A stretch of DNA of 64,000 nucleotides from Sedimentisphaerales bacterium (GTDB lineage: Bacteria > Planctomycetota > Phycisphaerae > Sedimentisphaerales > SM23-30). Below, piece after piece: positions 1 to 64,000 of the stretch (positions are counted from its first letter, which is position 1; each line of letters opens with the position of its first letter). The stretch lies in NCBI GenBank assembly GCA_963666285.1, contig OY762711.1. One strand, written 5' to 3'. The translations under genes were made by a program, and so were the position numbers. Below the pieces are notes generated by a model that had not been told where the DNA came from, searched no databases, and saw nothing but the letters and a program-made list of their open reading frames with translations.

Positions 1-1119
1 AAAATGTCCGGTAAACCGATCATTTAAGCCAGAACCGATTGGCGATGTCGTATAAACACCTGCTGCAGAGAGATCTAGGTCGCATTCAAGCCTGATATAA
101 TACTCCCAATAATAAGAGTTATTGGAAAGTGTTTGAAAGTCGTCCAAATTATTTATCAAAAATGGACTAGATTTTGTCCCACTGCCAGAAAGAGCTTTTT
201 CATAGAATAAAATTGGATAGCTTGTTCTATAATATGGCAAATACCATATATCGTCATTTCCATTGGCGATTTCATCAATAAAATCCCAGCCTAAATCTGT
301 AAAAAATACAGAGTTTGACATTTGTTCAGTTGTTGCCCCAAGTCCATTTCCAGAATCTAATAAATAGGTTTCAATGTTCCAAACAGAATTAATAATTTGT
401 CCGTCATCTGGAACCCATGCCACAATTCCGCCTTTCATACCGACATTTTCCCCTAACACAAATGAACCTATAGAATAGCATTTTTCAACTGTTCCAGTAA
501 GTATGCCTACTAAACCTCCTAATGCCCAGGAATTATCTTGTGCATGAATCATACAGGATGAATATGAGTTTATTAATTTACCTGGATCATATATTGACCC
601 GACTAAACCACCAATGTAATTACCTCCTTGAGTACCTGTTACATTACCTGTCGTAAAACAATTTGCAATTAAACCATAACATCGGCCACAAATACCTCCA
701 CACTCTTCTCTACCTGTAATATTGATATTTACCAGACCAAGGTCGGTAATGGATCCCTGCTCGCGTATAAACCCAAATAAACCAACAAAACATCCATCAT
801 TATTATATACTATCAGATTGCTAATAAAATGGCCGTTGCCATCAAAGTGGCCTGTATATGGATTATCTTCACCTGGCGCAATTGGTGACGTCGTATAAAC
901 ACCTGCTACAGTAAGGTCTAGATTACATTCAAGGCGAACATGATCGTCCCAGCAGTCGGAATTGTCACAAAATTCTTGAAAGTCGGCAAAGTCCTCGATC
1001 AGCCAGGGACTGGTATCTGAACCATTCGCTCCTTTGATCTCTCCCAGGTCGCCACCGGCAGCGAAAGTAATAGAACAAGCTAAACATAAAACGACAATAG
1101 AAAGAATATAATTTTTCAT
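1..1119 (-). CDS. Secreted GLUG-repeat/beta-helix surface protein, 3' end truncated by the window edge (not in ORF track)
   Basis: Manual translation from ATG 1119 (GGAG upstream): MKNYILSIVVLCLACSITFAAGG...GSDTSPWLIEDFADF...FDGNGHFISNL...YIGGLVG; open to position 1; same repeat units as the adjacent 941-aa ORF. Confidence 0.85.
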   Translation of the reverse strand, partial: MKNYILSIVVLCLACSITFAAGGDLGEIKGANGSDTSPWLIEDFADFQEFCDNSDCWDDHVRLECNLDLTVAGVYTTSPIAPGEDNPYTGHFDGNGHFISNLIVYNNDGCFVGLFGFIREQGSITDLGLVNINITGREECGGICGRCYGLIANCFTTGNVTGTQGGNYIGGLVGSIYDPGKLINSYSSCMIHAQDNSWALGGLVGILTGTVEKCYSIGSFVLGENVGMKGGIVAWVPDDGQIINSVWNIETYLLDSGNGLGATTEQMSNSVFFTDLGWDFIDEIANGNDDIWYLPYYRTSYPILFYEKALSGSGTKSSPFLINNLDDFQTLSNNSYYWEYYIRLECDLDLSAAGVYTTSPIGSGLNDRFTGHF

Positions 1120-1179
1120 GATTTTCTCCAGGGTTTTTTGTATTATCAGCCTTTTTACGTCAACCATCAGAATTATTTA

Positions 1180-3999
1180 TTACTTCCCTTCCAGCCAGTA
1201 TTCTGCCAGTTCTGAAAGGTCAGTGATCGTATATTGATCCTGCCAGCCTTGTGCCAGTTTGTTGAAATCTTGCATATCTACGCCGTAGCTGTCGGTGATA
1301 TCGCCGGGAATGTCTCGCTGGAAGAATAGCATAGGGTAACCGGAGCTTTGGTATGGCATGTGCCATAGTTCTTCAGTGCCGTTGTCTGATTCTGCATTGA
1401 AATCCCAGCCAGCGTCGGCGAAGGTAGATTGTGTTTGCATTTCAGTAGTAGTTTTACTGAGGATATTTACTGCAATGCTTCCGCTGTCATTCACATAGCC
1501 ATCAGTAACACCGGATGTTTCAGTGTTCCATATGCAATTTACTAATGAGGAATCTGCCCCTTGATAGCCGCATAAGCCGCAAACATATACCCCTATACCT
1601 GTCACCAAACCGGTGGAATAACAATCAGTGACATTACCAAAGTTTGTTCCTGTTAGTCCCCCGACATAATTAGAGCCAGTTGCCGAACCAGTGAAATATG
1701 AATTTCTGATGCTACCGGTATTACTTCCTGTCAGCCCGCCGACAATTTCATCATAGCCCGTCACAGCAGCAGAAGAATAGCAATATCTGATACTGCCTTC
1801 ATTTCTTCCCGTAATGCCGCCAGTTTGTTCATTGTAGGCAAGTACTGAACCGGTCACATAACAATTGCCTAAGCTGCCGCCATAATTAAATCCCACCAGT
1901 CCGCCGACATATTTATTCAATCCTGTAATAGAGACATTTTCGAGTCCCAGGTTTGAAATTACTGCACTGGAATAAGTCTTACCGAACAAACCGCAGAAAT
2001 ATGACCCGCTGACAGTGAGATTGCTGATGACATGATTGTTACCGTTGAAATTACCGGCGAATAATGCTCCGTCAAAGGAAAGATCTGTGTCGGTATCACC
2101 GGCAATAAGTGCCTGGATAAAAGTACCGGCAGCAGATAAATCCAGATCGCAATTCATCTTAGTATTAACACCTTGTTCCCAATAATTGGTATCAGAACAA
2201 AATACATAGAAATCATAAATACTATTAATAATGTAAGGTTTATATATCGATCCGTTACCACTTGCGGCAATATTACTAAGCTGCCAGCATAATACCGGAT
2301 AACTATCCATAACCCAGATATTATTTATGCCATTTGCTGTTTCATTTGTAAAATCCCAGCCAGCGTTTATAAAATTATTCCTGTTTAGCATTTGGGAAGT
2401 GGAAAGACCTTTCACGTTTGTTATCGAACCGGGATATTCAGCATGAAGGTTGTAACCAACTGTTAGCCCAGATGTTTCAGTATCCCAGAAGCACTGTTTA
2501 ATTATAGCATCACTGCCTCCCTGATAACCGCATAATCCTCCGATATAATCACTGCCGTCAACGACACCTGCGGAATAACAATTACTGATACTACCAGATA
2601 CATTGAACCCCACGAGCCCTCCTGCAGCATCACCATCACAATCAACTGAGACGGTAGCATTGCAATCGCTAATACTACCGTATTCATTACATCCTACCAG
2701 CCCACCGAATATAGACCCCGAACCTTCTACAGTCCCGGCGGCATAGCAATAGCTGACACTGCCAGATTTTTCAAAACCCACCAAACCGCCAACACTACCA
2801 GTACCGTTGACAGAACAATCGGCATTACAATAGCTTATATTGCCGGAATCATAACCTACCAGACCACCTACATAATCATTGCCTTCTACAGCACCAGAAG
2901 CATTACAATAGAGAATATTGTTATCATTATTTAACCCTACCAAACCGCCAACATTATCACCATCACCATTTACAGTAGCTGACGCAGAACAATTTCCGAT
3001 CCGGCCAGCTTCATTGAACCCTATCAACCCACCAACATTATCAACCGAACCGGTAACAGTGCCGGTGAAAAAAGAAAAGGCGACCTTGCCAATATTATAC
3101 CCTACGAGACCACCAACGTTTTTATTGCCAGTCACAGAACAGGTAGCATGACAATTGCAGACGGCAGAATTGTCATTTTTACTACCAATCAGCCCACCAA
3201 CACCATTACCAATGCTTTTTACTGTTGCATCGGCAAAACAATCACTGACAGTTCCAGAAAAATTATAACCTACCAGCCCGCCGATTTTATTACTTTCATT
3301 ATCCAAACCAGTAACAGTGCCTGAGGCATAGCAATTGCTGATGCTGCCGGAATATATTTCACCTACCAGCCCACCGACATTTGCTCCAAAACTCTTTACT
3401 GTTACAGTAGCATTACAGTTGCTGATACTGCTGTCGGAACCTTTATTGAACCCCACAAGACCGCCTACGCAATCACTAATATCATTTGCACCGCTAACAG
3501 AACCGGTGACAGAACAATGGCTTATTATGCCGCCATTATTATATCCCACCAGTCCGCCGATCCATTTTTTCGTTCCAGTAATAGAGCATGAATTCAAAGA
3601 AACATTCCTTATAACGGCATTTGCATTGATCCTGCCAAACAGACCACAGTAATCCTTGCCGCTAACATTAAGATTACTTATGACATGATGATTGCCATTA
3701 AAAACACCTTCGAATACTGTGCCAACTAAATTCCCATATCTGTCAGTACAGCTGCCGATCAAAGCTTGAGAATAAGTGCCTACTCCGGAAAGGTCCAAGT
3801 CGCATACTAGTTGCACATAAACTCCTTCTGCCCAGAAATTTACGTTGGAATAGAATTTTTTGAAGTCGTCGATATCTTCGATAAGAAATGGTGAGTTTTC
3901 TGTACCGTTACCCGGCATAACACCATTGGCAGCATACGCTGGATGAACAAATAAAATAGAACAAAATGTAATTAACAGAACGACAATATGCTTTTTCAT
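1180..3999 (-). CDS. Secreted GLUG-motif repeat protein with C-terminal dockerin-like module
   Basis: Signal peptide, many (V/I)GGLVG repeats, two 'GxGxxxxP(F/Y)xI' units, C-terminal GDITDSYGVDMQDF...LAEYWL; start placed at ATG 3999 (track starts at 4005). Confidence 0.85.
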   Translation of the reverse strand: MKKHIVVLLITFCSILFVHPAYAANGVMPGNGTENSPFLIEDIDDFKKFYSNVNFWAEGVYVQLVCDLDLSGVGTYSQALIGSCTDRYGNLVGTVFEGVFNGNHHVISNLNVSGKDYCGLFGRINANAVIRNVSLNSCSITGTKKWIGGLVGYNNGGIISHCSVTGSVSGANDISDCVGGLVGFNKGSDSSISNCNATVTVKSFGANVGGLVGEIYSGSISNCYASGTVTGLDNESNKIGGLVGYNFSGTVSDCFADATVKSIGNGVGGLIGSKNDNSAVCNCHATCSVTGNKNVGGLVGYNIGKVAFSFFTGTVTGSVDNVGGLIGFNEAGRIGNCSASATVNGDGDNVGGLVGLNNDNNILYCNASGAVEGNDYVGGLVGYDSGNISYCNADCSVNGTGSVGGLVGFEKSGSVSYCYAAGTVEGSGSIFGGLVGCNEYGSISDCNATVSVDCDGDAAGGLVGFNVSGSISNCYSAGVVDGSDYIGGLCGYQGGSDAIIKQCFWDTETSGLTVGYNLHAEYPGSITNVKGLSTSQMLNRNNFINAGWDFTNETANGINNIWVMDSYPVLCWQLSNIAASGNGSIYKPYIINSIYDFYVFCSDTNYWEQGVNTKMNCDLDLSAAGTFIQALIAGDTDTDLSFDGALFAGNFNGNNHVISNLTVSGSYFCGLFGKTYSSAVISNLGLENVSITGLNKYVGGLVGFNYGGSLGNCYVTGSVLAYNEQTGGITGRNEGSIRYCYSSAAVTGYDEIVGGLTGSNTGSIRNSYFTGSATGSNYVGGLTGTNFGNVTDCYSTGLVTGIGVYVCGLCGYQGADSSLVNCIWNTETSGVTDGYVNDSGSIAVNILSKTTTEMQTQSTFADAGWDFNAESDNGTEELWHMPYQSSGYPMLFFQRDIPGDITDSYGVDMQDFNKLAQGWQDQYTITDLSELAEYWLEGK

Positions 4000-4854
4000 A
4001 ATCAATTTCTCTCTTATTTATCTAATAGTTATAAATATGTTAAACAGTACCAGTTCTGATATTGAACCTGAATGACAGTTACCAAAATTATCTTATACAG
4101 TTACTGCCTATCAGATTTTCTGCCGTATGATGATATTTACCAATGCCACTCGTATATCCTGCGCAAAAAAAATAAAAAAATTGTCTCTCAAAGGAAAACT
4201 ATAACCATATGACCATTTTAATTGCACCGATTGAGTTATCAAATCACCCTGGAAGGTGAAATGTTCAAAAAAAAAACTCAGACAGCATCGCCCGGACCTC
4301 CTCCTTACTACTTTGGATAGCAATGATTAGCAATAAAGGTAAATTCTATAGCAGGGATATAATGCATAATGGAAGTTAGAAAGCAAAACGCATTATTTTT
4401 TTCTCCTAATTGCTTATGTGTTTCAGGTTAGTAATCTGAATCGTGTGAACAATACAAGCAAATGGAATAGATATGCAAAATCGGGTATAGCTGTAACAAG
4501 AGAGTAGGAAGCAGGGCAAAAGGCAGCTCAATATTGCACTCATAAAATTGTTCACAAACCAGATTTTTTTATTTTATATTTTGGATGCATATATTAAAGT
4601 AATAATTATGCCCGTCGGTCATTATAATCAATATTTGTGAAATGAGGATTAAAAAAAGTAAAAATGTTTGGTGTTAATCCGAAAAAAACATATTTTTTGT
4701 CAAAATGGGAGGTATGGCTAAAATAGGAAGATGTTTTTTTGTGGAGTTTTACAGTTATCATCGCTAGAGTAATAATGCATAAATATAGTCACCCTCTGAA
4801 TTGACAGGGGAAATGATTTATGAATGGTTATTAATATTGAGTAATTGAAAGGAA

Positions 4855-5844
4855 ATGAAGATGAAAAAGTATGGTTTGATGGTTTTGTGCTTGATAATTT
4901 TGGCTGGGGCGGCGGTTGCGGAGTGTCCAAGTGCAGATTTGACAGGGGATTGCAAAGTGGATATTGAAGATTTTGCCCGGTTATCTTCCGGTTGGCTGGA
5001 GACGTATAGCTTTAGTGATTTTTCCGATGTAGCCTCTCAGTGGCTGGATGAGATGGAGGCCGGCCCGGATATAGTCTGGATTTTTATAGATGATGATGGT
5101 TCCGGGATGAAAGATAAAAACGGCAATCCAATCGATAAGGGAGGTTTTACCGGCTATATGAGCAAATATGAGACATTGAATGCCCAATATTGCCAGTTTC
5201 TGAATGAAGCCCTGGCTTCGGGCGATATTGAAGTTGGTGAGGATAATATCGTTTATGGCAAGAGTGGTTCAAATGATGGCGAAGATTTTGCAGGTGAGCC
5301 ATATTTTGAGACTTATGCCGCATCGACAGATAGCCAGATAATTTATTCGGGCGGCCCGGACGGGACATTTAGTGTTCGCATTCGTGACGGTTATGATATG
5401 GGCGACCATCCGGTAGTAATGGTAAGCTGGTACGGAGCATCAGCGTTTGCCGGTTATTATGGATGGCGGCTGCCGACAGAGTGGGAATGGCAGGCGGCGG
5501 CAGACTACGACGGCAGCTATGTCTATGGCTGTGGGCTGACACTGGATACGAGCAAAGTAAATTACTGGGATAATGCTTACCTGAACCCGTTAGGTCTTTC
5601 AAGTTATCCTTATACGACGCCTGCCGGTTACTTCGGCGAATTTGGTTATGGCATGTGTGATGTGGCCGGCAATGTTTTTGAATGGACCAATAGTTTGTAT
5701 TCTACCAGTTTTGATTTTATGGTATTCCGCGGCGGCGGGTGGAGCGGTAGTGAAGGTACCAATGCTGTAGCCTACCGCTCCGGTAGTTTGCCAACGTTTC
5801 GTAAATATCATTGCGGTTTCCGCGTATGCCGAGATCAGGAATAA
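4855..5844 (+). CDS. Secreted FGE-sulfatase (SUMF1/CLec-fold) domain protein with N-terminal dockerin-like module
   Basis: CPSADLTGDCKVDIEDF after the signal peptide; HPVVMVSW, RLPTEWEWQAAA, DVAGNVFEW, RGGGW, GFR motifs. Confidence 0.85.
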   Translation: MKMKKYGLMVLCLIILAGAAVAECPSADLTGDCKVDIEDFARLSSGWLETYSFSDFSDVASQWLDEMEAGPDIVWIFIDDDGSGMKDKNGNPIDKGGFTGYMSKYETLNAQYCQFLNEALASGDIEVGEDNIVYGKSGSNDGEDFAGEPYFETYAASTDSQIIYSGGPDGTFSVRIRDGYDMGDHPVVMVSWYGASAFAGYYGWRLPTEWEWQAAADYDGSYVYGCGLTLDTSKVNYWDNAYLNPLGLSSYPYTTPAGYFGEFGYGMCDVAGNVFEWTNSLYSTSFDFMVFRGGGWSGSEGTNAVAYRSGSLPTFRKYHCGFRVCRDQE

Positions 5845-5888
5845 TGTTTTGTTCGGTATTATTGCCGAGATATATGGTTTTGTGCCTT

Positions 5889-8800
5889 TCAGTTAGAGTA
5901 GATTCGCAGCTCTACGCTGTTAGGGGTGAATGGTTCTATGTTGATGGTATTGCGGCCTTTGGTGAGGCAGCTGGTGATATCCTTATAGAGCGGTGTGCCG
6001 ATGCAGCCGCCGGTGTAGGTACCGTTAACCGAGATGCGGGCGGCGGCTTCCGGCTGGATAGAGTCCATGTATAGGATGTATCTAAGGTTATTCTGAGGCA
6101 CTTCGGGCAGCTCGACATAGCCGGCGAAAGGTTGTGACTGTTGGATTGGACTAAGTGTCAGCATTGGGCAGCCGGGGCGGCCCCATGGGTTGGATCCGTA
6201 TGGGGCAAAAGCCGCGACAGAGGACCATGATGAGTCGTTGAAATCTGAGTTCTGCCAGTTGGAAACAAGCCGGTCGTGTGCCTTCCAGCTTTGGTCGATT
6301 TTTATTTCCCTGGTGCTGCCGTCGGCGAGTGTGAGTGTGATCTTGCCGATGAGACCGGCCGGGCTTGGTTTGTCGGTAGCGTTCAGTACGCGGATCGCTA
6401 TTGTGTTGCGGTTGCTGACAAGAGCATCTCGAATATCGACGTTTGAGATATTATGCCACTCGTTGAAGTTTCCCTGTTTGTCGTCGATCTGTGTGCCGTT
6501 AATATAAAGAGTTATCTCGTTATCGGCGGTGGCGATGAATGCGGCCTTTTCGATTTTCTGTATTTGCGGCAGATCAAAAGTGTTGCGGAAGTAACAGAAG
6601 CCGGGAGCAACAGAAGATGCCGCATTCTGGCCGGTCAGCCAGACCCAGCTGCAGTTGCTGAGAGGGCCGGTGAGGCTGTCTTTTCTGGTGTAGACCAGGT
6701 CAGAGGTGTCTGTAGGAGTAACCTTTAGTGCTTTTTCAGGCCTGGTATTGGCAATATCCAGATGTTTCGGCAGACGACGGTTTACCGGATTGAAGACAAT
6801 GAGCGTACTTTCCAGAGAGTCTAGTTTCAGGTTAAGCTCAACGTGTTCGCCGCTGCGTTTACAAGGCAGAGAGGTGATTTCTCCCCGCATTGGATCCCAG
6901 CATTCAGGGAAGCCGGACGCCTTGATACGTAAGTGGAAATTGCGGGAGATAGAGTCATTGTTCTGGTTGCAGATGAAGAAGATATCATTGTTGTCTTTGA
7001 CCCGGTGGAGGACATGCAGCCAGTTATCGGTTTCGCCTTCGAGAACTTCAAGTGTTGAGTGGATGTCGGCGTTATCGGCAAGAACCGTTTGCATCTGTTT
7101 GGGGGTTGGGTTTGCGGGCAGGAAATATGATCGGCCGCCTGATGGGCTGGTGCGGCAAACATTCAGGCCTGGTACGGCATTGCCCCAGATATTCTGACAG
7201 AGGTTCAGGATGTCTTTGCTTGTGTGGTTGAGGTCGGCAGATTTTTCCGGCAGGAAATCATAACCGATGACTGTGCCGCCTGCCTGGAAAAAGTTATATG
7301 CTTTTTTGAGTGTCTTGTACGGGATGACTTCAACCGGCGGTACGATGAGCACCTTGTATTTTTCCTGATAGAGGTTCATTTCTTTGTTGGCGAGTGTGAC
7401 ATTGTTTTCGAAGACATCGTATGGCAGCCAGTCGCAATCATATAAAGCATCCTGCAGTGATTCGCTCATTCGTTCGGGTAGAACTGCTTTGCCGACATGG
7501 CAGCTGTTACCCAGGTAGAGCAGGGCGACGGGGCAGACATGGCGACCGCCGGTAAGCATAAGGCTTAGTCGGCTGGTGTAGTCGGCGTATACTTTGTAAA
7601 GCGGCCAGCGAGGCTCTTCGCCGCCGTTGTAGAAATAGGGCGGGCAATCATTGTCGTAAGGAGATCGCGGGTTGAATGAATGCTGGATATGGAAGTTTAT
7701 GCCGCTGACGTGCATGTGGTCGGTCCACCATTTCATTTCCGGGTAGGTAAGGTCTTGACCGCGGGCGCCGAAAATTTCTACCATCGCTATGTCGTCCTGT
7801 TTGCCGTATGCATGGCTGATTGAGCTGCCAAGCTTTGGTGTTTGCCAGGTAGAGCGGTCCTGGGCACCACGCTGACCAATTACAAACTGGGAGAAAACAG
7901 CGTCGATAGCACCCATATCGCTGTATTTCTGCAGCTGGAACATATTTCCGGCACAAGCCCAGTTAGCGAGGTATTCCTTGTTGTGTTCGAGAAAATGCCC
8001 GATTGATTTTACGTTGTGATTGCAGCACCATTCGGTAATCCCACCGAACAGGGTTCTGCCCCAGGCTTCAGCGAAGGCATCCTGATACTGATACCTGGCA
8101 GCGGTTTGTTCCGGTCCGTTGAGTTCGAGTTTCCATGCGACAAGAGCTTTTTTCCAGTCTATGCCACGTTCTTTCAGCATAGGAATGACTTCTGTTCCCC
8201 AGTCGCCGTGTGTTTCCGGTTCGTCGTAGAAGAAGCCGGGTATCCAGGTGCCAAAATCGTCTTTAAAGTGGTCGTAATGAGGCTGGTAGACTGTTTCGAT
8301 ATACCAGTCGACGGCTTCGCGGCTGGCACCATCGACCAGGTAGCTGCCGTGGCGTTTATCGCTGTATTTCCAGCTGAAGATCATTATCTGCCAGTTGTCC
8401 GAAGGGGGCTGCCAGCTGATGGTGCCGTTTTTTATTTTGGCGGTCAGATCAATGAGTGAATTGCCGTCGATCTTTCCGTTTATATTTTTGCCGGCCAGAA
8501 CGGCGATGAGCTTGTCTGTTTCAATTTTGACAGCTGTATCTTTATTCTGCTGAACAGGGATTGCTTTGGCCTGCATGTATTTACTGCCGTATTGCTGTGG
8601 TACCATGCCGCCGACTTCGCCGCTGGGCCACCATCTTTCATCGAATATCCACATTTTGAGGTTGTTCTTTTTTGCTGCGTCCAGACAGATTTGCAGATCT
8701 CTGTACCAGTTGTCGCCCAGCCAGTCGTTGTGCGGCCGAGATTCTGCGGTAAAGCAACCGTTGCCGCCTTCTGCAACTTTTTCAACATACATTTCGAGTT

Positions 8801-8996
8801 TTTCTTTGCTTTCATCGCCATGCAGCCAGAATAGGGGACCGCTTAATCGCAGAGATTCCGGAGGCAGATTGATGAATTGCTGTTGGAGGTTTGCTAAGTC
8901 GGCCTGCTTGTCAGCAGCAGCGAAAAGATCAGATGTGTTGAAATGAAAAATAACTGCGGCTAAAAGAAATGTACATGTAAATAAACGGAATTTCAT
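5889..8996 (-). CDS. Secreted glycoside hydrolase, GH106-like (alpha-L-rhamnosidase family)
   Basis: Signal peptide; PLFWLHG, WIFDERWWPSG, GFFYDEP motifs; C-terminal ITADN...NPSPAGL-type carbohydrate-binding domain. Confidence 0.65.
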   Translation of the reverse strand: MKFRLFTCTFLLAAVIFHFNTSDLFAAADKQADLANLQQQFINLPPESLRLSGPLFWLHGDESKEKLEMYVEKVAEGGNGCFTAESRPHNDWLGDNWYRDLQICLDAAKKNNLKMWIFDERWWPSGEVGGMVPQQYGSKYMQAKAIPVQQNKDTAVKIETDKLIAVLAGKNINGKIDGNSLIDLTAKIKNGTISWQPPSDNWQIMIFSWKYSDKRHGSYLVDGASREAVDWYIETVYQPHYDHFKDDFGTWIPGFFYDEPETHGDWGTEVIPMLKERGIDWKKALVAWKLELNGPEQTAARYQYQDAFAEAWGRTLFGGITEWCCNHNVKSIGHFLEHNKEYLANWACAGNMFQLQKYSDMGAIDAVFSQFVIGQRGAQDRSTWQTPKLGSSISHAYGKQDDIAMVEIFGARGQDLTYPEMKWWTDHMHVSGINFHIQHSFNPRSPYDNDCPPYFYNGGEEPRWPLYKVYADYTSRLSLMLTGGRHVCPVALLYLGNSCHVGKAVLPERMSESLQDALYDCDWLPYDVFENNVTLANKEMNLYQEKYKVLIVPPVEVIPYKTLKKAYNFFQAGGTVIGYDFLPEKSADLNHTSKDILNLCQNIWGNAVPGLNVCRTSPSGGRSYFLPANPTPKQMQTVLADNADIHSTLEVLEGETDNWLHVLHRVKDNNDIFFICNQNNDSISRNFHLRIKASGFPECWDPMRGEITSLPCKRSGEHVELNLKLDSLESTLIVFNPVNRRLPKHLDIANTRPEKALKVTPTDTSDLVYTRKDSLTGPLSNCSWVWLTGQNAASSVAPGFCYFRNTFDLPQIQKIEKAAFIATADNEITLYINGTQIDDKQGNFNEWHNISNVDIRDALVSNRNTIAIRVLNATDKPSPAGLIGKITLTLADGSTREIKIDQSWKAHDRLVSNWQNSDFNDSSWSSVAAFAPYGSNPWGRPGCPMLTLSPIQQSQPFAGYVELPEVPQNNLRYILYMDSIQPEAAARISVNGTYTGGCIGTPLYKDITSCLTKGRNTINIEPFTPNSVELRIYSN

Positions 8997-9050
8997 AAAT
9001 ACTTCTCCTGATATGCTGCGTTTTTTATTTAGTATTAAGCTGTCTAAATT

Positions 9051-10469
9051 TTAACAAATCTCAATGTGCTGTATTTTGAGTAGTTTTGCTAATTTCTTAA
9101 TTTTGTTTGCCTGGTGACCGATGCCGATGGCACAATGGTGAGCAGGTCCGGCCAGGGACCACTGTTCGATGAATTCACCGGCTGGGATACTGAATTTATA
9201 GCGGCTGTTGGTATTGCCGATTTGAAGAGTAGGGCCGGGTACACTTTGTCCTTCGGCGATAAGCAGTTTAACATTGTCGTGGCGATCCTGAACGACGCTC
9301 AGCAGGGTTACGGGACCGTGCTTGACGCTCATCTGGATCGACAAGCCTTTGCCGGGTTTGCCGTGGTACAAAGGCAGAGGGACCAGGCCAACGGAACCCT
9401 CGGCGATAGCGAAATGTGCCGGACCGTCGTGGCCGAGCATAACAATGTCGTCGTTGAAGTCTGTTGCATAGAATTCGGAAAAAGAGCCGCCTGCCCCCAG
9501 GGTGTCGAGGATTTTCATGGCATGGACATTTTTGATTTCACATTCGCCGGCTACGGGTACGTTGCTGCCGGTGAGCAGAGTATTGCCGGCAATGACGCTG
9601 GTAACGATATTTTCATATTCATTACCGGGAGCACCTTCATAGTAGTAGGCCAGTGCACCGAGATTGTGTTTTTCCATCAGGGCATCCAGCGCACAGGATG
9701 TTTTAGCTGCGCGTTCAAGCTCTTTTGTATCGCAATCCCTGGAGACGTCAAATTTATCTTCGAATTGGGCCAGTTTGGAAAGAACCTGATCTGATGTTAC
9801 CTGTTCTCTGATCTGGTGCAGTTCGCACATCTCGAGCAGTTCAAAGTGGGTGCCGAAATTAATGGATAATTGGGTCATGTCGCTATAAACATCCAGCATG
9901 CCGCAATAATAATGGCCCAGGACACCTACCCGGTTTGCAGCCATTATTTTAGCGGTTCGGGCAGCTTCGATCCAGTCGCCGATTTGTTCCCATACGCCTG
10001 GCTGCTGAAGGTAGCCAGTAACCAGGTTACAGTCTATGCCGGCACGGTTAAAAACGGAGGCGATTTCTGGAACAGAGCAGCTTTGGCAGTGGGCGAGCCA
10101 TTCTCCGGTCATCAGGGCCCTGTCATTGAGGGCGTTAAAAGCTTCGTAGTTTATAGCAGCTACCGGTTGTATGTTGAGAACAATTACAGGAACTTTGGCT
10201 TTCTGGACAACCGGCAAAACAGTAGATGATAAAGCATAGGTTGAAATATACAGGAATATGATATCGACGTTGTTGGAGCAAAACAGCTCGACAGCCTGCT
10301 GGGCCTTTGATGGGTTGTCAACCATTCCGGCGTCGATGACTTCTACCTGCATTTTGGAAAGCTGGTCGTGAATTTGAGCCTGGTATGATTGCAGTTTTTG
10401 TAAGAGACCATCGAACTGGTCCCAGTAAGTATCGAGTCCGATTCCGAATAAACCCGCTTTTAGCTTCAT
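9051..10469 (-). CDS. L-fucose/L-arabinose isomerase family protein
   Basis: [12 protein letters not shown]-terminus; [22 protein letters not shown] metal-ligand motifs. Confidence 0.8.
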
Positions 10470-10757
10470 GGTTAAAGATCCTTATTTTTTGAATAATACA
10501 AAGTTGTATGCAAAGGTATATATACAAAATATACGCATTAACCAATATAAACAAGGAGTTTGACAATATATTTTACGACAATGTTGGAATTATGAGATTG
10601 CTGGGCGGGGTGATTTTGTTTGTGTTATAAGTTATTTTATATTAGATATTTATATTTTATGTAAATATGCAGGTTGAATTGTATGTGTTTAATGAGTATA
10701 TTAAAGGTAGTATAATTTTGCGGCAAATGCAGCTAATTTTTTCAATCTGGACTAACT

Positions 10758-11654
10758 ATGTATGAGTTTTACCATTATCTGCCGGTAAATGATGATATTA
10801 TGCAATGGGGAATGTACCTGACCGGGGTAGGAAGAGGAGTGATCCCTTCTAAAGACAAGTACCCGCCGGCTGGTCATCCGACGCTTTATGCTTTTAGCTA
10901 TCAGAGGGGCAGGATACTGCCGGAGTTTCAGATGATACTGATAACTGAAGGTGAAGGTGTGTTTGAATCAAAGCAGACAGGGAAGGTGGTGATAAAGCCG
11001 AATACGTTTTTTATACTATTTCCAGATACCTGGCATCGCTATAAGCCGGACGGGGATATCGGGTGGAAGGAGAGGTGGATATCTTTTAATGGTACAATTG
11101 CGCATCATTTATTAGACCAGGGATATCTAAATCCGGGCAAGCCTGTCTATTATCTGTCGGAATCATCAAAAGTGATCTCGATATTTGACAGTTTTTTGGA
11201 CGGCGTACATGAGAAGCCAACCGAAAACAATATTGTCAGGTCATTAAAAACAATGGCTTTGTTAAGCAGTATAATGGAGATTATCGGGAATGATTATGTT
11301 AATGAGCCGTTATTTTTGAACAGCCCGTCGGCGAGTGATCCGCTGGTCAGGTCGGTGCTGGATATGATCTGGGCGCATAGTCATCGACCATTATCGATAG
11401 AGTCAATTTGCAAACAAGTACCGGCATCTCGCCGAACCCTGGAGCGAAGATTCCAGGAGGTATGCGGCCATACGATTCACGATGAGATAATTGAATGCCG
11501 TCTTAGCCGGGCAAAGAGGCTGCTGCGTGAGACCAATATGTCGGTCAAGACAGTTGCTTACCTGGCCGGCTTTAACGGGATTGAACGGATGAGAAGTGCG
11601 TTTAAAAAAGTGACAGGTCTATCACCATCTGAGTTTAGGGGAAGGGAATATTAG
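10758..11654 (+). CDS. AraC family transcriptional regulator, divergent from the isomerase-GH operon
   Basis: N-terminal cupin (GRILPEFQ, WHRY); C-terminal double HTH (SRRTLERRF...AYLAGF...FKKVTGLSPSEFR). Confidence 0.9.
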   Translation: MYEFYHYLPVNDDIMQWGMYLTGVGRGVIPSKDKYPPAGHPTLYAFSYQRGRILPEFQMILITEGEGVFESKQTGKVVIKPNTFFILFPDTWHRYKPDGDIGWKERWISFNGTIAHHLLDQGYLNPGKPVYYLSESSKVISIFDSFLDGVHEKPTENNIVRSLKTMALLSSIMEIIGNDYVNEPLFLNSPSASDPLVRSVLDMIWAHSHRPLSIESICKQVPASRRTLERRFQEVCGHTIHDEIIECRLSRAKRLLRETNMSVKTVAYLAGFNGIERMRSAFKKVTGLSPSEFRGREY

Positions 11655-11845
11655 ATATGCCAGATATGCTTTGTAGGCATGCAGAATCGCGTATGCTAAA
11701 AGCTCTTTATATTAGAGTGTCGTATTGTGTTGATCGAGGAAAGAATATTTGACGGTTCACCTCTATACCGTTATTATTATGGCCAGGACTTAACTGACCT
11801 TTAATTCCCTCTTTAAACGAATTATACTAAAGGATAAACTGTAAT

Positions 11846-12394
11846 ATGAAATATATATTAATGTCTATTACCATTTTGATTTCTGGTTGTATATCAGACA
11901 ATAGATTAAAAAATAATTTATTAATACTGGAACCTAAATCATCAAAAAAACAAATTGCTTCTGTGTTGAAAAATTATGGTTTTAAATTTCAGAAGGATCT
12001 CCTGTGTTTGAATTTCGACGGATTTATACCTTGCCCACTTGAGGATTTTGGCTTGGAGGGAGTAATTAGTGAACCGATTGATGACACTATTGATAAAAGT
12101 GTTATTCAATCGGAAGATTATAAAGAATTACGTATTCCAAAAGATACAAATAGATTCAATGAATTAGGGCCTGTCTCAATTTTTGCATTTACTAACAAAG
12201 CAATTGATTGCTTGATTTTCGTAGAGTTTCATGAAAATGAAAACATAAAAGTCCTTAAAAGATATGCCGTTGTCAATGATGTCAAAATTGATAACCTAAG
12301 TATCGAATATGTTGATATGGAATTGGATAAAGCAAACCACAAATTACCTGATAAAGTTATAAAGGTAATATCGAAAGGTAAAAAGAATAAATAA
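11846..12394 (+). CDS. Hypothetical lipoprotein (AT-rich)
   Basis: AAGGA RBS; lipobox ISG-C at residue 15; no recognisable domain. Confidence 0.6.
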   Translation: MKYILMSITILISGCISDNRLKNNLLILEPKSSKKQIASVLKNYGFKFQKDLLCLNFDGFIPCPLEDFGLEGVISEPIDDTIDKSVIQSEDYKELRIPKDTNRFNELGPVSIFAFTNKAIDCLIFVEFHENENIKVLKRYAVVNDVKIDNLSIEYVDMELDKANHKLPDKVIKVISKGKKNK

Positions 12395-12493
12395 AGTTAG
12401 TTGTTCTTTCTTGTAGTCGGTATTATCAAAAAAAAATTAAAAGTATCAGATATGCTCTGTAGAAAAGCTCTTTAATAAATGAACAACAGCAAA

Positions 12494-12524
12494 GAGAGTT
12501 AAAGGGGGCGTCTCTTTAATTCTC
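12494..12524. repeat. Hairpin/REP-like element between convergent genes (may also act as terminator)
   Basis: gagagttaaagggg-gcgt-ctctttaattctc stem-loop; resembles the elements at 56711-56782. Confidence 0.5.
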
Positions 12525-12585
12525 CTCAACTTAAGTCGAAATATAAATGTAAACGAAATTATGAGACTGATAGAAAGGTTTTAAC

Positions 12586-14097
12586 TTATTTATAGGCTTC
12601 TTGTATTGCCAGCTGCATTTGATTAATTTCATTATCAGTAAGTTCAGGAAAATGTGATTTGCGTTTACTTCTTGATAGTGTGCCGTTATTTTGCAGGCAG
12701 AACCTGATGAACATATCTATTTTCCGGTCAGGCATATCAACTATCTCCCGGATAGCAGTTTTTGTTGTATCGTAGTTTTTCAGGAAATCCAGTTCAGTAA
12801 CCATTTCTTTTTCAATAGTGATCTGGATAAAATAAAAAAGATTTTCTGCGATTGTTGTCATATCAGGATAGCGGTAATGGTTGGCTGTACGATTATGAAC
12901 TTCCATTTTGCCGCTTTCGTCAAGAGTGTAATCCAGCAGTGGGATTAGCGGTTTAGAAAAACTTTCCAGGCACGCATCGTAAGCATTCATATTATTGAGC
13001 ATGGCAGCCGAAATTGGGAAAATGAATCCATTCGGGCTGAACTTTCGGCGTGTGAGTATGTTGTGTATCAGAAATCTGTGTATTCTGCCATTACCGTCTC
13101 CAAACGGGTGCAAAAACACAAAACCAAATGCAATAGCCGCCGCATGGATAACCGGATGTAATTCTTGAGAGTTGTCCATTCTCTTATGAGACGAGATAAG
13201 TCCTTCCATTAAGCCAGTCAGATCTTCAGGCTTAGGTGGGATGTAATGTATTTTCTCCTGCTGCCAGGCAACCGATTCGCCTACATAGTTCTGGTTATTT
13301 CTGAAATCCTCATCTGCATATCGCGGATCAACGATCCGGTTCTGTAATTCAATCAGTGTTTCTTTGCTTATAAAGTCATCTTTTTCTGCTGCGTGCAGCA
13401 TTGCCGTAAAACGCTCAGCCCGCCCGGCGTTTGGGGTGATATTTTCTATAGCAAAAGATGATTTGGTTTCTTTAGTGTACATATAGCTGATCGCACGTTT
13501 AAGCAGTCTTTCAGGATATTCAGACAAAATGCTGCGGCATTTGGAGCTTAAGTTATAACTTTCAAAATCAGCAATAGTTTTAGTTTTTCGAATTTGAGGA
13601 CAAAAATCTGGATTGCCCAGCATATTGTCACGAATACGCTGTCGTCGAATCATTGTTCCTTCCGTTGTGAAATACAGTTCCCGATCAAGCAGGTCAACGT
13701 AATTGCCCTTTGCCAGGTCATTAATTGGTAATTGATCACCGGTAATCCATTCGTAAAGATACCATATCCGTCTGGTATATTGACCTTGCGGCTTGGTTGT
13801 TATCCATGAAGTTAATTCTTTTTTATCGGCTAAAGCGAATATTTCGGAAAGTATTTCAAGGTTCACGCCTTCATATTTCAAGGCAAACTCAAAGTGATCG
13901 AACCTGTTTTTACCGGGAAAGTATGATTTTGGGTATATTTCCTTTATGCTGCCGTCTGACTCAATGGTCTTCTGGTGAGATGAACCACCTATTTCTGACT
14001 TGTGCCAGTGAGGCATTACCTGCAGGTCAAAATGCTGAACAAGCCAGGCGTATCCTGCCGGATTAAATTTATTGGACCTATTTTGTTTGTTTAACAT
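12586..14097 (-). CDS. Fic domain protein (AMPylase family) with internal inhibitory motif
   Basis: HPFGDGNGRIHR canonical Fic motif; upstream SFAIEN matches the (S/T)xxxE(G/N) inhibitory motif. Confidence 0.9.
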   Translation of the reverse strand: MLNKQNRSNKFNPAGYAWLVQHFDLQVMPHWHKSEIGGSSHQKTIESDGSIKEIYPKSYFPGKNRFDHFEFALKYEGVNLEILSEIFALADKKELTSWITTKPQGQYTRRIWYLYEWITGDQLPINDLAKGNYVDLLDRELYFTTEGTMIRRQRIRDNMLGNPDFCPQIRKTKTIADFESYNLSSKCRSILSEYPERLLKRAISYMYTKETKSSFAIENITPNAGRAERFTAMLHAAEKDDFISKETLIELQNRIVDPRYADEDFRNNQNYVGESVAWQQEKIHYIPPKPEDLTGLMEGLISSHKRMDNSQELHPVIHAAAIAFGFVFLHPFGDGNGRIHRFLIHNILTRRKFSPNGFIFPISAAMLNNMNAYDACLESFSKPLIPLLDYTLDESGKMEVHNRTANHYRYPDMTTIAENLFYFIQITIEKEMVTELDFLKNYDTTKTAIREIVDMPDRKIDMFIRFCLQNNGTLSRSKRKSHFPELTDNEINQMQLAIQEAYK

Positions 14098-14110
14098 TTC
14101 ATTTTCCTTA

Positions 14111-14200
14111 AAACACTTACAGTATTAGAAATATACTTACAATATAAGCAATCGGCAAGAAAATACTTATATATTCACTATTTTATATATAAATACTTAT
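14111..14200. promoter_or_regulatory. Four phased 10-bp direct repeats upstream of fic
   Basis: aaacacttac (14111), atatacttac (14131), aaatacttat (14161), aaatacttat (14191). Confidence 0.45.
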
Positions 14201-14353
14201 AAATATTGTTATATGATGAAAAATAGTGATATTGTGGTATGTTTGAGTGGAAATGCTATTTGGGTGTCAAAAAATGATAGTGGAAGCATGAAACGGCTTT
14301 TTATCTAATATCTCGCCATAATTCAGAGAGTCCATCATCAGCAGTTTATGGTT

Positions 14354-17300
14354 TTAATCGCCTGTCAGGTCGAAGGCGGTAAAGAGGTTTTCGATATTGC
14401 CGGTTGGGTTGTCGCTGTCGCCGTTGGAAGCGGTCCATTCAATACGCAGCGGCAGGTAAAGTTTGCCGTCGGCGCTGAGTGTGGCACTAGCCTGGGCGAG
14501 TCCGTCTGAGTCAACCTGGATAGTATCAAGCAGTATTGGTCCGGCGGCGGTGTCACGGATAGCGAAATAGGTATCGTTCTGGTTGTTGCCGACGATGATG
14601 ACATTATTGATAGTGACGATAGGGCAGCTGCTGTGGATTTCCCAGCCGAGGCTGGCAGTAGGGTACGACCATTTAACAGTGCCGTCAGAGGTATTGACGG
14701 CATATAGAGTCCCGTCGCCCTGGCTGCTGTTGGTCTGGAAATAGAAAGTAGAGCCGTCATGGCTGAGACAGCCGGTGCTCTGGGCACGCTGCGGGTTATT
14801 CATACCTGAAGTATATTGGAAGACCAGGGTACAGGTATCATCCCAGAGCGGCTGACCGTCTTTGGTCAGTCCAACCAGGTATATACTACTCTCTCCGGCA
14901 GGCATATATATATTACCGTTTTCCGGGTCGATGGTAGCATTGGCGTCTGAATTTATGGAAGCAGCAGCCCAAATCTGATCTCCAGTATCGCCGTTCCAGC
15001 ACTTAATCAAATTTGTTCTACCGCCGGAGATAACCAGCAAAGTGCCGTTATCATCATAGAGTGACGGGTCGTTATAGCAGGCATATACAGTTGAGGCAGC
15101 TGCCCATGATTGAGTAATGGCATTGCCGCTGTCAATGCCGGCATATGAAGTTTCATTCCAGCTATGCAGCCATATACGCCCGTCCGGGCTGATGGTGGGC
15201 GAGTTCATGTTGAGCATTGAAGAAGTGTCGGCGGCGGTATCCCGGAATATTGAAGGGCCAACGGCTGTTTCAAAAGCCATGAGTTCTCCGTCAGTTGCAT
15301 CGCTGGTGATATATACAGCTTTTCCGTCATTAGAGAAAGCGGCGGTCATTAATGCGATGCTTTCGCCGCCGGAGGTGTTGCCTTGCCATAATAGTTTGCC
15401 GGTATGGCGGTCCATGCCCTGAATCCCCTTGGGCCAGTGGTAGGAGCCAGTTACGACATCTTCGCCGTCTGGTCCGATGGCGGTGAAGAAGCTCATTGAA
15501 GTTGCCGAGAAATTACCGTTTGAAGGTGAGTCAGGAGAAGGTTTCTGCCAGATGATATTATCAAAGAAAGTGTTATTAAGTTTTGATGACGGGATGGAGA
15601 AGTATGCCCGGCCGGTATTGAACATGTCTTTTTGTTTCATCTGCCAGTTATCGATAATGGTTTCTATGCCGTAATCCTGGGATATGTAGGCAAGGTCAAG
15701 TATGTTTACAATGCCGTCGCCGCTGATATCGCCTTGTATGCCGCAATAGCTTCCGAGCCAGTTGGACGCAAGTATGACGAGGTCATAGATGTCGACCGTG
15801 AGGTCGCTGTTGAGGTCTGCGGTCTGAGGGGCGGCCGGGATATTGACCGGGCACTGATTGCTAAGACCTGATGAGTTAGCGGAATCGTATGCTCTGACGG
15901 TATAGGTATATGAATTGCACGGTGAGACAGTTGTATCGACATAACTGTTGGTTGAGGTAGTGCCAATTTCGATGTCGTTGCGATATACATAGTAACCCTT
16001 AACACCGATATCGTCGGTAGAGGTAGTCCAGGATAGCGAAACTGATTCAAAAGTTATTTCAGTTGCGGTAAGGTTGGTCGGATCGGTTGGCGGTTCGGAG
16101 TCTGGTATATTTGTACCGTCCAGTTCGATAGAATAATAAGCATCGGCAGTATTGCCCTGCCAGTATTGCATGTTATAGTCAGAGACTTCCATTATGCGGT
16201 ACCATATCTGTCCGGCATATTCGATGCGAAAGACAAATACGCTGTTGGCGTGGCCGTAGGTGTGGATAATATCGCCGCCTGGGTTGAAAGGGTTTCTGGG
16301 CAGATGTACGTATCCATCGCTATCGGTAAAATACTGCTGGTCTGGAGTGTTGTCGATGGTTTTGCCGTACCATCCGGGCCCGGCAGCAGCCTGGTATATT
16401 TTTACATCGGCACCAACCCAGGGAACACCGGCAGTGTCAATAAACCTGACATGATTGTTGTCCGGCAGATCCTGAAGGAAAACGCCGATGTTGCATGGGG
16501 CGTTGGCATTGCCGCAGGTAGCTCGTTGTCCGGCGATCAGGTTTAACGCACCGGCTTCATATGGAGACCATGCGAAGTCGTAGGGGCCGGACATAACACC
16601 GCCGCTTTTGTTGTAGTATAGCACTTCTCCCCAGGCGAGGAACGGCATATACGAGCTGCCGCCTACATAGGTGTCGCCTTCCCAAATCTGTACGGAATGG
16701 TGGCTGGAGGTATTGTGCACATCGAACCCGTAGCTGTCGATGAGGTAGCGGGCATGGCCGAGCTCGTGTATAAGGCTCTTTTCGATATAGAACGGGTTGT
16801 CTTCGCTGGTCGAGGAATGGTTTGAATAGAAGTCAGATTCAAGTCCGGAAGCGGTAAAACCCCACATTAGATCAACTGTTTTGTCGCTACTGTCCGGATT
16901 GTTGGTAGGCAGCCCACCATTCAGCGGCAGGGTTCCGTCAGGGACGATGACGATTTTGTCGATTCGCACACGGTCTAAAACGCCATCCGGTGAGTTGGGC
17001 CAGATAGCAGTTTCGTACAGTTCGTTTTGTTTGGCCATCTGCCGCTGGATCCAGTCCGGCCATGAATTTGAACCTATACCCAATTCATACTGATAGAAAT
17101 GGAAATAATCGTAAACGGACTGCTCGACCCAGAATCCGGCGATAATGGCGTTGGTGCGGTCGGCGAGATAGTTGTTGTCTTCGCTGTCTTCTGAGACATA
17201 TTCTTCCGGATCCAGAACAAGTTCAACGTTATGAGGGCCGTCTTGCCATTCCCATTCGATAGTAACTATGCCCTCTTCGTTGGGCGGCAATTCGATAGCG

Positions 17301-17566
17301 TTCCAGTCGTAGATTTCATCGTCTATGAGGAAAATATATTCAATCATTTCAGTTGTGTCAGACCAGTTTATGATATGGCCGTTGAAGTTTACCAGATCGC
17401 CAGTTTCAGGCATGTTTTTGGCAGCGTCATAGTCGTATCGCGGCGTACGCTCGATATAGGCAGCGTCGAAATCTATTGCAAAGGCCGAGGGAATTGTAAT
17501 AAACGTTGGTAAAAGTAAGGCCGCAGTAAAAGAAAATAACCGTATATAAGGATATGTAATTCTCAT
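14354..17566 (-). CDS. Secreted multidomain protein: CARDB-like, HExxH metallopeptidase-like, FN3, dockerin-like, PQQ-like beta-propeller
   Basis: LIHELGH; DSEPPTDPTNL...WTTSTDDIGVKGYYVYRN (FN3); ADLNSDLTVDIYDL and GDISGDGIVNILDL; GTLYAVNTSDGTVKW propeller repeat. Confidence 0.75.
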   Translation of the reverse strand: MRITYPYIRLFSFTAALLLPTFITIPSAFAIDFDAAYIERTPRYDYDAAKNMPETGDLVNFNGHIINWSDTTEMIEYIFLIDDEIYDWNAIELPPNEEGIVTIEWEWQDGPHNVELVLDPEEYVSEDSEDNNYLADRTNAIIAGFWVEQSVYDYFHFYQYELGIGSNSWPDWIQRQMAKQNELYETAIWPNSPDGVLDRVRIDKIVIVPDGTLPLNGGLPTNNPDSSDKTVDLMWGFTASGLESDFYSNHSSTSEDNPFYIEKSLIHELGHARYLIDSYGFDVHNTSSHHSVQIWEGDTYVGGSSYMPFLAWGEVLYYNKSGGVMSGPYDFAWSPYEAGALNLIAGQRATCGNANAPCNIGVFLQDLPDNNHVRFIDTAGVPWVGADVKIYQAAAGPGWYGKTIDNTPDQQYFTDSDGYVHLPRNPFNPGGDIIHTYGHANSVFVFRIEYAGQIWYRIMEVSDYNMQYWQGNTADAYYSIELDGTNIPDSEPPTDPTNLTATEITFESVSLSWTTSTDDIGVKGYYVYRNDIEIGTTSTNSYVDTTVSPCNSYTYTVRAYDSANSSGLSNQCPVNIPAAPQTADLNSDLTVDIYDLVILASNWLGSYCGIQGDISGDGIVNILDLAYISQDYGIETIIDNWQMKQKDMFNTGRAYFSIPSSKLNNTFFDNIIWQKPSPDSPSNGNFSATSMSFFTAIGPDGEDVVTGSYHWPKGIQGMDRHTGKLLWQGNTSGGESIALMTAAFSNDGKAVYITSDATDGELMAFETAVGPSIFRDTAADTSSMLNMNSPTISPDGRIWLHSWNETSYAGIDSGNAITQSWAAASTVYACYNDPSLYDDNGTLLVISGGRTNLIKCWNGDTGDQIWAAASINSDANATIDPENGNIYMPAGESSIYLVGLTKDGQPLWDDTCTLVFQYTSGMNNPQRAQSTGCLSHDGSTFYFQTNSSQGDGTLYAVNTSDGTVKWSYPTASLGWEIHSSCPIVTINNVIIVGNNQNDTYFAIRDTAAGPILLDTIQVDSDGLAQASATLSADGKLYLPLRIEWTASNGDSDNPTGNIENLFTAFDLTGD

Positions 17567-17784
17567 AACGTCCGCTCCTAAAATAAATTAGATAAAAAGC
17601 ATTAAAATCGCTTCAAAACCCACTAAGTTATTATTATATCAATTTGACTTTATGGATTAAAACAAAAATAGTCAAGCGAGTAAAATTAGTTTTCGATTTA
17701 ATTACTATTGACATTCGCAGATAATTTTGAATAGTAAGTATTTGTATAAGTTTACTATTTATAAGGAATAATGTTTTTTTCTAT

Positions 17785-18354
17785 ATGCTACAGGAGGAAA
17801 AGATGTCTGAACGTCGATTTAGCGGAAACTTTGACCGTTTACGTGACCCTTCGTCGGTAAAGATGATGGCGATGGATGATATAATAGCCGCGGTAATGGA
17901 AGGTACTGAGCTGGAGAGTATGCTTGATGTTGGAACGGGAACAGCGGTATTTGCCGAGCATTTTCAGAAGGCCGGTGTGGGGACAGTTGCCGGTGTGGAT
18001 GTTAATCCTGAGATGCTGGAAGCCGCGAAAGGTTATCTTCCTGAATCAGAATTCAAGGTCGGCCCGGCAGAAGCTCTGCCCTGGGAAGATTGCTCATTTG
18101 ACCTGGTATTTATGGGTTTTGTCTTTCATGAGGTAGATGATTATGTCAAGACTTTGCAGGAAGCAGCGAGGGTAGGTAAAAAGCTGGTAGCTGTATTGGA
18201 GTTTCCCAAGATTGAGCAGCCGTTTGGCCCACCGCTGGATCACAGGCTGGATGCACAACAAGTAGTAGATTTTGGAATGCAGGCAGGGCTTGGCGAGGCG
18301 AAGATTGTGGAGCTAGAGCACCTGGTAGTATATTTGTGGGAAAAGTTGAGATAA
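17785..18354 (+). CDS. Class I SAM-dependent methyltransferase
   Basis: LDVGTGT motif I, GVDVNPEML, AEALPW...FDLV; true start may be ATG 17803 after AGGAGG. Confidence 0.85.
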   Translation: MLQEEKMSERRFSGNFDRLRDPSSVKMMAMDDIIAAVMEGTELESMLDVGTGTAVFAEHFQKAGVGTVAGVDVNPEMLEAAKGYLPESEFKVGPAEALPWEDCSFDLVFMGFVFHEVDDYVKTLQEAARVGKKLVAVLEFPKIEQPFGPPLDHRLDAQQVVDFGMQAGLGEAKIVELEHLVVYLWEKLR

Positions 18355-18395
18355 TGTTTTGTATAGAATCTTGAAGCAGAGCGAAGTGTAAAAAT

Positions 18396-18929
18396 ATGAC
18401 TAATTTAGTGCAAAGAGCAGCGGATTATGCCAGGCAGGCTCATAATAGAATTGATCAGCGACGAAAATATAATGGTTTACCGTATATTATCCACCCTGAA
18501 AGTGTGGCAAAACTAGTGTCGTCAGTGACAGATGATCCGGTAACAATTTCTGCTGCATGGCTTCATGATGTGGTGGAAGATACACCTGTAGTTATAGGAC
18601 AGATAGAGGAAGAGTTTGGTCGTGATGTTGCTACTCTGGTAAGTGATCTAACAGATATAGCGAAGCCAGAAGATGGTAATCGAAAGGTTAGAAAGCAAAT
18701 CAATAGAGCCCATACAGCCCAAGCGGACCCCAGGGCCAAAACAGTAAAGCTTGCCGATATTATTTATAATATCATGGATGTTAGTGTAAATGATCCGAAA
18801 TTTGCGAAAACGTTTATTAAAGAGAAAATATTGCTATTGAAAGTCCTGAAAGAAGGTGATGCAATTTTATATAAAAGGGCATGTGATATTATTGAAACCG
18901 CAAAGATAATTGTGTTTTCAGAAGGATGA
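18396..18929 (+). CDS. HD-domain (p)ppGpp hydrolase-like protein (small alarmone hydrolase/Mesh1-like)
   Basis: PYIIHP, AAWLHDVVEDT, VKLAD motifs of the RelA/SpoT hydrolase domain; no synthetase domain. Confidence 0.8.
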   Translation: MTNLVQRAADYARQAHNRIDQRRKYNGLPYIIHPESVAKLVSSVTDDPVTISAAWLHDVVEDTPVVIGQIEEEFGRDVATLVSDLTDIAKPEDGNRKVRKQINRAHTAQADPRAKTVKLADIIYNIMDVSVNDPKFAKTFIKEKILLLKVLKEGDAILYKRACDIIETAKIIVFSEG

Positions 18930-18960
18930 ATGTTGAGTGAGATATGGAGTATATAAAATA

Positions 18961-19002
18961 AAGAAAGAGAGCCTTCGAAGATGTTTCAAAGGCTCTTTTT
19001 CG
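18961..19002. terminator. Likely bidirectional intrinsic terminator
   Basis: aagaaagagagcctt...aaggctctttttcg stem between convergent genes. Confidence 0.65.
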
Positions 19003-19004
19003 TA

Positions 19005-22000
19005 TTATTTAATGCCGTTGAAAGTGTATTTTCCTGAACCAATGGTAAAAATAGCCTGGCTGTTTTTGATCGTGCGTTTTTTGAAATCTTTGCTGCATGA
19101 TATTGATTCAGGGTTACTTGAATCCAGAATGACAATTGCTTCTGTATTGGCAGGTATTTCTAATTGGCAGGTGTAGTTTGAATCGTCAAATTTCCAGTTG
19201 GATTGGATTTGACCGTAAGGTGACAGGTACGAAGTCGCTACCCAATCGATTCCCTTGGTAAATGCAGGTTTGATAATTGTGCGTTTGAAGCCTGGTTGGG
19301 TGGGGTCTGCGTTAATTCCGCCGAGACAGCTAAAGAACCATGCACTAATATCACCGAACATTATGTGGTTCATGGACCCTGGATTGAGCGACCAGTTTTC
19401 GTAAAGAGAAGTGGCTCCGTTTTCTATCCAGTAGCCGTAGCTGGGCATTGTTTTCTGGTTGAGCGTTGTGAAGGCTAGTTCGTTCCGGCCCATGTCGCAG
19501 AGTACTCTGAATATACATTTGGCACCGAGAATACCGACATCGTGATGATTATCAGCAGCCTGTATAGCTTCTACCAGCTTGTTTTGAACAGCTTCCCGTT
19601 GAGATTCTTCTACCAGATCATAGAACAGACTCATTGCAAGACAAGTTTGTTGACCGTCTACGTATATGCCATTACCCTTGTAAAACTTGTTATTGTAGGC
19701 TTTTTTGACGTTTGCTGACAGATTATTGAAATAGTCAACATCCTGTGATTTGCCTAGAATTTCTGCGAATTTTTTCATTATGACTGTGTCGTAATAGAAA
19801 TATGCTGTCGCAGTGAGCTGGTTGGGTGACTGTGCCCCGAAATCATTGCACCAGTCACCAAGGCCAAATGTGACGATGTAGGAAGAACCTATCCTCCTGG
19901 CAACATTTTCCATATATTTTTTCATATTTTCGTAGTTGTCTTCGATCACCTGAGTGTCATTGTGGTATTTGTACAGGTACCATGCAATGATAATGTATGC
20001 ACTATCCCATTCGGTGAGATCTCTTGCACCCCAGCCGGGCGAAGGGATAATGCAGCTGTATCGGCCGTCTTTGTCCTGGTCGTCTTTGAAATCTCTTAGC
20101 CATTTTTCGTAGGCAGGTACATTTTCATAATTGAACATAGCAAGTTCTGCGGCAAGGTGAGCATCAGCGGTCCAGCCGTTCTTTTCGCGATGCGGGCAGT
20201 CTGTTGGCAGGCCAACAAAGTTGCTTTTGTAGCTTCGGTCAGTAATTTCCTGAATAGTATTAAATAGTTCATTAGAACATTGGAAAGTTCCAATATTTTT
20301 GAAGTTGGTATATACAAATTGTGCCCTGATTGTGTCAGGTTTTGGTTTTTCTTTCAGGCCTGTTACTTCAATGTATCGAAAGCCATGATAGACGAAGCGT
20401 GGATTCCACTGTTCTGTACCTTTGCCTTTAAGGTAGTATGTATCTGTTTGGAATGGGCCGGAGTAGGTAAGTCCGCTGATGTTTTTGGTGTCCAGCATGC
20501 CATCTTTTAGTTTTTCTCCATATCTCATGGTGATCTTTTGGCCAGGTTCACCTGAGATTTTTAATTTGGCCCATCCTGATATGTTTACGCCGATATCGAT
20601 AATATATACTCCTTTTTGAGGCTCTGTTATCGCCACAGGAGCAATTGTCTCATGGACGATAGCTCCCGGCATAATTTCCGGTTTTAGAGTTCCTTTGGGG
20701 GCATCAGCAATTATGGCAAAATCCCATATAGAATAATCAAAGTCCGGCTTATCCCAACCAGGCTGTTCGAGACGGGCATCATAGACTTCCCCGTTTCTAA
20801 TTGCATCTGCGACAAGAGGTCCGTTTGAACCTGTCCAGGTGTCATTAGTGCAAATTGTATCTGTTGTGCCATCAGTATATTTAATGACTATATCCATCAG
20901 GGCCTTAGGCTTATCTCGCCATGGTGCAGAGTTATAATTCCAAGCTCCTTTTGTGTGGGAGTTGTACCAGCCGTTTGAGAGCATTATGCCGACTGCATTA
21001 TTACCTTTTTGAAGCATGTTTGTGATGTCATATGTCGAGTATAATACTGTTTTGTCGTAATTGGTAAATATTGGGTCGAGGACTTTGTTGCCGACTTTTT
21101 GGCCGTTAATCCTCAGTTCGTAAAAACCTAAGCCAGAGATGATTGAATAAGCTTTTTCTATTTTTTTGTTTATGCTGAACTCTTTTCTCAGCAGCGGGCT
21201 TGGAGTGTCCTGGGTGCTGAATTGATTCTGACCATTTATAGGGATCACGTTCCAGGGAGCGTCACCAAATTTGGCGATTTCTTTAGCAGATTCTGATTGG
21301 TTATTCGCTTTTTTTACCTGCCAGGTACTGTCTGAAACAATTTCATCTACTTTACCATCGTATTTCCAGTTTATTTTGCAGATAAGCCCGCAGGGGCCTT
21401 TTGTGGTGTTTTGTACTTCAATTTCAAATAAGTTATTACCGTTCGTGAGGTAGTTTTGTATGTCAATTTTTTTTGCATTTTGCCAGGATACGCTCGAGCC
21501 AACAAAAGTACCATTAATACTCAATTTAAAAATGTCGTCAGCCGATATTGCAGCCTGTACATATCCAAGTTTACTCGTGTTGTTAAAATTGATGTTCCTG
21601 GTAAATACTAATGTTTCAGGGGGGTAGTCATACAAATCGCCACTGATATTTCGCCAAATCCATTTAGCATTATCAAGGTTTATCGAGTAGTTGTTGTTTT
21701 TGTAGACTTCATGGTCTATAGGTTTGGAATATGTTACCCATTTTCCTTTAAAACTATCTGGAGAGATTAATCCTGTGGTCCAGGAACTGATAGGACTCCA
21801 TTTTGTGACTTTTCCATTTTTGTCCCAAATACGTACTTTCCAATAGTATTCGGTCAAGCTCTCAAAGGTGGTGCCACCATATTTGACATTGATAGATTGG
21901 TCTGATTCATTTTTTTCGCTGTTCCAGCAGTCGGCCTTTTTTTCTGATAATAATTTGGGGTTGCTTGCCACTAAAACCTGATATGCGGATTGCAGTTGGT

Positions 22001-22160
22001 TATCCTGGTCTGATTCAATTACCCAACTTAATCTTGGGTTTGTAAGATTGATGCCAACCGGGTGAGACTGATATTCACATTTTAGTCCTGAAACCGTGGT
22101 GTTAGCCAGACATATCGTGGCAATATTAAATATTATGAGAAACTGTAATGCCTTTTTCAT
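19005..22160 (-). CDS. Alpha-L-rhamnosidase, GH78
   Basis: LKCEY...PRLSW, SPLLRKEF, FVYHGFRY, PTDCPHREKNGWTADA, GATSLYENW, SMNHIMFG; start moved to ATG 22160 (AGGAG RBS, signal peptide). Confidence 0.9.
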   Translation of the reverse strand: MKKALQFLIIFNIATICLANTTVSGLKCEYQSHPVGINLTNPRLSWVIESDQDNQLQSAYQVLVASNPKLLSEKKADCWNSEKNESDQSINVKYGGTTFESLTEYYWKVRIWDKNGKVTKWSPISSWTTGLISPDSFKGKWVTYSKPIDHEVYKNNNYSINLDNAKWIWRNISGDLYDYPPETLVFTRNINFNNTSKLGYVQAAISADDIFKLSINGTFVGSSVSWQNAKKIDIQNYLTNGNNLFEIEVQNTTKGPCGLICKINWKYDGKVDEIVSDSTWQVKKANNQSESAKEIAKFGDAPWNVIPINGQNQFSTQDTPSPLLRKEFSINKKIEKAYSIISGLGFYELRINGQKVGNKVLDPIFTNYDKTVLYSTYDITNMLQKGNNAVGIMLSNGWYNSHTKGAWNYNSAPWRDKPKALMDIVIKYTDGTTDTICTNDTWTGSNGPLVADAIRNGEVYDARLEQPGWDKPDFDYSIWDFAIIADAPKGTLKPEIMPGAIVHETIAPVAITEPQKGVYIIDIGVNISGWAKLKISGEPGQKITMRYGEKLKDGMLDTKNISGLTYSGPFQTDTYYLKGKGTEQWNPRFVYHGFRYIEVTGLKEKPKPDTIRAQFVYTNFKNIGTFQCSNELFNTIQEITDRSYKSNFVGLPTDCPHREKNGWTADAHLAAELAMFNYENVPAYEKWLRDFKDDQDKDGRYSCIIPSPGWGARDLTEWDSAYIIIAWYLYKYHNDTQVIEDNYENMKKYMENVARRIGSSYIVTFGLGDWCNDFGAQSPNQLTATAYFYYDTVIMKKFAEILGKSQDVDYFNNLSANVKKAYNNKFYKGNGIYVDGQQTCLAMSLFYDLVEESQREAVQNKLVEAIQAADNHHDVGILGAKCIFRVLCDMGRNELAFTTLNQKTMPSYGYWIENGATSLYENWSLNPGSMNHIMFGDISAWFFSCLGGINADPTQPGFKRTIIKPAFTKGIDWVATSYLSPYGQIQSNWKFDDSNYTCQLEIPANTEAIVILDSSNPESISCSKDFKKRTIKNSQAIFTIGSGKYTFNGIK

Positions 22161-22443
22161 AATTGCTCCTGTGGTGTAAGAATTAAGGTAACCCAAAACA
22201 TTTCCAGAAGTCACCTTAAGTATTGTGTTTTAAGGTATTATCGATAAACTCTAGCAGTTTATATTGCGTCTTACTTATGTAATAAGTCAACTATTGGGTA
22301 TATCAACCCCTAAAATAATAAAATGTCATAAATATTGGATAAATATATGCACAATATGTTAGAAAGTTTGTTTGCAAAGTTAAGGGTAAAAAAAGTAAAT
22401 TCTTTTATTATTTCATAGAATCATTAAAATATTATTGGTACGT

Positions 22444-22612
22444 TTTCGTACTTTTGTCTGTTCAACGTTATCCGCAAAGGTCAGAACAGGGCCTTGTGAA
22501 TGCAAATTGGATTTTTTTATCATTTTCGAGGCTAAATCTCGAAAGTATATTTAATTCAAACTGCAACAAGAAGGCCCTTTTAGGCGTTTATTGCAACTTG
22601 AAAAGTGCGAAA
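22444..22612 (+). ncRNA. Candidate structured RNA: long imperfect hairpin with central bubble
   Basis: Nested stems tttcgtactttt/aaaagtgcgaaa, agggcctt/aaggccct, ttggatt/aattcaa, tttcgag/ctcgaaa; several mismatches become G-U pairs on the + strand. Confidence 0.4.
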
Positions 22613-22670
22613 GTAAACTTTTGATAAATAATGATTAATGAATGTTAAAGCTTAATTCAGGTATATATCA

Positions 22671-24164
22671 ATGTTTGGAACATTTGGATTATTAAATTCT
22701 GTAGTGCTGCTGGTTTACCTGGCGGGTATGGTAGGTATAGGTTTGATATTTTCGCGCAGACAGACCAGTACAGAGGAGTTTTTCCTGGCCGGTCGTCGCA
22801 TGCCGTGGCTGGTAGTGGGAATGAGCATGTTTGCCTCACTGACCAGTGCTTCGACATATCTTGGAGTGCCGGGGATGGCATATGGCGAAAATACGGCGGT
22901 ATTTTTTGGTGTGCTGATAAGCCCGATAGTTGCACCGCTGCTGATATTTACTTTCTACCCGGTCTATCGCAGACTGAATGTAACAACATGTTATGAGTTT
23001 ATCGAGGTTCGATACGGCCGGTTGGCCAGGCTGACAGTTTCAGGTTTGTTTGTGCTGGCCAGGCTGTCATGGCTGGGAGTTGTAATCTATGGCCCGGCAT
23101 TGGCGATGAATGTTGCTACAGGAATGAGTTTATCTTTGGCAATATTACTTATGGGGGTATTGGCGACATTGTATACGGTGCTGGGCGGGCTGGCTGCGGT
23201 ATTGTGGACAGATGCGGTCCAGTTTGTTATTTTAGTAGTAGGGGCGATCTGGGTGGCTATTTGCCTGGCAGGTGAGGTTCCGGGCGGTGTCAACGGGATA
23301 ATCAAGGTTGGCGAGCAGCAGGGTCATCTGACACATTTTACCGGTGAGGTAAGTTTGTTCAAGTTTACTGCGATAGCAGCGATGGTGTCGTGGTTTTTTG
23401 TCTTTATGCATGACTATGGCGCAGACCAGGTGACGGTGCAGCGGCTGATGGCGACAAAGGACCTGAAGTCAACGGCGCGTGCGGTATTGTTTAACTCATT
23501 CAGTGATATTGGCATTAACGGGCTGCTGCTGTTTATCGGATTGGGGTTGTTTGCCTTTTACCAGGTGAATGAGCTGCCAGAGGGGATAAGCGGAGATAGG
23601 GTAATGCCGTATTATATAATGCATACGCTGCCGGATGGCGTGTCGGGGCTGCTGCTGACCGCGATCTTTGCCGCGGCGATGTCTAGTATGGATTCCGGTA
23701 TTAATTCTATCAGTACCGTGGTCGTGAGCGATTTTGTAAAACCGTTGCGAAAGGTTGCAGCTGCCGAATCGAAAGATATAATGCTGGCAAGGGTGCTGAC
23801 CATTGTTTTGGGGGTACTAGCGACGGGTGCTGCGTTTTATGCTTCTACTATCGATTCGATTGTAGAGGCGTGGAGTTCGTTTATGTCTCTTTTTGCCGGA
23901 CCGATACTGGCGATATTTCTGCTGGGGCTGCTTTGGAAGCGGGCAAGCTTTGGCGGTTGGCTGGTTGGTTGTGTAGTGTCTATTACGCTTGGTTTTATAA
24001 TTCAAAGTGAAGATTTATATGCCAAAATATTTGACTGTCCGTCGGTACATTGGTCATGGTATATGCCTATCTCATTTTTGAGTTGTTTTGTGATAGGAGG
24101 GATTAGCAGTTTAATCTTTCCTGTCAAAAGAAGGAATAATAACGAAATCAGGCAGAAAATCTGA
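22671..24164 (+). CDS. Sodium:solute symporter (SSS family)
   Basis: FFLAGRRMPW, GGLAAVLWTDAVQ, DQVTVQR, AAAMSSMDSGINS; many TM helices. Confidence 0.9.
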   Translation: MFGTFGLLNSVVLLVYLAGMVGIGLIFSRRQTSTEEFFLAGRRMPWLVVGMSMFASLTSASTYLGVPGMAYGENTAVFFGVLISPIVAPLLIFTFYPVYRRLNVTTCYEFIEVRYGRLARLTVSGLFVLARLSWLGVVIYGPALAMNVATGMSLSLAILLMGVLATLYTVLGGLAAVLWTDAVQFVILVVGAIWVAICLAGEVPGGVNGIIKVGEQQGHLTHFTGEVSLFKFTAIAAMVSWFFVFMHDYGADQVTVQRLMATKDLKSTARAVLFNSFSDIGINGLLLFIGLGLFAFYQVNELPEGISGDRVMPYYIMHTLPDGVSGLLLTAIFAAAMSSMDSGINSISTVVVSDFVKPLRKVAAAESKDIMLARVLTIVLGVLATGAAFYASTIDSIVEAWSSFMSLFAGPILAIFLLGLLWKRASFGGWLVGCVVSITLGFIIQSEDLYAKIFDCPSVHWSWYMPISFLSCFVIGGISSLIFPVKRRNNNEIRQKI

Positions 24165-24186
24165 TATTTATTATAAGAAATGTAAT

Positions 24187-25674
24187 ATGACAATTGAAAG
24201 GATTATCATGTTAGATATACACCTGATAAAAATAAGAGTTGTGAGTCTTTTTGTATTTTTTGCGTTATGTTTTTCATTATCGGCAGCAGAAAATAAAAAA
24301 AAGCCTAATTTTCTGTTTATCCTTGCTGACGATTTCGGCTGGACCGACGCGGCTTGTTTTGGCAGTAAGTTTTATGAAACTCCGTCGCTGGATAAACTGG
24401 CGGCAGAGGGTATGAAATTTACCAATGCTTATGCGGCTTGTCCGGTATGTTCTCCGACCAGGGCAAGTATTCTGACGGGTAAATATCCTGCCAGGCTGGA
24501 TACTACTGATTGGTTTGGAGCGCCGCAGCCATCGACAGCAAAAAATCACTGGACTAAAAATAAGCCGTTGCTGCCGGCAGTATATAAAGAATATTTGCCG
24601 CATGAGGAAGTTACTCTGGCCGAGGCATTCAAGGCGGGAGGGTATGCCACCTTTTTTGCCGGTAAATGGCATTTGGGTCATAGTGAAGAATATTGGCCGG
24701 AGAATCATGGTTTTGATATTAATAAAGGCGGTTGGGCGAGCGGCAGTCCAAGTGGAAAGGGCAAGTATTTCCCACCGTATGGGAATCCCAGGTTGACAGA
24801 TGGGCCAAAAGGCGAGCATTTACCGGACAGGCTGGCGACTGAGACAATAAATTTTATGAAGAGTAAGAAGGATAGCCCATTTTTGGCGTATCTGTCTTTC
24901 TATTCGGTTCATAATCCGCAGGTAGGGCGTGAAGATTTGATCGCAAAATATAAGGCGAAGAAAAAAGAGATGGGTTTAGAAGTAAAATGGGGCCAAGAAG
25001 GTGATCGGAAGGTACGCCTGGTGCAGGAGCATGCCGTTTATGCGGCTATGGTGGAGGGGATGGATATGGCTATAGGCAAGGTTCTTAACGCACTTGAGGA
25101 TATGGGGCTGGCAGATAATACAGTCGTATTTTTTATGAGCGATAATGGCGGACTGAGTACTTCAGAGGGACAGCCGACTAGTAATTTGCCGTTGCGCTGT
25201 GGTAAAGGCTGGCTGTATGAGGGCGGTATTCGCGAGCCAATGATTGTGAAATGGCCGGGAGTTACCAGGGCTGGGGCCGTTACAGATTCGGTTGTAACCA
25301 GTACCGATTTTTACCCTACAATGCTGGAGATAGCCGGGTTGAGAGAGGTAGCCGGTCAAAATTACGACGGTAAGAGTTTTGTTCCTGTTTTGAGAGGTGA
25401 GAATGTGTCCCGTGGAGCTGTATTCTGGCATTATCCGCATTATGGCAATCAGGGCGGATCGCCGGGCAGTGCGATACGAGATGGAAAATGGAAGCTGATC
25501 CGATTTTATGAGGATATGCATGTAGAACTATATGATCTGGATGATGATATTGGCGAGACAAATAATCTGGCGGAAGAGCGACCGGAAATTGTCAGGGAGT
25601 TGAATAGCAAGCTTGATAAATGGCTGGATGAGGTTGATGCCAAGTATCCGAGCTCTAATCCAAATAAAAAGTAA
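24187..25674 (+). CDS. Secreted sulfatase (S1, Cys-type)
   Basis: PNFLFILADD, CSPTRASILTG, GKWHLG, SDNGG; start may be ATG 24208. Confidence 0.92.
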   Translation: MTIERIIMLDIHLIKIRVVSLFVFFALCFSLSAAENKKKPNFLFILADDFGWTDAACFGSKFYETPSLDKLAAEGMKFTNAYAACPVCSPTRASILTGKYPARLDTTDWFGAPQPSTAKNHWTKNKPLLPAVYKEYLPHEEVTLAEAFKAGGYATFFAGKWHLGHSEEYWPENHGFDINKGGWASGSPSGKGKYFPPYGNPRLTDGPKGEHLPDRLATETINFMKSKKDSPFLAYLSFYSVHNPQVGREDLIAKYKAKKKEMGLEVKWGQEGDRKVRLVQEHAVYAAMVEGMDMAIGKVLNALEDMGLADNTVVFFMSDNGGLSTSEGQPTSNLPLRCGKGWLYEGGIREPMIVKWPGVTRAGAVTDSVVTSTDFYPTMLEIAGLREVAGQNYDGKSFVPVLRGENVSRGAVFWHYPHYGNQGGSPGSAIRDGKWKLIRFYEDMHVELYDLDDDIGETNNLAEERPEIVRELNSKLDKWLDEVDAKYPSSNPNKK

Positions 25675-25752
25675 TCGTTATCCGGTAAAACTCTGTAATA
25701 CAATCTTGAAATTATTTGCAAAAAGACGTTTAAGTCATTATTCTTAAATGTC

Positions 25753-27759
25753 ATGAAGACAAATAATTTATCAGAGCTAACGGTTCGTTCGATACTATTG
25801 GGCGTGATTTTATCAATTATTCTGGCCGCGGCAAATGCGTATTTAGGTTTGTTTGCCGGGATGACGGTTTCTGCTTCAATACCGGCGGCGGTAATCTCAA
25901 TGGGTATATTGCGGTTACTGAAAAGGGGCAATATTCTGGAGAATAATATTGTTCAGACGGCAGCATCAGCGGGCGAGTCTGTGGCGGCGGGAGTGATTTT
26001 TACAATGCCTGCCCTGGTGATGATGGGATTCTGGGAGAATTTTGACTATCTATGGGTTACACTTATTGCCGGTTTTGGCGGTATTTTGGGTGTGTTATTT
26101 ACTATTCCGCTGCGTCGCAGCCTGATTATTGAAGAGAAACTGCAGTTTCCGGAAGGTGTAGCTACTGCCGAGGTGCTAGAGACCGGCCAGGAGGGTGGTT
26201 CCGGTGTTTGGATAATAGCGAAGGCCGCAGCAGCTGGGGCATTGTTCAAGCTTGGAGCGGGTAAGCTGTTGGGATTTTTCCCTGAGGCCCTGGAAGGAGC
26301 AACATCAATCGGTAAGTCTGTTTTTTATGTCGGTTCCAATCTTAGCCCGGCGCTTTTGTCGGTTGGATATATAGTTGGATTGAATATAGCGGTGCTGGTT
26401 TTTCTGGGCGGTGCGTTAAACTGGTTTGTAGCGGTGCCGATTGTGTCGCATTTTGAGGGAGGCTGCCCGGAAGGAGTAAGTGCTGTAGGTTGGTCGTATG
26501 ATATATGGAGGGAGCATACTCGTTACCTGGGGGTAGGTGCGATGCTGGTGGGCGGAGTCTGGACGATAATCCAGATGCGAAAATCGCTTCTGGGCGGTGT
26601 ATTGGGCGGCTTGCGGGCGTATAAGAAAATTGCCGGTAATGATGGTTCGCAGGCAATAGATCGTTGTGAGCAGGATGTGCCGATGAAATGGGTTTTGATC
26701 GCTGTGGTTGCGTCTATTGTGCCGCTGTTTCTGGTTTACCAGGTATTTGTCCAGCAGGTGCATGTATCGCTGGTGATGTCTTTTATAATGATCATAACCG
26801 GATTTGTATTTTCAGCGGTAGCAGGATATATGGCCGGGCTGGTGGGTTCGTCAAATAACCCTATTTCCGGAGTGACGATTTCGACAGTGCTGGTGTCATC
26901 ACTATTGCTGTTGCTGCTGATGGGTTCGGGAGCAGAGAATGGTCCGGCAGCCGCGATAATAATAGGTAGTGTGGTATGTTGTGCCGCTGCGATTGCCGGT
27001 GATAATTTGCAGGATTTGAAGGCCGGGCACATAGTAGGAGCAACTCCCTGGAAGCAGCAGGTAATGCAGATAGTAGGAGTGGTTGCCGGAGCGATGGTAA
27101 TGGCTCCGGTTTTGGGACTGCTGCAGCATGCATATGGCTTTGAAGGTATGGATGGTGCCGGTAAAGATGCGTTAGCGTGTCCGCAGGCATCGTTGATGAA
27201 GGCTGTGTCGCAAGGTGTATTTAAGAATGATTTGCAATGGGGATATATTTCTGTGGGGGCTGTGATCGCATTGGTTGTAATAATACTGGATATTGTACAG
27301 AAGAAACGAGAGTCATCATTCCGTTTACCTGTACTGGCAGTTGCGATAGGAGTTTATCTGCCGTTCGAGATGTCTGTGCCAATTCTGCTCGGTGGCCTGA
27401 TACATTGGATTATCAAGCGAGCTCAGAAAAAGCGGAATTTGTCAAAAGAGAATGTTGTAGATTCAGATCGCCGCGGGTTGTTGTTTGCTTCCGGTCTGAT
27501 AACAGGCGAAGCGATAATGGGTATCCTGCTGGCGATTCCGATTGTGACAATGATAAAAGTGTATGAAATACCAAAGAATGCTTTTCCGATGCTGAAGCAG
27601 GGTGAATCCGGTTGGCTGCCGGGTTGGTGGAGTGCTGCAAATGAACATGCATCTAATTTCAGCGGATCACTGCTTGCTGAAATTATGGGTGCGGCTCTTC
27701 TGATAGCCGTTGTTTTCTGGATGATAAAAGTAACTTTAAAGGTTGATTCGGATAGGTGA
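25753..27759 (+). CDS. OPT family oligopeptide transporter
   Basis: NAYLGLFAGMTVSASIPAAVIS, ENNIVQT, FPEGVATAEVL, SSNNPISG, DNLQDLKAGH. Confidence 0.9.
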   Translation: MKTNNLSELTVRSILLGVILSIILAAANAYLGLFAGMTVSASIPAAVISMGILRLLKRGNILENNIVQTAASAGESVAAGVIFTMPALVMMGFWENFDYLWVTLIAGFGGILGVLFTIPLRRSLIIEEKLQFPEGVATAEVLETGQEGGSGVWIIAKAAAAGALFKLGAGKLLGFFPEALEGATSIGKSVFYVGSNLSPALLSVGYIVGLNIAVLVFLGGALNWFVAVPIVSHFEGGCPEGVSAVGWSYDIWREHTRYLGVGAMLVGGVWTIIQMRKSLLGGVLGGLRAYKKIAGNDGSQAIDRCEQDVPMKWVLIAVVASIVPLFLVYQVFVQQVHVSLVMSFIMIITGFVFSAVAGYMAGLVGSSNNPISGVTISTVLVSSLLLLLLMGSGAENGPAAAIIIGSVVCCAAAIAGDNLQDLKAGHIVGATPWKQQVMQIVGVVAGAMVMAPVLGLLQHAYGFEGMDGAGKDALACPQASLMKAVSQGVFKNDLQWGYISVGAVIALVVIILDIVQKKRESSFRLPVLAVAIGVYLPFEMSVPILLGGLIHWIIKRAQKKRNLSKENVVDSDRRGLLFASGLITGEAIMGILLAIPIVTMIKVYEIPKNAFPMLKQGESGWLPGWWSAANEHASNFSGSLLAEIMGAALLIAVVFWMIKVTLKVDSDR

Positions 27760-29831
27760 AAATGATGAAAATATTTGAAATAGGCAAGTTTGTGGTTTTG
27801 TTCTGGGCCAGTGTGGCTTTGGCTGATTTTTCGCTTTATGTGTCACCTGATGGGGATGATATCGATGGCGGAGAAGGCCCGGACAGGTCAGTAAGGACTG
27901 TTCAGCGGGCAATTGAACTTGCCAGGAGAGTACAAGATAAGCCGGTGACAGTATATTTAAGTGACGGTGTATATGAGATCAGGGAGCCATTACGGTTCGG
28001 TGTAGAAGACAACAGGGCGGAGGACTGCCCGCTAATAGTTAAGCCATTAGGAAAAAATGCACCAGTTATCTCAGGTGGTCAAAAAATTATCGGCTGGCAG
28101 AAGCAGGCTAATGGCATGTGGACAACGCAGATTGATGTGGTAAAGGAAGGAAAATGGTATTTTACCCAGTTGTTTGTAAATGGTCAGCGTTGTCAACGGG
28201 CAAAGTCGCCTAATAATGGTTTTTTCCGTGTTGCTGGTTTTCCGGAAGGCGGGCGTGAAACTGATTGTTTTAAGAAAAGCCAAAGTTTTGAATTCAAGCC
28301 GGGTGATATCAAGCATGACTGGCAAAATCTGGGTGATGTAGAGGTCATTATTTATCATTTCTGGACTGATACACATCTGCCTGTCGAGTCGGTAGATGCC
28401 CAAAAGAATATCGTTTCATTTAAATATAAATCCGGTAAGGTATTTACTGATGATTATACAAACAATGGTGCCCGTTATATTGTTGAAAATGTGTATGAGG
28501 AGCTGGATATAGCAGGCGAGTGGTACCTGGACAGGCAGACCGGTGTATTGAGTTATATGCCGAAGCCTGGTGAGGATATAAGCACGATTGATGCCTGTGC
28601 TCCATTATCGCCAGCGCTGGTTACAATGAATGGAGATGCTATCGGTAACAACCCTCTGGCAAATATCCGTTTTGAAAGCATTGATTTTGCATATACTAAC
28701 TATTTTCTGCCGCCTGGAAACTGTAATGATGCACAGGGCAGCAGCAGTGTGCCGGCTGCAATAACATTGAAAGGGTGCAGTGATATTGTTTTTAATAACT
28801 GTACTATTAGGAATATTGGAACGTTTGCCTTTGATATTGGTGAAGGCTGCCGCAATGTGAAGATGGTTGGTAACCAGATGGTAGATCTTGGCGGAGGTGG
28901 CGTTAGAGTTAATGGTGGTAATGAAAGCTCTCATCCGCTATTGAGGACTGGTAATAATATTATTAAGAATAATATTATAGGACCATATGGCACAGTTTAT
29001 TCTTCTGCGGTGGGCGTGTTGCTGATGCATACCTTTGGTAATGAAGTAAGTCATAATGAGATACATCATGGCTGGTATACCGGGGTATCTATTGGTTGGC
29101 ATTGGGGGTATCAGCGGAGTATAAGCCGGGATAACCTGATAGATTATAATCATATCCATCATATTGGCCAGGGGTTGCTTTCAGATATGGGTGCAGTCTA
29201 CACTTTAGGGATTTCGCCTGGTACAAAAATAAGAAATAATCTTATACATGATATTGATGCCAATCATTACGGCGGATGGGGGATATATAATGATGAAGGT
29301 TCAAGTCATATCCTGGTAGAGAACAACATAGTATATAATACTAAATTTGCAGGTTATAACATTCATTATGCCAAGGAGATAACAGTTCGAAATAATATTT
29401 TTGCCTTTGGCCGATTGCAGCAGCTTAGTCGAAGTCGGGTAGAACCACATAAGAGCTGTTTCTTTGAAAATAATATAGTATATTTTACCGAAGGAAAACT
29501 TTTAGATAACAGATGGCGTGATAAGTCCTATAAGTTTTATTATCACCCTAATCATCCTGAGGGACGTGATACACATAGTACATTTGATATGGACTGGAAC
29601 ATATACTATAATCCAGGAAAGGAACTAGAAAATATTACCTTTAACGGACTTTCATTTTCGGAGTGGCAAAAAACCGGTAAAGATATGCATTCATTGTACT
29701 TAGATCCAAAATTTGAAGATGTTGATAAGTATGATTTTCGCCTGAAGAATGATTCACCAGCGTTGGAACTTGGTTTTAAGTCAATAGATATGACTACCGT
29801 TGGGCCTGAGAATGATGAAATGTTAAAATAG
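27756..29831 (+). CDS. Secreted right-handed beta-helix protein (GH141-like/pectin-lyase fold)
   Basis: YVSPDGDD, PVISGG, GEWYLD, DMGAVYTLG, WGIYNDEGS motifs; 4-bp GTGA overlap with the OPT gene. Confidence 0.7.
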   Translation: MKMMKIFEIGKFVVLFWASVALADFSLYVSPDGDDIDGGEGPDRSVRTVQRAIELARRVQDKPVTVYLSDGVYEIREPLRFGVEDNRAEDCPLIVKPLGKNAPVISGGQKIIGWQKQANGMWTTQIDVVKEGKWYFTQLFVNGQRCQRAKSPNNGFFRVAGFPEGGRETDCFKKSQSFEFKPGDIKHDWQNLGDVEVIIYHFWTDTHLPVESVDAQKNIVSFKYKSGKVFTDDYTNNGARYIVENVYEELDIAGEWYLDRQTGVLSYMPKPGEDISTIDACAPLSPALVTMNGDAIGNNPLANIRFESIDFAYTNYFLPPGNCNDAQGSSSVPAAITLKGCSDIVFNNCTIRNIGTFAFDIGEGCRNVKMVGNQMVDLGGGGVRVNGGNESSHPLLRTGNNIIKNNIIGPYGTVYSSAVGVLLMHTFGNEVSHNEIHHGWYTGVSIGWHWGYQRSISRDNLIDYNHIHHIGQGLLSDMGAVYTLGISPGTKIRNNLIHDIDANHYGGWGIYNDEGSSHILVENNIVYNTKFAGYNIHYAKEITVRNNIFAFGRLQQLSRSRVEPHKSCFFENNIVYFTEGKLLDNRWRDKSYKFYYHPNHPEGRDTHSTFDMDWNIYYNPGKELENITFNGLSFSEWQKTGKDMHSLYLDPKFEDVDKYDFRLKNDSPALELGFKSIDMTTVGPENDEMLK

Positions 29832-29965
29832 GATGAATTTTTCTGTTCTGTAAGGCTTTGTTTGACAGTGCCTTATATTTTGTTTTAAGTAAGGTAGTCA
29901 TTTTGACGATAAGCATTTTAAGACGATAGAAAAGCAATTTTCAACCTTATTAGCAGGAATTAGAG

Positions 29966-30130
29966 ATGGCAGTAACAATAATGTGTCCGAACTTACGATG
30001 CCGTAAGATACTTATGATACCTGATTCGATGCGAGGATCACGTGTTAGATGTACATATTGTGGAATGGTATTACGAGTACCAAAGCCTACGGTAACTGCA
30101 TCTGGATTTAAGAAAAAAGGTGAAAAATAG
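29966..30130 (+). CDS. Small zinc-ribbon protein, 54 aa (not in ORF track)
   Basis: MAVTIMCPNLRCRKILMIPDSMRGSRVRCTYCGMVLRVPKPTVTASGFKKKGEK*; Cx4C...Cx2C; AGGA upstream. Confidence 0.75.
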   Translation: MAVTIMCPNLRCRKILMIPDSMRGSRVRCTYCGMVLRVPKPTVTASGFKKKGEK

Positions 30131-30227
30131 CATTTCTGTTGTTTTGCAATGAAATTGTAGTGTGTAGTGAAGATTCATATCTAAGTATTTTAAGTCAAAA
30201 GGTTTAAAACCAAGATTATTTTTATTC

Positions 30228-30257
30228 TTGACATGTGTTCTATTAAATAGATACAAT
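30228..30257 (+). promoter_or_regulatory. Sigma70-type promoter upstream of ispE
   Basis: TTGACA-N18-TACAAT. Confidence 0.5.
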
Positions 30258-30371
30258 AATTTTTTAGACTTGATATTCAATGAGTGCAAAAATATCTGAT
30301 TAATGTATAGAATGTGTATTTATTGTATTTGCGACCCAATTTATGTGGTCATAATTTGATAAGGATTTTTT

Positions 30372-31292
30372 TTGCTGGAATCACCTAGAGACAGTATTCA
30401 CGGCCAGAAAGTGATAGAAATAGAAAGCCCGGCGAAGTTGAATTTGTCTTTGCTGGTTTATGGCAAGCGTAAGGATGGTTTTCATGAACTCCATTCAATA
30501 ATGGCGGCCCTTCGTTTTGCAGATCGTCTGGTAATAAGCCCTAGTTCTGATCCCGGGATAATACTTGAGATATCCGGGTTGAAGGAGTCTGTTCCTACTG
30601 GGCCGGAAAACCTTATATGTCGGGCGGCAAATCTGCTAGAAGGATATATGGATAAACCTCAGGGTGCGGTAATACAATTGGAGAAGAATATTCCCGCCGG
30701 TGGCGGGTTGGGTGGCGCCAGTGGAAATGCAGCGGCCGCCCTGATTGGCCTAAACCAGTTGTGGAATTTGAAATTGCCAAAAGAAGAACTGGCCACATTA
30801 GCTGCGAGGATAGGCAGTGATGTAGCATTTTTTCTGTATACTCCTCTGGCGGAATGCCAGGGAAGAGGAGAAATAGTCAGGAAGCTTGAAGGTGGTTTAA
30901 CTAAAAAGGTTTTGTTAATACTGCCCGGCATCCACGTTAGTACAGCAGAAGTATATAAAAATTATAAATATGATTCATCGCTGGTAAATGCCCGGCGAGT
31001 AGTAATAGATAATTTAGTTAAATCAGGCGATTTTGACGGTTTGTTTGAGTTGGGAATAAACTCACTGCTTCCGGTAACGATGAACTATGTTCCCGGACTT
31101 GATCGCTTGAGAGAAGAGATCGAATTTGTTCTTGGCAAAAAGATATTTATGTCAGGTAGTGGTTCAACACTATATTTATGTGGAGATGGTGAAGATGAAC
31201 TGCAAGGCTATGTTGACAAGATAAAAAAAGGAGATCTAGGTGAGTGTTGTGATTTTATATTGACTGAGTTTATGTCGCTCAGAGGAAATTAA
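30372..31292 (+). CDS. ispE: 4-diphosphocytidyl-2-C-methyl-D-erythritol kinase
   Basis: PAKLNLSL, DGFHEL, KNIPAGGGLGGASGNAA, IGSDVAFF, MSGSGS. Confidence 0.93.
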   Translation: MLESPRDSIHGQKVIEIESPAKLNLSLLVYGKRKDGFHELHSIMAALRFADRLVISPSSDPGIILEISGLKESVPTGPENLICRAANLLEGYMDKPQGAVIQLEKNIPAGGGLGGASGNAAAALIGLNQLWNLKLPKEELATLAARIGSDVAFFLYTPLAECQGRGEIVRKLEGGLTKKVLLILPGIHVSTAEVYKNYKYDSSLVNARRVVIDNLVKSGDFDGLFELGINSLLPVTMNYVPGLDRLREEIEFVLGKKIFMSGSGSTLYLCGDGEDELQGYVDKIKKGDLGECCDFILTEFMSLRGN

Positions 31293-31453
31293 ATTGTAGA
31301 AAGAAAGTGATCTAAATTAGAAAAATTCTTTCTTAATTCATGTTAAGTTTATTTAATAAAAAGCGGGCAAATATTCTAATTCGTTTAGTACGAGAAGTTT
31401 GTTCTTTTTATTATATTTGTTGAATCTCTAATATAAGGTCTGGAGGTAACTGC

Positions 31454-31945
31454 ATGGAGATTACAGATGTAAGGATAAAACTGGCAACAAGTGATAGAGA
31501 TAATTTGCGGGCATATTGCACAATAATAATCGATGATTCTTTTGTTGTTACAGATTTGAAGGTAGTTGATGGGAATAAGGGTATGTTTGTATCAATGCCA
31601 TCACGTAAAGTGATGGAAAAATGTCCGAAATGCCACTCGAAAAATCATATTCGTGCCAGGTTTTGCAATGATTGCGGAAAGAAGCTTAATAACGATCATT
31701 CCAGGCATGTTTCTGATAAAAGACTTTATGTTGATATGGCTCATCCAATCAAAGCTGACTGTCGTCAGCAAATAGTAAAGGCTGTGCTCGATGCATACTA
31801 TCAGGAATGCAAGCAGGCCGGTATGTCAGCCAGTAATTCTGACAGAGTCGATGAAATAGAAGATGATATTGTTGATTTTGATACCAAGACCGGCCAGATA
31901 GATCCAAGTGGTCTGGATTCCGATGACGATCTGATGTTTTCATAA
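31454..31945 (+). CDS. spoVG: SpoVG family protein with zinc-ribbon insertion and acidic tail
   Basis: MEITDVRI, FVVTDLKVVDG, GMFVSMPSRK, DMAHPI; inserted CPKC...CNDC; GGAGG RBS. Confidence 0.88.
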   Translation: MEITDVRIKLATSDRDNLRAYCTIIIDDSFVVTDLKVVDGNKGMFVSMPSRKVMEKCPKCHSKNHIRARFCNDCGKKLNNDHSRHVSDKRLYVDMAHPIKADCRQQIVKAVLDAYYQECKQAGMSASNSDRVDEIEDDIVDFDTKTGQIDPSGLDSDDDLMFS

Positions 31946-32692
31946 AGCTCGTAATTTATAATTAGTCAGGGCTAGTAATCTTTAGGATAACTAGTCGTTA
32001 TGGCTGTTGTTATTAGACTGAGTTCTGGCGACCATTAGTCCAATCTTCTTGATATCTATTTTGATACTGGATCGATGGATAATCTGCCATGCGAAAATTT
32101 TAATGATAGATACCTGCTGTATGTCGAGAAGGAATAAGACTGCATACATTATCAGGTATTTAACACTATCTGTATAGGAAAAGGAGATATCGCTCCAGAT
32201 AGATAGACCTATCATTAAAAGCCTGTAAATCCAGACAAAAATAATAATTGAAATTCTTTTTTTATTATAAAAGTTACTTATCACAGTTTTCAAAGATTGA
32301 AGTGATCTTGTATTATGTTTTGTTAAATCTGATAAAACTGTATAAGGTAGGTAATGACAATAGTGGTCTAGTTTTGCAGCGTTTTGTTATTAAAAGTGTT
32401 ACATTGAAGTGTAAAAGTTGTGCTGATAGGTTAAATTTTCTTTATTTTTAATGTTGCTATTATCATTTCCAGTTATCTGTTTTTGCTTCTGTATAAATCG
32501 GGAATATTATTAGCGTCTGAGAGATTGCGGTGTGGAATGTATGTCTGATAAAGCTGATATAGGAGTTCTAATTATTTATTTTCCTCAAGTTGGTAATGAA
32601 AATAGCTGAAAATGTGTAATAGATTGTGGGTTTATTTAAACAAAAATATACATATTATTCAAACTTACGCATCACTGGAGGAATTGAAAACA

Positions 32693-35600
32693 ATGTTTAA
32701 AAGAATTTTACTATTAGTTATCGGAATATGTCTGGTAATTAGTTGTTCTGCAACTGCCGGAACTGTAGCATATTGGAATTTTGAAGAAGGCACTGCCGGG
32801 TCAGCTGTCACTCATGGAGGTAATGCTGATGGTGTTTTTTATGCTGGGGCACTAGATGCCTCAGGAAATGGAAATGATCTATCAGTCTGGGCAGAAGGTT
32901 GGGCAGGATTTGCTTATCGGTCTAATGCTGCAGCACCTCAGACGCCATTGACGGGTCAGCAGAATATGCTGAGCGTACAAAATTCCGGGTCTTATCCAGC
33001 GATGTTTACTAATGCTGAGTCTATTCGTACTATGGAACCGCTGGCATGGACTGTCGAGGTTGCGTTTATGCCGGAAAATGGTGGATGGCGTACAATTATC
33101 GGTCGTGATTCGAGAGGTTCAACAGATGAGAATAGCGATTTAGCGGCATTGTATTTACAGATTACTCCTGAAAATGCTTTGGCGATCAAATATTCAGATG
33201 TTTCCAGATACTGGCATGTGGCACAGACTGTTGACGGTTATATTAATGGTTGGGATTACCCCGACTCAAGTAGCGGACGATGGTATTATGCTGCGGCAGT
33301 TTGCGATGGCACAACCTTGTCACTTTATATTGCTGATGTTGAGGCTGGGACAGGTTATCAGCTGGCAGCTCAGACTGATGTGTCAGCTAGCGGCAGCTCT
33401 GATACATCGCTTGATAGCGGAGAGGGTACCGGTAGTGACTGGGTAGCCGGTAACTGGTCAGTAGGTCGCGGCTTATATGCCGGCGGACATGGTGACAGAG
33501 CGTTTGGTTTTATTGACGAAGTGCGTATTAGTGATTCAGCTTTAAGTCCTTCAGAATTTCTATATTCCGGTGGTTTACTTGTTGGTCCTGATGACCAGGC
33601 TGTTTTCGAAGAAGTTGAAGATGTTGCCAGTTTTACCGTGAATGCCATCTCAACTCCATATGGTGAGACATTAACTGAAGTTTTATGGTATAAAGATTCT
33701 CCAAGCCCTGATACACCTGTAGTAGCAGACGGAGTAAAATATGTAGTTACCCAGAGCGGAAATCAGTCTGTACTGGATATATATGATGTTACCAGTTCTG
33801 ATGTTGCCAATTACTATGCAGTGGCAGTATTTAGTGATAACTCATCAGTGTTGTCAACAGATACAGCAACTTTGTCATTTAGTAATGGATTGGTACACAG
33901 GTATAGTTTCTCGGGCGACCTGACAGATTCCATAGGGGGTGCTGATGGTATATTGAATGACCCTAACTATTATGCTTCATTTACAGAAAATAGTACCCAG
34001 CTGCTTATGGATAACCCAGAAATGTATCCGCTGGATGATCCAAATAATTATGCGTTTGTCGATTTACCGGATGGGTTGATTTCTTCATTAGGGAATTATG
34101 CGACATTAGAGCTTTGGATGACACCTTACAGTAATCAGGACTGGACACCTATAATGGCTTTCGGTCAGCGTAATGCAGATATCTTTACCGGAGCAGCTAC
34201 GGGTATCTTTACACAGATGAATAGATCAACCGGTTCGGAAGGTCCGTCATTTGCATCCCGTCTGAATGACTACCAGGTTTCACTGACCTCTTCTCCTGCA
34301 TTGACACTTGGCGAAGAAGTTATGCTGACTGTAGTTTGGAATGGTAATGATAATGAAATGGAACTTTACCGTAATGGTGAACTTGTCAGTTCCAGTGATT
34401 TAATTATGAAGTTATCTGATTTGAATGATGTTGACAACTGGCTGGGATTAGGCTATTGGAATGACTCGCTGCTGAACTGGAGGGTTAATGAGTTTAGAAT
34501 CTATGATTTCCCATTACCAAATTATTATATTAGTGCTCATTATCAGGCTGGTCCGGATACTACCGAGGTAGAACTTCGTCCGAGTGTATCTACGCCGGAT
34601 GATATTGCGGTTTATCCATCATTAAGAAATGATGATGAAGATTCAGCTGCCTTTACCGCGGAAATATATGATATTCCTGCCGGGGCAACTGTTGCCGGTG
34701 TAGACTGGTATATGGATCCTGACCCGGCTGCGTCAGGAGATGAAGTAGGGCCTCTCGCAAGCGGAGCAAAATATGCTATAAGCTTTACCCAGGCAGATAC
34801 AACACTTGTGATAAATGATGTTGATGCTGCAGATGAAGGTTACTATTATGTAGTGGCAAATATCAGTACCGGTGCATATGGAGTATCTGGCAGTGGTAAG
34901 CTGGTTGTAAGTGAAGGCCTTGTCCATCGCTGGAGCTTTAGCGGCAACCTGGCAGATTCTGTCAGTGGAGCAGATGGTACTTTACATGATCCTGATGGTT
35001 TGGTAAGTTATGTAGATGGCAGCAGTCAGCTTCTGTTGGATAATAACCATACCAGGCCTAATAGTGATCCGAATGCAGCATATGTTCTATTGCCGGCTGG
35101 TATTATCTCGGCTCTTGGCGATGATATGACAATTGAGATGTGGGTCACTCCACACCGCAAGACCTCTCCTACCGTTTGGGTAAATATGTTTGCCTTTGGC
35201 CAGGATGCAGATGGCGATCCAACAGACTTTACCGGCGGTGCAGGTATAATTGGTACATTGCAGTCAGGAGATCGTGATGCACCTGTATTTACTTATGAGC
35301 CGGAATCTGGAACAGCTCAGCGATTCCAGGTTGATAGTTCTGTTGATATAGACAAAGAGTTCCTGTTTGCTATTTCATGGGATGGCAATAACAATACGGC
35401 ATCTCTGTATATTATTGATGATAACGGAGTGCAGGTTGCTACAGATACTATTTCAGGAGATCTTTCGGCGATTATTGACGAGGTTAATTACATTGGTGCT
35501 AACTGGTGGAATGACTATGTGTTGAATGCCAGTATCAATGAAATGCGTATCTACGATTGGGCATTTGAATGGCCATGGGTAGAAGCTCATTATCTTGCCG

Positions 35601-35740
35601 GTCCTGACGAACTTAATGTCAACCCGTGTCTGGCATATCCAACACTTGACCTGGATGGTGATTGTCAGGTATCGCTAACGGATCTCGCAATATTCATCTC
35701 GCAATGGCTTGACTGCGGAAGACTTGATCCGTGTGAATAA
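32693..35740 (+). CDS. Secreted LamG/Ig repeat protein with C-terminal dockerin-like module
   Basis: Start at ATG 32693 after GGAGG; VAYWNFEE...GFIDEVRISD; two GLVHR(Y/W)SFSG LamG units; C-terminal LDLDGDCQVSLTDLAIFISQWLDC. Confidence 0.85.
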   Translation: MFKRILLLVIGICLVISCSATAGTVAYWNFEEGTAGSAVTHGGNADGVFYAGALDASGNGNDLSVWAEGWAGFAYRSNAAAPQTPLTGQQNMLSVQNSGSYPAMFTNAESIRTMEPLAWTVEVAFMPENGGWRTIIGRDSRGSTDENSDLAALYLQITPENALAIKYSDVSRYWHVAQTVDGYINGWDYPDSSSGRWYYAAAVCDGTTLSLYIADVEAGTGYQLAAQTDVSASGSSDTSLDSGEGTGSDWVAGNWSVGRGLYAGGHGDRAFGFIDEVRISDSALSPSEFLYSGGLLVGPDDQAVFEEVEDVASFTVNAISTPYGETLTEVLWYKDSPSPDTPVVADGVKYVVTQSGNQSVLDIYDVTSSDVANYYAVAVFSDNSSVLSTDTATLSFSNGLVHRYSFSGDLTDSIGGADGILNDPNYYASFTENSTQLLMDNPEMYPLDDPNNYAFVDLPDGLISSLGNYATLELWMTPYSNQDWTPIMAFGQRNADIFTGAATGIFTQMNRSTGSEGPSFASRLNDYQVSLTSSPALTLGEEVMLTVVWNGNDNEMELYRNGELVSSSDLIMKLSDLNDVDNWLGLGYWNDSLLNWRVNEFRIYDFPLPNYYISAHYQAGPDTTEVELRPSVSTPDDIAVYPSLRNDDEDSAAFTAEIYDIPAGATVAGVDWYMDPDPAASGDEVGPLASGAKYAISFTQADTTLVINDVDAADEGYYYVVANISTGAYGVSGSGKLVVSEGLVHRWSFSGNLADSVSGADGTLHDPDGLVSYVDGSSQLLLDNNHTRPNSDPNAAYVLLPAGIISALGDDMTIEMWVTPHRKTSPTVWVNMFAFGQDADGDPTDFTGGAGIIGTLQSGDRDAPVFTYEPESGTAQRFQVDSSVDIDKEFLFAISWDGNNNTASLYIIDDNGVQVATDTISGDLSAIIDEVNYIGANWWNDYVLNASINEMRIYDWAFEWPWVEAHYLAGPDELNVNPCLAYPTLDLDGDCQVSLTDLAIFISQWLDCGRLDPCE

Positions 35741-35770
35741 GCTATTTGATTACAATTAAGTTATATAGTA

Positions 35771-35804
35771 AAGGGCGATCCAATTGGGTCGCCCTTATTT
35801 TTTT
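35771..35804 (+). terminator. Intrinsic terminator
   Basis: aagggcgatcc-aatt-gggtcgccctt followed by a T-tract. Confidence 0.8.
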
Positions 35805-35810
35805 AGTTGT

Positions 35811-35842
35811 AAATAAAAGGACGAATCGTAAGAATCGTCCTT
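35811..35842 (-). terminator. Probable terminator for hom
   Basis: aaggacga...tcgtcctt stem with a T-rich tail on the minus strand. Confidence 0.55.
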
Positions 35843-35861
35843 GGGGAATATATAGCATATG

Positions 35862-37169
35862 TTATTCATCCGTTGGAGGGGTGACAACCGGTATGCATAC
35901 CGGGCTTCCGTTTATGGTATCCAACGCTGTAATTTCCTTTATTGCATTATCCATATTGCCTTGCTGAGCCATATCTGTCATGATGATTACAGGCACAAAG
36001 TCATGAGAACCGTGGACTTCCTGCTGAAGCATGCTCTGTATACTGATCTTATGACGGCCAAGAATTTCGGTCAGCTGGGCCATTACGCCGGCTCTGTCAG
36101 CGGCATTAATTCTCAGGTAGAACCTGCTGTATCTTTCCTCGGCAGGGCATAGTATTGCCGGCTCGGCATCTTTCCCCAGTCCTGCAGTTGTCTTAAATAT
36201 ACTGGCGGCATTACCGCGAGCAACATCAATCAAGTCTGCTACAACTGCACTGGCAGTAGGCATCATACCGGCTCCACGCCCCAGGTAAAGAGTGTGGCCG
36301 ACAGCATCACCAAAGATACTTACAGCATTAAACGGTCCGGATACTCTGGCAAGAGGTTCGTCATCATTAATGAATGCCATTTTAACCTGTATGGAAATGC
36401 CGTTTTCAGTTTTGTCGGCAATAGCCAGAAGTTTCATTGCATAGCCAAGTTTCTGACCGTAGATGATATCCTGAAGGTCTACTGACTCGATACCGCTGAA
36501 GGTAATGTCGTCATACACGATAGTGCTGCCAAAGGCGAGCATTGCCAGGATCGCAATTTTATGCGTACTATCTGCTCCATTGACATCCAGGGTCGGGTCG
36601 GCTTCTGCAAATCCTGCGGCCTGTGCTTCTTTTAATGCAGTGGCATAATCCTTGCCATGTTCGGTCATACTGCTCAGGATATAATTGCATGTTCCATTTA
36701 GTATTCCAAGCAGTGATGTAATGTTATTTGCGGCCAGTCCGGTATTGATTGAAGAAATAAGCGGGATACCACCGCAGCAGCTGGCTTCAAATGCAACTGT
36801 CTTTCCATTTTCTCTTGCCGCTGCAAATATTTCGTTACCTCGTTCTGCGAGAAGAGCTTTATTGGCGGTAACTACATTTTTGCCTGAAGCTATAATCTGC
36901 TTTTGAATATCGGCAGAAAAAGTCGTTCCTCCAACAAGGACCGCAACGGTATCGATTTCCGGGTTATTCAAAACTTTGTCCAAGTCGTCGTGCAGCAGCC
37001 CGGCAGGGATGCTTACACCTCGGTCACGGGTAATGTCTTTATCTATTATGTCAGTAATTTCGAACTCAATACCGGTACGTTTGGCAATAGAGTCTTTTTG
37101 TTCAAGTAATATTTTGGCAACGCCGGAACCGACTATGCCAAAGCCGACTATTGCAACTTTTGATTTCAT
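35862..37169 (-). CDS. hom: Homoserine dehydrogenase with C-terminal ACT domain
   Basis: GFGIVG Rossmann motif, VVTANKA, GILNGTCNYIL, GFAEADPTLDV, GRGAG. Confidence 0.95.
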   Translation of the reverse strand: MKSKVAIVGFGIVGSGVAKILLEQKDSIAKRTGIEFEITDIIDKDITRDRGVSIPAGLLHDDLDKVLNNPEIDTVAVLVGGTTFSADIQKQIIASGKNVVTANKALLAERGNEIFAAARENGKTVAFEASCCGGIPLISSINTGLAANNITSLLGILNGTCNYILSSMTEHGKDYATALKEAQAAGFAEADPTLDVNGADSTHKIAILAMLAFGSTIVYDDITFSGIESVDLQDIIYGQKLGYAMKLLAIADKTENGISIQVKMAFINDDEPLARVSGPFNAVSIFGDAVGHTLYLGRGAGMMPTASAVVADLIDVARGNAASIFKTTAGLGKDAEPAILCPAEERYSRFYLRINAADRAGVMAQLTEILGRHKISIQSMLQQEVHGSHDFVPVIIMTDMAQQGNMDNAIKEITALDTINGSPVCIPVVTPPTDE

Positions 37170-37195
37170 GATTGTTCCTTATTGTTTTATTCGAT

Positions 37196-37230
37196 ATCAG
37201 ATAAAAAACATTAGCTGTTTTATATCTGAT
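37196..37230. repeat. 15-bp inverted repeat just upstream of hom
   Basis: atcagataaaaaaca-ttagc-tgttttatatctgat (1 mismatch); no U-tract on the coding strand. Confidence 0.55.
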
Positions 37231-37283
37231 CAAGTTTTAAATATGTTAATTATTATTCTGGCAAGGGCTGCCAGATAATTTAT

Positions 37284-38255
37284 TTAGGCATTCCAGCAGG
37301 CAGCCAGGTGTTCGGTGCCGCCTTTATTTTCCAGTGGTGGGATTTCCTTTTTGCACTGGTCTGTACAGTAAGAGCACCTTGGGTGGAAAGGACATCCTGA
37401 AGGCGGGTTAACCGGGCTTGGTACTTCACCTTCTAATTTTATTCGCTGATACTTCCTCTCCGGATCTGGTAAAGGTATCGCCGATAGAAGTGCCTTGGTA
37501 TAAGGGTGTTTCGGATCGGCGTAAAGCTGTTTGGAGCTGGCATACTCAACTATTTTGCCAAGGTACATAACCGCGACATGATCACTGATATGCTCAACGA
37601 CCGCCAAGTCATGAGCGATGAAAAGGTATGTCAGGTTGTACTCTGCCTGGAGATCCTGAAGCAGGTTGATAATCTGCGACTGGATCGATACGTCAAGTGC
37701 ACTTACCGGTTCATCACATACGATGAACTTTGGATTTAATGCCAGGGATCGAGCTATTCCAATCCGCTGTCTTTGACCGCCGGAAAATTCATGTGGGTAT
37801 CGTGTAGAGTATGACGGCTGCAGTCCGACTTTATCGAGCAGCTCGTCGACCATCTCCTTCTTTTTCTTACCACGTGCTATCCCATGAACGCCGATAGCTT
37901 CGCCTATGATGGAACCAACAGTCATTCGCGGGTTAAGCGAGCCAAATGGATCCTGGAAAATGATTTGCATATCTCTGCGTATTTTTCGCATCTGAGCTTT
38001 CGGCAGACCAAAAACATTTTTCCCGTCAAAAGTAACTTTTCCGGAGGTTGCCGGGATCAGCTTTAGCAGACTTCTGCCCACAGTTGTTTTACCGCAACCG
38101 CTTTCACCAACAAGCCCGAGAGTTTTTCCTTGTTCTATACTGAAGCTCACTCCATCAACAGCTTTCAGCCATGCGTTTGGTTTACCGAACATGCTTTTCT
38201 GTACTGGAAAATGAGTTTTCAGGTTTTCTACATTTATTAAATTGATGCGAGCCAT
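37284..38255 (-). CDS. Oligopeptide/dipeptide ABC transporter ATP-binding subunit (OppF/AppF-like)
   Basis: GESGCGKT, FSGGQRQR, CDEP, HPYT, GCPFHPRC C-terminal domain. Confidence 0.93.
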   Translation of the reverse strand: MARINLINVENLKTHFPVQKSMFGKPNAWLKAVDGVSFSIEQGKTLGLVGESGCGKTTVGRSLLKLIPATSGKVTFDGKNVFGLPKAQMRKIRRDMQIIFQDPFGSLNPRMTVGSIIGEAIGVHGIARGKKKKEMVDELLDKVGLQPSYSTRYPHEFSGGQRQRIGIARSLALNPKFIVCDEPVSALDVSIQSQIINLLQDLQAEYNLTYLFIAHDLAVVEHISDHVAVMYLGKIVEYASSKQLYADPKHPYTKALLSAIPLPDPERKYQRIKLEGEVPSPVNPPSGCPFHPRCSYCTDQCKKEIPPLENKGGTEHLAACWNA

Positions 38256-38620
38256 AGTTTTTCACTTTTCAATAATAGTGCTCATAATTGATACTTTTTC
38301 CTAAAGCGATAATTTTAGCAGAGTTACATAGACTGGGCAAGCGAAAAGACTTACATAATATGCTTTCAAGGAAGAGATAAAGCCTTTGTTATCCGAATTT
38401 TGATTCCGGATACTTAATTATTTAGAGAAATTGTTTTATTATGCGATTTACATGATAGAAGTGCTTTTATTTGGAATTATAGCATTTATATGCTAATATT
38501 ATGTATCTATGCCTTTGTTGACAAACGACTTAAGAAGTTTTCAAGCTAGACTATTGTTTAATTTTATATGACTATAGTGCAATAATTTGCAATGTTTTAA
38601 CTTTAACTCAGGATTTAATA

Positions 38621-39628
38621 ATGATAATCAGAACAAAATCTTACCCTCGTGCAGGCTTTATTGGTAACCCTTCTGACGGATATTATGGAAAGACAATTTC
38701 TTTTGCTTTCAGTAATTTTTGCGCAGAGGTGGTTTTGTATGAGTCTCCCGAACTGGAAATTCTTCCCTGCCAGAAAGATCAGTCCCTGTTTAGCAGTATT
38801 CATGCCCTGGTAAATGATGTTGAATTGCATGGTTATTATGGTGGCATTCGCTTGCTAAAGGCTACTATTAAGCGATTTTATGATTATTGTCGAGAAAATG
38901 ATATCGAATTGAACGATAAGAATTTTACCATACGTTACAAATCAAATATACCTCATGGTGTCGGCTTAGCCGGTTCAAGTGCTATTATTACAGCTTGTAT
39001 GCGAGCTTTAATGGCATTTTTTGGTGTGACGATACCTAAGCCGGTACAGGCCGGGTTGATTCTTTCTGCCGAAAAAGATGAACTTCATATTGGTGCGGGC
39101 CTGCAGGACAGGGTCATCCAAGTATACGAAGGTATGGTATATATGGATTTTGCACAAGAGTTAATGGAAAAACAGGGTTATGGTAATTATGTGTCACTTG
39201 ACTATAAAAAATTGCCACCTGTCTATGTTGCATTTAAAGAAGACCTTAGCGAAGTTTCAGATGTATTTCATAATAATATCCGCGAGCGATTCGACAGAAA
39301 AGAAAAACTTGTAGTTGATGCTATGAAATATTGGGCTGATATTACAGATAAAGTATGTGAAGCTCTTGAAAATGGTAAAGCTGATAAAGTTGGGGCTCTG
39401 ATTGACGCGAATTTTGATATGAGAAAGAAACTGTATAAAATAAGTTCTTCTAATCTTGAAATGGTTGAAACTGCCAGGAAATGTGGCTGTAGTGCCAAGT
39501 TTACCGGGTCAGGTGGTGCTATTGTTGGTACATATACCGATCAGCGAATGTTTGAAAAACTTAAAAAGAATATGAAAAAGATTGGCGTTGTGGTAATTAA
39601 GCCAAAGATTGTAGCACCTAAAAAGTAG
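38621..39628 (+). CDS. GHMP kinase, glucuronokinase-like
   Basis: RAGFIGNPSDGYYG, IPHGVGLAGSSA, AGLQDRV, AKFTGSGGA. Confidence 0.75.
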   Translation: MIIRTKSYPRAGFIGNPSDGYYGKTISFAFSNFCAEVVLYESPELEILPCQKDQSLFSSIHALVNDVELHGYYGGIRLLKATIKRFYDYCRENDIELNDKNFTIRYKSNIPHGVGLAGSSAIITACMRALMAFFGVTIPKPVQAGLILSAEKDELHIGAGLQDRVIQVYEGMVYMDFAQELMEKQGYGNYVSLDYKKLPPVYVAFKEDLSEVSDVFHNNIRERFDRKEKLVVDAMKYWADITDKVCEALENGKADKVGALIDANFDMRKKLYKISSSNLEMVETARKCGCSAKFTGSGGAIVGTYTDQRMFEKLKKNMKKIGVVVIKPKIVAPKK

Positions 39629-39640
39629 GTTCATTTTGTG

Positions 39641-40849
39641 CTATATTTTAAGAGTCAATTTATAGATGTTAATCAATTTTTCTACCATGTCGGAGGCCAG
39701 ATAGTGCTTTTTTATAAATTGCTGGCAGCTAATAGCAAGTTCTCTTGCATATTCCCTGTTCTCAATTAATGTTTTAATTTTTTCGGCTAGATCTTCTGGA
39801 TTATGTATTTCTGCCGTTAATGCTGTCTTGCCGTTAACAATAAGATTATTCTCTGATGTGCCTACTGTAACTACGGCATTACCCGAACTCATAGCTTCAA
39901 GCAATTCCGGGTGCCATATTCTTGCAGGTCTGCATTGGACATAGATATCGCTCATGCGGAAGACCTTTCGAAACGCTTCATTATCAAGGACTATATGGTC
40001 TATTGGATCCGTAAAATGTACGTTTTTTGTTAATTCCAGGCTTGATACCATCTTGCGAAATTCAAACTCTGCTTTTCCTTCACCTGATATCATCAGTTGA
40101 AAGTCTAATTTGGAATCTTTCAGGATCTTTGCGGCTTTAATAAGCTCTGGCAGCCCCATATTTTTTTCGAAAGGACAACAGCAGAAAATCTGAGGCCATC
40201 TTTCTTTAAAATCGTAGCAGCTGACAGAATCGGTGGTATGAGTTCCGATTTCAACAAGACGTATTTTGTTTGCTTGTTGAGGATATTTTTGTCGCAGATC
40301 TCTGGCTACATGGCTGTAGCAAGGCATCAGGTGGCTGCATTTATTCTCTCTTATGTTAAGGTGGGAATGATTTTCTGACAAAAGTGACACAATATATGGG
40401 ATATCCAGCATTTTTGCTAATTCGGCAGCAAGTTTTTCCATTCTTTCACTCAAAGCGTGAATTAATGTAATTTTGTTGTCGGTTAGCTCTGCTGCCAGTC
40501 TTTCATTTTTCCTTGCCGGCTTTAGGAGTTCTGCCAAGTTAATCCTGGGAGTATATAAGGTGACCTGGTTTGCATTTTTAACTCTTACCGGAGTTGTTTC
40601 ATAAAGGCTTGAAATATCAGAGATTATGTTAATTGGAGGTGATGGGACAAAGTTAAGTACTCTGCTTCTTCCTCGACATATCAGGGCAAGATAGGCTACT
40701 TCATCAAACAAGCCAACGGTCAGTCTGCGCAATACAGGACCATATTGACGCAATGTCACATCGTCTGCCAGTAATGCTACTCTCATTGCCGGTGGTTCCA
40801 ATAATGGTTTGGAAATATCTAATTTTTCAGCTTCAGCTACCTGGTTCAT
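39641..40849 (-). CDS. Glycosyltransferase family 4-like (GT-B fold)
   Basis: IHAL, LMISGEG, LLEAMSSG, NLIVNGKT. Confidence 0.75.
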   Translation of the reverse strand: MNQVAEAEKLDISKPLLEPPAMRVALLADDVTLRQYGPVLRRLTVGLFDEVAYLALICRGRSRVLNFVPSPPINIISDISSLYETTPVRVKNANQVTLYTPRINLAELLKPARKNERLAAELTDNKITLIHALSERMEKLAAELAKMLDIPYIVSLLSENHSHLNIRENKCSHLMPCYSHVARDLRQKYPQQANKIRLVEIGTHTTDSVSCYDFKERWPQIFCCCPFEKNMGLPELIKAAKILKDSKLDFQLMISGEGKAEFEFRKMVSSLELTKNVHFTDPIDHIVLDNEAFRKVFRMSDIYVQCRPARIWHPELLEAMSSGNAVVTVGTSENNLIVNGKTALTAEIHNPEDLAEKIKTLIENREYARELAISCQQFIKKHYLASDMVEKLINIYKLTLKI

Positions 40850-40954
40850 TTATTTCGTTATTATGTAAAATAATATCTTTGACAACTGGAAATATTAATA
40901 ATTATAGTCTATTATATAAATGTAGCTTGTTTTTGGGTAAAAGTAAACATTTAC

Positions 40955-41497
40955 TTGGCCAAAAATAATCCATTATGTTTTACCTCTTTTTTGGAATTTT
41001 TGGCCGACACGGAAATGAAGGGAGCTATCATGGAAAAGGACGGTCTGTCTGAGGGAAAGTATAAACTAAAATACAAGCATGAAGAAGTTTCTATGGAGAA
41101 AAAAGAAAGTAAGATTAATTTGGGGAAAATTAGCGAAAGAGCGATTCTTATTGCCGAGGATAACAGGCAGAACCAAAGAGTTATTCAGATTCTGATTAAT
41201 CAAAAATATCCTTTATTAGAACTGTTTTTCGTTTCCAATGGGAAAGAATTGTTAGAGGAAATGGATCAGCAGGAATATGATCTGATTCTTCTGGATATTG
41301 GTATGCCTGTTATGGATGGATATCAGGCAGTGCGAAAAATCAGGGAGAATGGGTCAGACATTCCTGTAGTGGCATTAACTGCAAATGCTATGGGAGAAGA
41401 TGAACAAAAGTGTCTGGAAGCAGGATGTGATGGGTATATTTCCAAACCTATTGATGTCAAGAAACTTCATTCTGTGATTGATAGATATCTTGCTTAA
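40955..41497 (+). CDS. Single-domain response regulator receiver
   Basis: ILIAED, DLILLDIGMPVMDG, ALTA, ISKP; start more likely ATG 41030 (GAAGGGAG RBS). Confidence 0.85.
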   Translation: MAKNNPLCFTSFLEFLADTEMKGAIMEKDGLSEGKYKLKYKHEEVSMEKKESKINLGKISERAILIAEDNRQNQRVIQILINQKYPLLELFFVSNGKELLEEMDQQEYDLILLDIGMPVMDGYQAVRKIRENGSDIPVVALTANAMGEDEQKCLEAGCDGYISKPIDVKKLHSVIDRYLA

Positions 41498-41769
41498 CAT
41501 CTTCTACAACTTATCCCCAATCTTGTTTTCAGCCTTTCTTCAGAGTGCATTGTTTGATATTAATGTCTGATATTTTCTCAGTTCATTGCTTATTCAATGG
41601 TCCCATAACTCTGTTGTGTGTATCTCCGCGTTAATTATTTTTCTTTGCCTTAAGGTTATTATTATACCCAAAATCTCGTTTATCAGTGTGGTAAGAATGT
41701 ATTTTTTCGGACCTGGCACAAAAAACAATATTATTACATAATTTGTGTATATCACTTGATTTGTAGTGT

Positions 41770-41796
41770 TAAGTTGTAATTGAATCGATTCGATGT
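41770..41796 (+). promoter_or_regulatory. Possible sigma28-type promoter for the che genes
   Basis: TAAG-N15-TTCGATGT versus consensus TAAA-N15-GCCGATAA. Confidence 0.25.
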
Positions 41797-41894
41797 ATTA
41801 CTTCAGGTGAAAAAGAGTTTTTTACCACAATCGTATATTTTGGAAATATATGGGGAAGCACCTGAATAGGTGATATATTTGAAGGTAGATTATT

Positions 41895-42818
41895 ATGAAT
41901 AAACGATATTTAATGCCGGGTGAGTATCATATAACAAGATCGCCTATGCAAATTGATACTTTGTTAGGTTCGTGCGTAAGTGTGTGTCTGCGTAACAGGA
42001 TCAAAGGGTATGCGGCAATGAATCATTACCTGCTGGCAAGACCAAGCAAGGACGTAGATAATGATATTGGACGCTATGGAACTACCTCAATCGAACATAT
42101 TGTAAAATCTTTACTGGCGATGGATCCCAATCCTGAACATCTTGAGGCGCAAATCTTTGGTGGTGGTGCGGTAATGGATAGTTTGAGCAAAACCAGCAAT
42201 GTTGGCGGCGATAATATTGCGATGGCCAAAGAAATGCTTGCTAAATTTTCTATCCGAATTACTAAAAGTGATGTTGCAGGAACAAAGGGGCGTCGTATAA
42301 GTTTTAATACTGAAACTAACGAGGTTATTTCCAGGTCCGTTGGCAGTGATTCTGATAATGCCTTAACGCTGGAAAATAAAACTCCTCAGAAAAAAAGCGT
42401 CAAGCGGGTATTAGTTGTTGATGACTCCAAGACTGTTCGTTCTTTGTTGAAAAAAGCAATTGACACTGCCGATGATATGGAGGTTGTCGCCGAAGCCGCC
42501 GATGCTTACGAGGCCAGGCAGAAAGTCGTTGAATTAGACCCGGATGTACTTACTCTTGATATTATTATGCCAAAGATGGATGGTTTGGCGTTTCTACAAA
42601 GATTACAGAAGTACAGGCCTAAACCTGTAGTTATTGTATCAACAATAGCAAAAGATGGATCAAAAGTAGCAGAAAATGCCAAAAAATATGGCGCGGCAGA
42701 AGTAGTTGATAAGGATGAGCTTGAGTTATATAAAGGTATGGATATTGTATGCAGGGTACTTATTCCCAAGATAAGAAATGCAATGAGAAAGTCCGGCAGT
42801 AAAGTAACTATAAGCTAA
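41895..42818 (+). CDS. cheD: CheD chemoreceptor glutamine deamidase fused to a CheB-type receiver domain
   Basis: TLLGSCVSV, AMNHYLL, IFGGG, DVAGTKGR, then RVLVVDDS...PDVLTLDIIMPKMDG. Confidence 0.85.
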   Translation: MNKRYLMPGEYHITRSPMQIDTLLGSCVSVCLRNRIKGYAAMNHYLLARPSKDVDNDIGRYGTTSIEHIVKSLLAMDPNPEHLEAQIFGGGAVMDSLSKTSNVGGDNIAMAKEMLAKFSIRITKSDVAGTKGRRISFNTETNEVISRSVGSDSDNALTLENKTPQKKSVKRVLVVDDSKTVRSLLKKAIDTADDMEVVAEAADAYEARQKVVELDPDVLTLDIIMPKMDGLAFLQRLQKYRPKPVVIVSTIAKDGSKVAENAKKYGAAEVVDKDELELYKGMDIVCRVLIPKIRNAMRKSGSKVTIS

Positions 42819-42827
42819 AAAAAGAAT

Positions 42828-43871
42828 ATGAATTTAACATTAAGCAAAACAATTAAAGTTCTTATTGTCGATGATTCGGCAGTAGTAAGAAAAGTACTTA
42901 CACAGAATTTAGGTAAAGACAGCAATATAGAGGTTGTGGGGACAGCCCCAGACCCCTATGTGGCACGCGAACGTATTCTGGAGCTAAAACCTGATGTGTT
43001 GGTTCTGGATGTAGAAATGCCCAGAATGGACGGGATTACATTTCTGGATAAACTTATGCGTGCCAGGCCGATGCCGGTTATCATTTTTAGTTCGTTGACA
43101 CCAAAAGGCAGTCAGATGGCATTGGAAGCGATGCAGAGCGGTGCAGTGGATGTTGTCTGTAAAGCTGGTGAGGCATATAAAGTTGGTGATGCGATTGAAG
43201 ACTTGATACAGAAAATCAAAGCTGCATCAAGAGCCAATATTGACCATCTGATTAATAATATTAAGAACAAACCTAAGAAATCTCAAAGACTCAGCTTGGC
43301 AGTTACAACTCATAAGATTCTGGCTATTGGTGCTTCGACAGGTGGAGTTCAGGCACTTTCTACTGTAATTAAAATGATGCCGCCTAATTCACCGGGTACA
43401 GTAATTGTTCAGCACATGCCTCCGAATTTCACTAAATCTTTTGCTTCCAGGCTTAATGATGAATGTGATGTTTCGGTAAAAGAAGCTCAGGATGGTGATC
43501 ATGTATTGCCTGGTCAGGTATTAATAGCGCCTGGGGGGTATCATATGGTCTTATCTCGTTCAGGTGCCAGTTATTATGTGAAAATCAAAGATGGGCCAAG
43601 AATCAAGCATCAGAAACCAAGTGTTGATGTCTTATTTGACTCTGTTTCTCAGTATGCCGGTGCCAATGCCGTTGGCGTTATTCTTACTGGTATGGGAGAT
43701 GATGGAGCAGAAGGTATGTTAAAAATGAAACAGGCTGGTGCAAAAACTGTTGCACAGGATGAAGAAAGTTGCGTAGTTTACGGCATGCCTGCAGCGGCTG
43801 TAAAGATCGGGGCTGCAGATCACCAGGTTTCGTTGTCTAAAGTTGCAGAAACTGTTCTAAAATTATTATAG
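42828..43871 (+). CDS. cheB: Chemotaxis methylesterase
   Basis: REC domain plus IGASTGG, VQHMP, PSVDVLF, LTGMGDDGA. Confidence 0.95.
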   Translation: MNLTLSKTIKVLIVDDSAVVRKVLTQNLGKDSNIEVVGTAPDPYVARERILELKPDVLVLDVEMPRMDGITFLDKLMRARPMPVIIFSSLTPKGSQMALEAMQSGAVDVVCKAGEAYKVGDAIEDLIQKIKAASRANIDHLINNIKNKPKKSQRLSLAVTTHKILAIGASTGGVQALSTVIKMMPPNSPGTVIVQHMPPNFTKSFASRLNDECDVSVKEAQDGDHVLPGQVLIAPGGYHMVLSRSGASYYVKIKDGPRIKHQKPSVDVLFDSVSQYAGANAVGVILTGMGDDGAEGMLKMKQAGAKTVAQDEESCVVYGMPAAAVKIGAADHQVSLSKVAETVLKLL

Positions 43872-43901
43872 TTATATTATTCGCAGGAGTACTAGAGTCA
43901 A

Positions 43902-44825
43902 ATGGTTCATAATATTCTACTCGAAGCCGGCACGAATGAGATGGAGATGCTGACATTTAGTCTTGGCAATATCCCATTTGGTGTTAATGTGGCTAAGGTC
44001 AGAGAGATAATACAGCAGCCAAAGTTGATTTCAATTCCGCATGCTCCGTATGTTGTCGAAGGCAGTTTTAAGCTTCGCGACAGGGTTATTACACTCATAA
44101 ATCTCGGTAAATATTTTGGTGTAGAAACCGAAAAGTGTGATAAAGGCAACGGGTTGATTATTATTGTCGAGTTTAATAGTGTTTATTGCGGTATTCTTGT
44201 GGATTCAGTTGAGGTGATTACTCGAATGAGCTGGAAGGCTATTCAGCCGCCTTCAACTTACCTTTCAAAGGTAGATGCTCCGATTACAGGCACTGTAGAG
44301 CTTCAAGACAAAACAGTTTTAGTAATAGATTTCGAAACTGTTGTTGGCGAAATACTGGGAACTCCTTCTCCGGAACTACCTGCCGAAGAAACAGTTCGAG
44401 ATATTACCAATTATGCTGACGCCAGGATAGTTTTTGCCGATGATGCTACTATCGTTCGAGAAAGCATGAAAGAATTTATGGCTACCTGTGGTTATCATGA
44501 TATGACCGTCTTTAGTGATGGTCAGCAGGCCTGGGATTATATCTATAAGAATCGAAATGTCGAAAATGGACCTTGTGACCTGGTTGTGTCTGATATTGAA
44601 ATGCCGTGTATGGATGGCCTGCATCTGGCACGCAAGATAAAAGAGGACCCTCAATTAAAAAATATTCCAGTTGTTTTGCTTTCTTCTTTGATAACACCCG
44701 ATAATCTTAAGAAAGGTCAGCAGGTTGGTGTAGATGCACAGATTAAAAAGTCTGAAACTGATAAACTGGTAGAAATACTTGAATCTTGTCTGGCTAGAAA
44801 GATTGGGGAGGCACTAGCAGTGTAA
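43902..44825 (+). CDS. cheV: CheW-REC chemotaxis adaptor
   Basis: GTNEME, FGVNVAKVREI CheW domain; SDIEMPCMDG REC domain. Confidence 0.9.
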   Translation: MVHNILLEAGTNEMEMLTFSLGNIPFGVNVAKVREIIQQPKLISIPHAPYVVEGSFKLRDRVITLINLGKYFGVETEKCDKGNGLIIIVEFNSVYCGILVDSVEVITRMSWKAIQPPSTYLSKVDAPITGTVELQDKTVLVIDFETVVGEILGTPSPELPAEETVRDITNYADARIVFADDATIVRESMKEFMATCGYHDMTVFSDGQQAWDYIYKNRNVENGPCDLVVSDIEMPCMDGLHLARKIKEDPQLKNIPVVLLSSLITPDNLKKGQQVGVDAQIKKSETDKLVEILESCLARKIGEALAV

Positions 44826-44867
44826 GTGTCTATATTTCTTATAGATATAAATATATTTAAATTGTTT

Positions 44868-44912
44868 AAGCAGGAGTTTTCTGAAAAAAAGGAAATTCCT
44901 GCTTTTTTTTTC
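44868..44912 (+). terminator. Intrinsic terminator after cheV
   Basis: aagcaggagtttt...gaaattcctgctt followed by a long T-tract. Confidence 0.8.
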
Positions 44913-44941
44913 TTGAAATTAAAACGAGCGTTTAATATAAA
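44913..44941 (+). promoter_or_regulatory. Promoter with palindromic TetR-type operator in the spacer
   Basis: TTGAAA-[ttaaaacgagcgtttaa]-TATAAA; 17-nt spacer containing aaacg-ag-cgttt. Confidence 0.6.
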
Positions 44942-44987
44942 TGTTTTATATGTTTATATTAAATGGATGTATAAATTGGAGTAAGAA

Positions 44988-45635
44988 TTGAATTTACCAA
45001 ACGAAACAGCTCAGAATGTGCTTGAATGTGCTTGTAAAGCATTTGCAGAAAAGGGCTATTCTGACACCAGTATTAGCGATATCTGCGGCATGGCAGATGC
45101 TAATCGGGCAGCTGTTAATTATTATTTTCGCAGCAAACAAGGTTTGTATGAGGTTGTGTTTAATCATGCGTGGGAGTGTTTTTGTCAAAAGTATCCGATA
45201 AATCTTGAAGACTGTGGTAGTGCTGAGGATAAATTATATAAATTTATCAATTCCGTTATTTATGGCATTTTTGATCCGGAACAGGCTGGCTGGTTTATGC
45301 AGCTTATGTTTCATGAGGCAGTTAATCCTTCTGTTGCCATTCATCACATTCTTGTCAGTCATATTAAAACTGTTCGCAATAAGTTGGATTCTATTATCGT
45401 TGAGTTAACAGGGGAAGATAATATGGAAATAATTTATTTGCTGAATATGAGCATTATGGGAAATTGTTTGTTTTTTAATATGACTAGAAATATAAGAAAA
45501 TTCAAACTGGAAAATAATATTCCGCCATTTAACAGGCCGGAGTTCAGGACAGTAAATAAATTGAGTGATTTGGTTGATCATACTTATAAATTTTGCTTGA
45601 ATGCATTGCTCTCTTTTAGAAAGCATGGAGAATAA
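44988..45635 (+). CDS. TetR/AcrR family regulator
   Basis: FAEKGY...ANRAAVNYYFRSKQGLY HTH; first gene of the efflux operon. Confidence 0.9.
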   Translation: MNLPNETAQNVLECACKAFAEKGYSDTSISDICGMADANRAAVNYYFRSKQGLYEVVFNHAWECFCQKYPINLEDCGSAEDKLYKFINSVIYGIFDPEQAGWFMQLMFHEAVNPSVAIHHILVSHIKTVRNKLDSIIVELTGEDNMEIIYLLNMSIMGNCLFFNMTRNIRKFKLENNIPPFNRPEFRTVNKLSDLVDHTYKFCLNALLSFRKHGE

Positions 45636-45636
45636 T

Positions 45637-47055
45637 ATGAAGCTTATGCACTATATATTATTTGCGATTCTGACCTTGTTTGCAGGTTGTATGCCATATG
45701 TTCCGCCGGAAGAACCAGTTGATTTAGAGTTGCCTGATGCGTATTCTAATTCAGTTTCGACTGTTGGGGTAGATTTGCCTGATAAATGGTGGCAGGCTTT
45801 CGGCAGTGATGAGCTGAACAGCCTGGTTGAAGAAGCATTATCAAATAATCTTACTGTCGAGCAGGCCTGGCATAGACTAAGGCAGGCCGAAATGGCTGAA
45901 ATAAAGGCTCGAGCTGTTAAACAGCCTACAGTTAATGCTGTCGCTGGTGGAGAAATCTCCAGGACACACCTGGAAACCGCAGCTGGTAGTTTGGAATCAA
46001 AGGATGAAAGCTGGTCGCTTGGCCTTTCTGCAAGTTACGAGATTGATTTTTGGGGCAGAATTGAATCACAGGTTAAAGCTTCACAATTGCAGGTTGTTAA
46101 TTCCAGGGAGGCTGTCAATATTGCCGCTACTTCTGTTGCCGGTGAAGTTGTTAATGCCTGGTTGCAGATACTTTCCCTGCGTCAGCAAAAAGATTTATTG
46201 GAAATGCAGCTTAAAGCAAATGAAGACATTCTTAAGTTGATTAAACTTCGATTTAATATGTCAATTGTAACAGCTCTGGATGTATTTCAGCAGCAGCAGG
46301 CAGTTGAGAATACCAGGGCTTCGATTCCACTCATAGAATCCGATGAAAAGGTTCAGATGAATAAATTAGCGGTACTGCTTGGCAAAATGCCTGGTAGTTA
46401 TATTGAAATCAAACAGACACATTTGCCCCGGATGCCGCTTTTACCCCAATATGGACTTCCGTCTGACTTGCTTACCATGAGACCCGACATTCAATCAGCA
46501 ATGCAGAATGTAGAAATTGCACAGTGGAATCTTGCAACTGCTGAGGCTGATAAGCTGCCGGCATTCAGTATTTCCGCGTCAGCCAGGTATGCCGACGACA
46601 ATCTGGAAGATCTTTTTGATAACTGGGCAATGAATCTGGCAGCAAATATTACCGTTCCATTGATCGATGGTGATAGACTTCAGGCCGAAGTCGATAGAAA
46701 TAAAGCAGTTATTGCTGAGAACATAGCTGTGTATAAAGAAACTATTTTAGGTGCTGTTTCCGAGGTGGAAAACGCTCTTATTCAGGAAAAATATATGCAG
46801 GATAACATAGATACCAGCAATTCAAGACTGGATTATGCCAGGAAAGCATTTAACCAGGCTAAAGATCAGTATATAAATGGTATTTCAGATTATTTAAATA
46901 CGCTTACTGCTTTACTATCTGTCCAGTCACTTGAAATTGATCTTGTTGCCAAACAGACACAGCTGCTTGCCTATCGTATCGCTTTATATCGCTCGCTCGG
47001 AGGCAGTTGGTATGACAATTTGGAACGCCCCGTTTTAGCTGAAAATAATAAATAA
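45637..47055 (+). CDS. Efflux outer-membrane lipoprotein (TolC/NodT family)
   Basis: Lipobox FAG-C, WWQAFGS, SYEIDFWGR, RPDI, LYRSLGG; start moved to ATG 45637 (GGAG RBS). Confidence 0.9.
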   Translation: MKLMHYILFAILTLFAGCMPYVPPEEPVDLELPDAYSNSVSTVGVDLPDKWWQAFGSDELNSLVEEALSNNLTVEQAWHRLRQAEMAEIKARAVKQPTVNAVAGGEISRTHLETAAGSLESKDESWSLGLSASYEIDFWGRIESQVKASQLQVVNSREAVNIAATSVAGEVVNAWLQILSLRQQKDLLEMQLKANEDILKLIKLRFNMSIVTALDVFQQQQAVENTRASIPLIESDEKVQMNKLAVLLGKMPGSYIEIKQTHLPRMPLLPQYGLPSDLLTMRPDIQSAMQNVEIAQWNLATAEADKLPAFSISASARYADDNLEDLFDNWAMNLAANITVPLIDGDRLQAEVDRNKAVIAENIAVYKETILGAVSEVENALIQEKYMQDNIDTSNSRLDYARKAFNQAKDQYINGISDYLNTLTALLSVQSLEIDLVAKQTQLLAYRIALYRSLGGSWYDNLERPVLAENNK

Positions 47056-47074
47056 CCAATATGAGGCTCAATTC

Positions 47075-48448
47075 ATGAAATCAGCAAAAGTATTTATTAA
47101 AGTTTTAATAGTTGCCGTTTTAGTTATTAGTGTTGCTTTGATAATCTATTTGATGGTTTTAAATAAACCTGAGATAAAGAAAAGACCGCAACAGAAGCTT
47201 ACTTATCTAGTATCTGCTCAGGCAATCAAACCTGCCAGTGAAGCGGTGGTTGTCAGTGGTATGGGAACTGTTATTCCGGTCAGACAGGTATCCCTAAAGT
47301 CAAGAGTTTCAGGTCTTGTTAGTAATGTGGCTGATGAGTTTCTGCCTGGTGGTTTTTTTCAGAAGCAGCAGGAATTGCTGAAAGTCGATCCGGACGATTA
47401 TACACTGCTGGTTAGTCAGGCACAGGCTCAGTATGATAATGCTGTTGCAGCTTCACAGTTAGAGCAGGGCCACCAGGAAGTGGCCAGACGCGAATGGGAT
47501 ATGCTCAGCAAAGATTTTCAGGCTTCCGATCTTGAGAAAAAACTGGCGTTAAGAAATCCCCAGCTTAAACAGGTTCAGGCTAGTGTTGATATTGCCAAAA
47601 CAGCTTTAGAGCAGGCACGTCTAAATCTCAATCGAACGTCAGTTACTGTACCTTTCAACTGTGTTGTTTTGGAGAAATATGCCGAACTGGGAGCTAATAT
47701 CACAACTCAGGAAACAGTGGCAGATCTGGCATTTACGGATGAATTCTGGGTTTCTCTTTCTGTTCCTTTGGATCAGCTGAAATGGTTTGATATTCCTGGC
47801 CAGGTTGGTGGTAAAGGATCAGAGGTTATTGTTAAGTATCGTGAAACTTATTCTGTCAAAGGATATGTTACAGGTTTGCTTAGCAGCCTGGAAGACCAGG
47901 GGCTGATGGCAAAGGTTTTGGTCTCAATTAAGGATCCTTTGAATCTGGAGAAAAAAGACGATCGTGAACCTTTGCTGCTTGGCGACTATGTGAAAGTTGA
48001 TATTATTGGCAAAAGACTTGATAATATAACCAGATTCGATCGTTCTGCATTGCGTAACGGTTCGAGTATCTGGGTTGCGGTACCAGTTGATAATGGTGAT
48101 ATAAACGGTTATACACTCGATATCAGGCCGGTTAATGTTATGTGGCGTGATGAGGATTTAGTTATTATTCAAGACACTTTGAACGAAGGTGAAATGCTGG
48201 TAACTTCTGGTATTGCTGCACCCGTACAGAATATGTACCTTAGAGTTGATGGCTATGATTTTACGTTCAAGAATCAGCTTACTCCGCTTGAAAATGCTGA
48301 GTTAAATGTTGAAAAAACTCTATTGTCCATGGAAGCTGCAGAAAAGGCAGTCGAAGCGGCAGAGAAGGCTCATGATGACGCATTGAAAGATCTGGAAACT
48401 CTTAAACAACAAAGTAAGCAGGAAAAACAGCAGCTTGAAAATAAGTAG
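47075..48448 (+). CDS. RND efflux periplasmic adaptor subunit
   Basis: N-terminal TM, SRVSG lipoyl half-motif, alpha-hairpin, C-terminal coiled-coil extension. Confidence 0.88.
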   Translation: MKSAKVFIKVLIVAVLVISVALIIYLMVLNKPEIKKRPQQKLTYLVSAQAIKPASEAVVVSGMGTVIPVRQVSLKSRVSGLVSNVADEFLPGGFFQKQQELLKVDPDDYTLLVSQAQAQYDNAVAASQLEQGHQEVARREWDMLSKDFQASDLEKKLALRNPQLKQVQASVDIAKTALEQARLNLNRTSVTVPFNCVVLEKYAELGANITTQETVADLAFTDEFWVSLSVPLDQLKWFDIPGQVGGKGSEVIVKYRETYSVKGYVTGLLSSLEDQGLMAKVLVSIKDPLNLEKKDDREPLLLGDYVKVDIIGKRLDNITRFDRSALRNGSSIWVAVPVDNGDINGYTLDIRPVNVMWRDEDLVIIQDTLNEGEMLVTSGIAAPVQNMYLRVDGYDFTFKNQLTPLENAELNVEKTLLSMEAAEKAVEAAEKAHDDALKDLETLKQQSKQEKQQLENK

Positions 48449-48528
48449 TACAGTAGATATTGTAATTTTAATAGTTTGCTTTTAGATTCGGTGTTGGCGT
48501 TCTAATACAAATATAAGGATTTATAATT

Positions 48529-51500
48529 ATGGGTAAAACCATTCTTGATGACAGCTTGAAGAAAGGCCCCATCTCATGGATGGCTCGAAATTCAGTTGCG
48601 GCAAATTTAATCATGTTTGTCTGTATTCTGGGTGGAATATTCATGGCATTGAATATTAAAAAGGAAGTTTTTCCGGAATTTTCTACCGATATGGTTAGTG
48701 TCTCCGTTCCGTACCCCGGAGCTAGTCCCGAAGAAGTTGAAAAATCTATTGTACAGGTAATCGAGGAAAATGTTCGCGGACTCGACGGTGTCAAGGAAGT
48801 CACTTCAACTGCCAGTGAGGGTGTTGGTTCGGTCATGATTGAAATGCTGGTTGGATATGACTTGCAAAAGCTTTCCCAGGATGTCAAAACTGAGATTGAC
48901 CGTATTGTAACCTTCCCCGAAGATGCAGAAGAACCGCAGGTTACTCAGACATCCAGGAAAAGGCAGGTTATCTCGCTTATTATCGCAGGTGACATTGAAG
49001 AAGCGGCTTTGAGAGAAGTTGCCGAACAGGTCCGTGACCGAATGCTTATCGATGATGATATAACACAGGTAGAAGTTTCTGGTAACCGTGAATATGAAAT
49101 AAGTATCGAAGTCCCTCAGGACAATCTTAGAAGATACAATCTTACTCTCCAGCAGGTAGCTTCCAAAGTTAGCCAGACCTCATTGGAAGTGCCGGGAGGT
49201 TCGCTCAAGACTGTTGGCGGTGAAATCCTTGTACGCATGAAGGAACGCCGCGATTGGGGTGTTGATTTTGAAAATATACCGATTCTCAGTCTTCCGGACG
49301 GTTCTGAACTATTGCTCAAAGATATTGCATCTGTAAGAGATGATTTTGAAGATATTGATAAGTTTACTACATACAATGGTAAACGGGCTTTAATGCTCGA
49401 TATTTACAGGATCGGTAAAGAGACTCCTACCCAGGTTGCCGGGGCAGCTAAAAAAATCATGGAGGAAATGAAAGAAACTCTTCCCGATGGTATTGAGATG
49501 GCTGTCTGGAGAGATATGTCTCTTATTTATGAACAGCGTATGGACCTTCTCTTGCGAAATGGAGCTGTGGGTCTGGTTTTAGTTTTGTTTCTCCTGTCAT
49601 TTTTCCTGGAAATAAAACTGGCATTCTGGGTTATGCTTGGAATACCGATTTCATTTTTAGGTTCTATGATGGTTCTTCCGGCATGCGATGTTTCAATAAG
49701 TATGATTTCCATGTTCGGTTTCCTAATTGCTCTTGGTATCGTTGTTGATGATGCTATCGTTGTTGGTGAAAATGTTTATCATTATCACCAGGAAGGCATG
49801 CCTTTTATGAAGGCTGCTATTCTTGGTGCCAGGGAAGTGGCAATTCCTGTTACCTTTAGTGTGCTTACTAATATTATGGCGTTTCTGCCTATGTTATTTG
49901 TACCTGGTTTTATGGGGAAGATTTTCCGTGTTTTCCCGTTTATAATTGCTGCAATTTTCTTCCTTTCACTCGTTGAGAGCCTTTTTGTGCTTCCGGCCCA
50001 CCTTGGCCATCAAAGTGACAAGAAAAAAACAAATTTCTTTGCCAGGTCACAACGAGCTTTCAGTGACGGTTTTGTGAACTTTATTAGAAAATATTATAGC
50101 CCGTTTCTTGATATGGTTCTCAGGAACAGGTATATTACTATCTTAATTGGTATTGCTATTCTTGGTGTTACTTACGCCTATATCCATCTTGGCTATATCA
50201 GCTTCATACAGATGCCGCGTATTGAGTCTGATTATTCTGTTGCAACTATTGTTATGCCCTATGGCTGTGATGTCTCTGAAACTATCGCGGTTAAAGAATT
50301 TCTGGAAAAGAAAGCTCATGAGGTTATTGAAGCCAATGGCGGAGATAAACTGGTGGAAGGTGTGATCGCTATGGTTAATACTTCTGCTAGCTCTGGTGGA
50401 CCCGGCGGCGGCACAGGTACCAGTGGTAGTCATATTGCCAAGGTATATCTTACTCTCACTGAACCGGAAATCAGACCTATCAGTACTACTCAGCTTACTG
50501 ATCGATGGAGAGCGGCTGTTGGTGATGTACCTGGTACTGAGTATGTTCGTTTTGAGGCTGATTCTGGTGGTCCGGGATCGGGTGCGGCTCTTAGTGTAGA
50601 GCTGAGTCACAAGAGTATGGCTGTGCTGGAAGATGCCAGTGCCGAACTTGCGGACCAGTTGCGTGAAATAGCTTCGGTCTATGATGTGGATGATGGTTTT
50701 ACCCCTGGTAAAGAGCAGCTTGATTTTAAGATCAAACCTCAAGGGGAAGTGCTTGGGTTTACGGTTTCTGATATTGCTCGTCAGCTTAGAAATGCTTATT
50801 ATGGTGCTGAAGCTATTCGTCAGCAGCGTGGTCGTAATGAACTGAAGATAATGGTAAGATTACCGGAATCTGAAAGAGACACGATGTACAGCCTTGAAAA
50901 TATGATGGTTCGTTCACCGCAGACCGGCGTTGAGGTCCCGCTTAGAGAGGTTGCCTCTGTTGAACGTGGCAGGGCGTATACGTCTATTAGTCGCAGGAAT
51001 GGCAGGAGGGTAATTACTGTTACCTCGAACAATCCACCTGAGAATACTACTATTGTTCTGCATAAAGTCAGTAATGATGTAATACCGCCTTTGCTGGCCA
51101 AATACAACGGACTGCAGGCCGGTTTTGAGGGTAAGCAGGCTGATATGAGAGAGTCCAATGAAGCACTTATGGCTGGTTTTGTTGTTGCTCTGTTAGGCAT
51201 ATATGCTATGCTTGCGATTCCTTTTAGGAGCTATGTTCAGCCGCTTATTATTATGACCAGTATTCCGTTCGGTATGGTTGGTGCTGTAGTTGGCCATGTC
51301 ATGATGGGTTACAATCTTAGTATGATTAGTATCTTTGGTATTGTTGCTCTTGCTGGTGTGGTTGTGAACGACGTGCTGGTGTTGGTTGATTTTGCCAATG
51401 CCAGGAAAGCCGAAGGATGCAGCAGTCATGATGCGATCCTGGCAGCTGGTGTCCAGCGTTTCAGGCCGATTATGCTTACTACTCTAACTACTTTTGGAGG

Positions 51501-51687
51501 GTTGGCACCGATGATCTTTGAGACATCCCGTCAAGCCCGGTTCCTTATCCCGATGGCTCTTTCGCTTGGATATGGTATTATATTTGCAACTGCTATTACT
51601 CTTGTCCTGGCGCCTTCGCTCTATATGATGGTAGAAGATGTTCAGCATTTTTCGCAAAAAGTCAAAAAATTATGGCAAAGTATATAA
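48529..51687 (+). CDS. RND efflux permease
   Basis: PGASPEEVE, GIVVDDAIVVGEN, GVVVND, RFRPIMLTTLTT. Confidence 0.95.
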   Translation: MGKTILDDSLKKGPISWMARNSVAANLIMFVCILGGIFMALNIKKEVFPEFSTDMVSVSVPYPGASPEEVEKSIVQVIEENVRGLDGVKEVTSTASEGVGSVMIEMLVGYDLQKLSQDVKTEIDRIVTFPEDAEEPQVTQTSRKRQVISLIIAGDIEEAALREVAEQVRDRMLIDDDITQVEVSGNREYEISIEVPQDNLRRYNLTLQQVASKVSQTSLEVPGGSLKTVGGEILVRMKERRDWGVDFENIPILSLPDGSELLLKDIASVRDDFEDIDKFTTYNGKRALMLDIYRIGKETPTQVAGAAKKIMEEMKETLPDGIEMAVWRDMSLIYEQRMDLLLRNGAVGLVLVLFLLSFFLEIKLAFWVMLGIPISFLGSMMVLPACDVSISMISMFGFLIALGIVVDDAIVVGENVYHYHQEGMPFMKAAILGAREVAIPVTFSVLTNIMAFLPMLFVPGFMGKIFRVFPFIIAAIFFLSLVESLFVLPAHLGHQSDKKKTNFFARSQRAFSDGFVNFIRKYYSPFLDMVLRNRYITILIGIAILGVTYAYIHLGYISFIQMPRIESDYSVATIVMPYGCDVSETIAVKEFLEKKAHEVIEANGGDKLVEGVIAMVNTSASSGGPGGGTGTSGSHIAKVYLTLTEPEIRPISTTQLTDRWRAAVGDVPGTEYVRFEADSGGPGSGAALSVELSHKSMAVLEDASAELADQLREIASVYDVDDGFTPGKEQLDFKIKPQGEVLGFTVSDIARQLRNAYYGAEAIRQQRGRNELKIMVRLPESERDTMYSLENMMVRSPQTGVEVPLREVASVERGRAYTSISRRNGRRVITVTSNNPPENTTIVLHKVSNDVIPPLLAKYNGLQAGFEGKQADMRESNEALMAGFVVALLGIYAMLAIPFRSYVQPLIIMTSIPFGMVGAVVGHVMMGYNLSMISIFGIVALAGVVVNDVLVLVDFANARKAEGCSSHDAILAAGVQRFRPIMLTTLTTFGGLAPMIFETSRQARFLIPMALSLGYGIIFATAITLVLAPSLYMMVEDVQHFSQKVKKLWQSI

Positions 51688-51914
51688 CTGTTAGTTTTCA
51701 CACTCTTTGAGATGCAATTACCTGAAAGAATCAACAATAAAGTGATATTAATATGTTGAGCAATCAAAAGTGTATTATGAAGAAGATATTGAAAAAATAA
51801 TTGTATTCAGGCTTATCATGGAGGTCTGAGTATATTCTTGTTTTACTTTGGTTCTTAACTATAATGTTATTGTTTGAGCAGGTTGACATAAACATATAGA
51901 TTAGGAAATATATT

Positions 51915-53291
51915 GTGAAAAATTGTATTGCATTGTTATTGGTTTTGTGTGCTTTTGCTTCTTTTACCTGGGCCAAAGAATATTCTTATGCCGTTGTCGT
52001 TAGCGAATCGACATATTCAGACCCGCAATGGCAGGAAGTAGTTGAGGCTCTAAAGGTCAAACATGACGCTGTTGTTATCCGATATGCTGGTGATATAGCC
52101 GATACCATCAGGGATTTAGCAGTTGTCTTTCCAGCTTATACCTGTTTTGTCTGTACTCCTGAGGAGGCAGGCAGGGATTTTGTCGCTGCCGTTCATGTAC
52201 TCACTCGCAAGCTGGATTCCGATCCATACGGCGATACTATCTGGGGTATTATTACCGGTTACGAAGCGGCAGATGCCTTAAGGATTGCTAAATATGATAC
52301 CCCGCTCATTGTCAGGCGGGCCCTGAACCCGACTGTTGGTGCCCAGCTGGATTGTTACGATGAAGGTATTATGTTCAGCGAACTTAAAGCTAATATCATG
52401 TGGCAGAAACAGCCTGGCGGCGAACAGATTCCGCATTGGTGTCCGACCGATACATCTCGTATTGTTGCCGATGCACTTATGGAATATCAGCCGGATATTT
52501 TCATTACCAGCGGTCATGCCACTGAGCGTAACTGGATGATCGGCTACTCCTATCCAAACGGTTTTTTCCTTTGCGACAATGGTCAGTGGTATGCCCGTGA
52601 TACTAAGAAAAACCGGTTTGATATTAACTCACCAAATCCAAAAGTCTTTATGGGTGTCGGCAACTGTCTCATTGGCCATATTCCCGACCGAAACTGTATG
52701 GCTCTTGCTATGATGCATTCCGGTGGTTTTTATCAATTTATTGGATATACCGTTCCGACCGGTTACGGCTATGGCGGCTGGGGTGTTAAGGATTACTTCT
52801 CAGAGCTCCAGGCAGGGCGGTTTACTCTTGCCCAGGCAAACTATGCCAATAACCAGGCACTTATATTCGAGCTGGAACGCCGCGGGCAGAACACTCCCGG
52901 TCCTGCACAAGGCGGCCTGCGGGGTGATCGCGATGTAGTTGTAATGTACGGCGACCCGGCATGGCAGGCTCAGATGGCCAAACGTACTTTGCCATGGTCC
53001 CAGCAGCTTACCGAAACTGATGGTGTTTATACTTTTACCATTACTGCCAACCAGCGGGGCGACTGGGATAATCGCCCTGTAATGCACCTTTTTGCCCATC
53101 GCCTGAAAGATATCAAACTTTTAGAAGGCTCCGAATTAAGTCCTGTCATAACTGATAATTTCATTCTTGTTCCGCTTAATAAGGGGCTTCTGCCAATGAA
53201 AGGCAACCGGGGTGAAGTTATCCCTATCTCCGGCGATTATAATCAAGGCGATATTTTCAAAATTGTCTTTGTGGCCAAAAAAGAAAAATAG
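51915..53291 (+). CDS. Secreted hypothetical protein, possible clan CD (C25-like) cysteine peptidase
   Basis: GTG start, signal peptide; IFITSGHA and VFMGVGNCLIG; YGDPA near the domain end. Confidence 0.5.
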   Translation: MKNCIALLLVLCAFASFTWAKEYSYAVVVSESTYSDPQWQEVVEALKVKHDAVVIRYAGDIADTIRDLAVVFPAYTCFVCTPEEAGRDFVAAVHVLTRKLDSDPYGDTIWGIITGYEAADALRIAKYDTPLIVRRALNPTVGAQLDCYDEGIMFSELKANIMWQKQPGGEQIPHWCPTDTSRIVADALMEYQPDIFITSGHATERNWMIGYSYPNGFFLCDNGQWYARDTKKNRFDINSPNPKVFMGVGNCLIGHIPDRNCMALAMMHSGGFYQFIGYTVPTGYGYGGWGVKDYFSELQAGRFTLAQANYANNQALIFELERRGQNTPGPAQGGLRGDRDVVVMYGDPAWQAQMAKRTLPWSQQLTETDGVYTFTITANQRGDWDNRPVMHLFAHRLKDIKLLEGSELSPVITDNFILVPLNKGLLPMKGNRGEVIPISGDYNQGDIFKIVFVAKKEK

Positions 53292-53368
53292 TTTTCTGTT
53301 TTTGGTCATTTCAAATACTCTTTGAAGATGATATTACTTCAAGCATATACATATCCTCCTCGTTAAAA

Positions 53369-53529
53369 TTAGAGCACTTTAATATTTTCTGTTCCGATTT
53401 ATGCCTCTGTGAGGACGAGGCTGATGAAGAAGAAAACACAGGAATATTGATATATTACGAGTATTTCTGATGAAGTCAGCCGAAGCCGCAACAGGCAAAA
53501 AGCGAACACGAAAAATTAAATTGCTCTAA
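53369..53529. ncRNA. Candidate structured RNA/DNA: ~160-nt imperfect hairpin
   Basis: Nested stems ttagagca/tgctctaa, tttaat/attaaa, tgttc/gaaca, tgcct/aggca, ggctga/tcagcc, agaaa/tttct, aatat/atatt. Confidence 0.45.
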
Positions 53530-53801
53530 AAGTGCATATATATAAGTTTTTTATATGCATTGCAGGAGAAACCTCTATATTCGCGTCCCATAACCTGAAT
53601 TGGTTTATATATTAATAAGGCAGTCAGTGTTAAGAAATGCTGCAACTTTTGGAATCAGACTGTAATTACTTGTGGTTTGTATTCAATGAATATATGCAGA
53701 TTAGTTTCATATTCATTTTTTTATTATTAAGCGAGCATTTTCTGTCGAGATTTTCTTATGTAAATATTTTATATGAAAATGGATAAACGAGGATAACTGT
53801 T

Positions 53802-55742
53802 ATGGCAATAATATTTAAAAAGAACGTTAAAATACAATATCGTTTTATAGTGCCAATTACACTTTGCACTTTCGCTATTCTTGCAGCAGGTTTTTTATAT
53901 GTAGATAATCTGATTGAACATAATATTCAAAAGTCAATAGATGCCAATGTTAATCACATTAAATCATCTATATCAACATCACAAACTAACATCGAAGACT
54001 ACTGCCTTTCCCAGGCAGCATTGTTTACTAAAACCCCCGAGGTTCTACAGGCCTATGAAATCGCTCTCTCGGGTGATATCAATGATCCTGATGATGCCAG
54101 GGCCAAAGAAGCCAGAAATGTCTTAAAAAATTATTTTGATTCAATTGCTGCTTCTTTTACTGAAGTTACAGGTCAAAACAGGTACAGCTTACATTTCCAT
54201 TTACCTTCGGTCAGGAGCTTGTTGAGAGTGTGGAAAAGCTCGTCTCAGGAAGTGTCGGACGATATTTCGGGCTTCAGGGAGACGCTAAGAGATATCAGCA
54301 AAAATCATAAGGTTGTAAGGGGTATTGAAATTGGTCGGGGTGGTTTCGCTATTCGTGGTATTGCTCCTATTTTTGGCGATGCAGGAAAATATCTCGGGTC
54401 GGTGGAAATGCTGTCAAATTATACTCCCTTGGTGGTTTCTGCAAAAACCAAAGATACCGAGGAGCTGGCAATATTCATGAACTCATCGCAGCTTGATATT
54501 GCAACGAATCTGGCTGATCCTGCCAAAAACCCTGTTGTCGGTGACTTTGTTGTTATAACTTCAACCAATAAAGATCTGACTCTCAGCGTAACTAAAGGAG
54601 AGTTGCTTGATAAAGCACGCGAGACAACTGTTTCTGAGATAAATGGTAATTATTGCATTACTGCTTTCCCGGTATTGGATTTTTCCGGTAAACAAATTGG
54701 CTGTATTGCATATGTTCAGGATATTTCCGATTTACAGGCACAACTCGCCCGTAATAAGATCGCGATTCTGGCTGGTTCGGCCTTGTTCTTTATAGTTATG
54801 GTAACTATATTGTTGATTGCAACTTTTTCTGTTACAAAGCCGCTAAAAAATACTATTACCTGCGCAAATGAAATATCAATGAGAGTAAAGCTTTCTGCCG
54901 AACACGTATCCACTTCTTCGCAAAGTCTGGCGCAAAATGTAACTGAACAGGCAGCTTCCCTGGAAGAGGTTTCCTCTACCATGGAAGAGATGTCGTCTAT
55001 CATCAGTGAAAATGCTCAGAATGCTGCTAGTGCTGATTCCTTGTCAAGTCAGGCCAAAACCTGTACGGAAAATGGTATTGCGGCGATGCATAGAATGATT
55101 GACGCTATTTCCAAGATACAGAACTCGTCTGATGAAACTGCCAAAATTATTAAAACAATTGATGAAATAGCCTTCCAGACTAATCTGCTGGCGCTTAACG
55201 CTGCCGTCGAAGCTGCCAGGGCAGGAGAAGCCGGAAAAGGTTTTGCCGTTGTTGCCGAAGAGGTTAGAAATCTTGCTACCAGGTCCGCCCAGGCAGCGAA
55301 AAATACCGCTGACCTTATCGAAGAATCTTCCAAAAATACCGTCGCCGGGGTAAATACTGCCGATGAAGTTAAAGTTGTTTTTGAAGAAATCACCGCGATG
55401 GTTTCACAAACTTCTGATTATGTCGCCCAGATCGCTCAGTCTTCGCAGGAGAACTCAAAAGGGATCGTTCAGGTTAAGGAAGCTATTATCCAGATGGACC
55501 AGGCAACCCAGTCTAACTCTGCCGGAGCCGAAGAAAATGCTTCGATTGCTATGGAACTGACTAACGAAGCTGATGCTATGAAGCAGTTGGTAAATGGTTT
55601 GCGAGTACTTGTTGAAGGAAGATTAGATGGAAGCGAAGCTAATGCCAATACCATATTTACCAATTCTGATGAAACGGATGTATTTGGCCAGATATCAAAC
55701 TCCAGTTCGTGGGAATCCCAATCTGAAACCATTAAATCATAG
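53802..55742 (+). CDS. Methyl-accepting chemotaxis protein with Cache-type sensor
   Basis: Two TM segments; [40 protein letters not shown]. Confidence 0.95.
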
Positions 55743-56136
55743 CATGGGAAGCGACAGATTAGGAAGTTATTATCTGAAATATTGTGAGATATAACAAGCT
55801 AAGTTTGAGCTGACAAAGTACAAGTGGTAGTGAGTCACTTTTAATAATTGTGCTAACTTGTCCATCTTAGGTGAATTTGTGGTTAGCTGGTTTTCGATGC
55901 AGATGATTTAACCTAATTGTGAGGCATAGCCAAACACTATCCCTTCTCCTACTGCAAGCTATTTCACATTTTTTGTGTATTTCATGGTAACTATCTCTTA
56001 TAATATTTAATTCAAACTAACTAGATATAAACTACCCAACTTAACGCGGAGCCAATAATTAAGAACGAGCGAAGCTGAATAAATTAGTTGTGAGCGTAAG
56101 CAAACACCTTCCCTTATACCTTGTCCGGTATGCCTT

Positions 56137-58239
56137 ATGCCTTTAATTTTTGCCCTGACAATTTTCACCGGCGCGTTCCTGCTCTTCCAGGTCCAGCCGA
56201 TCATAGGTAAATTTATTCTGCCATGGTACGGCGGCGGCCCGGCAGTATGGACTACCTGTATGCTCATATTCCAGCTTTTGCTTTTGGCCGGTTATGTTTA
56301 TGCTCATCTGCTGACAAAATATTTCAAACCGTCAAGACAGGCAATCATCCATTCATTATTTATTGTTGTCTCACTTTGCCTGCTGCCCATAACTCCTGCC
56401 GAGTCGCTTAAGCCCGGCATAAACACAGAACCAATCACCAGTATTTTAATCCTGCTCATTGCAACTGTAGGCATGCCGTATCTTATCCTGTCGGCTACCG
56501 GGCCGCTCTTGCAGGGCTGGTTTGCTCGCTGTCTGCCCGGCAAATCACCGTACCGGCTTTATGCTCTTTCTAATGTCGGTTCGATGCTTGCTCTTATCAG
56601 CTATCCGTTCCTGGTCGAACCTGCCGTTACCCGCACCCAGCAAACCCACATCTGGTCCTGGATTATGGCCGCTTTTGCTGTGATGAGTATCGCCTGTGCC
56701 TTCATTATGAAATTAAAGGGGACGGGCCCCATTTTTGCTCAATCAAATGAAATTCAATTAAAGGGGACAGACCCATTTAATTCTTACCAGGACAAAATCA
56801 CTCTTTCACGACGTTTCTTCTGGCTCGCATTTCCTGCAATAGCCTGCCTTGAGCTGCTCGCTATAACTGCTAAAATTACCCAGGACATTGCAGCTATCCC
56901 TTTCCTGTGGATACTGCCGCTGGCGATATATCTACTCACTTTTATTATATGTTTTGATAGTCATCGCTGGTACAAACACTCTATCTTTGTCCTGTTGTTT
57001 ATTTCTGCGATTGGCCTTACCGTCTGGCAGCGGCTCCAGCCGGACCGCTTCTCATTACCGCAGGAAATTGCTATTTACCTTGCTCTGCTGTTTACCTGTG
57101 CTATGGTCTGTCACGGTCAGTTGTATTACCTTAGGCCGGGCCACCATAAACTCACTAGTTATTATCTTATGATTGCGGCAGGTGGGGCACTCGGCGGTTT
57201 TATCGTTGCTGTCATTTGCCCGCTGATTTTCGATTCATACCTCGAACTCAACCTGGGCATTATTGCTTGCATTATGTTTACACTGCTCGCAGATATCCAT
57301 CGCAGACTGCCTCTGTCCAGGCGATTAATATGGGCGATGGCGATTATGATCGTTGGTATATGGTCTGTTTTATATCGAACTCCGGTTGACTCAGGTGGTA
57401 GGACCTCACTGTATCAGACCCGGAATTTCTTCGGTGTACTTACTGTTTGGACTGATGCCGCGGATTCTCCGCTTGACGCCCGCTACCTGCTCCAGCATGG
57501 TACAACGTTCCACGGCATACAGTTTCAGGACGCCGTGAAACGCCGTATACCCACCGCTTACTACGGCACCGAGGCAGGTGTTGGTATTGCCTTGGATGCT
57601 ATCTCGCACCATCGCCGTGGGATACCGTTTGCTATCGATGATACCGCTAGGGACCCTCTTCGCTTTGGCGTCGTTGGCCTTGGCGTAGGGACTATAGCCG
57701 CTTATGGCCTGCCCAGTGACTATTTCTGCTTCTATGAAATTGACCCTGCAGTTCTAAAAATCGCTGAAGATGACCGCTGGTTTTCATACCTTTCAGGCTG
57801 TCCATCTGACTATGAGGTGCTAATTGGTGATGCTAGACTTGTCATGGATACCCAACCGGATCAGGATTTCGACCTGCTTGTTATTGATGCTTTTTCCAGT
57901 GATTCAATACCGGTTCATTTGCTAACTGTCGAAGCTGTAAATGTTTATCTCAGACATCTTGATCAGGATGGTGTTTTAGCATTCCATCTTTCTAATCGAC
58001 ATCTGGATCTTCCATCTGTTGTCCTTCGTCTGGCTGAAGAACTGGGAATTAATGCTTGTCAGGTACATGATGATGGTGATGATGATATTGCAACTTTGGC
58101 TGCTACCTGGGTATTACTTTGCCGCAATGAAAATATTCTTAATACTCAAATGGTTGATAGCAAAGAAGATATGGTAAAGAAAAAAGAAGTTAGTCTGTGG
58201 ACTGATGATTTTGTTAATCTATTTGAAATACTAAAATAA
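56137..58239 (+). CDS. Fused membrane domain/spermidine-synthase-like methyltransferase
   Basis: FLLFQVQP...GGGPAVW, PYRLYALSNVGS, HGTTFHG, VGLGVG, YEIDP, GDAR, DAFSSDSIPVHLLT, WTDD. Confidence 0.85.
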   Translation: MPLIFALTIFTGAFLLFQVQPIIGKFILPWYGGGPAVWTTCMLIFQLLLLAGYVYAHLLTKYFKPSRQAIIHSLFIVVSLCLLPITPAESLKPGINTEPITSILILLIATVGMPYLILSATGPLLQGWFARCLPGKSPYRLYALSNVGSMLALISYPFLVEPAVTRTQQTHIWSWIMAAFAVMSIACAFIMKLKGTGPIFAQSNEIQLKGTDPFNSYQDKITLSRRFFWLAFPAIACLELLAITAKITQDIAAIPFLWILPLAIYLLTFIICFDSHRWYKHSIFVLLFISAIGLTVWQRLQPDRFSLPQEIAIYLALLFTCAMVCHGQLYYLRPGHHKLTSYYLMIAAGGALGGFIVAVICPLIFDSYLELNLGIIACIMFTLLADIHRRLPLSRRLIWAMAIMIVGIWSVLYRTPVDSGGRTSLYQTRNFFGVLTVWTDAADSPLDARYLLQHGTTFHGIQFQDAVKRRIPTAYYGTEAGVGIALDAISHHRRGIPFAIDDTARDPLRFGVVGLGVGTIAAYGLPSDYFCFYEIDPAVLKIAEDDRWFSYLSGCPSDYEVLIGDARLVMDTQPDQDFDLLVIDAFSSDSIPVHLLTVEAVNVYLRHLDQDGVLAFHLSNRHLDLPSVVLRLAEELGINACQVHDDGDDDIATLAATWVLLCRNENILNTQMVDSKEDMVKKKEVSLWTDDFVNLFEILK
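56711..56782 (+). repeat. Two REP-like palindromic elements in frame inside the CDS
   Basis: aattaaaggggacgggccccattt and aattaaaggggacagacccatttaatt, 45 nt apart, encoding LKGTGPIF and LKGTDPFN. Confidence 0.65.
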
Positions 58240-58387
58240 TACTATTATTAGTATTTGAGCTGTTTTTATTATACTATTTTGCGCAAAATAAAAATCATGC
58301 GGGAATAATACTGCATAATTTCATATATAAATATATGAAATAGTTGTGCTTGTATGCATTTCTTGTTTATATGTTAATTATTATATT

Positions 58388-58903
58388 ATGAGCGATAAGT
58401 CGAATATTTTCTTTAGTTTATATAACAGTGTCCATGGCAGAGTCTTTTCCTATCTGCTGACACTGGTGCATAATCGTGCCGCTGCTGAGGATATTTTGCA
58501 GGATACGGCATCATTTATGTGGGAAAATTTTGATAAATTTGAAGAGGGGACCAATTTTAATGCGTGGGCCATCCGAATCGCAAAAAATAAGGCGATGGAG
58601 TACTTACGTGATAACAATAAGACTAAAAAACTGCTTAGCGACCAGCTGTATCAATCTATTGCTGAAACCGCCGAACAGGAATCAAAAGAGTTTAATCGCC
58701 GGATCAATGCTTTAGATAAGTGTATGGAAAAGCTTAGTAGTAAGGATCAGACGCTGCTGCAGCTTCGGTATAGAAATAATGTTTCAATGAACGAAATTTC
58801 TGTCCGAACAGGTAGGTCCAGTAGTGCTCTTTATAGAAATATAACCAGGATCTATGAATCTTTGAGGATTTGTATTTCAAAAACTCTGGTTCAGGAATTG
58901 TAA
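58388..58903 (+). CDS. ECF sigma-70 factor
   Basis: AEDILQD, FNAWAIRIAKN region 2; region 4 LLQLRY; start moved to ATG 58388. Confidence 0.9.
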   Translation: MSDKSNIFFSLYNSVHGRVFSYLLTLVHNRAAAEDILQDTASFMWENFDKFEEGTNFNAWAIRIAKNKAMEYLRDNNKTKKLLSDQLYQSIAETAEQESKEFNRRINALDKCMEKLSSKDQTLLQLRYRNNVSMNEISVRTGRSSSALYRNITRIYESLRICISKTLVQEL

Positions 58904-58968
58904 GATATGTACATTGCTAGTTGTAAGTATTTTATTTACAACTAGATAGTATTTAAGACTTTTGAAAG

Positions 58969-60618
58969 TTGATACTGATGTCAGATTATGAACGAAAAGA
59001 TGATTTAGCCCCATTATTCCTTAAGCTGATTGAAAATAACATTTCAGATCAGGAACTGGAATTGCTGGAGCAGATATTGTCAGAAAACCCTGAGTATGTC
59101 CGGGAATATTGCCAGTTTGCTGCGACATATTCGGCTGTTCAGGTCAAGTTCGGTGCTGATATTACCCAGCCTGACAGACTGGATTGGAAACTGATTTCAG
59201 AACTGGCAGAATATGAAGTATCTGCACCGGAAGTGGTTATTGAAAAACCAGTTATAGAAAATAATATTCACGAGAAAGCTAGTGTGGATTTCTATTCCAA
59301 GCATCGCAGGCTTCGTTTTTGGTATTATTCTATTTTTACCACAGCTGCCTCGATATTGATCTTTTTTGTAATCTATGCAAATGTTTTTCCTCCTCAGTTG
59401 TCCGAGCCGGTTGCTACCTTAGTTGATCAGATAAATGTCAAATGGCATCAGGAATCTGAGCGATTATTGACCAATGACCGTCTTTTGACACATCAGGCTC
59501 CGTATTTCATTGATAACGGGATATTGAGCATTCGATACGATAATGGTGTTGACGTTGTGATTGAAGGGCCGGCCAAATTTGAGATTGATAGAGATGGTAT
59601 ATTTCTTAATCATGGCAAATTATATTCACATGTTTCTCCGACAGGTACTGGCTTTGCAGTGGACACACCAAACTCAAGATTTATTGATCTTGGCACTGAA
59701 TTTGGTGTGGAAGTTGACGTGAAAGGATCCTCTGAACTTCACGTTATGGATGGTGAAGTGCAGCTTTATGCCGGAAGAACTGGCGGTAAGCGTTCCAGCA
59801 AAAAGGTTTTCCAGGGCAATGCTTATAAATTCGATGCTGAGCATGGCAACCTGGAAACAATTCCTATGAAGGATAACCAGTTTGTACGATTTGTGAATTC
59901 TAAATCAAATGATATTTGGCGAGGTGAGAAACTTTCTCTTGCCGACCTCGTTGCCGGTGGTAATGGCTTTGGGACTGGTAAGCCCAATATCTGTATACAT
60001 CCTTTAACAGGAAAATTCACTTTTTTTAAGGATGCTTCCACTTCTGAAAGACTAATATCTGTTGATCTTAAACCTGTTTTAGAATCAGAATTTGTAGATT
60101 CAATTTTCGTGCCTGACGGTAACGAAAATGAACCGGTTGTAATCAGCTCAAATGGTGTTACCTATTCCGGTTTTCCAGATACCAGGGGCAAGTTCTTTTC
60201 TTATCTTAAGGCCAATCCATATTATTTAGGTGAAGGCGGGGACGGATATTATGACAAATATGATCCTTCTTCTGAAAATGTAGCAATATACATGCATTCT
60301 AACCTTGGTGTTACCTTTGACCTTGCAAAGATACGCAATAATTTTGGCAATAATATCAAGATACCATCATTCAATTTTGAATATGGTTTCAGAAATGAGT
60401 CAAATAAGAAAAATGGTAAGATAGATTTCTGGGTATTTGTTGATGGTGAATTAAAATTCAGTGCCAGACAAGTTGAGCATTTTATAATGCCAAAAGCTGC
60501 CCAGCTATCTTTAGCCGATGATGCCAGTTTTTTGACACTGTCAATTACGGAATCTGATGACGGTGGTGGAAGAGATTGGGGAGCATTTATCAATCCGGAA
60601 TTAACTATAGAAAAATAA
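58969..60618 (+). CDS. FecR-domain anti-sigma factor with C-terminal NPCBM-like domain
   Basis: Single TM; VVIEGPA, FAVDTP, DLGTEFGV, HVMDGEV; MHSNLGVTFDL, FLTLSITE. Confidence 0.85.
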   Translation: MILMSDYERKDDLAPLFLKLIENNISDQELELLEQILSENPEYVREYCQFAATYSAVQVKFGADITQPDRLDWKLISELAEYEVSAPEVVIEKPVIENNIHEKASVDFYSKHRRLRFWYYSIFTTAASILIFFVIYANVFPPQLSEPVATLVDQINVKWHQESERLLTNDRLLTHQAPYFIDNGILSIRYDNGVDVVIEGPAKFEIDRDGIFLNHGKLYSHVSPTGTGFAVDTPNSRFIDLGTEFGVEVDVKGSSELHVMDGEVQLYAGRTGGKRSSKKVFQGNAYKFDAEHGNLETIPMKDNQFVRFVNSKSNDIWRGEKLSLADLVAGGNGFGTGKPNICIHPLTGKFTFFKDASTSERLISVDLKPVLESEFVDSIFVPDGNENEPVVISSNGVTYSGFPDTRGKFFSYLKANPYYLGEGGDGYYDKYDPSSENVAIYMHSNLGVTFDLAKIRNNFGNNIKIPSFNFEYGFRNESNKKNGKIDFWVFVDGELKFSARQVEHFIMPKAAQLSLADDASFLTLSITESDDGGGRDWGAFINPELTIEK

Positions 60619-60671
60619 TATTTCTATACTGACATATAGTTTAATGAAACAATATTTGTTTTCGAAAATAT

Positions 60672-60697
60672 GGGCAGAGCTGTAAAAAGCTCTGCCC
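60672..60697. terminator. Terminator-like hairpin between convergent genes
   Basis: gggcagagct-gtaaaa-agctctgccc, perfect 10-bp stem. Confidence 0.7.
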
Positions 60698-60706
60698 GTT
60701 CTTCTA

Positions 60707-61369
60707 CTACCTCCTTCTAATAAACATACCCATTGCAGCAATTATTAATGTGGCCGATGTCGGTTCCGGCACAACCTGAAAAGTAAATGTTGCTATACTT
60801 GAATCTATTCCACCGGCAGTTAGTTCTGCGGAGGCTTCAAACTGTAGTTCGTAGGTGCCAGGTGCGGTGAAACCCCAGTTATAGTGAGCATGGCCAAGTG
60901 ATAGCAAAATTGAGTCGGAGTCAGATATTCCGTCTTCTGTTGACATGTATATTGTTTTGGTGCCAAAAGCATCTTCCTGCCACAGAGAGAAATTACCAGT
61001 TCCGGATGTAGTTGTAATACCGATCAAAGTGAATTTAATAGTATCATTTACAAATAATCCTTCTTCAGCTTCGCCTGTGCCAATGCCCAGGAACGGGAGG
61101 TCATGGTTATGGCTTTGCGGCAGAGCCCACATTTCACCATTATAGGCAGCTTCCGGGACTGATATTGTGATATCGCCGGGTTCATACTCTGCTTCAACGT
61201 CATCGATTCCGTCTATAGTTGCCCCCTCTGCATGAAAGTGCAGTTCGAGGCCATCTTCTCCGGCCATCCCTATGTCAGCGTGACCTCCGGTAAACATTGC
61301 TGAAGCGTATATCGAGTTCGCGGCTAAAGTTAATACGGTAATTGCAAATAGTTTAGTTATAATTCTCAT
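60707..61369 (-). CDS. TIGR03769/choice-of-anchor-M-like domain protein with PEP-CTERM
   Basis: Signal peptide; GHADI, HFH, WALPQ...LPFLG, HAHYNWGFTAPGTY; C-terminal VPEP-TM-RRR. Confidence 0.8.
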   Translation of the reverse strand: MRIITKLFAITVLTLAANSIYASAMFTGGHADIGMAGEDGLELHFHAEGATIDGIDDVEAEYEPGDITISVPEAAYNGEMWALPQSHNHDLPFLGIGTGEAEEGLFVNDTIKFTLIGITTTSGTGNFSLWQEDAFGTKTIYMSTEDGISDSDSILLSLGHAHYNWGFTAPGTYELQFEASAELTAGGIDSSIATFTFQVVPEPTSATLIIAAMGMFIRRR

Positions 61370-61491
61370 TTTTTAATCCTTTATAAATTAAATTGATATT
61401 GTTTATGTAAAAAAATTACTCGGTTACTGTTTGGAAATATTCATCTTTATTTTGCTAAATTTAAGTTACATTTTCATTTATTCTGTTGAGT

Positions 61492-62442
61492 TTATTCGCA
61501 TCCAGGATAACCGCAAAGCAGCCATTCTCCGGCAGTTATCTGCAGTTCATTAATATCTATTGTGTTTTTGTCATCCTGATAAATGTCAGCTATTCCACAT
61601 TCTGATTCAGAGACGCAGTTGCTTTCCAGCCAGTATTCAGCAAGTAACGCCAGGTCGAAAAGATCAACTTTGCAGTCTCCGCTAAAGGGTTCGTTATTGA
61701 TAGGCCAGATATCAGCGAAAAGGGTTTCCTGGCAGTTATAAACTGTCGCAATCTCAAAATCGATCTCGTAGTATCCCGGTTTGCTAAAACCCCAGTTTAG
61801 ATGTCTGTGCCCGCCTGCTGATATATAATACGTATCGTCACTGGTTATACCGTCGCTATATGATGACATAAATACTGTTGTTGGCCCTGTCTGCCATACT
61901 GAAAACTGGCCACCTTCCGGCCCGCGAACATCTTTCAAGGTTACTCTGAACCATTGGTCGCCGGTGTCAGCGTTTTTATCCGGATCGTTCGGGTTCCAGT
62001 CGCACAAGTTGTATGTATCAGAGTCGTGAGCAGCAAAACCGAGTGGTAGTTCACCGTTATTGGCATTTTGCGGCAAAATCCACAATTCTCCGCCAGCACC
62101 AACTCCTGTGAATTCAAAGCCGCCCGGTATTGAGTTGTAATAAGTATTACTATTACCGTATAGCAGTCCATCTTCAAGCTCGACACGTTGTCCTTCCTGG
62201 CCGCTTCCCGGTGAATCATAAGATAAATGCGGGTCCCAACCGGATGATTTGAATGATACTTCAACGTCTGTGTGGTAGGTATCGATTATCGTAAAATTAT
62301 TTGGATCAAAATTGTTGGGCTCTGAGTTTGAACCCTCTAAATAGAAATGCAGAGTTATTCCCTTTGTCAGCATACTGCAGTTATTATCTGCATAACAGTT
62401 TAGCGACATCAATGCGGCTATTATAATTATCATGTACTTCAT
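61492..62442 (-). CDS. TIGR03769/choice-of-anchor-M-like domain protein with dockerin-like C-terminus
   Basis: HTDV, WILPQ...LPLG, GPEGGQFSVWQ, HRHLNWGFSKPGYY; GDCKVDLFDLALLAEYWL...ADI...WLLCG. Confidence 0.78.
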   Translation of the reverse strand: MKYMIIIIAALMSLNCYADNNCSMLTKGITLHFYLEGSNSEPNNFDPNNFTIIDTYHTDVEVSFKSSGWDPHLSYDSPGSGQEGQRVELEDGLLYGNSNTYYNSIPGGFEFTGVGAGGELWILPQNANNGELPLGFAAHDSDTYNLCDWNPNDPDKNADTGDQWFRVTLKDVRGPEGGQFSVWQTGPTTVFMSSYSDGITSDDTYYISAGGHRHLNWGFSKPGYYEIDFEIATVYNCQETLFADIWPINNEPFSGDCKVDLFDLALLAEYWLESNCVSESECGIADIYQDDKNTIDINELQITAGEWLLCGYPGCE

Positions 62443-62457
62443 TTCTTATCCTTTACG

Positions 62458-63138
62458 CTAGTCTTTAGGTTTAGCAAAATTGTAAAAGTTATCTGCCCAT
62501 TCTTTGATAGTGTCTTTTGGTAGGGGGTCAACATGTGTATCGGCATATAAAAACAGTGTGCAGTTTTTATACCTGTCCACCTGGATATCCTTTTGGATGG
62601 TATCCCATGGGACATTAGGAGCAGGGTTAAACCATAATCTCGAATGGGTATGATCATTAGTAACATTTGCATCCAAATTATTTGCCCCGACAAATGTAGT
62701 AATACACTCTGCCTGTCTTTTTATCCTGTCTTTATTGCGATACGACTTACCTGTTATTCTGCCGAAAGGGTCTGTTTCATCAACAGCAATATATTCATTC
62801 AATACATAGCTGCTTACCTTGTTTGCCAGTCTTTCGGCTTTTTTGGGGTCTGCCGGACATATCCTGATTTCATCAATATCAGAAAAATACTTTGATAATG
62901 TATATATCCATGATTCTTCGTCGGTTTTATCGTGAGTTGTTTCAGGAAAATACCCTTTGTTGTCCGCAGCGTACATTTCAATTGCAATGCCAATTTGTCG
63001 CATATTACTGGCCGAGGCGACGCGTCTTGCCTGTACCCTGGCATTTGCCAGTGCAGGCATAAGAATGCTGACCAGTAACGCAATTATGGATATTACAACC
63101 AGAAGTTCTATCAACGTAAATGCGCACTTATTTTTCAT
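62458..63138 (-). CDS. Prepilin-type N-terminal cleavage protein (DUF1559-like)
   Basis: A|FTLIELLVVISIIALLVSILMPAL, SNMRQIG, CPAD, SYVLN, DHTH; degenerate H-X9-DG tail (RYKNCTLFLYADTHV). Confidence 0.88.
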   Translation of the reverse strand: MKNKCAFTLIELLVVISIIALLVSILMPALANARVQARRVASASNMRQIGIAIEMYAADNKGYFPETTHDKTDEESWIYTLSKYFSDIDEIRICPADPKKAERLANKVSSYVLNEYIAVDETDPFGRITGKSYRNKDRIKRQAECITTFVGANNLDANVTNDHTHSRLWFNPAPNVPWDTIQKDIQVDRYKNCTLFLYADTHVDPLPKDTIKEWADNFYNFAKPKD

Positions 63139-63324
63139 TACGTTTATCCTTTTGTATGTTTAAACGTTTCCATGATATCTTAATGTTTTGTTATCAAGAT
63201 ATAAAAACGGGTGTGGTAAACATCTTAGCGCATAGCATTCTTACAGGTTGATACGGCATACAAATATACCACAATCAACATGTCTTATTAGTTGATGCGT
63301 TAAGAAATAATTAGAAAATGTAAC

Positions 63325-63675
63325 TTAAATGAAATGAGAAAGAGGGGGAGAACGAGATCTGGCTATACACAGTGTCTGGCTCTCGTAAGCATTGAATGCT
63401 TCAGTTGTTGTTCCGATGATAATTTCAGTAAATGAAATACTAAAGGATGGCTCGGTAATAATTTTGCCGTAGCAATACAGATGGTGCTGACAAATAGGGC
63501 ATTTGTCTGGATCATGTTTGCTGTTGGAATTGTGGTCGCCGCTGTCAGTGTGTTCATTTTGGCAGTAGCTGGATTGATTGCATGGCAAATGCATGTAGTA
63601 AATAACATTTACCGATGAAAGGGTAAATGCTGCTAAGGTTATAAAAACCAATAGTTTACTACCAATTCTTTTCAT
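63325..63675 (-). CDS. DUF2946-like Cys/His-rich small protein with C-terminal RSPP (putative leader/arrest peptide)
   Basis: N-terminal hydrophobic segment, His-rich linker, HDPDKCPIC, ARSRSPP five residues before the stop. Confidence 0.7.
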   Translation of the reverse strand: MKRIGSKLLVFITLAAFTLSSVNVIYYMHLPCNQSSYCQNEHTDSGDHNSNSKHDPDKCPICQHHLYCYGKIITEPSFSISFTEIIIGTTTEAFNAYESQTLCIARSRSPPLSHFI

Positions 63676-63846
63676 TAACTCAAAAAGTCCTTCTATTTAG
63701 CCTGTTTATTGACGCTAATATTATATACCTCAATTATATTATAGTACTAATAAATTAAAAGCAAAGTTTGATTTATTTTAAAGAACCGCTAATATATATT
63801 AAGAATATACTGATATATAGAAGCTATAATATTGTAGTTGCTTGCT

Positions 63847-64000
63847 ATGAAAAGATTTAACGTACAATTTGTATTACCTTTTCTGATTATAACAGTTTTG
63901 CTGATTAATCAGGGATTAGTTGTGTGCATTTGCCAGGCAGGACACATAAAAGTTCAGCCTGTAGTACATAGCAGTTGCCATTGTGAACATGAACATAGTG
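63847..64000 (+). CDS. Cys/His-rich small membrane/secreted protein, truncated by the window end (not in ORF track)
   Basis: MKRFNVQFVLPFLIITVLLINQGLVVCICQAGHIKVQPVVHSSCHCEHEHS... Confidence 0.55.
   Translation, partial: MKRFNVQFVLPFLIITVLLINQGLVVCICQAGHIKVQPVVHSSCHCEHEHS

Follow-up and report, generated by a model that had tools for sequence, protein, structure and literature searches.

What is the purpose of four co-directional genes in which a small candidate arrest peptide precedes a pilin-like protein and two histidine-bearing surface proteins, and to which metal might such a unit respond? In the present study, these questions were addressed for the window, the whole stretch of 64,000 nucleotides from contig OY762711.1 of a Sedimentisphaerales bacterium (GCA_963666285.1), in which ORF calling delineated four co-directional minus-strand ORFs at 60707-63675. 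The original prediction had described this run, its motifs and the absence of TonB receptor and ABC genes from the unit; the ORF coordinates confirmed the four genes, all cited motifs were present, and the ORF list held no TonB receptor or ABC gene within the unit. Our main reading, to which a probability of roughly 0.5 was given, is that the unit likely captures zinc and that a low-zinc stall at the RSPP motif would keep the cargo expressed by blocking Rho termination, as in CruR. The argument draws on the following features:

63838..64000, plus strand: start of a divergent ORF (148 aa, Cys/His-rich, exported, without RxPP), context outside the unit
63325..63675, minus strand: leader ORF, 116 aa (ORF list, motif positions, alignment of 22 syntenic leaders)
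63490-63501, minus strand: CPIC codons of the leader (motif scan)
63343-63354, minus strand: RSPP codons of the leader (motif scan)
63139..63324, minus strand: leader-pilin intergenic gap, 186 nt (sequence)
62458..63138, minus strand: type IV prepilin-like, DUF1559-type protein, 226 aa (PF07963 and PF07596 above cut-off)
61492..62442, minus strand: surface protein 1, 316 aa (NF038134 above cut-off)
60707..61369, minus strand: surface protein 2, 220 aa (NF038134 and TIGR03769 above cut-off)
60672..60697, minus strand: 10-bp GC-rich hairpin directly after the last gene, between convergent genes (position)

Because of its position alone, the hairpin at 60672..60697 was read as the likely terminator closing the four-gene unit; GC-rich hairpins in the region occurred at chance number (3 against 2.8 expected). 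A promoter scan of the region also gave chance level (12 against 11.8 expected). The divergent ORF heads an efflux operon (outer-membrane factor, membrane-fusion protein and CusA/CzcA) that continues past the window end, and this neighbour speaks against a zinc reading of the unit.

The leader peptide

The leader comprises, in order, an N-terminal hydrophobic segment (Kyte-Doolittle 17-residue maximum 2.1), a His-rich linker with four His before the CxxC, CPIC at residue 59, a 45-residue spacer, RSPP at residue 108 and a 5-residue tail. The hydrophobic N-terminus, His-rich linker, CPIC and RSPP had been predicted, with the correction that RSPP is near-terminal, 5 residues short of the end, rather than terminal. 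In the 6.35-Mb genome, 11 stop-to-stop frames (70-260 aa) terminate in R[AGSDP]PP; of these, the leader alone carried a CxxC 40-52 residues upstream, so the pairing is not regarded as chance. Its score against PF11162 (DUF2946) was 15.3 bits, below the gathering cut-off of 23.7, and it is therefore classed as DUF2946-like and not as a formal member; the DUF2946 assignment fails for the window protein alone, whereas 15 of 22 syntenic leaders matched at E<=0.1 (best 1e-8). A homologue search with the leader sequence alone returned only itself, so its homologues had to be found by synteny. In the alignment of 22 syntenic leaders, C59, C62, R108, P110 and P111 were invariant; the non-conservation of RxPP that had been named in advance as telling against the prediction did not occur. 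Moreover, the CxxC-to-RxPP distance was 43-48 residues in the 21 leaders listed, with no window imposed. The leader heads the unit here, the next gene upstream being divergent, and in six relatives it comes third, preceded by a gene for a His-rich membrane protein and by a Fur gene. Judged from its sequence, it is a candidate arrest peptide of the CruR/DUF2946 kind.

The second position of RxPP was occupied by A in 14, G in 12, P in 6 and S in 3 of 35 leaders, and PMC12992588 describes all four residues as fully or partly arrest-permissive. According to that paper (PMC12992588), RSPP in ApdA/ApdP is only partially permissive and weak in reporter assays; RSPP is a weak arrest variant. The leader may accordingly have decayed in this genus to a weak or non-regulatory form, leaving the unit constitutive or under an unrecognised transcription factor, of which the genome, with two other Fur-domain genes, could hold a candidate. 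That reading would also suit the rarity of RSPP (3/35) but is improbable, since the leader of the congener G272, at 43% identity, retains CxxC and RSPP with exactly 45 residues between them, as well as the stop-site sequence, with 14 nt at the leader stop identical between the two loci.

A leader that monitors membrane insertion or secretion, in the manner of SecM, VemP or Apd, and tunes the cargo to export capacity would be expected to have merely structural cysteines. RAPP-type peptides are reported to have been described originally as export monitors, the three cargo proteins are all exported, and a hydrophobic N-terminus was present in every leader compared (one row being N-terminally truncated). 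An invariant CxxC at the CruR distance, 3-13 His in the linkers, and leaderless loci that often carry a metal-type operator in place of the leader make such a role still harder to credit than decay.

The pilin and surface-protein module

The second gene had been predicted to encode a pilin-like protein, and this was borne out: the product scored 30.6 bits against PF07963 (cut-off 21.2) and 27.5 bits against PF07596 (cut-off 23.3), with DHTH at residue 162. It carries a class III signal (A/G-F-x-x-x-E) and, in the model (pLDDT 92.5), a long N-terminal helix at residues 9-59. The top fold matches of the model were type IV pilins or pseudopilins with Z of 5.8 at most, the best being the type IV pilin PilA4 (Z 5.8, rmsd 3.6, 119 aligned), and Foldseek returned no match at E<=0.001. 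The conserved H69 and D162-H163-x-H165 mark a special DUF1559 subfamily. In 25 pilins reached through the neighbour gene, D162 and H163 were invariant and H69 and H165 were present in at least 90%; alignments whose rows had been chosen partly by His motifs were left out of this evidence. Only one of the 48 prepilin-like ORFs of the genome contained DHxH. Given 13 T2SSE-family ATPases in the genome, assembly of the pilin into a filament is possible.

For both surface proteins, choice-of-anchor M (NF038134, cut-off 55 bits) is the most fitting description. Surface protein 1 (77.3 bits) has a signal peptide, this domain with H57-x-D59 and H212-x-H214, and a dockerin-like C-terminal tail whose match to Dockerin_1 is weak (E 0.04). 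Surface protein 2 (90.3 bits) has a signal peptide, the same domain with H30-x-D32 and H160-x-H162, and a PEP-CTERM-type tail composed of VPEP, a hydrophobic stretch and RRR, which scored 14.5 against a cut-off of 20.7 bits for PF07589 and 14 against 16 bits for TIGR02595; two exosortases are encoded in the genome. TIGR03769, which the original prediction had raised, was matched over cut-off by surface protein 2 (55.7 bits) and not by surface protein 1. The distance from HxD to HxH is 152 residues in surface protein 1 and 127 in surface protein 2. In 34 surface proteins, H30, D32, H160 and H162 were conserved in at least 90%. The His motifs anticipated downstream of the leader, DHTH, HTD (57), HRH (212), GHAD (29), HFH (44) and HAH (160), were all present, as was VPEP (200) in surface protein 2; HFH falls outside the columns conserved at that level. 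The model of surface protein 2 is all-beta (pLDDT 96.7); a fold search with the surface domain gave middling beta-sandwich matches (Z up to 6.7) without a clear family, and a PDB sequence search with surface protein 2 reached E 0.84 at best.

The synteny survey covered 30 loci chosen by the surface-protein family NF038134 alone, with G008 (weak matches in very long proteins) excluded from the count. A histidine-site pilin lay directly upstream of the surface protein in 27 of them, the exceptions being L039, L050 and L063, and a leader with CxxC 43-48 residues before RxPP was present at 22 of the 27 pilin loci. The pilin and surface-protein pair recurred in 68 of 76 further loci from Planctomycetota and Verrucomicrobiota; in the other 8 the gene after the pilin was not a surface-protein gene. 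Nine more Planctomycetota regions contained a DHxH pilin in 3, other DUF1559-type genes flanking the surface protein in 4, and neither in 2. The pairing is therefore strong and not absolute. The leader was not found in 39 of the 69 GTDB loci having enough upstream DNA. Taken together, these comparisons indicate from gene order that the core of the module is the pair of pilin and HxD/HxH surface protein, with the leader optional; the original architecture of a CruR-like leader before surface metal scavengers gained strong comparative support, except that the leader is not its defining part.

Metal context and the proposed switch

The gene context points to zinc rather than copper as the metal of the module, because of the HxD/HxH motif, the ZigA, ZepA and ZnuA neighbours and a Zur-like palindrome in relatives. 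In Corynebacterium diphtheriae, ZnuE, ZnuF and ZnuG are Zur-repressed, their HxD and HxH bracket about 150 residues, and their His residues are needed for low-zinc growth; the same study could not show zinc binding in vitro by the motif itself (PMC12445094). Homology of the window's surface proteins to this group is suggested by the shared motif and by the profile of window-type surface domains, which at E 5e-87 matched a TIGR03773 protein from actinobacteria that carries these motifs too. In L056, L093, L106 and L111, a co-directional ZigA gene scoring over cut-off is located downstream. A gene of the Zur-repressed ZepA family, also over cut-off, is present in L056 and a ZepA-like gene in the leader-bearing L060, and ZnuA-family genes are near the module in L094, L112 and L141. 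ZepA of Anabaena PCC 7120 is Zur-linked (PMC10957091). Furthermore, an Amidase_3 gene follows in 5 scanned loci, and Amidase_3 is listed among Zur-regulon paralogues in PMC2770081. The loci with these zinc markers belong to relatives, most of them without a leader, and ZigA, ZepA and ZnuA had no match in the window's own genome.

When an operator matrix was trained on 7 Phycisphaerae sites, 19 of the 39 GTDB loci without a leader had a match no more than 260 nt from the pilin, compared with 35 of 1560 control windows; 13 of the 19 matches came from one closely related verrucomicrobial group. At its core, the operator is identical to a candidate Zur site that lies ahead of dksA2-yciC in Methylobacillus (PMC2770081, supplement file 6), and the pattern is also found upstream of a COG0523 gene, a HisI gene and the Fur gene itself; for 13 of 16 strict-pattern sites away from the operon, no zinc-type gene was identified. 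The operon-linked Fur gene could not be typed as Zur with NCBIfam, its best score being 51 bits (cut-off 167), tied with PerR. Elsewhere in the order, 45 of 64 genomes had its orthologue, against 0 of 3 in the window's genus. No operator was found at the window locus (best matrix score 5.3), and the matrix scan of its genome yielded no metal-related set. Since the operon-linked Fur gene was not found in the genus and the locus lacks the palindrome, metal control here may depend on the leader alone. The metal-responsive surface scavenging first proposed is supported in its metal role and narrowed to zinc, with the amendment that many leaderless loci carry a Fur-type operator instead.

Both characterised DUF2946 leaders sense copper, one of them in the opposite direction, which counts against a zinc model. 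A leader that senses copper (or Ni/Co) like CruR or CutF, with the unit serving uptake of that metal or as a surface sponge under excess, would draw on the CxxC, the copper site in CruR (PMC9426467), on the divergent CusA/CzcA operon, on SBP56 and SCO4226-like genes downstream in L094, and on a weak likeness of the surface-domain model to cupredoxin-type sandwiches (Z no higher than 6.7, a level shared by unrelated folds); for Ni/Co, on His-only CutF-like leaders linked to these metals. We consider it unlikely, as ZigA, ZepA, ZnuA, the HxD/HxH motif and the Zur-like operator indicate zinc starvation, and CopC, PCuAC, YcnI and multicopper oxidase families were not seen among the scanned neighbours.

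Within the zinc-capture reading, the leader has a membrane segment and, at a fixed distance from one another, a His/CxxC cluster and RxPP, and a ribosome at RSPP would place the cluster just outside the exit tunnel. In the absence of metal, the stall would last and cover the C-rich RNA around the stop codon, so that Rho would be kept from loading and transcription would cross the 186-nt gap; zinc binding would relieve the stall, Rho would terminate, and the three cargo genes would be off. From the R codon to 45 nt beyond the leader stop, the RNA is C-rich and G-poor (19 C against 4 G, proline codons included) and is proposed as a candidate Rho loading site; in 31 of 35 leaders, C outnumbered G over the 60 nt ahead of the R codon, Rho is encoded in the genome, and no intrinsic terminator was found in the gap. 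The C-richness of the 60 nt after the stop is ordinary, 37% of 540 control gaps being equally skewed. The HxD/HxH proteins would be exported, by the PEP-CTERM/exosortase route or with a dockerin-like tail, and bind zinc as ZnuE/F/G or ZepA do. In the weakest step, the processed pilin would join a type IV filament or stay in the membrane, and its H69/D162/H163/H165 site would help to move metal inward. In most relatives within the order, a Fur-family repressor, likely Zur, with its TGCAA-N5-TTGCA operator would add to or replace leader control.

An RBS-sequestration switch was also considered for this locus and was unsupported, as the modelled stall left pilin RBS openness flat (0.55 vs 0.57). 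The same zinc-capture unit could in principle be switched through translation initiation, the stall opening the pilin RBS, or through mRNA stability instead of Rho. CutF operates by RBS opening, the 186-nt gap folds somewhat better than shuffles (z -2.25), and a modelled stall raises openness in relatives with gaps of 66-103 nt, for example L043 (0.27 to 0.56), L045 (0.15 to 0.51), L059 (0.18 to 0.59) and L084 (0.12 to 0.45). Here, the RBS lies about 190 nt from the stall site with constant predicted openness, and many relatives likewise show no change, so this mode of control appears rather unlikely.

A wider and doubtful proposal is that zinc enters PVC bacteria by way of a type IV filament, a dedicated His-site pilin receiving it from exported HxD/HxH proteins and passing it into the cell without a TonB receptor or ZnuABC, and that, in a genus that has lost the Zur-like repressor, a nascent-peptide stall is the zinc sensor. 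If true, an arrest peptide would for the first time be seen to sense zinc, and a DUF1559 pilin would receive its first assigned substrate; such proteins are abundant in these bacteria, with 48 prepilin-like ORFs encoded in the present genome alone, and literature searches found no function for them. As the DHxH subfamily is accompanied by a constant partner and offers both a candidate metal site and a likely substrate, a single small protein would suffice to test whether such pilins are substrate-specific uptake subunits. A leader replacing a Zur-like repressor would extend nascent-peptide sensing in DUF2946 leaders, so far copper in both characterised cases, to zinc, and the exchange of leader and operator would be a case of one operon alternating between transcriptional and ribosome-based control.

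Comparison with known systems

The closest regulatory parallel is CruR (Bp2923)-bfrG of Bordetella pertussis (DUF2946/PF11162), whose CxxC-RxPP spacer is 45 residues and whose copper response is lost at +5 (PMC9426467), and for which arrest has been demonstrated (PMC12992588). Both leaders are first genes with an export signal and a CxxC 45 residues before a near-terminal RxPP, and both are followed by a long gap (186 nt here, 162 nt in CruR) and cargo resembling metal acquisition. Unlike CruR, the window leader ends in RSPP rather than RAPP and lies below the Pfam cut-off, its cargo is a pilin with two HxD/HxH surface proteins rather than a TonB receptor with a PepSY protein, and its context indicates zinc rather than copper. 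In CutF-cutO of Rhodobacter capsulatus (PMC9973294; bioRxiv 10.1101/2025.02.05.636593), the leader is likewise exported, bears Cys and His together with a proline motif near its C-terminus, and acts on the gene that follows it. However, CutF stalls with copper and opens the RBS hairpin of a detoxifying oxidase, whereas no RBS switch is predicted here and the cargo looks starvation-induced.

The original prediction knew of no characterisation of this arrangement, which needs qualifying. RAPP leaders are enriched before DUF1559 genes (112 RAPP vs 68 AAPP, 6.5-fold; Fujiwara et al. 2025, PMC12992588, Fig. 4B table), and one row of that source table is the His-only leader of L089. The pairing was already significant there as a statistical row, which names no pilin subfamily, surface partners or metal; it was not seen in the main text (PMC12992588), and RSPP leaders like the window's fell outside the RAPP/RGPP screen.

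With regard to the cargo, ZnuE, ZnuF, ZnuG and CmrA of C. diphtheriae share HxD and HxH bracketing 127-152 residues and C-terminal sorting-signal anchoring (PMC12445094). According to the same paper, those genes adjoin an ABC transporter under Zur, and their products use sortase or a membrane tail, whereas here the genes stand behind a pilin and a leader peptide, and their products have PEP-CTERM-type or dockerin-like tails. Also comparable is ZepA (All3515) of Anabaena PCC 7120 (NF040463; PMC10957091), a PEP-CTERM exoprotein for zinc uptake whose hand-over partner is not known; the text of that paper does not mention pilins (PMC10957091). ZepA forms a separate protein family, which the window proteins do not match (NF040463), and it occurs beside the module in L056 and L060. 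The pilin is also a possible recipient to which surface zinc proteins of the ZepA and ZnuE kind in Gram-negative bacteria could hand over their metal.

Conservation of the four-gene unit and its leader

The four-gene unit is real and conserved. The four minus-strand genes and all motifs named in the original prediction were present on sequence check, and a GC-rich hairpin lies at the end of the unit. The unit and its neighbors in the window are as follows:

53802-55742, plus strand: methyl-accepting chemotaxis-like gene
56137-58239, plus strand: membrane-fused spermidine-synthase-like methyltransferase
58346-60618, plus strand: ECF sigma factor with a FecR/NPCBM anti-sigma partner, transcribed toward the unit
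60707-61369, minus strand: surface protein 2
61492-62442, minus strand: surface protein 1
62458-63138, minus strand: DUF1559-type pilin, 226 aa
63325-63675, minus strand: leader, 116 aa
63838-64000, plus strand, continuing in locus L001 at 5838-12611: divergent heavy-metal efflux operon

The choice-of-anchor M profile, NF038134, was present in 30/401 genomes of the class and 20/401 genomes of the phylum. Thirty class loci from 29 genomes were chosen by this profile, which kept the test non-circular, and were read with genome G008 excluded. The synteny survey called for at the outset found the pilin directly upstream of a surface protein in 27 of the 30 loci, and the leader stood immediately before the pilin in 22 of these 27. 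When GTDB was scanned with the pilin head, 80 of 105 relatives were examined (ten being repeats of earlier loci), and the matches listed came from Phycisphaerae, Verrucomicrobiota, Gemmataceae and Fimbriimonas. The next gene encoded a choice-of-anchor M protein in 68 of the 76 listed loci with at least 700 nt downstream; upstream, the 69 listed loci with at least 700 nt carried a CxxC leader (25), a His-only RxPP variant (5) or none (39), a count leaving out four loci with an undetected pilin start, two of which have a visible leader. This pairing, together with the leader missing in 39/69, suggested that the pilin and surface protein are the core, with the leader as one means of controlling it.

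The leader had been described as DUF2946-like with a terminal RSPP. Among the syntenic leaders 15/22 match DUF2946 at E<=0.1, but the window leader reached 15.3 bits against a cut-off of 23.7; likewise, RSPP is present but not terminal, the stop lying five residues further on. The window leader shares only 10-43% identity with the 22 syntenic leaders in the alignment, yet the conservation of RxPP on which the prediction had been staked was found, with R108, P110 and P111 invariant in all 22. Moreover, C59 and C62 were invariant in the same set, and the spacing from CxxC to RxPP was 43-48 residues, mostly 46. The His after the membrane segment was kept in at least 90% of these leaders; a leader acting as an export monitor is the least probable reading. 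The leader of the congener G272 retains CxxC, a 45-residue spacer and RSPP; a decayed leader is improbable. Across the window's genome (6.35 Mb scanned, 97% complete), 11 short frames end in RxPP, and the leader alone has CxxC 40-52 residues upstream. RSPP is reported to be partly permissive in ApdA and ApdP, and to have come out of selections as an arrest motif (PMC12992588).

A cysteine-poor leader variant (His-x-W-L-H ... H-x-C ... RAPP/RGPP) occupies the same place before the pilin in L089, L090, L091, L094, L097 and L167 (2281-2667). Very long proteins (1200-2700 aa) with tandem HxD/HxH domains occur behind the same pilin (L166 2191-10293; L165 4821-8534; L091, L130, L139). One verrucomicrobial group has, after the module, a His-rich lipoprotein-like gene that belongs to no known family (L107-L110, L114-L116, L119, L121, L122, L124, L125, e.g. 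L125 7709-8230, L131-L133, L137); in L124 and L137 it lies directly after the pilin, without a surface protein. Methyltransferase genes similar to that of the window occur near the module in L050, L086 and L087.

Pilin, surface proteins and the metal

The pilin gene encodes a class III signal and matches DUF1559 over the cut-off, and the structure model (pLDDT 92.5) found its best fold matches in type IV pilins (Z 5.8, rmsd 3.6, 119 residues). Only the unit's pilin, among 48 prepilin-like ORFs in the genome, carries DHxH; in 25 aligned pilins D162 and H163 were invariant and H69 and H165 were kept in at least 90%. The nearest titled relative among the matches listed was from a Sedimentisphaerales genome (74% identity over the head domain). 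Genes three and four encode the genome's only two choice-of-anchor M proteins, one with a dockerin-like C-terminal tail and the other ending in VPEP, a hydrophobic stretch and RRR. Surface protein 2 was modeled as an all-beta sandwich (pLDDT 96.7), for which a fold search gave no clear relative among solved structures. In 34 aligned surface proteins H30, D32, H160 and H162 were kept in at least 90%, and a profile built from window-type domains matched an actinobacterial protein of TIGR03773 type that shares their HxD and HxH motifs.

In C. diphtheriae, ZnuE/F/G and CmrA are repressed by Zur and have in common an HxD/HxH motif whose two halves enclose about 150 residues. They shift with Zn and require the motif His residues in growth tests, although the authors could not assign binding to the motif in vitro (PMC12445094); the corresponding interval is 152 and 127 residues in the window proteins. 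Beside relatives' modules, 4/5 tested COG0523 genes were ZigA over the cut-off and co-directional; L056 has a Zur-repressed ZepA-family gene, L094, L112 and L141 have ZnuA-family genes, and L099 has a metal-independent carbonic anhydrase scoring below the cut-off. Anabaena ZepA mediates zinc uptake and has similar neighbors (PMC10957091). MerC-family membrane genes recur beside the module, often with a divergent Fur gene (L049, L086, L102, L104, L112, L135, L136, L159).

An unbiased palindrome count yielded the operator TGCAA-N5-TTGCA, and six loci of the order share the layout operator, His-rich membrane gene, Fur-family gene, leader, pilin, surface protein(s) and amidase. With a 7-site matrix, the operator preceded 19/39 leaderless pilins of the listed GTDB loci (13 of the 19 from one close group) versus 35/1560 control windows. 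The strict pattern gave 26 sites in 10 genomes, versus 4 with a reversed control: 10 lay at the pilin/surface-protein operon, 3 preceded a Fur, a COG0523 and a HisI gene, and the remaining 13 had no identifiable zinc-type gene. The operator core is identical to a candidate Zur site in Methylobacillus (PMC2770081, supplement file 6), and the same paper counts HisI, CysRS and amidase paralogues among Zur-regulon members. The label Zur is only inferred here, since NCBIfam models do not type the operon-linked Fur gene. Its orthologue (E<=1e-18) was found in 9/22 leader-bearing and 3/5 leaderless genomes of the class loci, kin that are not independent.

The His-rich membrane protein between operator and Fur gene recurs at the head of the operon in many Sedimentisphaerales (L039 8224-9000 and some ten more loci), has no Pfam or NCBIfam match and is a candidate inner-membrane zinc transporter; the window genome's orthologue lies away from the unit (G000:C1:2037796-2038692, plus strand). 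A different, AT-rich palindrome, which we take to be Fur-box-like, takes the place of TGCAA-N5-TTGCA before surface-protein or Fur genes in L050, L056, L063 and L103.

Proposed control in the window's genome

An orthologue of the operon-linked Fur gene was found in 45/64 other genomes of the order versus 0/3 of the window's genus, and the matrix scan found no operator at the window locus. No relatives of ZigA, ZepA, ZnuA or ABC-3 were found in this genome by tblastn with the queries used, nor any ZnuA-family match. A 389-aa fusion with an internal Fur domain (68.9 bits; G000:C1:4112947-4114116, minus strand) resembles by eye an unusual double metal-regulator, with a DtxR/MntR-like N-terminus and a FeoA-like end.

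We favor, at a probability of about one half, a logic like that of CruR of Bordetella pertussis, in which low zinc would stall the ribosome and high zinc would lead to Rho termination. This reading is favored because the genome has a Rho gene, the leader-cargo gap is long (186 nt, versus 162 nt in CruR) and without an intrinsic terminator found, a modeled stall left the openness of the pilin RBS unaltered, and the RNA is C-rich (19 C, 4 G) over the stretch that starts at the R codon and ends 45 nt beyond the stop. C exceeds G ahead of the R codon in 31/35 leaders; against the Rho route, the 60 nt after the stop were ordinary compared with 540 control gaps. Also against the Rho route, a stall is predicted to expose the RBS in several relatives with short gaps. 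A switch in RBS access or RNA stability is unlikely, since the predicted openness at the window locus did not change. Downstream of the favored Rho-dependent control, the pilin would hand over metal on a type IV filament, the least supported step; the genome encodes 13 T2SSE-family ATPases and two exosortases.

The divergent efflux operon encodes an outer-membrane factor, a His-rich membrane-fusion protein and a CusA/CzcA pump over the cut-off. Its first ORF (148 aa, exported, Cys/His-rich, C-terminus STVIMRN, without RxPP) has no Pfam or NCBIfam match and resembles CzcI-type leaders, a label taken from PMC9973294. The putative uptake and efflux units thus stand back-to-back, each with a leader-like gene.

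Comparison with known systems

In the source data of Fujiwara et al. 2025, DUF1559 is a RAPP-enriched downstream class (112 vs 68) absent from the text (PMC12992588), and the files searched had no match to "choice-of-anchor M", "TIGR03769" or "PEP-CTERM". The neighbor table of Ozturk et al. 2023 may contain leader-pilin pairs, because Fig. 7B has a pilin-signal category. A full-text search, mostly without subscription journals, found no paper describing the module and no "zinc" in the arrest-peptide papers found; literature naming choice-of-anchor M or TIGR03773 was all actinobacterial by title and start of abstract. The kinds of component here are known, namely a DUF2946-like leader and ZnuE-like surface zinc proteins; no description of their present arrangement was found. 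CruR and CutF of Rhodobacter capsulatus, which define the leader type, are both copper sensors acting in opposite directions (PMC9426467, PMC9973294); that the window leader senses copper or Ni/Co is doubtful beside the zinc-type neighbors of its relatives. What this locus adds to these systems is the join, a leader on a zinc-type module, in a genus whose repressor gene was not found.
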